A DNA stretch of 64,000 bases from Octopus sinensis (GCF_006345805.1 NC_043007.1:75702001-75766000); one strand, 5' to 3'. Counted from the stretch's first letter, positions 1-64,000 are shown. Program-made: numbers and translations. Notes: generated by a model not told the origin, from the letters alone.

Positions 1-80
1 AAGTCCTGGAGTTGATTTGCTCGACTAAAGGCGGTGCTCCATCCTGGCCACAGTCAAATGACTGAAACAAGTAAAAGAGT
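1..80 (+). mobile_element. 3' end of abundant octopus-type SINE
   Basis: AAAGGCGGTGCTCCA...TCAAATGACTGAAACAAGTAAAAGAG, the same tail as the full copy at 26711..27124. Confidence 0.85.
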
Positions 81-1214
81 ATGCGCATGGCCTACGGTTT
101 ATTGTTCAGTTTGGTTTGATTAAAAAAAGCAAATAAGTTAAGAGGGAGATAAGTAGTAACAGTAGCATTCTTTACTTTAAATTTTTTTAGTGAAAATCTT
201 GTAGGTGTACTTCCCAAGGAAAGGGGGTGAAATTTCCAAGGGTTTTGAAATTCATTCAAAAGAAAATTTTTTAAAAAAAGGAATTCAAATGATTCCGGGA
301 TGGGGAAGGACAAAAATATGGGGTTTGCAGCTTATTAGGAGGTCAGGGTACTTGATTCCACGCAAAAAAAACCGAGCTTTTTCCTTTTTTTTTTTCTTAG
401 TGAAAATCGTGCCGGTGAAGGGTCGAAATTTACCAAACAACTAAAATGATACTGAGCAAAGAAATAGGACTTCTCTCAAAAAATGAAAGGTAACGAACAA
501 ATTTGCTCCTTTTACAACCCTTGCAGTGCCATAATTTCCCATCAGTAACGTCACCATATGTAGTAAGTCCACATGGTAAATTACAATTTGCACAGGTTTA
601 CATATTCATAATTAGTCGACGCCGTTCCAACCAATGAAGAATGCTGTCTCCAGCTTTTCTTAATTGAATGATAGTCCACTATTCCTATACGATTGATTCA
701 CGACTTAAGATTTTATGTTCAGGAACAATGAATGTATTTCTTTTTGCCCACAGGGGGCTAAACATAGAGGGACAAACAAGGACCCCAGTGCATAACTAGT
801 ACTTAATTTATCGACCCCGAAAGGATGAAAAGCAAAATCGACCTCGGCGGAACTTGAACTCAGAACAAAGCGGCAGACGAAATACCTAAACACAGAGAGG
901 ACAAACGGATTAAGTCGATTATATTGACCCCAGTGCGTAACTGGTACTTATTTAATCGACCCCGAAAGAATGAAAGGCAAAGTCGACCTCGGCGGAACTT
1001 GAACTCAGAACGTAGCAGCAGACGAAATACCCGGCGTGCTAACGATTCTGCCAGCTCGCCGCCCGTTCAGGAACAATGAATCGCGGTGCTGCTGGTGTCC
1101 CACGTGCCATTCCGATCGATTGTAAAATAAAGAATGCTTCTTTTATCTCCCCCTTAACTTTTATTTACTTTTTTAATCAAACCAAACTGAACAATAACTG
1201 TACGCCATGCGCAT
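81..1214. mobile_element. Non-autonomous TIR element (~70-bp imperfect terminal inverted repeats), carrying a SINE insertion
   Basis: Left ATGCGCATGGCCTACGGTTTATTGTTCAGTTTGGTTTGATTAAAAAAAG is the reverse complement of right CTTTTTTAATCAAACCAAACTGAACAATAACTGTACGCCATGCGCAT. No clear TSD. Confidence 0.7.
734..1064 (-). mobile_element. Dimeric tRNA-derived SINE with 17-bp target-site duplication
   Basis: TSD GTTCAGGAACAATGAAT at 717..733 and 1065..1081. Minus-strand head GGCGGCGAGCTGGCAGAATCG with B-box-like GAGTTCAAGTTCC; the body TCGACCCCGAAAGGATGAAAGGCAAAGTCGACC occurs twice. Confidence 0.9.
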
Positions 1215-3345
1215 GCGCGATTGTTTAAAACTTTTCAATTTTGATTTCGAAGTATTTAAAAAATTATTTGGAAATTATAAAGAGAAACAAATGACAGAAT
1301 CGGACTGTCTATATTTTAAACGAAGATTTAAAAAAAAAAACTTGAAACTAAGAACCATCTTCTCATCAAATTCCGATGCGACCGTAATTTGAAAACTTCA
1401 TTGAAAAGTATCGCTTTTTCTGAAAGTTATGAAGTAACTACTTAGTTTTATCGCGGATGTAAAATACATGGACCACACCCCTTTCTTTTTTTCCCCTTTT
1501 TTTTTCTGAGGAAACCCACTATTTCGACTGCGGAGATTCTGAATCTGCACCACCCACCCCACAAAAATGGCATTTCAAAATTTAACCCCAAACTCTCAAT
1601 TTCTTCATTTTTCTCTTTTTTTTGGCGAAATACATATAAAAATAGGCATTCTTTCTATATAACTCGACAAAAACAAAACATTTCACTTTGGGTATTTCCG
1701 TAGAAGCAAATGACAGTTCGATTCTGTTTTCTGCTTAGAAATTTGCGGATTTTACACACATACATGAAACATGTAAGAACAAATATGCAAGGCTTTTTTT
1801 CTTTAAAGTTTAAAATGAGGCATTTGCTGGCATAATTTCGTTATATCTATACTCCACAAACCCACGGAAATACCCGAAGTGAAATGTTTTGATTTTTGTC
1901 GAGTTATATCGAAGGAATGCCTAAAAGTACGGAGAATATGATTCTGAGGGGTGGGGAGGTAAAAACTTCGATTTAAAAAAAAACCCTCCCCACGCCCGCG
2001 ATTCTGTGACAAAGTATAATTATTAGGCATAGTTTCGGTTGTAGTAGCACAGATTTCCGTCGATTTCCGTAAAAAACTTTTATTTCTTTACATAAGTAAT
2101 GAGAGCGAAAGAGACTAAGAGGAAGCGATTTTACGACGAGAAGGTTTCACTTTGAAGTCGGCCTGTGTGTGTTTGATGGGGTGTGGGAGACAGACAGTAT
2201 GTTGTGTAAGTGAAGTGCTTCTGTTAGTGTGTGCGAAGAGACAGAAATACATATACACATACACCGAGTAAAAAATTACGATGAATCGGCCATACATACA
2301 TACATACACACACACACATATATAGATACATACACACACATACATACATACATACACACACACATACATACATACATACACACACACATACTTACACACA
2401 CACACACACACATAGATACATACACACACACACATACATGCAGACATACATATACACATACACCGAGTAAAAAATTACACTGAATCGACCATACATACAT
2501 ACACACATACATACATACACATACACACATACATAGATACATACACACACACACATACATGCAGACATACATATACACATACACCGAGTAAAAAATTACG
2601 ATGAATCGGCCATACATACATACATACACACACACATACTTACACACACACACATACATAGATACATACACACACACACACACATACATGCATACATACA
2701 TATACACATACACCGAGTAAAAAATCAGTTATCTCTCTCTTTCACACATTACTCTCTCTGTCTCTTCGCACACACTAACAGAAGCACTTCACTTACACAA
2801 CATACTGTCTGTCTCCCACACCCCATCAAACACACACAGGCCGATTTCAAAGTGAAACCTTCTCGTCATAAAATCGCTTCCTCTTAGTCTCTTTCGCTCT
2901 CATTACTTATGTAAAAAAATAAAAGTTTTTTACGGAAATCGACGGAAATCTGTGCTACGACATGCGAAACTTCGCCAATTAGGCATTCGCCAATTATTAA
3001 ACTGAAAGTGTTTTCTCTCCTGTTTCAAAGTTTAAATTTTGAAATGCCGATTATTTTTTTTGCAAATTCGGAATCTCCGCAGTCGAAATAGTGGGTTCCT
3101 GTTGAATAATAATAAAAAAAAAATAAAGAAAAAGAAAAAAACAACGAAAGCGGATGCGAGCCATGTAGCTTTTTCTGAAAGTTACGAGTAAAAAAAAGCC
3201 GTTTCGTGAGAATTTTCCGAAACTCCTCTCTCCACCTTCGGAAAAACTTTTAACACCACATATTCCGATATAATGAGGATCTACACCATCTGGGGCGTTT
3301 CTGTAGAAAATTTCATAGAAAAATATCAATTGTTTTGAAAGTTAT
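1215..3345. repeat. Degenerate foldback-like repeat with nested inverted repeats
   Basis: IR pairs 1512..1550 / 3061..3099 and ~1648..1700 / 1863..1907; recurring GAAAGTTA(T/C)GA motif. 34595..34700 is a diverged inverted copy of 37100..37210. Confidence 0.55.
2026..2991. mobile_element. Long-TIR MITE (GGC...GCC termini, 8-bp TSD; Merlin-like by inference), present only in copy 1
   Basis: TSD AATTATTA at 2018..2025 and 2992..2999; ~220-bp TIRs (2026..2243 vs 2755..2976); CA/CATA satellite core. Empty site AGTATAATTATTAAACTG at ~36851. Confidence 0.92.
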
Positions 3346-3962
3346 GAGGCAACACACACACATGTATATACGTGTGTGTGTGTATGCGAGATGCTTTTTT
3401 ATTTTATACTATAGCTTACGGTACTGAGGTGGCCAGTGAAAATCACAATTGTTATCGATCGTAGTTATTAGTCATAACTTATTGATCTGGGTTAGAAAAA
3501 AATAGTAGTTACGAAATATGTTCAAGTTGGTATATAACAAGAGAAGCTAAAAGACCATGTTGATTTTTTGGTCCACTTCGTTTATCACTGAAATAAACTA
3601 ATTTTGTGATGACTTTATTTATTCAGCATCGATGTAGTGTGCCTTCTGTAGGACAAATATTTCAATGTTTGAACAGCGTAACATTTGATTAAAGTTTAAA
3701 CAATGTATATAAACTATTTAGACAAAAATGAAAGTAAAATAGTTTTTAGTTATTGGGTCAGTGGTTTGTAGAGAGAGAAAATTAGAATGAATGAAAGAAG
3801 ACAACCGTTTAAATATTTCTTGTTTTGTTTTCTGTGCAAAAGTATACATATTGTGGTTGACGTTACAAATATATTAAATCAATAAAAAGCCGGTCTTTAT
3901 ATTTATATATACTTCCATATTTATTTATATTTTTTAATTAAACTGGTACATTATTATAATGA

Positions 3963-4112
3963 ATTAGGCGCAGTTGTGGTAAGAAGCTTGCTTCCCAAAT
4001 ACATGGTTCTGGGTTCAGTCTTTCTGCGTGGCACCTTAGGCCAAGCGTCTTCTACAATAGCCTCGGGCCAACCAAAGCATTGTGAATGAATTTGGTAGAC
4101 GGAGAGTGGGTA
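3963..4112 (+). mobile_element. 5' part of tRNA/CORE-type SINE
   Basis: GGCGCAG..TGTGGTAAG..GGTTCTGGGTTCAGTC..GGCACCTTAGGCCAAG, matching the head of the 26711 SINE. Confidence 0.8.
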
Positions 4113-4141
4113 CTATTATATTATATTATATTATATTATAT

Positions 4142-4210
<69 letters not shown>

Positions 4211-4245
4211 ATGTTACATATATATATATATATATATATATCTCA
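4113..4245. repeat. (TATAT)n/(TA)n microsatellite
   Basis: Direct reading; length differs in copy 2 (37873..38020). Confidence 0.95.
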
Positions 4246-4517
4246 CTCACTCACGTGACCGACCAGGCCATCAGATGTTGTTACACATCGCTGGTCACAA
4301 TGCGCTTCACATTGTTTTAGCCTTCGAATGACGCCACCCCGCTGGCTAAGCGAGCAGGCCAACAGAAGAAAGAGAGAAAGAGTGGTGAAAGAGTACAGCA
4401 GGGATCACCACCCCCTGCCGGAGCGCAATAAACACACACAACGCCCGGTCTGGGAATCGAAACCGCGAACCTACGACCGCGAGTCCGCTGCCCTAACCAC
4501 TGGGCCATTGCGCCTCC
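4246..4517 (-). mobile_element. tRNA-derived SINE (second family)
   Basis: Minus-strand head GGAGGCGCAATGGCCCAGTGGTTAGGG...GGTTTCGATTCCC with A- and B-box-like motifs, followed by a non-tRNA body. Confidence 0.8.
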
Positions 4518-4532
4518 ACACACACACACACA

Positions 4533-4619
<87 letters not shown>

Positions 4620-4630
4620 GTATGTATGCA

Positions 4631-4702
<72 letters not shown>
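4518..4702. repeat. (CA)n(TA)n compound microsatellite
   Basis: Direct reading. Confidence 0.95.
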
Positions 4703-4707
<5 letters not shown>

Positions 4708-4879
4708 TGTGAGTTTAGAGGGAGATTATCTGAGAGGATAGCGTGGTAGTTCTCAGTTATGTTCCCGGTTACGGCTAACCGCATCGATTGGTATTTAACG
4801 TCTATGAATGCTAGATCATTTCAGGGATGCTTTGTCGCTCATAAGTCTTATATTTGCAATAATTATAACGACAGAGCGG

Positions 4880-5170
4880 GAGTATGAAGGCTGGTACATC
4901 CTCAAAATTTGTTTCCTTTTGATTTACAGTTCACACAACGTATTTTTATGGTTACGACGATTCAGACGTGTTTCCACTGCACATAGAATGAGCAGCTGCA
5001 TCATATGCAACCGGGCATAATTTCCTGTGCAACTTCGTTCAGGGTCTTTCACCAGCTTGGCTCGATTGCATATGTGCAGTAGAAAGACGTCTAGGTTGTC
5101 GTAACTATAAAAATATGTTGTATGAATTGTAAATTAAGAGGAAATCAATTTTGAGGATGTACCTGTCTTT
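4880..5170. mobile_element. Degenerate palindromic element (~110-bp diverged arms); a third arm at 6275..6405
   Basis: GGTACATCCTCAAAATTTG...TTTTTATGGTTACGAC is the inverse of GTCGTAACTATAAAAATATG...TTTTGAGGATGTACC. Confidence 0.6.
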
Positions 5171-5505
5171 ATATTCTCTATCGTTATAATTATTGCAAAT
5201 ATACACTCCAGATAATTTTACCATCTAGTGAAGCGAACACGGAATTATTCATCAAAGGAATTTACAGCTTAAGCGACAACTCCTAGCTGTCATAGACGTT
5301 AAATACCAACCGATGCGGTTAATCATAACCTGGAACATGATACCCTCCCAGATAATATATTTCTCTAAACTCACATCAATGATAATTCAACGAGCGGCTA
5401 AGGCGGCATGCCAAAATATGGAGAAGATGAACATCAATACATTTCTAAAAGATATCTTGTTGCCCTCTAAAAAGGAATATAATAAAAGATCTCATCGATA
5501 AAACC

Positions 5506-5907
5506 GGCGATCTTTCGTCTCTAGTAGACCTTTCCGTCGATTTCCGTAAAAAATTTTTTTTTTTACATATGGGCTTGCGGGAACTTTTGAAGTAATATAC
5601 ATACATATACACATACACCGAGTAAAAAATTTCAGTTATCTCTTTCTTTCACACACACTAACAGAAGCGCTTCACTTACACAACATACTGTCTGTCTCCC
5701 ACACCCCATCAAACACACACACGCACACACATGTACATCAATGCTTCACATGCACGGTAACTTCAAAAGAACTTCCCTCGTCATACAATCGCTTTCTCTT
5801 AGTCTCTTTCGCTCTCATTACTTCAAAAGTTCCCGCAAGCCCATATGTAAAAAAAAATTTTTTTTACGGAAATCGACGGAAAGGTCTACTAGAGACGAAA
5901 GATTGCC
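5506..5907. mobile_element. 402-bp MITE, GGC...GCC termini, 8-bp TSD (same family as 2026..2991)
   Basis: TSD ATAAAACC at 5498..5505 and 5908..5915; TIR GGCGATCTTTCGTCTCTAGTAGACCTTTCCGTCGATTTCCG. Shares internal blocks with the 2026 element. Confidence 0.92.
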
Positions 5908-5989
5908 ATAAAACCAATTCCTTTATACATCGCATGAGGAGGCGAGCATACTATCTCGACCGGGAAGAAGAAAGGATAAGCAACATCAA

Positions 5990-6130
5990 GAATGATGAGA
6001 AAACGCAGCATTTGTTCAAAACACGGAAACACCTACGAGTATCACCAAGTCCGCAACTGGTTGGATTCGAAAATGACCTGCGAAGCATAGTTAAATACAT
6101 CAAATTCCGCAAATTCTCCTTGAGGAAGAA
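5990..6130 (+). mobile_element. Small Penelope-like RT N-terminal fragment
   Basis: FKTRKHLRVSPSPQLVGFENDLRSIVKYIKFRK resembles the GFKxxxxPPxxxELxxFExDLxxxxxxIxFR block, also seen at 17380..17480. Confidence 0.45.
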
Positions 6131-6423
6131 CCAACATCTTCGGAAACTGCACACACCTGTGAAGGAACTCAAGAAGAAGGACGGGATGCTTGTGCATGAA
6201 GATAAAGCTTTTTAGACCACCGCTTCGAGCCAAGCTGATTAAAAGACTATGAACGAAGCTGTGCAGAAAGTCATGCTCGGTTGCATATGCAACGACCCAT
6301 ACAATGTACAATGGAAACACATTTAGACCGCCGTAACCATAAAAATATGTTGTATGACATTGTAAAACAAAAGGAAAAAAATTTTGAGGATATACCAGTC
6401 TTCATATTCTTCATATTCATATT

Positions 6424-6459
<36 letters not shown>

Positions 6460-6763
6460 GCACATAAATTATCATCGCATTTACATTATATTTGTGTGTT
6501 ACTAATAATTAATAAATCTTATTACCTGTATATAATTAGTGTGTAAAAGAGGTAGCTCCTCAATGATCGCGAGCTTCGCACTATTTGAGAAAATTTTTGT
6601 GTGACTCCAGTATTATCTCAATTACGTGGATAGAAATCAACAAATCAAATTGCTGCGTCAAATTAAACTCTTAAGTCGTCTGTAGGAAAATGTTTGACAA
6701 TCCTTATTCTTTTATCTATATTTTTTAATACGTTCGTTAACATACTTCAATAGCAAACAACAT

Positions 6764-7510
6764 GTTGCAACTCAACTTGATTTCGAGCCGGGTCGTCTGC
6801 TGCTGGAGAGGACCGATCAGGTAAAGGACCTGGGTATCTTGGTGGATTCCTCCTTTTCGCCTTCGGCCCAGTGCGTCCATGCTGCCAACAAAGCACGCGG
6901 AATTGTGTTCTTGATTCGACGGTCATTCGGAATGCTCACAGCAACCATATTCCTACCACTCTATGTCACGCTGGTGAGACCCATATTGGAGTATGGGATT
7001 CAAGCCTCTTCTCCTTATCTCCTCAAAGACATACAGCATCTCGAAAGAGTCCAGAAGCTGGCTACCCGCATGGTTCATGGTCTCAAAAATTTGTCCTACG
7101 AAGAAAGGCTGAGGACGCTCGACCTTTATTCTCTTGAAAAACGCCGCCGCCGTGGTGATCTCATTCTCGCCCACAACATCATAAGCGGAAAGTGTAACCT
7201 CTCGAAAGAGCTGTTCTTCACTCCTGCTCCAGAGCGTCGGCTGCGGGGTCATTCCGAAAAGCTCTACCTGCGACGATTTCATCTCAATCGAAGGAGAGGA
7301 GCTTTCTCCGTCCGGGTTGCGGATCCGTGGAACAAGCTGCCAGACGAGATGGTGAAGATGCCGACGACCGCTTTGTTCAAAGCCTCCCTGGACCTCAAGT
7401 GGCCTGAACTCTTTACATGAACACCACCCTGTACTTAACTCCATGTCCCCCTACATGGCCTTGCTATTTGCTTTTGAGCCAAATTAACTAACTAACTAAC
7501 TAACTAACAT
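6764..7510 (+). mobile_element. Young 5'-truncated CR1-clade LINE, only in copy 1
   Basis: Uninterrupted frame 6764..7420 (VKDLGILVDS, LYVTLVRPILEY, LERVQKLATRMV, SYEERL, RRRRGDLI, LRGH, FSVRVADPWNKLP); (CTAA)n tail; AACAT duplicated at 6759..6763 and 7506..7510. Empty site GCAAACAACATATATTG at ~40424. Confidence 0.95.
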
Positions 7511-7580
7511 ATATTGAATCATTCCATTTGAAATATTGACGTCACAGAGGGTGCGCTATCCATCCATCCATCCATCCAAT

Positions 7581-7623
<43 letters not shown>

Positions 7624-8831
7624 CTGTGATATATATACATTTCTATAATGTCGACTTTCTGTGCAACACCTTATGGTTATTAGGTAATGTAACGCCTCGT
7701 ATCCCCTTCTGTTCCTCTGGACGAAATACTGCTAAGCATTATGCTCAATGTTCTAACAATTCTACCTGCTCACCGCCTCTTATCATTACCATAACAGCCT
7801 CTGTTTCTGTGAGTTGGATGGTCTCGTACCTGAAGCGCTTAGGTATCCCGGTTCCAGCTGCCTTTTCCCTTAATTTTGGCATGTCCAGTTTCCCCAGCCC
7901 CACACTAAACGTTATACCTAACCTTTCCTTCCTAGAACGTCATCCCCACGAAATCTTCATGTTCATATCTTTCCTGCAAGAGTTGACCAGCCGCTATTTA
8001 AACGGAGCATTTATAGCATTAAATTCATTGCTCTTGGAGGACCTACAAAGGTTATGATAAATGTCTTCCCCACATATTCAACAAGTAAAAATACATAGTG
8101 ATCTTTCGCTTTAGAGACATAAATAGGAAATGAGGAACTGAAAATGAAAGAATGCCTCAAGCTAACGATCGCCGAAGATGGATTAACTAGAATATATTTT
8201 TTATAAGCAAACATTGAAGCGCCTAGTGAGTTGATATTTTAGAAATGAAGGAAATCTCGAATGACTTGCCAGCCACTTTTTCTGTTTGTATCAGAGAATT
8301 GAAACCGAATCTCCAAACAGCCAATTATAAGTCACAGCTTAGCCACAACGTTTTTACGTGATCTGCCGGACAAGTTTAGGCGTTAAATCTGAGAATGTGG
8401 GAAATCACCACCATAAAAACCACATTCGCTTTATCGACATTGAACTTATTCAATCGACCAAACAGCAGCAACAGTTTGGCTATCGTGAATTTAACATGAT
8501 ATTTCCCCCGTCTTGACAGCGTATTCAGAGAGCCTTGCTGACCAACAATTTTGTCATAACTACAGAATTGTCTGTTTATATTGTTAATTCAAAACCAACA
8601 TGGAAAATGTGTTTGCGAGGTGAATAAAGTTTCTGCTAATTGTTCACGAATGTTGTGCATTGTTTACAGGCAGCCAGAACCAAAGTCAACCACCAGCACC
8701 TCCATATCATCCTTTCGATGACCTACATGACAATTGGTAACCTCTTATAATACATCTATAAGGGTATTTTACCCAATCCCCTTGAAACGAAATATGAAAG
8801 GAATTGTTGTATACAGAACTCAGTTGCACAA

Positions 8832-9745
8832 CTAAAAAAAAAAATTTAATGTCATCAGGTGTTGGCGGATTTTAGGAAGTATGAAAGTTTTGAAGGATGA
8901 AGAATCATGACAGCTAACGACTGATGCGGGTAGTTTATACCATGCTTCAATAATTCTGAGTGTGAAAAAAAAAATGTTTCCGAAAGTCATGGGTGCTGTG
9001 TTGATTTTTGATTTTGTGAGCATGTACACGAGTGTTTGACATATGGAATTCAAAATGGTGTCCAAGGTTGTTGTTGGAAAAATGGTGGATAACCTTGTGA
9101 GTGTCTACCAAATCAGTTGCCAAACGTCTGAGCTTCAATGTATCCATGCCCAAGGAAGCAAGACGTTCAGAGTATGGTAGATACTTGACGGTGGGTATTC
9201 GTTTCGTTGCACGTGTCTGAACAGTTTCCAGGAGATTTATATGCTGAGCAAGACTGGTGATGCAAATTCCAGATTGGTGATGCAAATTCTAAGTGTGGAC
9301 ATACCATTGTCATATACAATTTTAAATAGATAGCTGGAGATTACTGAGTGATGCCAGGACCCCCCCCCCCCAACCTTCTTGACAATCTCAGAGGTGTGGT
9401 TCGTCCAACGCAGAAAGCTGTTTACAATAATAGCCAGATCACGTTCACTAGAAGACTTCTTGAAATTGGTATTGCTAAGGTTGTATGTAAAGGCTGGGTT
9501 TTTCCTCCCATAGAGCATGGTGACGCACTTTTACACAGCTAGCTTGAGTTGTCAGTCAGAGATCCATTGCTGCATTGTGTCCAGGTTGGATCGCAAGAAA
9601 GATCTATGGCGCATAGGATCTGTTCTTTTTATTTCGAGGTATAGCTTGATGTCATCTGCATATTTCAACACTGAAACATTCCTCAAGTTGGCACCAAATT
9701 GTGCATTTCGGTCCCTTATACAATTTCGGACGGTCGGTCGAATGG
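8832..9745 (-). mobile_element. Older CR1-clade LINE fragment (RT C-terminal half, frameshifted)
   Basis: LKYADDIKLY, LQSNLDTMQQW, LETVQTRATKRIP, YSERLASLGMDTLKLRRLATDL, FTLRIIEAWYKLP across shifted frames. Confidence 0.9.
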
Positions 9746-9764
9746 TCGGATGGATGAATTTCTA

Positions 9765-9825
<61 letters not shown>

Positions 9826-9826
9826 G

Positions 9827-10450
9827 AGTGAGAGAGCAGTGCATGCCACCAAGTGATACAGGGATAAAATATACGAAGCCCAGTATACCCATCATAATTA
9901 CCAGTCTGATAAGGGTACACCAGGCACATGCATCACAGCCATATGTGCGCGACATGGTGATCTCATATCAAGATAAACAGCGCATGACCTTGCAGGTGTT
10001 GCCCAGTTAGAATTTTCTTCTGGTCGAGTAGCTCATCCCGCTCAAAAGGTTCCTGCATAAAGTTTGTTTAAGGATGTTGAACGAAACACCCATGTTTCCA
10101 GAGGTGAATTATCCAAACCTCGAAGAATTCCTTTCAACACACGGTTATGATGCTCCCCCACTGCTTCTGCTCATGATCAGAGATGCACATATCGTGAGCC
10201 ACTAAGGGACATACTCAACTGGTTAAGGTCAAACAACTGACAAGCAAATCTGTGGTATTGAACAGAATATTTGCTGTAGCCCATTTTTTATATCAAGACA
10301 AAGCAATGTACATGATAACACTTCCAATCAGTTAAGATCAGAAGCCATGAGAGCCATCAGAAGCCATGAGAGCCATTAGAAACCATGAGAGCCATCAGAA
10401 GCCATGAGAGCCATCAGAAGCCATGAGAGCCATTAGAAGCCATGAGAGCC
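9827..10450 (-). mobile_element. Unclassified non-coding interspersed repeat embedded in (ATT)n
   Basis: Diverged inverted second copy at 32752..33145; both are flanked by AAT/ATT runs. Strand inferred from the shared end next to the (AAT)n tail. Confidence 0.6.
10337..10450. repeat. 19-bp minisatellite x6 (ATCAGAAGCCATGAGAGCC) with 57-bp higher-order pattern
   Basis: Units start ATC, ATC, ATT, ATC, ATC, ATT; the same six units at 43321..43434. Confidence 0.95.
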
Positions 10451-10656
10451 ATTATTATTATAACCTTTCGAAGCGCCTCTTCCTGTTGGGAATTTCAATT
10501 GTTATATTTTCGTTGTTATCTCAGGAATTTTTACACGGTTTTTTGCAAACGGACAAAACTCTTTGTAACTTTCGTCCTGTGTTTTGACCCTTTATGTTTT
10601 AATTAATTTTTGTCAGCCCTTGTGGCCAATAAACGAATTTATTATTATTATTATTA

Positions 10657-10699
<43 letters not shown>

Positions 10700-10721
10700 C
10701 ATTATTATTATCATTATTATT

Positions 10722-11715
10722 TTCTCTAAATCACAGGTTTGGTTGGAGCTTACTACCTGCAGCCTACAGTACCATGCTATTCGTTCTTTTCAGCTATCTA
10801 ATACTTCCCTGGTTATTCTGGCCGTGTCAAGGAGGCAAACCTTTGGTAACAGTTCCACTGGGCACTCTATTCCAATTTCCTTTATATTCCTCTGATGCCT
10901 TCTGATACTGTTCCCAAGGACACTAAAAAAAATAATTGGTACTATCTTCATCTTCTTCATTTCCATGGACGTGCTATTTCGTCCTTATGAGGGTTGTATC
11001 CATCTATCTTTTCATCTTCCTTCTTGACTATTCGTGGGTCAAAGGGGCATGCAACGTCAACTATATAGCATATGTGGTGCACCTTGTCCACCACCACTAG
11101 ATCCGGTCTGTTATGCTTTAGTACATGATCTGTTGGGATTGGAAAATCTCAGAGGATTTTGCTAGTCTTCTACTCTTTCACTCTCTGCGGTCCGTACTCA
11201 TTCCACGTCTTGCCTCTCTCTAGCCCCCACTTTTCGCACAGTTTCCAATGTAGCACTTTCGCTACCTGGTCGTGCCGCCACAACTTGTAGTGGATCTGGG
11301 CAAGTCTAGGGCATTCGTTCGTGAAATGGACAATGGTTTCATCCACTCTATTGCAGATGCGGCACAGCGGAGATACTTGCTCATTACTAAGGTTGACCCT
11401 CCAGTTCGTGGCCAAGGCTTGGTTCTGCGTTACCAGTATAGTGCTCTTGGTCTCTTTATTCAGGGTTCCTTTCATCAGCCAATCCCACATATTTTTCCAG
11501 CAACTTCTGTTATGGCTACATGGAATTAACTGTATAGTCCCTTCGTGCGTAATTCTTCTTCATCTCCTTTTTGTACTTCTTCCTTTGTTTTCCCTTTTTT
11601 CTCTGCTCTCAATACACCCTCGTTCCTAACTGTCACTAGCAAGGTTTCCTTACTTTGGGCTAAGTATCACATTAAGCTCTCGAGTCTTCCATACTTACCA
11701 GTCCCATTTCTCAAG
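10722..11715 (-). mobile_element. R4/Dong-clade (restriction-like endonuclease) non-LTR retrotransposon 3' fragment
   Basis: GLVSMED, WDWLMKGTLNKETKSTIL..QNQALAT, CRICNRVDETIVHFTNEC zinc knuckle, RHDQVAKVLHW, HNRPDLVVVDK..IVDVACP. 3' end abuts an (AAT)n run at 10641..10720. Confidence 0.88.
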
Positions 11716-12364
11716 TTGCTCTTGTAAGCGTGACAGGAATTGAAGGTTTATGATACATGTGGAGTATCTCCTTCTCCCATTATAATTATTTCTGTAGCTT
11801 CAAGGAGCTGGAGTGGGTCGCCGATTCGTGACTTCCGTGCGACGCGAGGAGACGGGAATGGCTCCTTGGTACATCACGCAGTCGATACAATAAACATAAA
11901 TAGAACAATGCATATATGTGCCAGAGGGAAATAAGAGACACAACCGGGTAGAATGTTTAAGAGAATATTTATTGATATGGTAACATGTGTGATTGTGTGC
12001 GTCATATATACAGAATAATAGACAGGCCGTCATAAGAATAAAATGTATGCGTGTGTATGTAAGCATAGACGTATGCGTGTTCAGAATATATAAGGATGGC
12101 GATGAAGAAGAGATATTGAAAGAGTCTGTAGCCATCGAAGTCAGTAGTAAGTTCATAAATACAAGAATGATAAATAACAGTTCGTAGTCAATTGTACACG
12201 ATAGTTGAAATACTGTATCAAGAAGTTGCGGCAATGATGCAGAGCCGGTTGCAGTACATGTACGTGAAGTTGAGGCTGTGATGCTGCTGCCTGAGTCACT
12301 TGGTACAGGAGTTCTCGCAGGTTGTACATTCGCTGTTCATCCATGGTGAAGTAGTTCACGAACA

Positions 12365-13570
12365 GTGCAGTGTTGGACCATGGCCTGTCAGTCGCGGTTT
12401 CTCTTACATATTGACATGCGTCGATCGTTTCTCTCGTTGGCCTGAAGCCAATCCAATAGTGGCCATTTCGGCTGAGTCAGTTGCTCGAATTTTCGTTTCT
12501 AACTGGATTGCTCGCTTTAGTATCCCAGCTTAAATAACCACTAATCGTGGACGCCGGTTCGGAGCTTCTTTAGTTCGTGAATTGTCACGAATCCTAGGCG
12601 TTCGTCACATTCGTACGACCAGCTATCATCCAGCTTCCAACGGATGGTCGAACGTTTTCACAGGCAACCGAAGGCCGCTCTACGCGCCACTCCTGATTCG
12701 CAGTCTTGGACAGAATTCCTGCCTATCGTTCTTCTTGGTTGTCGCACTGCTGTTAAAACAGTCTTAGGTTTCTCCTCTGCTGAACGCCTTTACGGTACCA
12801 TCCTGGCACTCCCTGATACAATTCATTGCATCCTGATACAATGTCGTATGTCACCAGACTTCGCTCATATTTCTCAAGTCTTCCACCCATGCATCTGCGT
12901 GGCCAGTCTATTCCCTCTCACGTCTCACCGGACATTGACAAACGGACTGATGTTTTTGTTCGGGATGGTTCTGTTAGAGGACCTCTCGTTTCTCCTTATA
13001 AAGGACCATTTCGTGTGCTATCGCGCACACTCAAAGCTTTTAGTCTCGACATCAATGGTCGGGCAGAGACCGTGTCAGTCGACAGACTTAGAAGGGCACA
13101 TTCTGAGGTTTCCACACCCTTTGGTGACACCCCAGCCATGCCCACCTTTGATCCTTTACAACCACCTACACATCCACCTGCACGTGCACTTTTGACCACA
13201 CCATCACCTCCACCTCCACCTTCGTCGCCACAACCTAACACGAACAAACCCTATGTCACCAGGACAGGTCGCACTGTGCACTGGCCAAAAAACTCACCAG
13301 AACTATTTATATTTAACCCTTTTCTTTTTTCTTCCTGTGACAGACAATTGTTTTCTCGTGTGCTGAACAATTCCAATGCCTTGCCATTGAACTTTGTAAA
13401 AAAAATATTTTGTGCATGCTCCTTTTATATTGCTTGTAATTATTTTTCTCAACTTATCACATTTTGTATCATATTTTGTACCACATCTTGTTGTTTGCGA
13501 TCGGTGGCCCATCTTTGCTTTCTTGTGCCTGCTCCAGTCATTTTAATTTAGTACTAGCGTTCTCAAGGGG
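12365..13570 (+). mobile_element. Ty3/Gypsy integrase 3' fragment (frameshifted; extra 16-bp deletion in this copy)
   Basis: YILTCVDRFSRWPEA, WIARF, IRTTSYHPASNGMVERFHRQ, PYKGPFRVL, ETVSVDRLRRA; PPT-like CAAGGGGGA near 13565; no LTR pair recognised. Confidence 0.9.
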
Positions 13571-13587
13571 GATCAAATAGTACTTTT

Positions 13588-14560
13588 TCGGCCCATAACG
13601 CTGCTGAACACAGACTTCAAAATGTTGGCCAAGGTGTCAACGAAGAGTTTGGCGCTTGTCGTCGATGTGCAAATATGTTGTTGGCGATGTGCAAATATGC
13701 ACTATCCCAAGCAGATCCATCCACGACAACCTCCATCTCATGCGACACATTATAGACAGGGTGGGGAATGAAGGTGGCATGGGTAGGGTGTTGATCAGTT
13801 TAGATCAGTTTAAAGACTTTGATAGGGTCGACCACCAATACTTGACGTCCGTTCTCACGGCAGCCGGTTTCGGTCCCGTTTTCCGTGGCTGTATCGCAGC
13901 AATGTACAGTGTCATCTGCTCGATAGTTCGGGTAAATGGGTACTTATCAGAATCATTCAGCATTATGCACTCGATCAGTCAAGAGTATCCTCTCTCGTCT
14001 CTCTTGTATGTACTGGTTCTAGAGACACTAGCGCGGAAATTGGAAGCGTTGAGAGGCATTCTGCGCGAACTAGGACGTGGGGGAACTGTGTCGGCATACG
14101 CGAACGACGTCATCGTCATAATGTTGAACATCAAGCACATGGACCTGGTCGGCATAGCTCTAAAAAATACGAGGCGTTGACAGGAGCAAAAATTAACCAG
14201 AAGTCAGTGGGCCAGCGACTTAAATTGCTTGGGGTCTGGTTCTGGTCCAGATCTCCAGATGGAGAAGAAATTGGGACAAAGTGACGAGCTGAGTTGCCAA
14301 TCTCACTCAGAAATGGGCTGTGAGGAAGTGTTCCCTGAAAGTTCGGGTGGAGGTGGCGAATGCTTACATCGCATCCATCATCTACTACCGTCTCACTGTC
14401 CTGACTTGTCCAGGTTCGATTCCGACCAAACTGGAGCACCTACTTTTCCGCTTTCTGTGGAAGGGACGCGTTCCACTGGTCAGGCGCTCCATTTGCTAAA
14501 TGGAGGACTGGGCATGTCGTGGCTTTGATGCGCAGACATGTGCTGATCTTACAACATCTC
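13588..14560 (+). mobile_element. L1/Tx1-clade RT fragment
   Basis: RPITLLNTDFKMLAK, degenerate DxxKAFDRVDH (DQFKDFDRVDH), QGxPLS (QEYPLSSLLY), YADD (YANDV). Confidence 0.85.
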
Positions 14561-14723
14561 CAGTGCTTCCTAAACGGTGAGCAGGTGTGGTACAACAACC
14601 TGTCTCTGATCTGGTTACAAATAAAACTTATTTAACAGTGATGAATATGTAGATTATTTTTATTCATTTAAAAGTTAGAAAGACCGAAAGTGACCATGAT
14701 CTTTGCAGGCAGGTCCTCACCCT

Positions 14724-15120
14724 TGTTTCTTTATTGCCCACAAGGGGCTAAACGTAGAGGGGGACAAACAAGGACAGACAAACGGATTAAATCGATTAAA
14801 TCGACCCCAGTGCGTAACTGGTACTTAATTTATCGACCCCGAAAGGATGAAAGGCAAAGTCGACTTCGGCGGAATTTGAACTCAGAACGTAACGACAGAC
14901 GAAATACCTATTTCTTTACTACCCACACGGGGCTAAACACAGAGAGGACAAACAAGGATAGGCAAACGGATTAAGTCGATTATATTGACCTCAGTGTGTA
15001 ACTTATTTAATCGACCCCGAAAGGATGAAAGGCAAAGTCGACCTCGGTGGAATTTGAACTCAGAACGCAGCGGCAGACGAAATACCGCAAAGAATTTCGC
15101 CCGGCATGCTAACGTTTCTG
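14724..15120 (-). mobile_element. Dimeric tRNA-derived SINE with 15-bp TSD
   Basis: GCAGGTCCTCACCCT at 14709..14723 and 15132..15146; two tandem bodies as in 734..1064. Confidence 0.85.
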
Positions 15121-15721
15121 ATTGCAATCACGCAGGTCCTCACCCTGTGTGATTGCAATCTGAGGAAGAAAAACTGGGTGAAATGATTCATGTGAGACCT
15201 GAGTGTGTGCAGATAGTTCCGATGAGAAGAGGTTGTTGTTGTACAACAGAAGAAGCAAAGAGAGAACGATACTTTTATGAGCTTATGGTTGAAGGATGTT
15301 GTGAAATTTAGCATTTGTAATATACAAGTGTTTTATTGACGTAGACAACAGTTACAATTTTCTTATTGTTCAATGGGAGCAGTGATATCTAACGTGATGT
15401 GTTTACTTCCGATACAAGATGGGATTGTTCCAAGGAAATTTAGGTAGCACCAACCAATCCTCAATTACAGATTACCACTACTATTTAGAGTATACTCTCG
15501 ATTTTCTTTCACTTTTGTCGAGAGAAGAAATAGGCTTAAATTGTTGATGTAAGCATCAAGCGATGTAATAAAGCGAAATTGTTGAGTGTAAAATGATAAG
15601 TGAATCAGTTCTGTTTCGTAAGAAACTGAAGTGGAGTCATAGTTTTCTTTATTCCTGTTATTGAGGAAGAGTAGAAATGATGATGTGGATGATGAAGATG
15701 ATGAAGATGATGATGATGATT

Positions 15722-16520
15722 TCTTTATTAACAATTAAGGGTATACTTATGTATACCCTTTTATGAACAACACAGGAAAAATACAATGCACGGTGCCAAG
15801 TGGGCCACTTTTAGTAAACAGAACTAGTGATAAAGTCTTGTAAACAATTAAATCAAAAACAATCGAATATAACAAAATTCCCCAAAAGAGGGAGCCCTCC
15901 TAGGATTACTTGTGAAAGCCCCATGAGTCTACAACATTCCTGATCACCAGGGTAAGTGCCCTTTCCACTTTGTTTACAGGCGTATGCTTAGAGTAGGCCT
16001 ATTCACTCGGACCATTCTTGCGACGTTCACCCACCTTTTAACAAAATTGCTGGGGGGAAGAACTTCCCTCTCCAACATAATTTTCCTTTTCAAGTGAAAA
16101 GGTGGGTTAATGTCAAACACCTGCTGTTCGACATAAACCCACAAGTCAGAAATACTCGGGCACTGGACGATAGCGTGCAGAACGGTTTCGTCACCCTGCA
16201 CGCATCTCGGGCAAGCCCGGCTGACTGCACTTGTGACAGTAGAGTTTATCTCGAACAGACAGCTCCTTCCAGTAGCACTGCCAGGCCAAGACTTTCTGGA
16301 AATTATCCATTGGCCCCAGCCCGAAAAGTCCCCAGAACAGACCAGTCAGCTCATTCTTGTCTACGCCCAGAATCTCTCCAAGAACGTCGTCGCACTTACC
16401 CGCCACTAACCCTCTATAGAAAGCCATAATGGAACTTCCACCGACCGCATTACCTGAGTGTCAGAGGAGTGTGAGCGCCTGACGACATTCTAGCTGCCCG
16501 GCGCTCTTCCTCGGTGTATG
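15722..16520 (-). mobile_element. L1/Tx1-clade LINE 3' end
   Basis: GDETVLHAIVQCP zinc-finger remnant, LEREVLPPSNFVKRW; AATAAA followed by an (ATC)n tail on the minus strand near 15690..15730. Confidence 0.7.
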
Positions 16521-17206
16521 TTTGATCAAGGACTGTAGCTCAGTCAAAGAGATAAGATTTGAGTCAAGGTAGAAAATACTGAAATAATTTTATAAAAAAC
16601 ATTTTAGTACTGGTTTCAATCACTGAGGCTACTTCAACTGTAAGCATGGAAAACAATTAAATTTTGGAAAAATTAAATGAAAAGTTGTTTAAAAAGAATA
16701 TTTGCATAGTATTCAAATACAAGGGGCATTTTCCTTGTTTCTGCCTGTCTCTGTCTCTCTTGTGGGTTCGAGATCGTTGTGAATTCTTGGCAGAGAAGAA
16801 GAAGGAGAAGAATAACGCAGGAGTGGTATGATAGTAGTTGGATGTTAAATGGTCAAGTGACCTAAAAGTGACTCGTGATTGGGACCGTTTATATATATAT
16901 AATGTTATGGTCGGTCATTGGTTTCTCATCTATAAAGAGCTCAGCAGTATAGGTGACTCGTCAGATTCAAATGGCCGATGGCGCATAACTTCTCTACAAC
17001 TGAAGTAAGATAACATTTAACTTCCTAAAAAATATATTACTGATTTAATGCTTTAGCGTGTGCTTCTTTTTCGGATATATGAACAACTGAATATTCATAA
17101 CGCACCTCGGTTGCGGAGCAATTTACAAAAGGGCGCCAGGTGGTTTGTGCTCTAGCGCAGTACCGTTGGCTGAGCACCTCTGCATAATCACGAAGGCTAC
17201 TGTCTC

Positions 17207-17770
17207 ATGGGTACTATGGAGTTATACGATCTCGATTATTCGACAACAAATATACCAACACCATCAAACGAACTTTACAAAAAAATGCTGCTCGAAAAGA
17301 TTATCAACCTCATAGGACGGATGAGATGGAAGGCATACTTCTACAATCAACGCACGCCATTCTCAGAAGCCAGCGCGTACGGTATTAAGTGCTGGAGGTT
17401 CCCATCTAGAATCAAAGACCGCGAAACCTTCGAAGCAGACCTACTGGGTATCATCCCAAAGTTGAGATTCGGTAAGGCCCTTACTCATTTCAGATCAAAC
17501 TCCGCTCTGACTTACGACTGCTAAAAATCTCTGTCAGGTCCTTACTCTTTTCCGATAAAACTAAAAAAACTTTATAAGGTTGATACAAGCACATACGATA
17601 GAACTTTTAGAAGACAACATAACGCAGAAATATGGACGCGTTTCCCCACACACATACATCAACATTAACAATGAAGCCAAACAGTTACCCAACAATCTAC
17701 ATATACCCGATAGGGTAGAAGTATTAGCTAAGAGGAATGCCTTTATCACCATTAAGGAGTATAAACAAAA
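17207..17770 (+). mobile_element. Penelope-like element RT N-terminal fragment
   Basis: YSTTNIPTPS, RMRWKAYFY, YGIKC, FEADL, DKT, LLEDNITQKY, ININNEAK, DRVE..AKRNAFITIKEYK across frameshifts. Confidence 0.8.
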
Positions 17771-18312
17771 CTTGGATCTTTGTGGTTTTCCTTACTATCT
17801 ACAATTTTGTTCCAATTGTTTTCTAATTTGATATATGGATTAAGTTTTGTATACTAATTATGAAAACGAAATTAATTTTTCCTATAAATCCATAACTAAA
17901 AAGTGGTTAGCCTTTAAAATTTGGGTATTTTAGCCAATCAGAAGCAAGTATTTTACACATCGCCGTGTGGAAAAACTCTTTTTCCATAGTAACCAAAGAT
18001 GCTGCGGAGATACGAGAAAGATAATCTACTATAATAATACTCTTGTGTTTTTCTCCATCACAACGTATGAATGAAAAAGGAAGGGGTGATAGATGAATAA
18101 AGAAGGAAGAGGTAAAGGCAAACTGGTAGTGGAAGCGTTTCAACTCTGTGTATGTAATTGGAAGGTATGTGAATGTTTGTGTGCGCGCGTGTGTGTATGT
18201 GTACATGCACATCAGAGTTCAAGGTCGATGTGCCAAGTGACTTCACTCTGTGTGCTTTAGCTTCGTTACTATGGCAACAATCTGGATACTTACTGATCAG
18301 ACTACACACAGA

Positions 18313-19946
18313 TCTATCTATATAATACTGAGAATGTATATCTGTCTATCTGTATGTGTGAATCCCTAAAACTCGAGAAGTACCCAACCGATTTCATTCA
18401 AATTTTACACATGTATTACTTAGGGTTCATGGAGTGTCATGGACGAAAAAACTTTTAACTTCTTACTTAATGCGGGCCCGGAGCAATCTTTTACACTGGT
18501 TTGGTATTATGTGTTATAAGTGAATATTGTTTCGCTTTTATTCTTTCATTTTTAATCCTAATGTGATAAGACTCATGGGGTATGATATGAGTGTCATTTC
18601 AATTAAAACAATGTAACATTTTATAGATAATCTTTCTATAGTCAAATATAGTACAAGATATTTTATACCACGATGATGACGACGTCACATTTTGTTTATG
18701 TGTGTGTATAAATGTGTATGTGTCTGTCAGTGTGTGCTTCCGCGTTCGGCAAAATCACTTTTTGTATGAGTGTCTGTGTGTGAACGTATGAGAATATGTG
18801 TCTGTGTGTGGGCGTTTGCGTGTTCGATACGTACGAGATAGTAAAGGACATTTTATAATATGACAACGTCACATTTTGTATATGAGTGTGTATGTGTGTG
18901 GGTGTATGAGTATGTCTCTGTGACTTGTGTTTCCGCATTAGGTACGTTATTCGACATACACACACATCTACACATACAGATATATATATGTGATGACTGG
19001 CATGTGTGAATGTATGCTTGTGTCTCTCTTACTATATGTATATGACTACGTGAGAGTGTAAGTATGTATAGCGTCACATTTTGTATATGAATGTGTGGGT
19101 GTATGCGTTCGTTGGGAACATTATTAAACACACACACATCTGCACATGCATATATATATGTGATGCGAATGGCTGGAGGCGAAACTCTTGACAAAAAACA
19201 ATCAGGTGGCACGCCCAAGGTATATAAAGATACACATCTACCATTCAATTACCAGTTCATAATTATCGCAGCAGTTGCAAGGTATTTCAATTTGCTTATA
19301 TTTGGTTACTTTACACTGTATACAAAAATACAGACATACTACATACAAACAACTACTTACAAAAATAGGGATTAATGTATATTTTTTTCTATAATCATAA
19401 TATTTTGTTTATGATATTCAAAAAAAAAATTTGCCACCAAAGGAAGAACGTAATCTCTCCAGAAACACCTATCAAGCAAGGAGGATTGAAAAAAGCCTGA
19501 AGGCGAGAGACTCAAAAGATAAGGGACATGAGACTTTCTCAAGATCAGCAAAGCCATGCTGCAGCACGTCAGATGGAATCTCAAGAGAGAAGGGAGTTAA
19601 GACTTTCTCAAAATCAACAAAAGTATACTGCAGCACTTAATGCTGAATAACTAAAATAAAAATTTAGCATGCCAGATTACACAGAGGTCCAATAGAATAG
19701 CTCTCAGAACAGGCCACATACAAATTTGTTCTTCACAACTCCTGGTGCTGCTTTCAGATATGATCCATCCTATTCTTATAAGAATTATAATTCTATCCAA
19801 ATTGGTGAGCTAAACTGAAATTGTTACTTCTGCAAAAGCTTTAAATTTTACTCCACAAATGTTGTGTCGTCAATGCTGCACTTTCCTGTATCACCTGTTT
19901 CAAACTACACCATTTAATCCTGAGCAACGCCGGGTATCTCTGCTAG
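18313..19946 (+). mobile_element. Internally deleted Helitron with RepHel remnants
   Basis: A|TCTATCTATATAAT 5' end; GCAACGCCGGG subterminal motif then CTAG|T. Contains RETQKIRDMRLSQDQQSHAAARQMESQERRELRLSQ (STPR-like repeats, ~19503..19640) and AAFRYDPSYSY...IGELN*NCYFC (~19748..19835); internal CGTCACATTTTG and (TG)n repeats. Confidence 0.85.
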
Positions 19947-20852
19947 TATATATATATATATATACATACATATCCATACAGTGATACACACACACACACA
20001 TATATGTATATATATATACATACATACATACACACGCACATATATATATCATCCTCCTCATCATCATTTAACTTGTTTTCCATGCTGGCATGGGATGGAT
20101 AATTTGACAGGATCTGACAAGCAGCAGAGTAGAGTTGCATCAGCTTTGCTGTGGTTTCCATCTCAATGCCCTTTCTAATGCCAACCACTCTGGTGAGTAC
20201 CGGGTGACATTTTTCATGCACTGATGAGGCAGCTCTGTAAATTGCAGCAAATTAAAGAAAGGAAAAGGAAATGGAAAGTATGAGAGGAGTTGGCTTTGTC
20301 AGATGTTGAAGGCTAAAGTATGAAAGAGGGACAAGCACATGAATCTTGCTATAGATGAGATACACAATTACCATACATTATGTGATGGTGGGTGAGAGTA
20401 GCTGAAAGGGAGATAAAGGTCATGGTGACAGGGTATGAGAGCATGCACACAAAGTACAAAGTGTATAGGAGGGAGAATAAAAACTGTGCATCAGGAAGGG
20501 AGGAAAGGGTAGAGTAACTTCGTAACAAGCGTGGGGGAGGAGAGAGACAGATGGTCAAATGCGGATGTAATGAGTGAAGAAAAAAGGTGGAGGTGTGGTG
20601 GAAGGTAAACAGCAGGATGGAGGAGGAGGTGGCACAGGAGTGGAGAGCTGCAGCATCACACATCAGTGGATCAGAAAGTAGGAAGACAATGTGCTTGATG
20701 AACAGTTTGCTCTAACTCGGTCACATTAATAAAATATCTGTAGTGGTTGATAAAAAGAAAGTTGTTGCTATTTCTAGCAGTCTCATGGACCATATAAAGG
20801 TTGCTTTGTGTTGTATTCTGGAATGTAAGAGCATGCATTTTCTGTGAGAAAA

Positions 20853-21156
20853 TCTTTATATATAAAATCGAAGTTGTGTGTGTGAGACTCTGTCTCCTCC
20901 GATTTAGATTCCTAACTACTCCCACATTTTGCGGTGCAGTTTAACCAAAAGCGGGTATCTTATAGTCGTCATTCACATCGAGCCCTTCTGGGTATTAGCG
21001 CGCATCTATGATGAGTCTACGATTTAAAAAAAAATTTATCATTTTTCCGCATTTTTAATGATTTTTGCTCGGGTTATATAAGGGAAGTAACTCTCTAAAA
21101 ATGCTTATATAGTTATTTCCCTTATAAACACGAGCAACGCCGGGCGATACAGCTAG
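20853..21156 (+). mobile_element. 304-bp non-autonomous Helitron
   Basis: A|TCTTTATATATAAAA 5' end; GAGCAACGCCGGGCGATACAGCTAG|T 3' end; inserted between A and T. Confidence 0.85.
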
Positions 21157-21346
21157 TAGTTCATAAAATGCCTTTCTTTGAAAAATGCCAAATAATGGTT
21201 GAAATTATACCAAACAAACTGCAATGTATGTATGTGTGTATATAACATTTAACCAAGACAAGATGAATACGTGAATAATTTGGTATTGAACATATATCAA
21301 AGATATAGAAATATAATTTAGTATTCTGATTTAAATAGTTAATTGA

Positions 21347-21536
21347 GATGTACTCGCATAGCAAGTAATTTGATCTGAGATCGTGTGCTGAAACAGATGC
21401 AGCACGGATTTTTGTCAGTGAACAGGTCGCAGATTTTAGCGCCGAAAATATTTTGACAAATTAAACTTAAATGTTGAAGTGAATCGAACGGCTTTTGTGT
21501 GTTTCTTAAATGGCTTATAAACACCTTCCACGCTGC
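21347..21536. mobile_element. ~190-bp insertion with 13-bp direct repeats
   Basis: AATAGTTAATTGA at 21334..21346 and 21537..21549. Confidence 0.65.
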
Positions 21537-21620
21537 AATAGTTAATTGATATTTCAAGAAAAGCATATTCAATGATGCTAAATAAATAAACAATGACATT
21601 TAAATGATTTTATGAATGTA

Positions 21621-21626
21621 TTTATT
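21621..21626 (-). terminator. Candidate AATAAA polyadenylation signal of the tetraspan gene (copy 1)
   Basis: TTTATT on plus, ~950 nt past the stop, after a U-rich stretch; also at 54533..54538. Other AATAAA-like sites exist. Confidence 0.3.
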
Positions 21627-21804
21627 TGGTAACAAAAATACAATTAAAAGGAAAACTAGAGAGACAAAAATATTTGTAGTGATATTGCTAATAGAATCAG
21701 GCAGTAGCAGATTCTTTGCAGGAAATTACAAATAAAATAAGAAAGGAAAAAGCATCAAGGTAATATAAAAAGTTTTGTACAAACTACAAAGCATAATAGA
21801 ATAA

Positions 21805-22050
21805 AAAGGTAAAGACCCCTTTCAGTCATGGAATGGCCATGGGATTGCACCTAGAAAGTTCCCCTCCAAGGCACAAGTCCAGGAAAGGTTGTTTATGGTA
21901 GACCAGCAGTCACCCATGTATACCGGCCTCCCCTCTCCACGTCGCTGATGTTATCAAGGGAAAGGCAAAGGCCGATACAGATTGGTACCAGTGACATCGC
22001 AACTCCTTTCTACAACTGAGTGAAATGGAGCAACAGGAAATAAAGTGTTT
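21805..22050 (-). mobile_element. SINE-like repeat in the putative 3' UTR
   Basis: GC-richer block ending GGGTCTTTACCTTTT on minus (RTE-type tail); recognised as a repeat by composition and tail only. Confidence 0.5.
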
Positions 22051-22569
22051 TTAAAAGAAAACAATAACAAAAATAAGCATCAATAAAAAAAAACAACTTC
22101 AAATGAATCAGTGAGTATGGACTAGAAATATCTCACAGAAATGAGAACAATAAACATTTTTTTCAATGACACTAGTAAAGTAAGTACATTTAAACATTAC
22201 TAAAAGTTAGGGACAGTTAGTACAAACAAAGATGTAGTGTAATTATGTATGGTAAATAAAATTTGATATTAAAAACCTTGACAATTACTTTAACAGTAAA
22301 ATAGCACAGATGGTTATCGTAATAGGGTCAGCTTCAGTGACAATAGTACGATGCTAAGGCTTTTTTGAATGTAGATGTTTGTGTGTGTGTGTATACATAC
22401 ATATATGGAGAGAGAAAGAGAGAGAGAGTAGACAACAGGGATGTTGATTAAGAGATTCTGGTCAGTTTTACTGAATAGTGAGAATATACAAATTTAAAAA
22501 AAAAAAAAGAATTTTTAAACTGTTTCATGCTTTTCAAACATTTCTCAATTTCACAAAAAATGAAAAAAT

Positions 22570-22710
22570 TTATTTCATTTCATTGAATTCTTGAGGCATA
22601 TATGGGTCAGCAACATTTGGAGAATAATGAGTAATTGGTGAGTAGTGTGTATTAATTGACGGATTCACGAATTCAGTAGCCTGGTTCTGATGGATAACAA
22701 CTACATTACT
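22570..22710 (-). CDS. CD20/MS4A-like tetraspan gene, copy 1, coding exon 5 (terminal)
   Basis: Polypyrimidine tract TTTTTTTTTCTTTGCTTCTACAG then SNVVVIHQNQATEFVNPSINTHYSPITHYSPNVADPYMPQEFNEMK*; 141 nt, phase 0. Confidence 0.82.
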   Translation of the reverse strand, partial: SNVVVIHQNQATEFVNPSINTHYSPITHYSPNVADPYMPQEFNEMK

Positions 22711-22999
22711 CTGTAGAAGCAAAGAAAAAAAAATTATTAAAGAAATACTGAATTTCTTTAGAAACAAAAAAATAATAAACAACTCTAAAATCATTCCAAG
22801 AGAAATTAAAGAATACCTTGATTTGCATCTATTTTTCAATGACATTCATACATAGTAAATCTTGTGTGTAGTTAGATGTACTATTGCGATTGTTGAATTA
22901 AAAGCTGCATATAGAGTATCATCTTCCAGTGAAGTGGAGCAAATAATATAAACTTGTGTTTACCATAATTTCTCCTGTCTCTATATATACATATATATA

Positions 23000-23169
23000 C
23001 TTTATAATTAGGGTTCAGCAATGATATGCTTTACCACATACCAAAGTTTAGAAATAGCAGCCAAAAAACCTTAGCTATTTCTTCTACTTTAAAAAGGAAC
23101 TCCCAGAAAAACTATTTATAAACTTTGGTATGTGGTAAAGCATATCTTTGCTGAACCCTAATTATAAAG
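23000..23169. mobile_element. 170-bp hairpin MITE with TA flanks (Tc1/mariner-type) in intron 4
   Basis: ~58-bp arms CTTTATAATTAGGGTTCAGCAA(T/A)GATATGCTTTACCACATACCAAAGTTTA with about one mismatch in the first 50 bp; TA on both sides. Confidence 0.88.
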
Positions 23170-23692
23170 TATTACTTAAGTTTACCGTGAAAGTTTTTCA
23201 TGCCGAATTCTACTTGGTGAAGTTATTGATTACTTCTTAATTAATTAATTTTACCCTTTGTTGGATAAGAACAGCAATGCAAAAAATGGAGGTCAAATGG
23301 TAAGCCTGCATGATGTCCAACATCATGTTCTCCATCTTCATGTATTTTTTCCTTTCACCATAATCCTACTATCTCCTGATATGTAACCTTGAGCACTACC
23401 TTTACAGCTTATTTCTCTAGCATATCATATACTCCCCATTTCCCATCTAGTTTTGGATTTTTTATTTTCCCTTTTCACCTATCTCTTTATGGTTCTGAAA
23501 ACAGAATTAAACCCGAATCTTGTATCCTACAGAGTTGGATGTCACACATGGAATCTCAACATCATGTAACCTGTTCTATGGCAGGGACATAGATCAGAAG
23601 TCACAAAATATTTCCAAATCTAGGATGTAAATGGAATGAACTTTGCCTCTTATTACACAATTATATTTATCAAATGAGTAAACTATAGTTAC

Positions 23693-23814
23693 CTTTGCTT
23701 GTGAGCAGCAGCAGCAAATGGATGAAGAGACAATAGCCAAAACAAATTCCGCAAACATAGCAAAGGATCCAACACAAAATAAAGGATAATAACTTTTATA
23801 ACGAGAAACATTGC
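23693..23814 (-). pseudogene. Tetraspan gene copy 1, exon 4 (TM4) with 1-nt deletion causing a frameshift
   Basis: TTTTACAG acceptor and AAG|GTAACT donor; 122 nt versus 123 nt in copy 2. FAEFVLAIVSSSICCCCSQAK is out of frame relative to exon 3. Confidence 0.78.
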
Positions 23815-25122
23815 CTGTAAAACAAAAAATTTTAATGAGAAAAAGTGAAAGAAATATGTGATAATCTTACAGTACAGGGTTATCTTTTCAGATTTTTCAA
23901 GCAATGACTTTGCATTTTTGATAATCTTTATTGGTATTAAAAGTTATAAATGCAGTCACTTAATCTTTTACAAGTTTCAGTCACTGGTCTGCAGCCATGT
24001 CCAGAATAATCCCACAACACCACCATCAACTGTTGCACATTGCTGTCTACTGCTCATAGGACCAGCTATCTAGTTTCCAAAGCATATAAGGGACTGAGAT
24101 CAAAACATTTCCCCTGAATGGGATGCGATTTCATCACAGGAGGAACATAAAATGAAGTGTTTTGCTCAAAACACAATGTGCTACCTGATTCAAGAATTGA
24201 GGGCACAATCACTAGGTCAACTAACTTTATATTAAATAGAGTTGATTTTTAAAAAGATTCTTTTACTAGTTTCAGTCAATGGCCTGCAGCCATGCTCAAC
24301 TCATTTTAAAGTTTAGAGCCATAATCTAAAGATCTTCCTAATCACTGTTTGGTCCACTAGTGCAAATCAGTCACTGATGTTGACTGTTTTTTTAGTTAAC
24401 TAAAAGAAACAGGTTTTGAATCTGCCCAGGGTTATCTCTCTCTGGTATTTTCCATTGAGGAAGGCTAAAGAGCCAGAAATGTGTGTCTGGGAATCTGATA
24501 CGGAGAAGCACTGGGCAGATATGGTGCTTTCACACCTCTTGGAGAGAATTCTTTTCTCCAGGGTAACTACAATGAATTTGCCGTTAGAAGTCATATATCA
24601 CAAACATATTTTAACAAACCTAAAGTTCACACACACACACATATGATAGACTTCTTTAAGTTTCCATCAATAAAATCCACTCACAAGCCTGCAGTCAGCC
24701 CGAGGCTATAGAAGAATACACTTGCCCAACATGCAATGCAGTGGTTGAGAAGGAAACTTCTTAACACACAGCCATGCCATTATTTGGCTCTTTTTACAGT
24801 TTATTTATCTGAAAGAATATTAAAAGGTTTGTTTTCTTTTCTATAAAGTCTGTTACAAGATATTTTCCTAATATAGCTGAAAAAGGCTCCATAGTTACAA
24901 AGCTTAAAATGTTTTGATAAAAGGTATGATAGTGAAATAACATTAGAAAACCTGTTCATCCAAAAACCAAGAACAATAATTAAGTTACAATGTCTTTTAT
25001 TCTAGACAGCTAAGAAGTATAATTGCTTTTGTTCTGATTTTTCCCCATCATATAAAGTACCTTACTTCATTAGGCATCAGTAATCTCTGCACAAAAAACA
25101 AACGCACATATAATATACTTAC

Positions 25123-25212
25123 AATCCAAGTTGCATGGCCAGAAAGGGCACTCATTCCAACAATTGAAAAGATAGATGCTGACAAAATGGCAAGGACCAT
25201 GTAGGTAATTTT
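25123..25212 (-). CDS. Tetraspan gene copy 1, coding exon 3 (TM3)
   Basis: (T)n CAG acceptor, ATT|GTAAGT donor; 90 nt; KITYMVLAILSASIFSIVGMSALSGHATWI. Confidence 0.88.
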
Positions 25213-25739
25213 CTGAAAAAAAAAAAAAAATTTTAAAGCATTTTATTTAGGTTTTACAGTTATGTATGTGTGGTGGTATATAGACACATACATACACACA
25301 TGGGGGTAAGGATATGTGCATGTGTGAGTTTGAGTCAAAAAGAGAAAAACAGATCTGTTTAGCACTAGAGATGCAGATTTATTCATTGATAAATAGACCG
25401 ATTATAAAAATAAAAGTTATTTATAATACCAATCCATGACTGATCCTTTTTTTTAACTGAGCCCCAGGACGTAACTAAATACAGGAAGGTAGCACATAGT
25501 CACTCTAATGGATTCTATCAAATTATTATCTTTTCTGAGTATATTAAAGAAATACTGTTTATCATAGAAGGAATGGTGTTAGGCAAATGACATTTTTCTT
25601 TTAGGTTCATATCTCAGGAAATCTATTATCTTTTGTCAGAGAGAGAGGAGAATCTAATATTTTATGTGATCTGTGGCAGAAAGTCACAAATGATACCATT
25701 CTTTGCTAACTTTGTCTTTCACTCCTCAGAGATCATAAG

Positions 25740-26650
25740 TACGAGGGGTATCAAAAGGTTCCTTGGCTAGTTATGTTTAATAAAAAATATCTTATTTACT
25801 CTCTTTTACTTGTTTCAGTCATTTGGCTGTGGCCATGCTGGAGCACCGCCTTTAGTTGAGCAAATTGACCCCAGGACTTATTTTTTGTAAGCCTAGTACT
25901 TATTCTATTGGTGTCTTTTGCCGAACAGCTAAGTTACGGGGATGTGAACACACCAGCATTGGTTGTCAAGTGATGTTGAGGGGACAAACACAAGCATACA
26001 CACACCAACACTTACATATATATATATATGCATATATACGACGGGCCTCCTTCAGCTTCTGTCTATCAAATCCACTCACAAGGCCTTGGTCGGCCTGAGG
26101 CTATAGTAGAAGACACTTGCCCAAGGTGCCATGCAGTGGGACTGAGCCTGGAACCATGTGGTTCGTAAGCAAGCTACTTACCACTCAGCCACTCATACAT
26201 TTTAACATCATCTCTTTTGAAATAGCCACCTTGTACAGCAATATACTGGTCCCAGCATTTCTGCCACTTTTGGGAATCTGACCTGGAAGTCATTTTTTGT
26301 GTGTGGGTTGAGGCCCTTCTGTGATCTGCACTGGATCTCGACAATGGTGTTAAAACAGCAACCTTTGAGCAGCGTTTTCATCTTGGGGGAAGAGATGGAA
26401 GTTTGCAGGTGCTAAATCTGGTGAAAAGAGCGTGTGGAAGCAATACCATGTTTTTGGCAATAAACTCAAAAGTGAGAAGAGTTTGATGACAGGGCACATT
26501 GTTGTCATGAAGAATCCAATTCTTTGCGCTCCACAGGTCTGGTTGCTTTTGTCAAATGTCCTCCCTCAAACGCTTAAAAATATCACAGTAGAACTCTCAA
26601 TTGACAGTCTGGCCCTGGAGGACAAATTCTTGATGCACATTACCATATTT
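25740..26650 (-). mobile_element. Mariner transposase 3' remnant with one TIR, interrupted by a SINE
   Basis: TA|CGAGGGGTATCAAAAGGTTCC TIR. Degenerate VHQEFVLQGQTVN, WILHDNN (LHHDNA), FSPDLAPANFHLFP (YSPDLAPxDFxLF). Confidence 0.88.
25795..26193 (-). mobile_element. Near full-length tRNA/CORE-type SINE
   Basis: Reverse complement of 26711..27124 from head to tail. Confidence 0.9.
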
Positions 26651-26710
26651 CCATGGGTGATGCTCATGGCAGGTCTTCCAGGGACACACTTTTACTTTTG
26701 AAGCACCTGT

Positions 26711-27124
26711 GGCGCAGGAGTGGCTGTGTGGTAAGTAGCTTGTTTACCAACCACATGGTTCTGGGTTCAGTCCCACTGCATGGCACCTTGGGCAAGTGTC
26801 TTCTACTATAGCCTTGGGCCAACCAAAGCCTTGTGAGTGAATTTGGTAGATGGAAACTGAAAGAAGCCCGTCGTATATATGTATATATATATGTGCTTGT
26901 GTGTGTTTGTGTCTGTGTTTGTCCCCCTAGCATTGCTTGACAACCGATGCTGGTGTGTTTATGTCCCCGTAACTTAGCGGTTCGGCAAAAGAGACCGATA
27001 GAATAAGTACTGGGCTTACAAAAGAATAAGTCCCGGGGTCGAGTTGCTCGATTAAAGGCGGTGCTCCAGCATGGCCGCAGTCAAATGACTGAAACGAGTA
27101 AAAGAGTAAAGAGTAAAAGAGAGT
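26711..27124 (+). mobile_element. Full-length tRNA/CORE-type SINE
   Basis: GGCGCAGGAGTGGCTGTGTGGTAAG (A box), GGGTTCAGTCCC (B box), ACCTTGGGCAAGT (MIR CORE-like), TA/TG linker, (GAGTAAA)n tail. Confidence 0.9.
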
Positions 27125-28073
27125 GCCACACGTAACATTGCGTACAACTACCTCAATAGTGTTTGTAATGAGCACTCAGAGTTTGTTATGACACAGCTCT
27201 GTTATGCTTGGAACGACAATTTAAAAGTGGTATAATGACACAACTATAGCAAAAATATACAGCTTGGTGGTGGTTTGATTAAAACAGGCTGTTTTAATGA
27301 TAATGAGCAGCGGTAGCTGTTGCTTTACATTCACAGCTCAGAAGTGGTTGTAATGACAGCATAATTGTGATGGGTAGCAGCTGATGTGAAGGAGCATGGC
27401 TAAGTGGTTAGCGTACTCAACACATGACTAAGATCATGACTTTGATTCTTGGTAGCACAAAAACATTACCAAGAAGAGCAGCAACATTGTCCTATAATCC
27501 ACACATGCATGCCTGATCTGTGAACTGGTTTGCAAATCTTTTGTAGGACCAAAATATCACATCCAAGCTGAATAAATTGAATGGGATGTTGACACTGAAA
27601 GCTATGGGAGAATATATATGTATATATACTCACACATGTGCATGTGTTTCTGTGAATTCGTATTTCCCTCACATTAGTAAACAATAACATCCTGATGGTG
27701 CTGTTTGCTTGCAGACCACCAGGAGAACATATTGGGGTTTTTGACATGTCTTGATATATTGAGCAAGCTGTGCTGTTTATTACTTGACAGACTGAAAAAT
27801 AATTCCTTTGCTCGGAAGCAAGTGGAGTTGGTGACAGGAAGGGCATCCAGCTGTAAAATACTCTAGCCAAATGCACTCCAACATTTGTAAGTAATACACT
27901 AGTATTTGTTAATTCTGCCAAGAGCATGGTCTACCACTGGAAAACTGGATAAATATAGCATTTTCTATAGTGTTACTATTTCTGATAAGTAATAACTAGA
28001 TGCTTTTTAATTGTAAACATTAAACAGACTGAAAATTTGAACAGAAAAGATTAATAGTCAGAGAAATTTTTAC

Positions 28074-28145
28074 CATTCTCCTGGTTTGTAATTCTGTATT
28101 TGACTTGTGACCAGCAAGAATTCCAAAGATGCCAACTGCGATAAC
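28074..28145 (-). CDS. Tetraspan gene copy 1, coding exon 2 (end of TM2 and loop)
   Basis: TTTTGTTTTGTTTAG acceptor, ATG|GTAAAA donor; 72 nt; VIAVGIFGILAGHKSNTELQTRRM. Confidence 0.87.
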
Positions 28146-28235
28146 CTAAACAAAACAAAAAATGTACAATTAAATGTAAAATTTTAAGATAAGATAGTCA
28201 GATAATTAATTAATTAATTAATGTATGTATGTATA

Positions 28236-28284
<49 letters not shown>

Positions 28285-28289
28285 TAGTG

Positions 28290-28730
28290 AGTTAGCTGAG
28301 TGAGAAGTGCAGCTGGTGCTTTCTTCCTAGTAAGGCAACTGCAGAAGTATTTAGCCAAAAGTAATCTGCTGCACTTGGCATTTATTGACATAGAGAAAGC
28401 AAATAAGTCTCTTGCTTTCTGATGTGATGGTTGCTGAAGAAGCGAGGGTGTTGTCCACACAGTGAAAGCTAATAAGTACAGCAACAAATTTAGTGTGCAG
28501 CTAGGAGCTCACCAGGGTTTGATTCTCAGTCTCCTCCTATTTATCTTTTAGGCTATAACAGAGGAGTTTAAGGCTGGTTGTCCACGGAACTCCTCTCTGC
28601 TGCTAATCTTGTTATTTAAACTGAATCTGTAGTAGAATTAGAAAAGAAATTCCAGGTGTAGAAGCAAAACCTGGATTTAAAGGGCTTCAACATCAATTTA
28701 GCAGAAACCAAAATTCTAGTTAGCAGACAG
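28290..28730 (+). mobile_element. Degenerate RTE-clade RT fragment
   Basis: LHLAFIDIEKA, LGAHQGLILSLLLFI (GVHQGSVLSPLLF), ELL...L remnants. Confidence 0.7.
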
Positions 28731-29149
28731 ACAGGATGCTAATTCCTCCAGTAAAATGGTCATTTAATTGTGTACATATCATAAACTATGCACACATAAT
28801 AGTAGACTTTGTGTCAGTTGCACAGAAACAATAAACACTATTGCCGATAAAATTTGTAAAAAAATCCTTTAAATCAAGCAGTGAACAAACACGTTATCCT
28901 CCTATAACTGACTTGATTCTTTTTCTAAACCCACATAACTTAATTACTGAGAAATTGGAAGTGTGTTTCAATCATTGTTAGGGTGTATAAATCTGTCCCT
29001 GAGAGGGATGATGTAGTAATTAGGATGTTCACAAGCAAACATTCAAGCAGATATTACACAAGGAAATAAGCAAACAAAGCCAGTTTAAAGAGGAAAAAAT
29101 CAAAGATCTGGGAAAGAAGCTGATGAAGAAGGGAATTATCGCAGAGCCA

Positions 29150-29650
29150 AGGGTGCAACCAGCCCACCTATGCGTACCTTCCCTTCATTGGACAGACACT
29201 GCTTGCGAAGACCTGTTGAGGCAAGTGAAATCGGAATCGAAATCAAATTCGCTGACTAGCATCTGTGCTAATGGAGCTCTAAAAGCACCATCTGAGCATG
29301 ATTGTTGCCAGAGGGGCTAACTGGCGTTCGTGCCGGTGGCACATAAAAATCCCCATTTGAGCGTGATCGTTACCAGCGTTGCCTTAGCGGCACTTGTGCA
29401 GGTGACATGTAAAAAAAAAACACAATTTCCCGTGACCGTTGCCCTACCGCCTGACTGGCCCTCATGCTAGTGGCACGTATAAGCACCCACTACACTCTAA
29501 AAGTGGTTGGCATTAGGAAGGGCATCCAACTGTAGACACTCTGCCAAATCAAGATTGGAGACTGGTGCAGCCATCTGGTTCGCTAGTCCTCAGTCAAATC
29601 GTCCAACCCATGCTAGCATGGAAAGTGGACGTTAAACGACGATGATGATG
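29150..29650 (+). mobile_element. RTE-type LINE 3' UTR with (GAT)n tail
   Basis: Homologous to 31590..32145: GAAGACCTGTTGAG, GGTGGCACRTAAAA repeats, AGGAAGGGCATCCA, AACCCATGCTAGCATGGAAA..GTTAAACGATGATGAT. Confidence 0.8.
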
Positions 29651-30349
29651 AATTTTATATTCCTCAGTACTCTACTCCACTCAGTTAAGGGAGCCTTGCT
29701 TTGGGGGTACTTGATGCCATGAAAAAAGCACCCTGTACACTCTGTGAAGTAGTTGACATTAGGAAGAGCATCCAACCATAGAAATCATGCCAAAGAAGAC
29801 ATTGGGGCTCAACAAAGTCCCCTCATTCACCAGTTTATGTTGAACCATCAAACCCTAAAAAGGGATGTTAAAATGACAATGATGATTATAATTGTGTATA
29901 ATGATAGAATATGAGATACTGAGAAAAAATATTAAATAAAACATACACAGTTGAGAACATTATCATCTATGGGCATTTATTTACTCTTTGTTGTAGTAAA
30001 GCAATACATTTTAAAGTGCTTCATATCTGCTATAAAATACCTTATTTGCAGTTTAAGGTTGAGAGAATTTCCAAACACTATTCTATGCAAAGTTCCAATA
30101 TTCATTGCTATAAGCAAACATTTCACAAAACAATAGTTAAGCATGAGATAACAAAAACAGAAGCATCATTTTCTATGTTGGCAGGAGTTGGACGATTTGA
30201 TAAGAGCTGCCCCAGGTTCTATTGTCTATTTTGGCATGGTGTCTATAGTTGGATGCCTTTCCCAGTGCCAATCACTTTGCAAAGTGTACTGGGGTGCTTT
30301 TTATGTGGCCCTGTCACTAGTGCTGTTTATGAGTATTAACTGAAAAATT

Positions 30350-30769
30350 GGATCTTTTCGGTTTGAACGGCAGTTTTTAACATAATTTCTAGGTAACTAA
30401 AAAATTTTAAACTTTGTATACTGGTAGAATGTGTTTATAAAACATATTTTTCTCTTGGCTTTATTGAGAAAATTCTATAGTTTGTAAGATATTTGTTGTT
30501 TTTTTTCTCTTCAATTTCTGCAATTTCAACCAATCACTGACGTCCATTGAGGTAAAAAACATTCTGTGCCGTATGAATATGTCCCTCGTTTAAGAAACAG
30601 ATTGGGTTTATTTACATTTGTGAAGAAAAAAAAGATACCCTTCCACCCCACCCCACCCCTAACCCTAAAACAGATTGAAATGCAATAGATCGATACTAGG
30701 GTCATAATTATGGGTGACAATTTCATATGACACTGCTAGAAAAAACTGCCGTTCAAACCGAAAAGATTT
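30350..30769. mobile_element. 420-bp MITE, GG terminus, 8-bp TSD (Merlin-like by inference) in intron 1
   Basis: TSD GAAAAATT at 30342..30349 and 30770..30777; ~27-bp TIR ATCTTTTCGGTTTGAACGGCAGTTTTT. Confidence 0.88.
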
Positions 30770-30877
30770 GAAAAATTTAGGTGTATTTCCATATATTTTT
30801 GATAGTTGTCATAAAAACCGATATTAGTTATGTAACCATCCTTATTAGGATAGAGAAATGTAAAAATCAGTACTTAC

Positions 30878-31054
30878 CCATAGACTTACAATACATGCTG
30901 CAGCAGAGGTAACATTAGACAAATGTCCAGTGGGTTGGTACTGTAATATTTTTGTTGAAAATCCCACCATTGAAATAATGAAACACAAAATTCCAATACC
31001 CAAATGAAACGCTCCCGTTATGGTCATAGCCATGTACTGGAAACCAGCAATCAT
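30878..31054 (-). CDS. Tetraspan gene copy 1, coding exon 1 (TM1, loop, start of TM2); exon begins at 31078 with 24 nt of 5' UTR
   Basis: TTTTTTTTCCTTTTATTTTTAG acceptor, in-frame TAA before the ATG, TGG|GTAAGT donor. MIAGFQYMAMTITGAFHLGIGILCFIISMVG...AAACIVSLW resembles the MS4A TM1 motif LGxxQIxxG. Confidence 0.85.
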
Positions 31055-31129
31055 TTTTGATGGTTATGTGAAGCTTATCTAAAAATAAAAGGAAAAAAAA
31101 ATTTCAAATTAGTTAGTAAAAGAAAACTA

Positions 31130-32145
31130 GCAAGCTCACATGCTATGCTGTGTTGGGTGCTGGACATGCGTAGGCTTGAAAAAAATGAAGCTAGTATGAT
31201 CCACTGGATGTGTAATGTCAGTGTGCATGCACAACAAAGCGTGAGCACCCTGAGAGAAAAGTTGGACATAAGAAGCATCAAATGTGGTGTGCATGAGAGA
31301 CGACTGCGCTGGCATGATCATATGTTACGTATGGATGAGGACAACTGTGTGAGGAAGTGCCACACCCTAACTGTGGAAGAGGTAGACCCAAGGAGACATG
31401 GGATGAGGTGGTGAAGCATGACCTTCAAACGTTGGGCCTCACAGAGGCAATGACAGGAGACCAAGACCTTTGGAGATATGCTGTGATTGAGAAGACCTGG
31501 CAACTAAAGTGAGATTTCAGTCATGGCCGATGCCAGTGTTACATGTCTGGCCCATTTAAGAGTACCCTTAATGTATCAGGCAATATGATATGCTTGAGAA
31601 GACCTGTTGAGTCAAGTAAAACCACAATTGTAGCTGTAGCCAGTGCCCCCTGACTGGCTCCCATTCCAGTGGCATGTAAAATGCACCATCTGAATGTGGT
31701 CGTTGCCAGTGCCCTCTGAGTGGCTCCTGTGCCGGTGGCATGTAAAAGGCACCATCTGAATGTGGTTGATGCCAGGTCCACTGGCACACCACCTGAATGT
31801 GGCTGATGCCAGTGGCCCCTGACTGGCTCTTGTGCTAGCAGCACATAAAAAGCAATATCAGAACATGATTGATGCCAAATCTGCCTGACTGACTCCCATA
31901 CCTGTGGCATGTAAAAAGCACTATCTGAACATGATTGATGCCAAGCCCACCTGACTGGTTCCTGTGCCGGTGGCATGTAAAAAGCACCTACTACACTCTC
32001 AAAGTGATTTGTGTTAGGCAGGGCATCCAGCTGTAGAAACATTGCCAGATCAGAGTGGAGCCTGGTGCAGCTGCTGGCTCTCCAGTTCTGTCAACTGGCT
32101 AACCCATGCCAGCATAGAAAACAGGCGTTAAATGATGATGATTAC
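31130..32145 (+). mobile_element. RTE-clade LINE 3' fragment with ~60-bp tandem repeats in its 3' UTR
   Basis: LEKNEASMIHWMCNV, LREKLDI, RRLRWHDHMLRMDED, RGRPKETWDEVVKHDL; (GAT)n tail at ~32133. Confidence 0.9.
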
Positions 32146-32319
32146 ACACACACATTATATATCGTTTTAATGGTAGAACGTGAAGTTGATAAAACTATAA
32201 ATGATAGTATGGGGAATACTGAGATAAGAAACCTTTGGATAGAAAAATATTGAAAACTGCAAATGGGACTCACACTCACGTTTATGAATATAACATTAAT
32301 GGTTTCCAATTTTGGAACA

Positions 32320-33480
32320 AGGCCAGCAATTTCGGTGGTGGGGTTTAAGTTGATTACATTGACTCCAGTGTTCAACTGGTACTTATCTTATTGTGACTTA
32401 CAGGATGAAAGGCAAAGTTGACCTTGACAGAAGTTGACCTCAGAACATAAAAATGGACAAAATGCTGCTATGCATTTTGCCCAGCGTGCTTATGATTCTG
32501 CCAGCTGGCCACTTTCAAATAATAATGATTTAAAATTTTGGCACAGGACCAGGAGTTGAGTAGGTTGACTCCAGTGCTTGACCGGTACTTATTTTATTGA
32601 CCCTGAAAGGATGAAAGACGAAGTTGACCAGGTGGAATTTAGACTTAGAACATAAAGACAGATGACATGCCACTAAGCGTCTGGTGTGCTAGCAATTCTG
32701 TCAGCTTAGCGCTGTAAAAAATTTAACACATCAAATAATAATAATAATTTGCCTGTCAGTTGTTTGACCTTAATCAGTTGAGCATGTCCCATAGTGGCTG
32801 ATGATACATGCAGTTCTGATCACGAGTAGAAGTAGTGGGGGAGCATCATAGCATGTATTGAGAGGAATTCTTTGGGGCTTGAATAATTCTCCTCTGGAAA
32901 CATGGGTGTTTTTCAACATCTTTAAACAACCCTTATCCAAAGACCTTTTGAGTGGGATGGGCTCCACCTGCAAGGTCATGTGCTGGTTATCTTGATATGA
33001 GATCGCTATGACGCACTTATGGTTGTGAAGCATGTGTCTGGTGTAGCCTTAGGAGATGGGTAGTCATGATGGGTATATTGGGTTTCATATATTTGTACCC
33101 CAGTGTCACTTTGATGGCATGTGCAGCTCTCTCAATAATAATAATAATCCTTTCTCATAGGGACAAGGCCCGAAAATTGCAGGAAGTGCTAAGTCGATGA
33201 CATCAACCCCAGTACTCAATAGGTATTTATTTTACTGACCCCGAAAGGATGAAAGATAAAGTTGACTTTGGCGGTGGAATTTAGGAAAGACTTAATACTC
33301 ATGAAAATGTATGTATGCAGTCTTGGTTGTGGTCCAAGGACTATAACTCTTACATTCTAAGTTCAAATTCTACCGAGGTTGACTTAGTTTTTCCTTTTTT
33401 CCTGGTCGATAAACTGAATACCAGTTGAACACTAAGGTTGATGTAGTCGATACTCCTCCTGGCCTTATGCCAAAATTTGA
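32320..33480 (-). mobile_element. Cluster of about four eroded SINE bodies
   Basis: Repeated GGATGAAAGGCAAAGTTGACC / ACCCCGAAAGGATGAAAG remnants at ~32400, 32600, 33240 and an inverted one at ~33360. Confidence 0.7.
32752..33145 (+). mobile_element. Truncated diverged copy of the (ATT)n-associated repeat at 9827..10450
   Basis: Reverse complement of ~9830..10250; (AAT)n on both sides. Confidence 0.75.
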
Positions 33481-34403
33481 AAGCAATATTAATACTCAAT
33501 GATATGTTAAAATCACATTTATTATCTTAAAAATTCATTTACGTGTATCAACTACATGGGAAATGTCTGTATACAGAATGGAAAGCTGTTGTTGATCTAA
33601 GAATGGTTTTGAGTCAAACATGCTTACATTTGTTATAATGTTTATGAAACATTTATCAATAACGTGACTATATACTTTGTGTCTATCTGATAGGGTTGAT
33701 TGCTAGGATAAAATGCTAGCTTTGTGTAGATGGCATTCTTCACCAAGCCAATAATTTTCATCATCATGTACATATATACATACAATGTATAGACAGGTAT
33801 AAATTATCCAGGCAGATACTGTAGGTGTAATCAGATTCAGGCTATCTGTATCGAATAGTAAGTTGCATCTAGTATTACTTCGGGTGAGCAATCCTATTGT
33901 AATTCATCCGAGGGGTTAGCCCTGAGTTCGTTTCACAAGATTATGAATATTTTTGAGAGTAAATTCAAAACAATTATAATGAATACAGAGACTTGTATTT
34001 CTGATATATATATATATTTTACAGTTAATTAATTATACAGCAAAATTGGTTTATATACGACCGACATAGAGATAAAGCAGTTGCATTTGAAACCAGCTAT
34101 ATTCGACTATGTGCCTTTAAATCACAGTCCCTCCAATTGACACCCAAACAGTTCATACATATTGGAGCTTCCAGTGCGAATGCCAAGCAGTACAGCACGC
34201 TGTTTCCAAATTTCTAGAAGCTCATCGTACACACACACACCTATGCATGTGTGTTCTTGTGTTCGATTATGGTTCAGCAAAAAGAGACCTATATCGATTT
34301 GTTTCATATAAATATATAATAAGTAAAATTAGATGGTGCTCCAGCTTGTCCAAAGTCCATCGACCAAAAAACCAATGCAAGATATATGCACATACATTCA
34401 CGC

Positions 34404-34442
<39 letters not shown>

Positions 34443-34754
34443 TACATTAAAAATATGAAGCGGTGCTCCAGCATGGCCGCAATCCATCGACCAAAACCAC
34501 TATAAAATAAATTATATACATATATCAAATGGATGTTTTAATTATTTACACACACACAGGCACACCTACACATGTGCCCCCACCCACATTCTTTCCTCAT
34601 AACTTTCAGGAAAATAGATTATATTTGACGAAATTTTCTATGAAAGCGCCTTATTTTGTGTAGATTCCAATTATATCAGAATTGTTGTGAAAACGTTTTT
34701 GGGCCTTGTATATATATGTATGTATGTATGTATGTGTATATGTTTGTACTCCCA

Positions 34755-34931
34755 ACATCGCTTGACAACTGATGCTGGTGTGTTTACGTCCCCGTAACTT
34801 AGCGATTCGGCAAAACAGACCGATAGAATAAATACTAGGCTTACAAAGAATAAGTCCTGGAGTTGATTTGCTCGACTAAAGGCGGTGCTCCATCCTGGCC
34901 ACAGTCAAATGACTGAAACAAGTAAAAGAGT
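34755..34931 (+). mobile_element. 3' half of tRNA/CORE-type SINE (contains the point matching window position 1)
   Basis: GCTTGACAACTGATGCTGGTGTG...AAAGGCGGTGCTCCA...AAGTAAAAGAG. Confidence 0.88.
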
Positions 34932-36050
34932 ATGCGCATGGCCTACGGTTTATTGTTCAGTTTGGTTTGATTAAAAAAAGCAAATAAGTTAAGAGGGAGA
35001 TAAGTAGTAAAAGTAGCATTCTTTACTTTAAATTTTTTTAGTGAAAATCTTGTAGGTGTACTTCCCAAGGAAAGGGGGTGAAATTTCCAAGGGTTTTGAA
35101 ATTCATTCAAAAGAAAATTTTTTAAAAAAAGGAATTCAAATGATTCCGGGATGGGGAAGGACAAAAATATGGGGTTTGCAGCTTATTAGGAGGTCACGCA
35201 AAAAATCCGAGCTTTTTCCTTTTTTTTTTTCTTAGTGAAAATCGTGCCGGTGAAGGGTCGAAATTTACCAAACAACTAAAATGATACTGAGCAAAGAAAT
35301 AGGACTTCTCTCAAAAAATGAAAGGTAACGAACAAATTTGCTCCTTTTACAACCCTTGCAGTGCCATAATTTCCCATCAGTAACGTCACCATATGTAGTA
35401 AGTCCACATGGTGAATTACAATTTGCACAGGTTTACATATTCATAATTAGTCGACGCCGTTCCAACCAATGAAGAATGCTGTCTCCAGCTTTTCTTAATT
35501 GAATGATAGTCCACTATTCCTATACGATTGATTCACGACTTAAGATTTTATGTTCAGGAACAATGAATGTATTTCTTTATTGCCCACAGGGGGCTAAACA
35601 TAGAGGGACAAACAAGGACCCCAGTGCATAACTAGTACTTAATTTATCGACCCCGAAAGGATGAAAAGCAAAATCGACCTCGGCGGAACTTGAACTCAGA
35701 ACAAAGCGGCAGACGAAATACCTAAACACAGAGAGGACAAACGGATTAAGTCGATTATATTGACCCCAGTGCGTAACTGGTACTTATTTAATCGACCCCG
35801 AAAGAATGAAAGGCAAAGTCGACCTCGGCGGAACTTGAACTCAGAACGTAGCAGCAGACGAAATACCCGGCGTGCTAACGATTCTGCCAGCTCGCCGCCC
35901 GTTCAGGAACAATGAATCGCGGTGCTGCTGGTGTCCCACGTGCCATTCCGATCGATTGTAAAGTAAAGAATGCTTCTTTTATTGCCCCCTTAACTTTTAT
36001 TTACTTTTTTAATCAAACCAAACTGAACAATAACTGTACGCCATGCGCAT
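34932..36050. mobile_element. TIR element, copy 2 counterpart of 81..1214 (with SINE dimer at 35569..35900)
   Basis: Same TIRs; 17-bp TSD at 35552..35568 and 35901..35917. Confidence 0.7.
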
Positions 36051-37911
36051 GCGCGATTGTTTAAAACTTTTCAATTTTGATTTCGAAGTATTTAAAAAAT
36101 TATTTGGAAATTATAAAGAGAAACAAATGACAGAATCGGACTGTCTATATTTTAAAACGAAGATTTAAAAAAAAAAACTTGAAACTAAGAACCATCTTCT
36201 CATCAAATTCCGATGCGACCGTAATTTGAAAACTTCATTGAAAAGTATCGCTTTTTCTGAAAGTTATGAAGTAACTACTTAGTGTTTTATCGCGGATGTA
36301 AAATACATGGACCACACCCCTTTCTTTTTTTTCCATTTTTTTTTCTGAGGAAACCCACTATTTCGACTGCGGAGATTCTGAATCTGCACCACCCACCCCA
36401 CAAAAATGGCATTTCAAAATTTAACCCCAAACTCTCAATTTCTTCATTTTTCTCTTTTTTTTGGCGAAATACATATAAAAATAGGCATTCTTTCTATATA
36501 ACTCGACAAAAACAAAACATTTCACTTTGGGTATTTCCGTAGAAGCAAATGACAGTTCGATTCTGTTTTCTGCTTAGAAATTTGCGGATTTTACACACAT
36601 ACATGAAACATGTAAGAACAAATATGCAAGGCTTTTTTTCTTTAAAGTTTAAAATGAGGCATTTGCTGGCATAATTTCGTTATATTTATACTCCACAACC
36701 CACGGAAATACCCGAAGTGAAATGTTTTGATTTTTGTCGAGTTATATCGAAGGAATGCCTAAAAGTACGGAGAATATGATTCTGAGGGGTGGGGAGGTAA
36801 AAACTTCGATTTTTAAAAAAACCCTCCCCACGCCCGCGATTCTGTGACAAAGTATAATTATTAAACTGAAAGTGTTTTCTCTCCTGTTTCAAAGTTTAAA
36901 TTTTGAAATGCCGATTTTTTTTTTGCAGATTCGGAATCTCCGCAGTCGAAATAGTGGGTTCCTGTTGAATAATAATAAAAAAAAATAAAGAAAAAGAAAA
37001 AAACAACGAAAGCGGATTCGAGCCATGTAGCTTTTTCTGAAAGTTACGAGTAAAAAAAGCCGTTTCGTGAGAATTTTCCGAAACTCCTCTCTCCACCTTC
37101 GGAAAAACTTTTAACACCACATATTCCGATATAATGAGGATCTACACCATCTGGGGCGTTTCTGTAGAAAATTTCATAGAAAAATATCAATTGTTTTGAA
37201 AGTTATGAGGCAACACACACACATGTATATACATAACTTATTGATCTGGGTTAGAAAAAAATAGTAGTTACGAAATATGTTCAAGTTGGTATATAACAAG
37301 AGAAGCTAAAAGACCATGTTGATTTTTTGGTCCACTTCGTTTATCACTGAAATAAACTAATTTTGTGATGACTTTATTTATTCAGCATCGATGTAGTGTG
37401 CCTTCTGTAGGACAAATATTTCAATGTTTGAACAGCGTAACATTTGATTAAAGTTTAAACAATGTATATAAACTATTTAGACAAAAATGAAAGTAAAATA
37501 GTTTTTAGTTATTGGGTCAGTGGTTTGTAGAGAGAGAAAATTAGAATGAATGAAAGAAGACAACCGTTTAAATATTTCTTGTTTTATTTTTCTGTGCAAA
37601 AGTATACATATTGTGGTTGACGTTACAAATATATTAAATCAATAAAAAGCCGGTCTTTATATTTATATATACTTCCATATTTATTTAAATTTTTTAATTA
37701 AACTGGTACATTATTATAATGAATTAGGCGCAGTTGTGGTAAGAAGCTTGCTTCCCAAATACATGGTTCTGGGTTCAGTCTTTCTGCGTGGCACCTTAGG
37801 CCAAGCGTCTTCTACAATAGCCTCGGGCCAACCAAAGCATTGTGAATGAATTTGGTAGACGGAGAGTGGGTACTATTATATTATATTATATTATATTATA
37901 TTATATTATAT

Positions 37912-38024
<113 letters not shown>

Positions 38025-38308
38025 ACTCACTCACGTGACCGACCAGGCCATCAGATGTTGTTACACATCGCTGGTCACAATGCGCTTCACATTGTTTTAG
38101 CCTTCGAATGACGCCACCCCGCTGGCTAAGCGAGCAGGCCAACAGAAGAAAGAGAGAAAGAGTGGTGAAAGAGTACAGCAGGGATCACCACCCCCTGCCG
38201 GAGCGCAATAAACACACACAACGCCCGGTCTGGGAATCGAAACCGCGAACCTACGACCGCGAGTCCGCTGCCCTAACCACTGGGCCATTGCGCCTCCACA
38301 CACACACA

Positions 38309-38384
<76 letters not shown>

Positions 38385-38395
38385 GTATGTATGCA

Positions 38396-38450
<55 letters not shown>

Positions 38451-39227
38451 TGTGAGTTTAGAGGGAGATTATCTGAGAGGATAGCGTGGTAGTTCTCAGT
38501 TATGTTCCCGGTTACGGCTAACCGCATCGATTGGTATTTAACGTCTATGAATGCTAGATCATTTCAGGGATGCTTTGTCGCTCATAAGTCTTATATTTGC
38601 AATAATTATAACGACAGAGCGGGAGTATGAAGGCTGGTACATCCTCAAAATTTGTTTCCTTTTGATTTACAGTTCACACAACGTATTTTTATGGTTACGA
38701 CGATTCAGAATGAGCAGCTGCATCATATGCAACCGGGCATAATTTCCTGTGCAACTTCGTTCAGGGTCTTTCACCAGCTTGGCTCGATTGCATATGTGCA
38801 GTAGAAAGACGTCTAGATTGTCGTAACTATAAAAATATGTTGTATGAATTGTAAATTAAGAGGAAATCAATTTTGAGGATGTACCTGTCTTTATATTCTC
38901 TATCGTTATAATTATTGCAAATATACACTCCAGATAATTTTACCATCTAGTGAAGCGAACACGGAATTATTCATCAAAGGAATTTACAGCTTAAGCGACA
39001 ACTCCTAGCTGTCATAGACGTTAAATACCAACCGATGCGGTTAATCATAACCTGGAACATGATACCCTCCCAGATAATATATTTCTCTAAACTCACATCA
39101 ATGATAATTCAACGAGCGGCTAAGGCGGCATGCCAAAATATGGAGAAGATGAACATCAATACATTTCTAAAAGATATCTTGTTGCCCTCTAAAAAGGAAT
39201 ATAATAAAAGATCTCATCGATAAAACC

Positions 39228-39628
39228 GGCGATCTTTCGTCTCTAGTAGACCTTTCCGTCGATTTCCATAAAAAAATTTTTTTTTTTACATATGGGCTTG
39301 CGGGAACTTTTGAAGTAATATACATACATATACACATACACCGAGTAAAAAATTTCAGTTATCTCTTTCTTTCACACATTACTCTGTCTCTTCACACACA
39401 CTAACAGAAGCACTTCACTTACACAACATACTGTCTGTCTCCCACACCTCATCAAACACACACACGCACACACATGTACATCAATGCTTCACATGCACAG
39501 TAACTTCAAAAGAACTTCCCTCGTCATACAATCGCTTTCTCTTAGTCTCTTTCGCTCTCATTACTTCAAAAGTTCCCGCAAGCCCATATGTAAAAAAAAA
39601 AAAGGTCTACTACAGACGAAAGATTGCC
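39228..39628. mobile_element. MITE, counterpart of 5506..5907
   Basis: Same ATAAAACC TSD; right TIR partly deleted. Confidence 0.9.
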
Positions 39629-40041
39629 ATAAAACCAATTCCTTTATACATCGCATGAGTATCACCAAGTCCGCAACTGGTTGGATTCGAAAATGACCTG
39701 TGAAGCATAGTTAAATACATCAAATTCCGCAAATTCTCCTTGAGGAAGAACCAACATCTTCGGAAACTGTACACACCTGTGAAGGAACTCAAGAAGCAGG
39801 ACGGGATGCTTGTGCATGAAGATAAAGCTTTTTAGACCACCGCTTCGAGCCAAGCTGATTAAAAGACTCTGAACGAAGCTGTGCAGAAAGTCATGCTCGG
39901 TTGCATATGCAACGACCCATACTATGTACAATGGAAACACATTTAGACCGCCGTAACCATAAAAATATGTTGTATGACTTGTAAAATAAAAGGAAAAAAA
40001 TTTGAGGATGTACCAGTCTTCATATTCTTCATATTCATATT

Positions 40042-40129
<88 letters not shown>

Positions 40130-40497
40130 ATATGCACATAAATTATCATCGCATTTACATTATATTTGTGTGTTACTAATAATTAATAAATCTTATTACC
40201 TGTATATAATTAGTGTGTAAAAGAGGTAGCTCCTCAATGATCGCAAGCTTCGCACTATTTGAGAAAATTTTAGTGTGACTCCAGTATTATCAATTACGTG
40301 GATAGAAATCAACAAATCAAATTGCTGCGTCAAATTAAAATCTTAAGTTGTCTATAAGGAAATGTTTGACAATCCTTATTCTTTTATCTATATTTTTAAT
40401 ACGTTCGTTAACATACTTCAATAGCAAACAACATATATTGAATCATTCCATTTGAAACATTGACGTCACAGAGGGTGCGCTATCCATCCATCCATCC

Positions 40498-40553
<56 letters not shown>

Positions 40554-40554
40554 T

Positions 40555-40617
<63 letters not shown>

Positions 40618-41823
40618 GTGATATATATACATTTCTATAATGTCGACTTTCTGTGCAACACCTTATGGTTATTAGGTAATGTAACGCCTCGTATCCCCTT
40701 CTGTTCCTCTGGACGAAATACTGCTAAGCATTATGCTCAATGTTCTAACAATTCTACCTGCTCACCGCCTCTTATCATTACCATAACAGCCTCTGTTTCT
40801 GTGAGTTGGATGGTCTCGTACCTGAAGCGCTTAGGTATCCCGGTTCCAGCTGCCTTTTCCCTTAATTTTGGCATGTCCAGTTTCCCCAGCCCCACACTAA
40901 ACGTTATACCTAACCTTTCCTTCCTAGTACGTCATCCCCACGAAATCTTCATGTTCATATCTTTCCTGCAAGAGTTGACCTGCCGCTATTTAAACGGAGC
41001 ATTTATAGCATTAAATTCATTGCTCTTGGAGGACCTACAAAGGTTATGATAAATGTCTTCCCCACATATTCAACAAGTAAAAATACATAGTGATCTTTCG
41101 CTTTAGAGACATAAATAGGAAATGAGGAACTGAAAATGAAAGAATGCCTCAAGCTAACGATCGCCGAAGATGGATTAACTAGAATATATTTTTTATAAAC
41201 AAACATTGAAGCGCTTAGTGAGTTGATATTTTAGAAATGAAGGAAATCTCGAATGACTTGCCAGCCACTTTTTCTGTTTTTATTAGAGAATTGAAACCGA
41301 ATCTCCAAACAGCCAATTATAAGTCACAGCTTAGCCATAACGTTTTTACGTGATCTGCCGGACAAGTTTAGGCGCTAAATCTGAGAATGTGGGAAATCAC
41401 CACCATAAAAACCACATTCGCTTTTTCGACATTGAACTTATTCAATCGACCAAACAGCAGCAACAGTTTGGCTATCGTGAATTTAACATGATATTTCCCC
41501 CGTCTTGACAGCGTATTCAGAGAGCCTTGCTGACCAACAATTTTGTCATAACTACAGAATTGTCTGTTTATATTGTTAATTCAAAACCAACATGGAAAAT
41601 GTTTTTGCGAGGTGAATAAAGTTTCTGCTAATTGTTCACGAATGTTGTGCATTGTTTACAGGCAACCAGAACCAAAGTCAACCACCAGCACCTCCATATC
41701 ATCCTTTCGATGACCTACATGACAATTGGTAACCTCTTATAATACATCTATAAGGGTATTTTACCCAATCCCCTTGAAACGAAATATGAAAGGAATTGTT
41801 GTATACAGTACTCAGTTGCACAA

Positions 41824-42715
41824 CTAAAAAAAAAAATTTAATGTCATCAGGTGTTGGCGGATTTTAGGAAGTATGAAAGTTTTGAAGGATGAAGAATCAT
41901 GACAGCTAACGACTGATGCGGGTAGTTTATACCATGCTTCAATAATTCTGAGTGTGAAAAAAAAATGTTTCCGAAAGTCATGGGTGCTGTGTTGATTTTT
42001 GATTTTGTGAGCATGTACACGAGTGTTTGACATATGAAATTCAAAATGGTGTCCAAGGTTGTTGTTGGAAAAATGGTGGATAACCTTGTGAGTGTCTACC
42101 AAATCAGTTGCCAAACGTCTGAGCTTCAATGTATCCATGCCCAAGGAAGCAAGACGTTCAGAGTATGGTAGATACTTGACGGTGGGTATTCGTTTCGTTG
42201 CACGTGTCTGAACAGTTTCCAGGAGATTTATATGCTGAGCAAGACTGGTGATGCAAATTCCAGATTGGTGATGCAAATTCTAAGTGTGGACATACCATTG
42301 TCATATACAATTTTAAATAGATAGCTGGAGATTACTGAGTAATGCCAGGACACCCCCCCCCCCCAACCTTCTTGACAATCTCAGAGGTGTGGTTCGTCCA
42401 ACGCAGAAAGCTGTTTACAATAATAGCCAGATCACGTTCACTAGAAGACTTCTTGAAATTGGTATTGCTAAGGTTGTATGTAAAGGCTGGGTTTTTCCTC
42501 CCATAGAGCATGGTGACGCACTTTTACACAGCTAGCTTGAGTTGTCAGTCAGAGATCCATTGCTGCATTGTGTCCAGGTTGGATTGCAAGAAAGATCTAT
42601 GGCGCATAGGATCTGTTCTTTTTATTTCGAGGTATAGCTTGATGTCATCTGCATATTTCAACACTGAAACATTCCTCAAGTTGGCACCAAATTGTGCATT
42701 TCGGACGGTCGGTCG
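41824..42715 (-). mobile_element. Older CR1 fragment, counterpart of 8832..9745
   Basis: KYADDIKLY; ORF 41824..42276. Confidence 0.9.
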
Positions 42716-42767
42716 AATGGTCGGATGGATGAATTTCTTATTATAATATAGATTATTATTATTATTA

Positions 42768-42809
<42 letters not shown>

Positions 42810-42810
42810 G

Positions 42811-43434
42811 AGTGAGAGAGCAGTGCATGCCACCAAGTGATACAGGGATAAAATATACGAAGCCCAGTATACCCATCATAATTACCAGTCTGATAAGGGT
42901 ACACCAGGCACATGCATCACAGCCATATGTGCGCGACATGGTGATCTCATATCAAGATAAACAGCGCATGACCTTGCAGGTGTTGCCCAGTTAGAATTTT
43001 CTTCTGGTCGAGTAGCTCATCCCGCTCAAAAGGTTCCTGCATAAAGTTTGTTTAAGGATGTTGAACGAAACACCCATGTTTCCAGAGGTGAATTATCCAA
43101 ATCTCGAAGAATTCCTTTCAACACACGGTTATGATGCTCCCCTACTGCTTCTGCTCATGATCAGAGATGCACATATCGTGAGCCACTAAGGGACATACTC
43201 AACTGGTTAAGGTCAAACAACTGACAAGCAAATCTGTGGTATTGAACAGAATATTTGCTGTAGCCCATTTTTTATATCAAGACAAAGCAATGTACATGAT
43301 AACACTTCCAATCAGTTAAGATCAGAAGCCATGAGAGCCATCAGAAGCCATGAGAGCCATTAGAAACCATGAGAGCCATCAGAAGCCATGAGAGCCATCA
43401 GAAGCCATGAAAGCCATTAGAAGCCATGAGAGCC
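42811..43434 (-). mobile_element. (ATT)n-associated repeat with 19-bp minisatellite, counterpart of 9827..10450
   Basis: Colinear identity. Confidence 0.6.
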
Positions 43435-43640
43435 ATTATTATTATAACCTTTCGAAGCGCCTCTTCCTGTTGGGAATTTCAATTGTTATATTTTCGTTGT
43501 TATCTCAGGAATTTTTACACGGTTTTTTGCAAACGGACAAAACTCTTTGTAACTTTCGTCCTGTGTTTTGACCCTTTATGTTTTAATTAATTTTTGTCAG
43601 CCCTTGTGGCCAATAAACGAATTTATTATTATTATTATTA

Positions 43641-43698
<58 letters not shown>

Positions 43699-43708
43699 CA
43701 TTATTATT

Positions 43709-44700
43709 TTCTCTAAATCACAGGTTTGGTTGGAGCTTACTACCTGCAGCCTACAGTACCATGCTATTCGTTCTTTTCAGCTATCTAATACTTCCCTGAT
43801 TATTCTGGCCGTGTCAAGGAGGCAAACCTTTGGTAACAGTTCCACTGGGCACTCTATTCCAATTTCCTTTATATTCCTCTGATGCCTTCTGATACTGTTC
43901 CCAAGGACACTAAAAAAAATAATTGGTACTATCTTCATCTTCTTCATTTCCATGGACGGGCTATTTCGTCCTTAAGAGGGTTGTATCCATCTATCTTTTC
44001 ATCTTCCTTCTTGACTATTCGTGGGTCAAAGGGGCATGCAACGTCAATTATATAGCATATGTGGTGCACCTTGTCCACCACCACTAGATCCGGTCTGTTA
44101 TGCTTTAGTACATGATCTGTTGGGATTGGAAAATCTCAGAGGATTTTGCTAGTCTCCTACTCTGTCACTCTCTGCGGTTCGTACTCATTCCACGTCTTGC
44201 CTCTCTCTAGCCCCCACTTTTCGCACAGTTTCCAATGTAGCACTTTCGCTACCTGGTCGTGCCGCCACAACTTGTAGTGGATCTGGGCAAGTCTAGGGCA
44301 TTCGTTCGTGAAATGGACAATGGTTTCATCCACTCTATTGCAGATGCGGCACAGCGGAGATACTTGCTCATTACTAAGGTTGACCCTCCAGTTCGTGGCC
44401 AAGGCTTGGTTACCAGTTACCAGTATAGTGCTCTTGGTCTCTTTATTCAGGGTTCCTTTCATCAGCCAATCCCACATATTTTTCCAGCAACTTCTGTTAT
44501 GGCTACATGGAATTAACTGTATAGTCCCTTCGTGCGTAATTCTTCTTCATCTCCTTTTTGTACTTCTTCCTTTGTTTTCCCTTTTTTCTCTGCTCTCAAT
44601 ACACCCTCGTTCCTAACTGTCACTAGCAAGGTTTCCTTACTTTGGGCTAAGTATCTCATTAAGCTCTCGAGTCTTCCATACTTACCAGTCCCATTTCTCA
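43709..44700 (-). mobile_element. R4/Dong fragment, counterpart of 10722..11715
   Basis: ORF 44157..44477 with CCHC knuckle. Confidence 0.88.
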
Positions 44701-45348
44701 AGTTGCTCTTGTAAGCGTGACAGGAATTGAAGGTTTATGATACATGTGGAGTATCTCCTCCCATTATAATTATTTCTGTAGCTTCAAGGAGCTGGAGCGG
44801 GTCGCCGATTTGTGACTTCTGTGCGAAGCGAGGAGACGGGAATGGCTCCTTGGTACATCACACAGTCGATACAATAAATAGAAATAGAACAATGCATATA
44901 TGTGCCAGAGGGAAATAAGAGACACAACCGGGTAGAATGTTTAAGAGAATATTTATTGATATGGTAACATGTGTGATTGTGTGCGTCATATATACAGAAT
45001 AATAGACAGGCCGTCATAAGAATAAAATGTATGCGTGTGTATGTAAGCATAGACGTATGCGTGTTCAGAATATATAAGGATGGCGATGAAGAAGAGATAT
45101 TGAAAGAGTCTGTAGCCATCGAAGTCAGTAGTAAGTTCATAAATACAAGAATGATAAATAACAGTTCGTAGTCAATTGTACACGATAGTTGAAATACTGT
45201 ATCAAGAAGTTGCGGCAATGATGCAGAGCCGGTTGCAGTACATGTACGTGAAGTTGTGGCTGTGATGCTGCTGCCTGAGTCACTTGGTACAGGAGTTCTC
45301 GCAGGTTGTACATTCGCTGTTCATCCATGGTGAAGTAGTTCACGAACA

Positions 45349-46570
45349 GTGCAGTGTTGGACCATGGCCTGTCAGTCGCGGTTTCTCTTACATATTGACA
45401 TGCGTCGATCGTTTCTCTCGTTGGCCTGAAGCCAATCCAATAGTGGCCATTTCGGCTGAGTCAGTTGCTCGAATTTTCGTTTCTAACTGGATTGCTCGCT
45501 TTAGTATCCCAGCTTAAATAACCACTAATCGTGGACGCCGGTTCGGAGCTTCTTTAGTTCGTGAATTGTCACGAATCCTAGGCGTTCGTCACATTCGTAC
45601 GACCAGCTATCATCCAGCTTCCAACGGATGGTCGAACGTTTTCACAGGCAACCGAAGGCCGCTCTACGCGCCACTCCTGATTCGCAGTCTTGGACAGAAT
45701 TCCTGCCTATCGTTCTTCTTGGTTGTCGCACTGCTGTTAAAACAGTCTTAGGTTTCTCCTCTGCTGAACGCCTTTACGGTACCATCCTGGCACTCCCTGA
45801 TACAATGTTGGCGCCAGACAATTCATTGCATCCTGATACAATGTCGTATGTCACCAGACTTCGCTCATATTTCTCAAGTCTTCCACCCATGCATCTGCGT
45901 GGCCAGTCTATTCCCTCTCACGTCTCACCGGACATTGACAAATGGACTGATGTTTTTGTTCGGGATGGTTCTGTTAGAGGACCTCTCGTTTCTCCTTATA
46001 AAGGACCATTTCGTGTGCTATCGCGCACACTCAAAGCTTTTAGTCTCGACATCAATGGTCGGGCAGAGACCGTGTCAGTCGACAGACTTAGAAGGGCACA
46101 TTCTGAGGTTTCCACACCCTTTGGTGACACCCCAGCCATGCCCACCTTTGATCCTTTACAACCACCTACACATCCACCTGCACGTGCACTTTTGACCACA
46201 CCATCACCTCCACCTCCACCTTCGTCGCCACAACCTAACACGAACAAACCCTATGTCACCAGGACAGGTCGCACTGTGCACTGGCCAAAAAACTCACCAG
46301 AACTATTTATATTTAACCCTTTTCTTTTTTCTTCCTGTGACAGACAATTGTTTTCTCGTGTGCTGAACAATTCCAATGCCTTGCCATTGAACTTTGTAAA
46401 AAAAATATTTTGTGCATGCTCCTTTTATATTGCTTGTAATTATTTTTCTCAACTTATCACATTTTGTATCATATTTTGTACCACATCTTGTTGTTTGCGA
46501 TCGGTGGCCCATCTTTGCTTTCTTGTGCCTGCTCCAGTCATTTTAATTTAGTACTAGCGTTCTCAAGGGG
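45349..46570 (+). mobile_element. Ty3/Gypsy integrase fragment, counterpart of 12365..13570
   Basis: 307-aa ORF 45628..46551, continuous where copy 1 is frameshifted. Confidence 0.9.
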
Positions 46571-46587
46571 GATCAAATAGTACTTTT

Positions 46588-47560
46588 TCGGCCCATAACG
46601 CTGCTGAACACAGACTTCAAAATGTTGGCCAAGGTGTCAACGAAGAGTTTGGCGCTTGTCGTCGATGTGCAAATATGTTGTTGGCGATGTGCAAATATGC
46701 ACTATCCCAAGCAGATCCATCCACGACAACCTCCATCTCATGCGACACATTATAGACAGGGTGGGGAATGAAGGTGGCATGGGTAGGGTGTTGATCAGTT
46801 TAGATCAGTTTAAAGACTTTGATAGGGTCGACCACCAATACTTGACGTCCGTTCTCACGGCAGCCGGTTTCGGTCCCGTTTTCCGTGGCTGTATCGCAGC
46901 AATGTACAGTGTCATCTGCTCGATAGTTCGGGTAAATGGGTACTTATCAGAATCATTCAGCATTATGCACTCGATCAGTCAAGAGTATCCTCTCTCGTCT
47001 CTCTTGTATGTACTGGTTCTAGAGACACTAGCGCGGAAATTGGAAGCGTTGAGAGGCATTCTGCGCGAACTAGGACGTGGGGGAACTGTGTCGGCATACG
47101 CGAACGACGTCATCGTCATAATGTTGAACATCAAGCACATGGACCTGGTCGGCATCGCTCTAAAAAATACGAGGCGTTGACAGGAGCAAAAATTAACCAG
47201 AAGTCAGTGGGCCAGCGACTTAAATTGCTTGGGGTCTGGTTCTGGTCCAGATCTCCAGATGGAGAAGAAATTGGGACAAAGTGACGAGCTGAGTTGCCAA
47301 TCTCACTCAGAAATGGGCTGTGAGGAAGTGTTCCCTGAAAGTTCGGGTGGAGGTGGCGAATGCTTACATCGCATCCATCATCTACTACCGTCTCACTGTC
47401 CTGACTTGTCCAGGTTCGAGTCCGACCAAACTGGAGCACCTACTTTTCCGCTTTCTGTGGAAGGGACGCGTTCCACTGGTCAGGCGCTCCATTTGCTAAA
47501 TGGAGGACTGGGCATGTCGTGGCTTTGATGCGCAGACATGTGCTGATCTTACAACATCTC
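46588..47560 (+). mobile_element. L1/Tx1 RT fragment, counterpart of 13588..14560
   Basis: ORF 46656..47180. Confidence 0.85.
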
Positions 47561-47723
47561 CAGTGCTTCCTAAACGGTGAGCAGGTGTGGTACAACAACC
47601 TGTCTCTGATCTGGTTACAAATAAAACTTATTTAACAGTGATGAATATGTAGATTATTTTTATTCATTTAAAAGTTAGAAAGACCGAAAGTGACCATGAT
47701 CTTTGCAGGCAGGTCCTCACCCT

Positions 47724-48120
47724 TGTTTCTTTATTGCCCACAAGGGGCTAAACGTAGAGGGGGACAAACAAGGACAGACAAACGGATTAAATCGATTAAA
47801 TCGACCCCAGTGCGTAACTGGTACTTAATTTATCGACCCCGAAAGGATGAAAGGCAAAGTCGACTTCGGCGGAATTTGAACTCAGAACGTAACGACAGAC
47901 GAAATACCTATTTCTTTACTACCCACACGGGGCTAAACACAGAGAGGACAAACAAGGATAGGCAAACGGATTAAGTCGATTATATTGACCTCAGTGTGTA
48001 ACTTATTTAATCGACCCCGAAAGGATGAAAGGCAAAGTCGACCTCGGTGGAATTTGAACTCAGAACGTAGCGGCAGACGAAATACCGCAAAGAATTTCGC
48101 CCGGCGTGCTAACGTTTCTG
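47724..48120 (-). mobile_element. Dimeric SINE, counterpart of 14724..15120
   Basis: Same 15-bp TSD and flanking hairpin. Confidence 0.85.
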
Positions 48121-48726
48121 ATTGCAATCACGCAGGTCCTCACCCTGTGTGATTGCAATCTGAGGAAGAAAAACTGGGTGAAATGATTCATGTGAGACCT
48201 GAGTGTGTGCAGATAGTTCCGATGAGAAGAGGTTGTTGTTGTACAACAGAAGAAGCAAAGTGAGAACGATACTTTTATGAGCTTATGGTTGAAGAATGTT
48301 GTGAAATTTAGCATTTGTAATATACAAGTGTTTTATTGACGTAGACAACAGTTACAATTTTCTTATTGTTCAATGGGAGCAGTGATATCTAACGTGATGT
48401 GTTTACTTCCGATACAAGATGGGATTGTTCCAAGGAAATTTAGGTAGCACCAACCAATCCTCAATTACAGATTACCACTAAACAACTATTTAGAGTATAC
48501 TCTCGATTTTCTTTCACTTTTGTCGAGAGAAGAAATAGGATTAAATTGTTGATGTAAGCATCAAGCGATGTAATAAAGCGAAATTGTTGAGTGTAAAATG
48601 ATAAGTGAATCAGTTCTGTTTCGTAAGAAACTGAAGTGGAGTCATAGTTTTCTTTATTCCTGTTATTGAGGAAGAGTAGAAATGATGATGTGGATGATGA
48701 AGATGATGAAGATGATGATGATGATT

Positions 48727-49525
48727 TCTTTATTAACAATTAAGGGTATATTTATGTATACCCTTTTATGAACAACACAGGAAAAATACAATGCACGGTG
48801 CCAAGTGGGCCACTTTTAGTAAACAGAACTAGTGATAAAGTCTTGTAAACAATTAAATCAAAAACAATCGAATATAACAAAATTCCCCAAAAGAGGGAGC
48901 CCTCCTAGGATTACTTGTGAAAGCCCCATGAGTCTACAACATTCCTGATCACCAGGGTAAGTGCCCTTTCCACTTTGTTTACAGGCGTATGCTTAGAGTA
49001 GGCCTATTCACTCGGACCATTCTTGCGACGTTCACCCACCTTTTAACAAAATTGCTGGGGGGAAGAACTTCCCTCTCCAACATAATTTTCCTTTTCAAGT
49101 GAAAAGGTGGGTTAATGTCAAACACCTGCTGTTCGACATAAACCCACAAGTCAGAAATACTCGGGCACTGGACGATAGCGTGCAGAACGGTTTCGTCACC
49201 CTGCACGCATCTCGGGCAAGCCCGGCTGACTGCACTTGTGACAGTAGAGTTTATCTCGAACAGACAGCTCCTTCCAGTAGCACTGCCAGGCCAAGACTTT
49301 CTGGAAATTATCCATTGGCCCCAGCCCGAAAAGTCCCCAGAACAGACCAGTCAGCTCATTCTTGTCTACGCCCAGAATCTCTCCAAGAACGTCGTCGCAC
49401 TTACCCGCCACTAACCCTCTATAGAAAGCCATAATGGAACTTCCACCGACCGCATTACCTGAGTGTCAGAGGAGTGTGAGCGCCTGACGACATTCTAGCT
49501 GCCCGGCGCTCTTCCTCGGTGTATG
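48727..49525 (-). mobile_element. L1/Tx1 3' end, counterpart of 15722..16520
   Basis: ORF 48979..49206. Confidence 0.7.
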
Positions 49526-50211
49526 TTTGATCTAGGACTGTAGCTCAGTCAAAGAGATAAGATTTGAGTCAAGGTAGAAAATACTGAAATAATTTTATAA
49601 AAAACATTTTAGTACTGGTTTCAATCACTGAGGCTACTTCAACTGTAAGCATGGAAAACAATTAAATTTTGGAAAAATTAAATGAAAAGTTGTTTAAAAA
49701 GAATATTTGCATAGTATTGAAATACAAGGGGCATTTTCCTTGTTTCTGCCTGTCTCTGTCTCTCTTGTGGGTTCGAGATCGTTGTGAATTCTTGGCAGAG
49801 AAGAAGAAGGAGAAGAATAACGCAGGAGTGGTATGATAGTAGTTGGATGTTAAATGGTCAAGTGACCTAAAAGTGACTCGTGATTGGGACCGTTTATATA
49901 TATATAATGTTATGGTCGGTCATTGGTTTCTCATCTATAAAGAGCTCAGCAGTATAGGTGACTCGTCAGATTCAAATGGCCGATGGCGCATAACTTCTCT
50001 ACAACTGAAGTAAGATAACATTTAACTTCCTAAAAAATATATTACTGATTTAATGCTTTAGCGTGTGCTTCTTTTTCGGATATATGAACAACTGAATATT
50101 CATAACGCACCTCGGTTGCGGAGCAATTTACAAAAGGGCGCCAGGTGGTTTGTGCTCTAGCGCAGTACCGTTGGCTGAGCACCTCTGCATAATCACGAAG
50201 GCTACTGTCTC

Positions 50212-50775
50212 ATGGGTACTATGGAGTTATACGATCTCGATTATTCGACAACAAATATACCAACACCATCAAACGAACTTTACAAAAAAATGCTGCTCGA
50301 AAAGATTATCAACCTCATAGGACGGATGAGATGGAAGGCATACTTCTACAATCAACGCACGCCATTCTCAGAAGCCAGCGCGTACGGTATTAAGTGCTGG
50401 AGGTTCCCATCTAGAATCAAAGACCGCGAAACCTTCGAAGCAGACCTACTGGGTATCATCCCAAAGTTGAGATTCGGTAAGGCCCTTACTCATTTCAGAT
50501 CAAACTCCGCTCTGACTTACGACTGCTAAAAATCTCTGTCAGGTCCTTACTCTTTTCCGATAAAACTAAAAAAACTTTATAAGGTTGATACAAGCACATA
50601 CGATAGAACTTTTAGAAGACAACATAACGCAGAAATATGGACGCGTTTCCCCACACACATACATCAACATTAACAATGAAGCCAAACAGTTACCCAACAA
50701 TCTACATATACCCGATAGGGTAGAAGTATTAGCTAAGAGGAATGCCTTTATCACCATTAAGGAGTATAAACAAAA
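50212..50775 (+). mobile_element. Penelope-like fragment, counterpart of 17207..17770
   Basis: Identical track ORFs 50212..50529 and 50585..50836. Confidence 0.8.
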
Positions 50776-51317
50776 CTTGGATCTTTGTGGTTTTCCTTAC
50801 TATCTACAATTTTGTTCCAATTGTTTTCTAATTTGATATATGGATTAAGTTTTGTATACTAATTATGAAAACGAAATTAATTTTTCCTATAAATCCATAA
50901 CTAAAAAGTGGTTAGCCTTTAAAATTTGGGTATTTTAGCCAATCAGAAGCAAGTATTTTACACATCGCCGTGTGGAAAAACTCTTTTTCCATAGTAACCA
51001 AAGATGCTGCGGAGATACGAGAAAGATAATCTACTATAATAATACTCTTGTGTTTTTCTCCATCACAACGTATGAATGAAAAAGGAAGGGGTGATAGATG
51101 AATAAAGAAGGAAGAGGTAAAGGCAAACTGGTAGTGGAAGCGTTTCAACTCTGTGTATGTAATTGGAAGGTATGTGAATGTTTGTGTGCGCGCGTGTGTG
51201 TATGTGTACATGCACATCAGAGTTCAAGGTCGATGTGCCAAGTGACTTCACTCTGTGTGCTTTAGCTTCGTTACTATGGCAACAATCTGGATACTTACTG
51301 ATCAGACTACACACAGA

Positions 51318-52927
51318 TCTATCTATATAATACTGAGAATGTATATCTGTCTATCTGTATGTGTGAATCCCTAAAACTCGAGAAGTACCCAACCGATTTC
51401 ATTCAAATTTTACACATGTATTACTTAGGGTTCATGGAGTGTCATGGACGAAAAAACTTTTAACTTCTTACTTAATGCGGGCCCGGAGCAATCTTTTACG
51501 AATATTGTTTCGCTTTTATTCTTTCATTTTTAATCCTAATGTGATAAGACTCATGGGGTATGATATGAGTGTCATTTCAATTAAAACAATGTAACATTTT
51601 ATAGATAATCTTTCTATAGTCAAATATAGTACAAGATATTTTATACCACGATGATGACGACGTCACATTTTGTTTATGTGTGTGTATAAATGTGTATGTG
51701 TCTGTCAGTGTGTGCTTCCGCGTTCGGCAACATCACTTTTTGTATGAGTGTCTGTGTGTGAACGTATGAGAATATGTGTCTGTGTGTGGGCGTTTGCGTG
51801 TTCGATACGTACGAGATAGTAAAGGACATTTTATAATATGACAACGTCACATTTTGTATATGAGTGTGTATGTGTGTGGGTGTATGAGTATGTCTCTGTG
51901 ACTTGTGCTTCCGCATTAGGTACGTTATTCGACATACACACACATCTACACATACAGATATATATATGTGATGACTGGCATGTGTGAATGTATGCTTGTG
52001 TCTCTCTTACTATATGTATATGACTACGTGAGAGTGTAAGTATGTATAGCGTGACATTTTGTATATGAATGTGTGGGTGTATGCGTTCGTTGGGAACATT
52101 ATTAAACACACACACATCTGCATATATATATGCATATATATATGTGATGCGAATGGCTGGAGGCGAAACTCTTGACAAAAAACAATCAGGTGGCACGCCC
52201 AAGGTATATAAAGATACACATCTACCATTCAATTACCAGTTCATAATTATCGCAGCAGTTGCAAGGTATTTCAATTTGCTTATATTTGGTTACTTTACAC
52301 TGTATACAAAAATACAGACATACTACATACAAACAACTACTTACAAAAATAGGGATTAATGTATATTTTTTTCTATAATCATAATATTTTGTTTATGATA
52401 TTCAAAAAAAAAAATTGCCACCAAAGGAAGAACGTAATCTCTCCAGAAACACCTATCAAGCAAGGAGGATTGAAAAAAGCCTGAAGGCGAGAGACTCAAA
52501 AGATAAGGGACATGAGACTTTCTCAAGATCAGCAAAGCCATGCTGCAGCACGTCAGATGGAATCTCAAGAGAGAAGGGAGTTAAGACTTTCTCAAAATCA
52601 AAAAAAGTATACTGCAGCACTTAATGCTGAATAACTAAAATAAAAATTTAGCATGCCAGATTACACAGAGGTCCAATAGAATAGCTCTCAGAACAGGCCA
52701 CATACAAATTTGTTCTTCACAACTCCTGGTGCTGCTTTCAGATATGATCCATCCTATTCTTTAAGAATTATAATTCTATCCAAATTGGTGAGCTAAACTG
52801 AAATGTTGCTTCTGCAAAAGCTTTAAATTTTACTCCACAAATGTTGTATCGTCAATGCTGCACTTTCCTGTATCCCTGTTTCAAACTACACCATTTAATA
52901 CTGAGCAACGCCGGGTATCTCTGCTAG
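51318..52927 (+). mobile_element. Helitron with RepHel remnants, counterpart of 18313..19946
   Basis: Same TC / CTAG ends. Confidence 0.85.
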
Positions 52928-52960
52928 TATATATATATATATATACATATCCATAGTGAT

Positions 52961-53007
<47 letters not shown>

Positions 53008-53852
53008 CATACTCACGCACATATATATATCATCCTCCTCATCATCATTTAACTTGTTTCCATGCTGGCATGGGATGGATAATTTGACAGGATCTGACAA
53101 GCAGCAGAGTAGAGTTGCATCAGCTTTGCTGTGGTTTCCATCTCAATGCCCTTTCTAATGCCAACCACTCTGGTGAGTACCGGGTGACATTTTTCATGCA
53201 CTGATGAGGCAGCTCTGTAAATTGCAGCAAATTAAAGAAAGGAAAAGGAAATGGAAAGTATGAGAGGAGTTGGCTTTGTCAGATGTTGAAGGCTAAAGTA
53301 TGATACACAATTACCATACAATGTGAGGAGACAAGCACATGAATCTTGCTATAGATGAGATACACAATTACCATACATTATGTGATGGTGGTGGTGAGAG
53401 TAGCTGAAAGGGAGATAAAGGTCATGGTGACAGGGTATGAGAGCATGCACAAAAGTACAAAGTGTATAGGAGGGAGAATAAAAACTGTGCATCAGGAAGG
53501 GAGGAAAGGGTAGAGTAACTTCGTAACAAGCGTGGGGGAGGAGAGAGACAGATGGTCAAATGCGGATGTAATGAGTGAAGAAAAAAAGGGGAGGTGTGGT
53601 GGAAGGTAAACAGCAGGATGGAGGAGGAGAGGTGGCACGGAGTGGAGAGCTGCAGCATCACACATCAGGGATCAGAAAGTAGAAGACAATGTGCTTGATG
53701 TGAACAGTTTGCTCTAACTCGGTCACATTAATAAAATATCTGTAGTGGTTGATAAAAAGAAAGTTGTTGCTATTCTAGCAGTCTCATGGACCATATAAAG
53801 GTTGCTTTGTGTTGTATCTGGAATGTAAGAGCATGCATTTTCTGTGAGAAAA

Positions 53853-54156
53853 TCTTTATATATAAATCGAAGTTGTGTGTTGGAGACTTGTCTCCTCCGA
53901 TTTAGATTCCTAACTACTCCCACATTTTGCGGTGCAGTTTAACCAAAAGCGGGTATCTTATAGTCGTCATCACATCGAGCCCTTCTGGGTATTAGCGCGC
54001 ATCTATGATGAGTCTACGATTTTTAAAAAAAAATTTATCATTTTTCCGCATTTTTATGATTTTTGCTCGGGTTATATATAAGGGAAGTAACTCTCTAAAA
54101 ATGCTTATATAGTTATTTCCCTTATAAACACGAGCAACGCCGGGCGATACAGCTAG
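53853..54156 (+). mobile_element. Short Helitron, counterpart of 20853..21156
   Basis: Same ends. Confidence 0.85.
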
Positions 54157-55467
54157 TAGTTCATAAAAATGCCTTTCTTTGAAAAATAATGTTTCCACTA
54201 ATTACTGTGTTTGCATAATTATACCAAACAAACTGCAATGTATGTAATGTGTATGCTCGGGTTATATAAGGGGAAGTAACTCTCTAAAAATGCTTATATA
54301 GTTATTTTCCCTTGCACGGATTTTTGTCAGTGAAACAGGTCGCAGATTTTAGCGCCGAAAATATTTTGACAAATTAAACTTAAATGTTGAAGTGAATCGA
54401 ACGGCCTTTGTGTGTTTCTTAAATGGCTCTATAAACACCTTCACGCTGCAATAGTTAATTGATATTTCAAGAAAAGCATATCAATGATGCTAAATAAATA
54501 AACAATGACATTTAAATGATTTTATGAATGTATTTATTTGGTAACAAAAATACAATTAAAAGGACAACTAGAGAGACAAAAATATTTGTAGTGATATTGC
54601 TAATAGAATCAGGCAGTAGCAGATCTTTGCAGGAAATTACAAATAAATAAGAAAGGAAAAAGCATCAAGGTAGGTAATATAAAAAGTTTGTACAAAACAA
54701 AGCATAATAGAATAAAAAGGTAAAGACCCCTTTCAGTCATGGAATGGCCATGGGATTGCACCTAGAAAGTTCCCCTCCAAGGCACAAGTCCAGGAAAGGT
54801 TGTTTATGGTAGACCAGCAGTCACCCATGTATACCGGCCTCCCCTCTCCACGTCGCTGATGTTATCAAGGGAAAGGCAAAGGCCGATACAGATTGGTACC
54901 AGTGACATCGCAACTCCTTTCTACAACTGAGTGAAATGGAGCAACAGGAAATAAAGTGTTTTTAAAAGAAAACAATAACAAAAATAAGCATCAATAAAAA
55001 AAAAACAACTTCAAATGAATCAGTGAGTATGGACTAGAAATATCTCACAGAAATGAGAACAATAAACATTTTTTTCAATGACACTAGTAAAGTAAGTACA
55101 TTAAACATTACTAAAGTTAGGGACAGTTAGTACAAAAAGATGTAGTGTAATTATGTATGGTAAATAAAATTTGATATTAAAAACCTTGACAATTCTTAAC
55201 AGTAAAATAGCACAGATGGTTATCGTAATAGGGTCAGCTTCAGTGACAATAGTACGATGCTAAGGCTTTTTTGAATGTAGATGTTGGTGTGTGTGTGTAT
55301 ACATACATATATGGAGAGAGAAAGAGAGAGAGAGTAGACAACAGGGATGTTGATTAAGAGATTCTGGTCAGTTTTACTGAATAGTGAGAATATACAAATT
55401 TAAAAAAAAAAAGTTTTTAAACTGTTTCATGCTTTCAAACATTTCAATTTCACAAAAAATGAAAAAT

Positions 55468-55608
55468 TTATTTCATTTCATTGAATTCTTGAGGCATATA
55501 TGGGTCAGCAACATTTGGAGAATAATGAGTAATTGGTGAGTAGTGTGTATTAATTGACGGATTCACGAATTCAGTAGCCTGGTTCTGATGGATAACAACT
55601 ACATTACT
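55468..55608 (-). CDS. CD20/MS4A-like tetraspan gene, copy 2, coding exon 5
   Basis: 141 nt, identical to copy 1 exon 5; CTACAG acceptor. Confidence 0.85.
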   Translation of the reverse strand, partial: SNVVVIHQNQATEFVNPSINTHYSPITHYSPNVADPYMPQEFNEMK

Positions 55609-55896
55609 CTGTAGAAGCAAAGAAAAAAAAATTATTAAAGAAATACTGAATTTCTTTAGAAACAAAAAAATAATAAACAACTCTAAAATCATTCCAAGAG
55701 AAATTAAAGAATACCTTGATTTGCATCTATTTTTCAATGACATTCATACATAGTAAATCTTGTGTGTAGTTAGATGTACTATTGCGATTGTTGAATTAAA
55801 AGCTGCATATAGAGTATCATCTTCCAGTGAAGTGGAGCAAATAATATAAACTTGTGTCACCATAATTTCTCCTGTCTCTATATATACATATATATA

Positions 55897-56064
55897 CTTT
55901 ATAATTAGGGTTCAGCAATGATATGCTTTACCACATACCAAAGTTTAGAAATAGCAGCCAAAAACCTTAGCTATTTCTTCTACTTTAAAAGGAACTCCCA
56001 GAAAAACTATTTATAAACTTTGGTATGTGGTAAAGCATATCTTTGCTGAACCCTAATTATAAAG
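55897..56064. mobile_element. Hairpin MITE, counterpart of 23000..23169
   Basis: Same arms and TA flanks. Confidence 0.88.
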
Positions 56065-56586
56065 TATTACTTAAGTTTACCGTGAAAGTTTTTCATGCCG
56101 AATTCTACTTGGTGAAGTTATTGATTACTTCTTAATTAATTAATTTTACCCTTTGTTGGATAAGAACAGCAATGCAAAAAATGGAGGTCAAATGGTAAGC
56201 CTGCATGATGTCCAACATCATGTTCTCCATCTTCATGTATTTTTTCCTTTCACCATAATCCTACTATCTCCTGATATGTAACCTTGAGCACTACCTTTAC
56301 AGCTTATTTCTCTAGCATATCATATACTCCCATTTCCCATCTAGTTTTGGATTTTTATTTTTCCCTTTTCACCTATCTCTTTATGGTTCTGAAAACAGAA
56401 TTATACCCGAATCTTGTATCCTACAGAGTTGGATGTCACACATGGAATCTCAACATCATGTAACCTGTTCTATGGCAGGGACATAGATCAGAAGTTACAA
56501 AATATTTCCAAATCTAGGATGTAAATGGAATGAACTTTGCCTCTTATTACACAATTATATTTATCAAATGAGTAAACTATAGTTAC

Positions 56587-56709
56587 CTTTGCTTGTGAGC
56601 AGCAGCAGCAAATGGATGAAGAGACAATAGCCAAAACAAATTCCGCAAACATAGCAAAGGATCCAACACAAAATAAAGGATAATAACTGTCATAACGAGA
56701 AGACATTGC
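56587..56709 (-). CDS. Tetraspan gene copy 2, coding exon 4 (TM4, in frame)
   Basis: 123 nt, phase 0-0; AMSSRYDSYYPLFCVGSFAMFAEFVLAIVSSSICCCCSQAK; TTTTACAG acceptor, AAG|GTAACT donor. The EFxxAIxSxxxCC pattern is typical of CD20-like TM4. Confidence 0.88.
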
Positions 56710-58048
56710 CTGTAAAACAAATAATTTTTAATGAGAAAAAGTGAAAGAAATATGTGATAATCTTACAGTACAGGGTTATCTTTTCAGATTTTTCAAGCAA
56801 TGACTTTGCATTTTTGATAATCTTTATTGGTATTAAAAGTTATAAATGCAGTCACTTAATCTTTTACAAGTTTCAGTCACTGGTCTGCAGCCATGTCCAG
56901 AATAATCCCACAACACCACCATCAACTGTTGCACATTGCTGTCTACTGCTCATAGGACCAGCTATCTAGTTTCCAAAGCATATAAGGGACTGAGATCAAA
57001 ACATTTCCCCTGAATGGGATGCGATTTCATCACAGGAGGAACATAAAATGAAGTGTTTTGCTCAAGAACACAATGTGCTACCTGATTCAAGAATTGAGGG
57101 CACAATCACTAGGTCAACTAACTTTATATTAAATAGAGTTGATTTTTAAAAAGATTCTTTTACTAGTTTCAGTCAATGGCCTGCAGCCATGCTCAACTCA
57201 TGTTAAAGTTTAGAGCCATAATCTAAAGATCTTCCTAATCACTGTTTGGTACTGATGCTATTTTTTATTCAGACCAGTTGGTCCACTAGTGCAAATCAGT
57301 CACTGATGTTGACTGTTTTTTTAGTTAACTAAAAGAAACAGGTTTTGAATCTGCCCAGGGTTATCTCTCTCTGGTATTTTCCATTGAGGAAGGCTAAAGA
57401 GCCAGAAATGTGTGTCTGGGAATCTGATACGGAGAAGCACTGGGCAGATATGGTGCTTTCACACCTCTTGGAGAGAATTCTTTTCTCCAGGGTAACTACA
57501 ATGAATTTGCCTTTAGAAGTCATATATCACAAACATATTTAACAAACCTAAAGTTCACACACACACACATATGATAGACTTCTTTAAGTTTCCATCAATA
57601 AAATCCACTCACAAGCCTGCAGTCAGCCCGAGGCTATAGAAGAATACACTTGCCCAACATGCCATGCAGTGGTTGAGAAGGAAACTTCTTAACACACAGC
57701 CATGCCATTATTTGGCTCTTTTTACAGTTTATTTATCTGAAAGAATATTAAAAGGGTTGTTTTCTTTTCTATAAAGTCTGTTACAAGATATTTTCCTAAT
57801 ATAGCTGAAAAAGGCTCCATAGTTACAAAGCTTAAAATGTTTTGATAAAAGGTATGATAGTGAAATAACATTAGAAAACCTGTTCATCCAAAAACCAAGA
57901 ACAATAATTAAGTTACAATGTCTTTTATTCTAGACAGCTAAGAAGTATAATTGCTTTTGTTCTGATTTTCCCCATCATATAAAGTACCTTACTTCATTAG
58001 GCATCAGTAATCTCTGCACAAAAACAAACACACATATAATATACTTAC

Positions 58049-58138
58049 AATCCAAGTTGCATGGCCAGAAAGGGCACTCATTCCACCAATTGAAAAGATA
58101 GATGCTGACAAAATGGCAAGGACCATGTAGGTAATTTT
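58049..58138 (-). CDS. Tetraspan gene copy 2, coding exon 3 (TM3)
   Basis: 90 nt; KITYMVLAILSASIFSIGGMSALSGHATWI. Confidence 0.88.
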
Positions 58139-58661
58139 CTGAAAAAAAAAAAAAAATTTTAAAGCATTTTATTTAGGTTTTACAGTTATGTATGTGTGTG
58201 GTGGTATATAGACACATACATACACACATGGGGGTAAGGATATGTGCATGTGTGAGTTTGAGTCAAAAAGAGAAAAAACAGATCTGTTTAGCACTAGAGA
58301 TGCAGATTTATTCATTGATAAATAGACCGATTATAAAAATAAAAGTTATTTATAATACCAATCCATGACTGATCCTTTTTTTTAACTGAGCCCCAGGACG
58401 TAACTAAATACAGGAAGGTAGCACATAGTCACTCTAATGGATTCTATCAAATTATTATCTTTTCTGAGTATATTAAAGAAAATACATAGAAGGAATGGTG
58501 TTAGGCAAATGACATTTTTCTTTTAGGTTCATATCTCAGGAAATCTATTATCTTTTGTCAGAGAGAGAGGAGAATCTAATATTTTATGTGATCTGTGGCA
58601 GAAAGTCACAAATGATACCATTCTTTGCTAACTTTGTCTTTCACTCCTCAGAGATCATAAG

Positions 58662-59570
58662 TACGAGGGGTATCAAAAGGTTCCTTGGCTAGTTATGTTT
58701 AATAAAAAATAACTAATTTACTCTCTTTTACTTGTTTCAGTCATTTGGCTGGGGCCATGCTGGAGCACTGCCTTTAGTTGAGCAAATTGACCCCAGGACT
58801 TATTCTTTGTAAGCCTAGTACTTATTCTATTGGTGTCTTTTGCCGAACAGCTAAGTTACGGGGATGTGAACACACCAGCATTGGTTGTCAAGTGATGTCG
58901 AGGGGACAAATACAAGCATACACACACCAACACTTACATATATATATATGCATATATACGATGGGCCTCCTTCAGCTTCTGTCTATCAAACCCACTCACA
59001 AGGCCTTGGTCGGCCTGAGGCTATAGTAGAAGACACTTGCCCAAGGTGCCATGCAGTGGGACTGAGCCTGGAACCATGTGGTTCGTAAGCAAGCTACATA
59101 CCACTCAGCCACTCATACATTTTAACATCATCTCTTTTGAAATAGCCACCTTGTACAGCAATATACTGGTCCCAGCATTTCTGCCACTTTTGGGAATCTG
59201 ACCTGGAAGTCATTTTTTGTGTGTGGGTTGAGGCCCTTCTGTGATCTGCACTGGGTCTCGACAATGGTGTTAAAACAGCAACCTTTGAGCAGCGTTTTCA
59301 TCTTGGGGGAAGAGATGGAAGTTTGCAGGTGCTAAATCTGGTGAAAAGAGCGTGTGGAAGCAATACCATGTTTTTGGCAATAAACTCAAAGTGAGAAGAG
59401 TTTGATGACAGGGCACATTGTTGTCATGAAGAATCCAATTCTTTGCGCTCCACAGGTCTGGTTGCTTTTGTCAAATGTCCTCCCTCAAACGCTTAAAAAT
59501 ATCACAGTAGAACTCTCAATTGACAGTCTGGCCCTGGAGGACAAATTCTTGATGCACATTACCATATTTC
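58662..59570 (-). mobile_element. Mariner remnant, counterpart of 25740..26650
   Basis: TIR at 58664; NVHQEFVLQGQTVN visible in track ORF 59516..59851. Confidence 0.88.
58717..59113 (-). mobile_element. SINE, counterpart of 25795..26193
   Basis: Colinear identity. Confidence 0.9.
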
Positions 59571-59628
59571 CATGGGTGATGCTCATGGCAGGTCTTCCAG
59601 GGACACACTTTACTTTTGAAGCACCTGT

Positions 59629-60040
59629 GGCGCAGGAGTGGCTGTGTGGTAAGTAGCTTGTTTACCAACCACATGGTTCTGGGTTCAGTCCCACTGCATG
59701 GCACCTTGGGCAAGTGTCTTCTACTATAGCCTTGGGCCAACCAAAGCCTTGTGAGTGAATTTGGTAGATGGAAACTGAAAGAAGCCCGTCGTATATATGT
59801 ATATATATATGTGCTTGTGTGTGTTTGTGTCTGTGTTTGTCCCCCTAGCATTGCTTGACAACCGATGCTGGTGTGTTGATGTCCCCGTAACTTAGCGGTT
59901 CGGCAAAAGAGACCGATAGAATAAGTACTGGGCTTACAAAAGAATAAGTCCCGGGGTCGAGTTGCTCGATTAAAGGCGGTGCTCCAGCATGGCCGCAGTC
60001 AAATGACTGAACGAGTAAAAGAGTAAAGAGTAAAGAGAGT
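59629..60040 (+). mobile_element. SINE, counterpart of 26711..27124
   Basis: Colinear identity. Confidence 0.9.
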
Positions 60041-60984
60041 GCCACACGTAACATTGCGTACAACTACCTCAATAGTGTTTGTAATGAGCACTCAGAGTTT
60101 GTTATGACACAGCTCTGTTATGCTTGGAACGACAATTTAAAAGTGGTATAATGACACAACTATAGCAAAAATATACAGCTTGGTGGTGGTTTGATTAAAA
60201 CAGGCTGTTTTAATGATAATGAGCAGCGGTAGCTGTTGCTTACATTCACAGCTCAGAAGTGGTTGTAATGACAGCATAATTGTGATGGGTAGCAGCTGAT
60301 GTGAAGGAGCATGGCTAAGTGGTTAGCGTACTCAACACATGACTAAGATCATGACTTTGATTCTTGGTAGCACAAAAACATTACCAAGAAAGAGCAGACA
60401 TTGTCCTATAATCCACATGCATGCCTGATCTGTGAACTGGTTTGCAAATCTTTTGTAGGACCAAAATATCACATCCAAGCTGAATAAATTGAATGGGATG
60501 TTGACACTGAAAGCTATGGGAGAATATATATGTATATATACTCACACATGTGCATGTGTTCTGTGAATTCGTATTTCCCTCACATTAGTAAACAATAACA
60601 TCCTGATGGTGCTGTTTGCTTGCAGACCACCAGGAGAACATATTGGGGTTTTTGACATGTCTTGATATATTGAGCAAGCTGTGCTGTTTATTACTTGACA
60701 GACTGAAAAATAATTCCTTTGCTCGGAAGCAAGTGGAGTTGGTGACAGGAAGGGCATCCAGCTGTAAAATACTCTAGCCAAATGCACTCCAACATTTGTA
60801 AGTAATACACTAGTATTTGTTAATTCTGCCAAGAGCATGGTCTACCACTGGAAAACTGGATAAATATAGCATTTTCTATAGTGTTACTATTTCTGATAAG
60901 TAATAACTAGATGCTTTTTAATTGTAAACATTAAACAGACTGAAAATTTGAACAGAAAAGATTAATAGTCAGAGAAATTTTTAC

Positions 60985-61056
60985 CATTCTCCTGGTTTGT
61001 AATTCTGTATTTGACTTGAGACCAGCAAGAATTCCAAAGATGCCAACTGCGATAAC
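60985..61056 (-). CDS. Tetraspan gene copy 2, coding exon 2
   Basis: 72 nt; VIAVGIFGILAGLKSNTELQTRRM. Confidence 0.87.
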
Positions 61057-61147
61057 CTAAACAAAACAAAAAATGTACAATTAAATGTAAAATTTTAAGA
61101 TAAGATAGTCAGATAATTAATTAATTAATTAATGTATGTATGTATAC

Positions 61148-61186
<39 letters not shown>

Positions 61187-61737
61187 CTAGTGAGTTAGCT
61201 GAGTAAGAAGTGCAGCTGGTGCTTTCTTCCTAGTAAGGCAACTGCAGAAGTATTTAGCCAAATGTAATCTGCTGCACTTGGCATTTATTGACATAGAGAA
61301 AGCAAATAAGTCTCTTGCTTTCTGATGTGATGGTTGCTGAAGAAGCGAGGGTGTTGTCCACACAGTGAAATCTAATAAGTACAGCAACAAATTTAGTGTG
61401 CAGCTAGGAGCTCACCAGGGTTTGATTCTCAGTCTCCTCCTATTTATCTTTTAGGCTATAACAGAGGAGTTTAAGGCTGGTTGTCCACGGAACTCCTCTC
61501 TGCTGCTAATCTTGTTATTTAAACTGAATCTGTAGTAGAATTAGAAAAGAAATTCCAGGTGTAGAAGCAAAACCTGGATTTAAAGGGCTTCAACATCAAT
61601 TTAGCAGAAACCAAAATTCTAGTAAGCAGACAGACAGGATGCTAATTCCTCCAGTAAAATGGTCATTTAATTGTGTACATATCATAAACTATGCACACAT
61701 AATAGTAGACTTTGTGTCAGTTGCACAGAAACAATAA

Positions 61738-62213
61738 ACACTATTGCCGATAAAATTTGTAAAAAAATCCTTTAATCAAGCAGTGAACAAACACGTTATC
61801 CTCCTATAACTGACTTGATTCTTTTTCTAAACCCACATAACTTAATTACTGAGTAATTGGAAGTGTGTTTCAATCATTGTTAGGGTGTATAAATCTGTCC
61901 CTGAGAGGGATGATGTAGTAATTAGGATGTTCACAAGCAAACATTCAAGCAGATATTACACAAGGAAATAAGCAATACACTATTGCCGAAAAAATTTAGT
62001 AAAAAAATCCTTTAATCAAGCAGTGAACAAACACGTTATCCTCTATAACTGACTTGATTCTTGTTCTAAACCCACATGAACTTATTACTGAGTAATTGGA
62101 AGTGTGTTTCAATCATTGTTAGGGTGTATAAATCTGTCCCTGAGAGGGATGATGTAGTAATTAGGATGTTCACAAGCAAACATTCAAGCAATATTACACA
62201 AGGAAATAAGCAA
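61738..62213. repeat. ~239-bp local tandem duplication found only in copy 2
   Basis: ACACTATTGCCGA starts at 61738 and 61977; single copy at ~28835..29075. Confidence 0.9.
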
Positions 62214-62289
62214 CAAAGCCAGTTTAAAGAGGAGAAAAAATCAAAGATCTGGGAAAGAAGCTGATGAGGAAGGGAATTATCGCAGAGCC

Positions 62290-62790
62290 AAGGGTGCAAC
62301 CAGCCCACCTTTGCGTACCTTCCCTTCATTGGACACTGCTTGCGAAGACCTGTTGAGGCAAGTGAAATCGGAATCGAAATCAAATTCGCTGACTAGCATC
62401 TGTGCTAATGGAGCACTAAAAGCACCATCTGAGCGTGATTGTTGCCAGAGGAGCCAACTGGCGTTCGTGCCGGTGGCACGTAAAAATCCCCATTTGAGCG
62501 TGATCGTTACCAGCGTTGCCTTAGCGGTACTTGTGCAGGTGACATGTAAAAAAAAAACACGATTTCCCATGACCTTTGCCCTACCGCCTGACTGGCCCTC
62601 ATGCCAGTGGCACGTAAAAGCACCCACTACACTCTCAAAGTGGTTGGCATTAGGAAGGGCATCCAACTGTAGACACTCTGCCAAATCAAGATTGGAGACT
62701 GGTGCAGCCATCTGGTTCGCTAGTCCTCAGTCAAATCGTACAACCCATGCTAGCATGGAAAGTGGACGTTAAACGATGATGATGATGAAT
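62290..62790 (+). mobile_element. RTE-type 3' UTR, counterpart of 29150..29650
   Basis: Colinear, with noticeably more substitutions than elsewhere. Confidence 0.8.
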
Positions 62791-63476
62791 TTTATATTGC
62801 TCAGTACTCCACTCCACTCAGTTAAGGGAGCCTTGCTTTGGGGGTACCTGGTGTTCTTGCCTGTCCTTGGTGCCATGAAAAAAGCACCCTGTACACTCTG
62901 TGAAGTAGCTGACATTAGGAAGAGCATCCAACCATAGAAATCATGCCAAAGAAGACATTGGGGCTCAACAAAGTCCCCTCATTCACCAGTTTATGTTGAA
63001 CCATCAAACCCTAAAAAGGGATGTTAAAATGACAATGATGATTATAATTGTGTATAATGATAGAATATGAGATACTGAGAAAAATATTAAATAAAACATA
63101 CACAGTTGAGAACATTATCATCTATGGGCATTTATTTACTCTTTGTTGTAGTAAAGCAATACATTTTAAAGTGCTACATATCTGCTATAAAATACCTTAT
63201 TTGCAGTTAAGGTTGAGAGAATTTCCAAACACTATTCTATGCAAAGTTCCAATATTCATTGCTATAAGCAAACATTTCACAAAACAATAGTTAAGCATGA
63301 GATAACAAAAACAGAAGCATCATTTTCTATGTTGGCAGGAGTTGGACGATTTGATAAGAGCTGCCCCAGGTTCTATTGTCTGTTTTGGCATGGTGTCTAT
63401 AGTTGGATGCCCTTCCCAGTGCCAATCACTTTGCAAAGTGTACTGGTTGCTTTTTATGAGTATTATCTGAAAAATT

Positions 63477-63868
63477 GGATCTTTTCGGTTTGAACAGCAG
63501 TTTTTAACATAATTTCTAGGTAACTAAAAAATTTTAAACTTCATATACTGGTAGAACATGTTTATAAAACATCTTTTTCTCTTGGCTATATTGGGAAAAT
63601 TCTATAGTTTGCAAGATATTTGTTGTATTTTTTTCTTCAATTTCTGCAATTTCAACCAATCACTGACGTCCATTGAGGTAAAAAAACATTCTGTGCCGTA
63701 TGAATATGTCCCTTGTTTAAAAAACAGATTGGGTTTATTTACATTTGTGAAGAAAAAGACACCCTAAAACAGATTGAAATGCAATAGATCGATACTAGGG
63801 TCATAACTATAGGTGACAATTTCATATGACACCGCTAGAAAAAACTGCCGTTCAAACCAAAAAGATTC
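63477..63868. mobile_element. MITE, counterpart of 30350..30769
   Basis: Same GAAAAATT TSD; small internal deletion. Confidence 0.88.
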
Positions 63869-63984
63869 GAAAAATTTAGGTGTATTTCCATATATTTTTG
63901 AAAAGTATATAGTTGTCATAAAAACCGATATTAGTTATGTAACCATCCTTATTAGGATAGAGAAATGTAAAAATCAGTACTTAC

Positions 63985-64000
63985 CCATAGACTTACAATA
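63985..64000 (-). CDS. Tetraspan gene copy 2, 3' tip of coding exon 1 (truncated by window edge)
   Basis: Encodes ...IVSLW followed by the GTAAGT donor; identical to 30878..30893. Confidence 0.8.

Follow-up and report, generated by a model that had tools for sequence, protein, structure and literature searches.

A tandemly duplicated octopus gene assigned to a divergent cephalopod branch of the CD20-like (MS4A) superfamily

Introduction

The vertebrate MS4A proteins, among them CD20 (MS4A1) and FcεRIβ (MS4A2), are four-helix bundles encoded by genes in tandem clusters, and mammalian MS4A odorant receptors offer a precedent for a sensory role (PMC11026480). In Ciona, the MS4A clusters comprise 29 genes with diversity in the extracellular loops, and reporter and single-cell evidence places their expression in palp sensory cells (bioRxiv 10.1101/2022.08.15.492342). 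Uncharacterised, PF04103-positive CD20-like proteins are also present in scallops (LOC132548162/LOC117341013), Mytilus, Saccostrea, Babylonia, Batillaria and Lymnaea, as well as in Ciona (“MS4A8”).

Like the Ciona MS4A genes, the octopus locus described here belongs to a clustered, lineage-specific invertebrate expansion of CD20-like genes. With the invertebrate CD20-like proteins the octopus protein shares four helices, the motifs G-x-x-[Q/H]-x-x-x-G in TM1, W-x-G...G in TM2, K-x-x-[FY]-M-V-x-S-I in TM3 and E-F-x-x-A-I-x-S-x-S-x-C-C-C-C-S in TM4, and a P/Y-rich tail of a kind in which PPxY is frequent. Unlike them, the cephalopod proteins have hardly any cytoplasmic segment at the N-terminus, TM1 following immediately after the start codon, carry His in TM1 where the others have Gln, remain below the PF04103 threshold and form a clade of their own (support 100/99). 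No exon was matched in the octopus genome with a scallop CD20-like protein as the query.

With the vertebrate MS4A proteins, which rank first among PDB structures (with weak E-values) for the modelled four-helix bundle, the octopus protein has in common the arrangement of the genes in tandem clusters, the TM1 pattern small-x-x-polar-x-x-x-small and the conserved Glu of TM4 followed by V/L-A. In contrast to them, it has no long N-terminus and its loops are much shorter, its sequence contains neither an ITAM nor a loop-2 disulphide, and it possesses a CCCC cluster which the mammalian CD20 consensus lacks. Claudin/PMP22 proteins and tetraspanins are likewise four-pass and of similar size, but their loop motifs need more room than the octopus loops give.

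Gene structure and annotation

The window, i.e. the whole stretch of 64,000 nucleotides analysed (Octopus sinensis, NC_043007.1:75702001-75766000), had been described in an earlier note as containing a hidden five-exon gene at 22570-31078 with GT-AG, phase-0 introns and a 200-aa product. The five exons (177, 72, 90, 123 and 138 + 3 nt) were found on the minus strand as exact six-frame matches within the window, all junctions have AG before and GT after the exon, all introns are in phase 0 and there is an in-frame TAA 12 nt upstream of the ATG, so the exon-intron structure stands as proposed. The 200-aa protein is, as was indicated in the note, a chimera of exon 1 from copy 1 and exons 2-5 from copy 2. 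It differs from the true copy 2 product by T42I, the two versions of exon 1 being 1 nt apart (T42 versus I42).

Copy 1 occupies positions 22570-31054, where all the exons proposed for the 22570-31078 region are indeed present, but without the intact reading frame, since this copy is frameshifted in the assembly. Its exon 1 (30878-31054, 177 nt, minus strand as for all the exons below) has a GT donor and matches the proposed exon exactly. It contains the start codon and encodes TM1, extracellular loop 1, which includes an NVT sequon, and the beginning of TM2. Exon 2 (28074-28145, 72 nt) completes TM2 and encodes the basic cytoplasmic loop, with L72H relative to copy 2, and exon 3 (25123-25212, 90 nt) encodes TM3, with G101V. 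Exon 4 (23693-23814) has 122 nt instead of 123 owing to a 1-nt deletion near 23807/23808 and also carries D120K, while exon 5 (22570-22710, 138 nt plus TAA), coding for the Y/P-rich tail, is the same as in copy 2.

In copy 2, exon 2 (60985-61056) and exon 3 (58049-58138) match the proposed exons exactly, exon 4 (56587-56709, 123 nt, intact) codes for extracellular loop 2, TM4 and the CCCC cluster, and exon 5 with the stop codon lies at 55468-55608, its coding part (55471-55608) recurring identically at 22573-22710. Only the last 16 nt of exon 1 are found in the window (63985-64000), the remainder lying past its end; the full exon (G000:C11:75765985-75766161) encodes ...QYQPIGHLSN..., the same as in the Octopus vulgaris protein P0001.

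The whole copy 2 product is identical to P0001, annotated in O. vulgaris as a “hypothetical protein”, and shares 90% identity with the O. bimaculoides orthologue, from which it differs at 20 positions. These differences are scattered and mostly conservative and the tail is identical at 37 of 38 positions, which points to constraint. That the spliced product matches a database protein at 100% identity and an orthologue at 90% is far beyond chance, and the locus is a genuine protein-coding gene located in recent tandem units of about 33 kb. It is not hidden, since it has already been annotated, as uncharacterised, in three octopus species: O. vulgaris, O. sinensis (LOC115216986) and O. bimaculoides (LOC106868669). 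A literature search returned no paper naming these octopus loci, and the cDNA-like contigs found belong to relatives only.

Tandem units and the array

Self-BLAST of the window revealed a segmental duplication in tandem, its two units being offset by about 32.9-34.9 kb. The unit with copy 1 extends over 1-31100 and includes a repeat-rich intergenic part with a reverse transcriptase fragment at 13656-14180 (Pfam RVT_1), and the unit with copy 2 extends over 34852-64000, with the corresponding fragment at 46656-47180 (Pfam RVT_1). The units are mostly 97-99% identical, the value falling to about 94% towards the 5′ end of intron 1. Both copies are also present in the independent O. vulgaris assembly GCA_951406725.2, and the orthologous pairing of the O. 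sinensis and O. vulgaris copies is favoured by 61 informative sites, versus 3 and 0. The recent duplication is thus seen in two assemblies.

The clustering of paralogues, which had also been suggested, was confirmed by genomic searches: all matches fall at 75.42-76.01 Mb of the same chromosome (C11) or on two unplaced scaffolds, with about 12 loci within approximately 590 kb. The array reflects an expansion of the clade in octopods.

State of the copies

Exon 4 of copy 1 is one base short of that of copy 2, so the frame is lost after TM3 and the product lacks TM4, the CCCC cluster and the tail. The RefSeq isoform X3 of O. sinensis LOC115216986 (P0006, 156 aa) corresponds letter for letter to this frameshifted read-through. 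A third unit, located to the left of the window, is frameshifted as well by a 1-nt deletion in exon 1, and copy 2 alone is intact among the units in this assembly.

Both deletions may be assembly errors, in which case all three units would be intact and expressed; we consider this possible but somewhat doubtful. It would agree with exon 4 being intact in the O. vulgaris orthologue of copy 1 (197 aa, stopping three codons early), with the splice sites and the remaining reading frame being preserved in both units that carry a deletion, and with the occurrence of two independent single-base deletions among three units of about 98% identity. Independent single-base deletions in near-identical units are a pattern typical of long-read indel error. 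Nevertheless, the deleted base lies outside any long homopolymer, RefSeq annotates the frameshifted product unchanged, and copy 1 differs by three more nonsynonymous changes, which affect helices and loop 2. In O. vulgaris the downstream copy is lesioned too, with a premature stop and loss of the NVT sequon, which is consistent with a relaxation of constraint on this downstream copy. Copy 1 and copy 2 differ by five coding substitutions, every one of them nonsynonymous, and the 5 to 0 ratio falls short of significance (about p=0.25). In its part coding for loop 1, the downstream copy of O. vulgaris also contains a clustered 7-nt replacement, which is partly common to a third unit and therefore suggests exchange of loop variants between units.

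Protein features and the cephalopod family

The 200-aa protein has all the features noted earlier: four helices, a CCCC cluster and THYSP twice. In the AF2 model the helices span residues 5-37, 44-70, 77-116 and 120-149 with pLDDT values of 85-96 (about 90), and the CCCC cluster (residues 147-150) is juxtamembrane, after TM4. The cytoplasmic TM2-TM3 loop is basic, with four K/R residues where the outer loops have one each, and loop 1 carries an NVT sequon for N-glycosylation. The predicted topology is CD20-like, with four helices and both termini in the cytoplasm (N-in/C-in), and the Y/P-rich tail, which contains a YxxΦ motif but no PPxY in the product of this gene, is predicted to be disordered and cytoplasmic.

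Among 22 cephalopod-type relatives, residues T13, G14, H17, G21, G64, G67, G71 and C148-150 are invariant and E136 is nearly so; 12 of the 22 have PPxY in the tail. The extracellular loops are short (9-30 aa for loop 1, 7-25 aa for loop 2), hypervariable and cysteine-free, and in the alignment of relatives the mean top-residue frequency is 0.27 in loop columns versus 0.61-0.69 in helices. The cephalopod relatives form a clade with 100/99 support, including an octopod subclade (96/98). Strongly conserved and specific to cephalopods, the clade most probably represents a divergent branch within the superfamily of metazoan CD20-like (MS4A/PF04103) proteins.

Relationship to CD20

A match to PF04103, whose absence the earlier note itself had listed among the refutations of its proposal, was found for neither the protein (E<=10), nor any of the 22 relatives (E<=1), nor the locus, the whole-genome search leaving the array untouched. 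The cephalopod-only profile found nothing relevant in the PDB, and when hhalign was used to compare the cephalopod alignment with 22 mammalian CD20 sequences, the probability was 1.6% over 16 columns covering only the TM1 motif. The idea that it is an orthologue of one of the vertebrate MS4A1-15 proteins was rejected, direct comparison being insignificant and the clade branching separately in the tree from the CD20-like proteins of Ciona and molluscs.

What remains of the CD20/MS4A assignment is superfamily kinship through invertebrate intermediates. Out of 1.84 billion proteins, the cephalopod family profile retrieved 172 at E<=1e-3, including bivalve, gastropod and Nematostella proteins and a Ciona protein named MS4A8 by NCBI, the invertebrate intermediates being matched over nearly their full length at E-values down to 7e-20 and a Ciona member at E = 1e-9. 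Taken alone, the profile is significant for its TM1-3 part as well as for its TM4 part. PF04103 was detected in 70 of 111 of the family-profile matches (best E 1.4e-16), and five of the closest matches exceed its gathering score of 27.9 bits. The hhalign probability between the cephalopod family (A1) and its invertebrate matches (A2) is 99.9%. The profile of the intermediates in turn matches FcεRIβ (7.7e-17), CD20 (3.5e-9) and sarcospan (6e-4), MS4A proteins leading any non-CD20-like protein by at least 13 orders of magnitude. Iterated profile search thus supports homology with the CD20-like superfamily. For the family together with its nearest matches, FcεRIβ is the top PDB match (2.7e-4), but this single step is near noise level because spurious KCNQ matches (7e-4) appear alongside; the hhalign probability of the same set against CD20 is 76.6%.

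In the Foldseek search with the AF2 model FcεRIβ occupies ranks 1 and 2 and CD20 rank 7 with weak E-values (0.03-0.2); the TM-score for FcεRIβ is 0.55-0.66 on the target, with V-ATPase c subunits and synaptogyrin interleaved at similar scores.

Could the protein be an unrelated or convergent four-helix protein of the claudin/PMP22, tetraspanin or MARVEL type, with the profile links arising from transmembrane composition? The missing direct PF04103 match, the name “Claudin” given to the O. bimaculoides orthologue in UniRef, the synaptogyrin at Foldseek rank 6, weak matches to tetraspanin in three relatives and to MARVEL in one, and the view of Zuccolo et al. (2010) that invertebrate similarity to MS4A is short and non-specific (PMC2826416) could be read in this way. 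However, the tetraspanin and MARVEL matches are far under the cut-offs, loops of 7-30 aa are too short for the claudin W-GLW-C-C motif or the tetraspanin CCG domain, the intermediates, most of them PF04103-positive, are matched near full length, both halves of the profile score independently, and the intermediates’ profile favours MS4A by the margin given above. Such an origin is very unlikely, and it is highly probable that the gene is correctly identified and belongs to the CD20-like family.

Searches for the individual families gave the following picture. Claudin/PMP22 profiles (PF00822, PF13903) matched 0 of 22 relatives at E<=1, and loop 1 has no conserved Cys or Trp. Tetraspanin (PF00335) matched 3 of 22, the best E of 0.0017 being under the cut-off, with a loop 2 of 7-25 aa.

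Possible function

By analogy with FcεRIβ, CD20 and other MS4A proteins, the octopus protein may be an oligomeric membrane-organising or auxiliary subunit that would partner with other receptors at the surface and regulate their signalling or trafficking. Its CCCC cluster could be palmitoylated and serve as a membrane anchor, and the conserved tail, with PPxY in over half of the relatives and YxxΦ in this gene, might act as a docking site. We put this mechanism forward tentatively, at somewhat less than an even chance, although an annotated tandem gene of a divergent CD20-like clade with such a scaffold or auxiliary role is, as a whole, the best explanation and a probable one.

The earlier note had suggested an array of chemosensory or immune receptors, i.e. 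ligand-binding MS4A-type proteins whose variable loops would bind chemicals or microbial molecules. It is consistent with the clustered, lineage-specific expansion, the concentration of variation in both extracellular loops, the loop-1 replacement in the O. vulgaris downstream copy, the exclusively nonsynonymous differences between copy 1 and copy 2, and the precedent of mammalian MS4A odorant receptors and Ciona palp sensory cells. On the other hand, the loops are very short and cysteine-free, fast loop evolution and clustering are ordinary for small tetraspan families, the 5 to 0 substitutions, insignificant as they are, also fit decay of a frameshifted copy, and about a dozen loci make a small repertoire. 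We regard direct ligand binding by the array as unlikely, and the auxiliary-subunit role is preferred.

A combined possibility, rated slightly lower still, is that the short loops of the octopod CD20-like tetraspan array are diversified by duplication and short-tract exchange between neighbouring units, the products acting in chemotactile surveillance by the suckers or in surveillance by haemocytes, as subunits that sense ligands or as co-receptors that confer specificity. If so, the octopod array would be a protostome counterpart of the mammalian and ascidian MS4A chemosensors. The Ciona repertoire, with its 29 genes, is larger than the octopus array of about 12 loci.

The gene and its two copies

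The gene was proposed to consist of five exons coding for a 200-aa protein. All five peptide segments were placed on the minus strand of the window by exact six-frame matching, AG and GT border each exon, all four internal boundaries lie between codons, and an in-frame TAA is located 12 nt upstream of the ATG, so the five-exon structure is exact as described. The protein itself is a chimera of two gene copies, with exon 1 taken from copy 1 (22570-31054) and exons 2-5 from copy 2 (55468-61056, with exon 1 mostly past the window end), both on the minus strand. In copy 1, exon 1 (30878-31054) matches the proposed segment exactly, exon 2 (28074-28145) and exon 3 (25123-25212) are duplicates of the copy-2 exons, exon 4 occupies 23693-23814 and exon 5 22570-22710, where the proposed exon-5 segment recurs identically at 22573-22710. 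In copy 2, exact matches were obtained for exon 2 (60985-61056), exon 3 (58049-58138), exon 4 (56587-56709) and exon 5 (55471-55608), while exon 1 lies on the same strand at C11:75765985-75766161 (C11 being contig NC_043007.1).

Copy 2 is intact, and its product is the 200-aa O. vulgaris protein deposited as "Hypothetical predicted protein" (P0001), from which the chimera differs only by T42I. Exon 4 of copy 1 is one base shorter than that of copy 2, which shifts the reading frame after TM3, and the 156-aa isoform X3 of RefSeq O. sinensis LOC115216986 (P0006) corresponds to this frameshifted reading letter for letter. The location to which the earlier note had assigned the gene therefore holds a copy that is broken in this assembly, and the gene is not hidden, since both proteins are already in the databases as uncharacterised. 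A transcript look-up with the exact octopus protein returned a single entry, an O. vulgaris genome record; relatives are seen as uninterrupted ORFs on cDNA-like contigs of 1.3-2.1 kb from several sequencing runs.

Tandem units and their history

Self-comparison resolved the window into two tandem units with an offset of 32.9-34.9 kb, which are about 97-99% identical over most of their length and about 94% identical in the 5' part of intron 1. The same gene occurs in a third unit at C11:75689751-75698240, which lies about 3.8-12.2 kb before window position 1; identity with copy 2 is 96.6-100% across its exons, but a 1-nt deletion in exon 1 runs into a stop. As copy 1 and this third unit each carry a 1-nt deletion, which may be genuine or an assembly error, copy 2 alone is intact in this assembly. 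An assembly artefact as the source of the duplication was ruled out because the independent O. vulgaris assembly GCA_951406725.2 holds the same two copies; the recent tandem duplication claimed for this region is supported.

Among the four aligned gene bodies, two each from O. sinensis and O. vulgaris, 61 informative sites pair the O. sinensis copies with their O. vulgaris counterparts, the alternative pairings being favoured by 3 and 0 sites, and divergence amounts to 1.1-1.7% between paralogues and 0.6-0.7% between orthologues. It follows that the duplication is older than the split of the two species, though not by much. Most of the orthology-informative sites (42 of 61) come from the stretch of intron 1 nearest its 5' end, where positions 28835-30870 and 61977-63990 are about 94% identical, compared with 98-99% in the rest of the unit, and the adjoining exon 1 differs between the copies by 1 nt in 177. 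This uneven identity along the unit indicates a mosaic history.

The downstream O. vulgaris copy has an intact exon 4, and its reading frame stops prematurely, three codons short, so that the product is 197 aa long. Its exon 1 (L031:33535-33711) contains seven substitutions within 37 nt of the part coding for loop 1, which change ILQYQPIGHLSNVT to ISEYRSFGHLSNAI with the loss of the NVT N-glycosylation sequon, and the sequence on either side of this cluster shows 0.2-0.6% divergence from the O. sinensis orthologue. The same loop-1 variant, "YRSFGHLSN", is found in the third O. sinensis unit (L006), which suggests that units exchanged a short tract by gene conversion.

The array on C11

An exon-by-exon search of the whole 2.72-Gb genome, with the window protein and one diverged paralogue as queries, gave matches exclusively within C11 75.42-76.01 Mb and on the unplaced scaffolds C10884 and C11859. 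On the basis of 200 kb of sequence and the match loci, with those to the right of the window counted from exon matches alone, the array comprises about 12 loci on both strands, in agreement with the clustered paralogues postulated earlier. These include a partial copy with exons 3-5 alone, recognized from exon matches at C11:75421650-75425916 (75.42 Mb), LOC115217485 (75.46 Mb), LOC115217350 (75.60 Mb), a further locus at 75.65 Mb found by exon matches, the three units of about 33 kb (the third unit and those with copy 1 and copy 2), another locus at 75.83 Mb found by exon matches, LOC115217703 (75.94-75.96 Mb), LOC115216970 (76.00 Mb), and two scaffold copies on C10884 and C11859, also known from exon matches. 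A 268-aa O. vulgaris protein (P0007) contains the TM2-TM4 block twice, as if its gene model had been joined across a partial duplicate.

The protein and its cephalopod relatives

Sequence search yielded 25 relatives from Octopus bimaculoides, O. sinensis, O. vulgaris, Argonauta hians and the cuttlefish Acanthosepion pharaonis, and on many transcript-like contigs; no precomputed Pfam domain is recorded for any of the 25. When 22 were aligned, a strongly conserved core appeared, consisting of MTITGxxHxxxG in TM1, SLWxIxVGIxGIxxG in TM2, KIAYMVxAILSA in TM3 and EFVLAIVSSSICCCCS at the end of TM4. The four hydrophobic helices noticed earlier correspond to four long helices predicted by AlphaFold2 from the 22-relative alignment (residues 5-37, 44-70, 77-116 and 120-149, pLDDT about 85-96), with a tail that is disordered from residue 153. 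The TM2-TM3 loop contains four K/R residues and each other loop one, and loop 1 carries an N-x-T sequon; together they lead to a predicted N-in/C-in topology with the CCCC cluster on the cytoplasmic face. The outer loops are cysteine-free, 9-30 and 7-25 residues long, and variable among the 22 relatives (mean top-residue frequency 0.27 versus 0.61-0.69 in the helices).

Between O. vulgaris and O. bimaculoides, the orthologues are 90% identical overall, with 20 scattered and mostly conservative differences. Tail residues 163-200 (window 55471-55584 and 22573-22686) are identical at 37 of 38 positions between these species, from which it can be concluded that the tail is under constraint. A PPxY motif is present in the tails of 12 of the 22 relatives and absent from that of the window gene, which contains YSPI, one YxxΦ motif, and YMPQ, a YxxQ-type motif. 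Reading the latter two as specific SH2 or AP-2 sites was rejected, four-residue matches being expected by chance.

In the phylogenetic tree, the cephalopod-type sequences form a clade with 100/99 support, apart from the mollusc and Ciona proteins, and all named octopod sequences form a subclade (96/98) with species-level orthologue pairs, indicating that the expansion predates the Octopus species, save for the recent 33-kb units.

Relationship to the CD20-like superfamily

Direct comparison with PF04103 was negative at every level: the window protein gave no match, none of the 22 relatives gave one at E ≤ 1, and a whole-genome search left the C11 array untouched, with scattered weak matches elsewhere. 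The best of these (34.5 bits), at C8697:138078-138362 (+), is the only place in the genome with PF04103 above the cut-off in one open frame; possibly this is a canonical CD20-like gene without relation to the array on C11. No CD20, claudin or other family exceeded its cut-off in Pfam scans of the window protein and the 22 relatives, and claudin, tetraspanin and MARVEL assignments were rejected, the short outer loops also leaving no room for the claudin or tetraspanin motifs. The O. bimaculoides orthologue LOC106868669 (P0002) is labelled "Claudin" in UniRef, which looks wrong because no claudin profile was found in the 22 members (E ≤ 1) and the loops are unable to hold the claudin motif. PDB sequence searches with the window protein and with the cephalopod-only profile returned nothing relevant, comparison of that profile with 22 mammalian CD20 sequences aligned the TM1 G-x-x-H-x-x-x-G alone (1.6% probability), and a scallop relative (P0033) had no match in the octopus genome.

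The relationship emerges through intermediate proteins. Searched against 1.84 billion representative proteins, the cephalopod profile matched 172 at E ≤ 1e-3, among them uncharacterised proteins from scallop, oyster, mussel, gastropods and Nematostella, as well as a Ciona protein named "membrane-spanning 4-domains subfamily A member 8" by NCBI, with E-values down to 6.6e-20 over nearly the full length. Library-wide significance was reached separately by the TM1-3 and the TM4-CCCC portions of the profile, so the link is not due solely to the run of cysteines. PF04103 was detected at E ≤ 0.01 in 70 of 111 matched proteins (best 1.4e-16), and five of the closest matches passed its curated cut-off. 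Against the PDB, a profile of these 111 proteins found FcεRIβ (7.7e-17), CD20 (3.5e-9) and sarcospan (6e-4), with nothing outside this group below 1.5e-3. For a profile of the cephalopod family with its 30 nearest matches, FcεRIβ was the top PDB hit at 2.7e-4 and spurious KCNQ hits followed at 7e-4, so that this step, taken alone, is near noise; the same profile aligned TM1-TM3 with CD20 at 76.6% probability. In a Foldseek comparison of the model with the PDB, FcεRIβ chains ranked first and second and CD20 seventh, with weak E-values (0.03-0.2) and other four-helix membrane proteins interleaved.

The gene and its tandem array are real, and the gene is a divergent member of the CD20-like superfamily. 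We read its family as a divergent, cephalopod-specific clade of that superfamily, too distant for the current Pfam model to detect and not orthologous to the vertebrate MS4A genes. The CD20/MS4A assignment made in the earlier note thus holds at the superfamily level, through profile links via invertebrate proteins, and fails as a direct PF04103 match. With it, a set of cephalopod-type proteins, those of octopus, argonaut and cuttlefish among them, gains a family; they are catalogued as uncharacterised, all are missed by the family model used in automatic annotation, and one carries a wrong "Claudin" label.

Possible function

Sequence and model describe a putative four-helix bundle with a juxtamembrane CCCC cluster, variable outer loops and a cytoplasmic tail that is disordered and under constraint. 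If the analogy with MS4A proteins such as FcεRIβ and CD20 holds, it may serve as an oligomeric membrane-organising or auxiliary subunit that tunes the trafficking or signalling of partner receptors. The CCCC cluster would be a putative S-acylation site and the tail a candidate docking region, possibly for WW-domain ligases in those relatives that carry PPxY.

In mammals, members of the MS4A family, CD20 among them, are reported to act as odorant receptors (PMC11026480). For the octopus gene, the earlier note suggested a chemosensory or immune receptor. This seems improbable to us: the cysteine-free loops are very short, there are few loci in the repertoire, and the five nonsynonymous and zero synonymous changes between copy 1 and copy 2 are not a significant excess and fit the decay of a broken copy. 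Should expression be limited to suckers, olfactory organ or haemocytes, the array would provide a compact candidate set for octopus sensing of a non-GPCR, non-nicotinic type; at present, the result stands as improved annotation rather than functional discovery.

Zuccolo et al. (PMC2826416) concluded that MS4A-like genes are absent from invertebrates and regarded the similarities as short and non-specific, an old claim on which the cephalopod expansion bears. Later work described clusters of MS4A genes in Ciona, 29 genes in all, of which several are enriched in palp sensory cells, together with diversity centred on the loops, and positive selection in Botryllus paralogues (bioRxiv 10.1101/2022.08.15.492342); cephalopods join these animals with clustered, lineage-specific CD20-like expansions. 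Literature searches covering MS4A in octopuses and molluscs, as well as the LOC identifiers, retrieved no paper on family members from cephalopods or other molluscs and none naming the loci.

Repeats inside the units

In each unit, the sequence between the genes abounds in repeats and contains a reverse-transcriptase fragment. An open frame with the RT domain (PF00078, E = 3e-9) is located on the plus strand at 13656-14180 in one unit and 46656-47180 in the other, and represents a retrotransposon remnant duplicated together with the gene; the adjoining ORFs at 12644-13551 and 45628-46551 had no Pfam match. Intron 2 of copy 1 contains a pair of inverted repeats of about 390 bp (25801-26194 and 26718-27106), with the same pair in copy 2 at about 58723-60023. 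Their arms are 83-90% complementary with a spacer of about 520 nt, and they are probably two copies of a short interspersed element in opposite orientations. Other repeats are a 178-bp tandem repeat in two copies in both units (14726-15086 and 47726-48086), a 239-bp tandem repeat in two copies (97%) in intron 1 of copy 2 (61738-62213), and a CATA-rich microsatellite or 121-bp array at 2291-2725.
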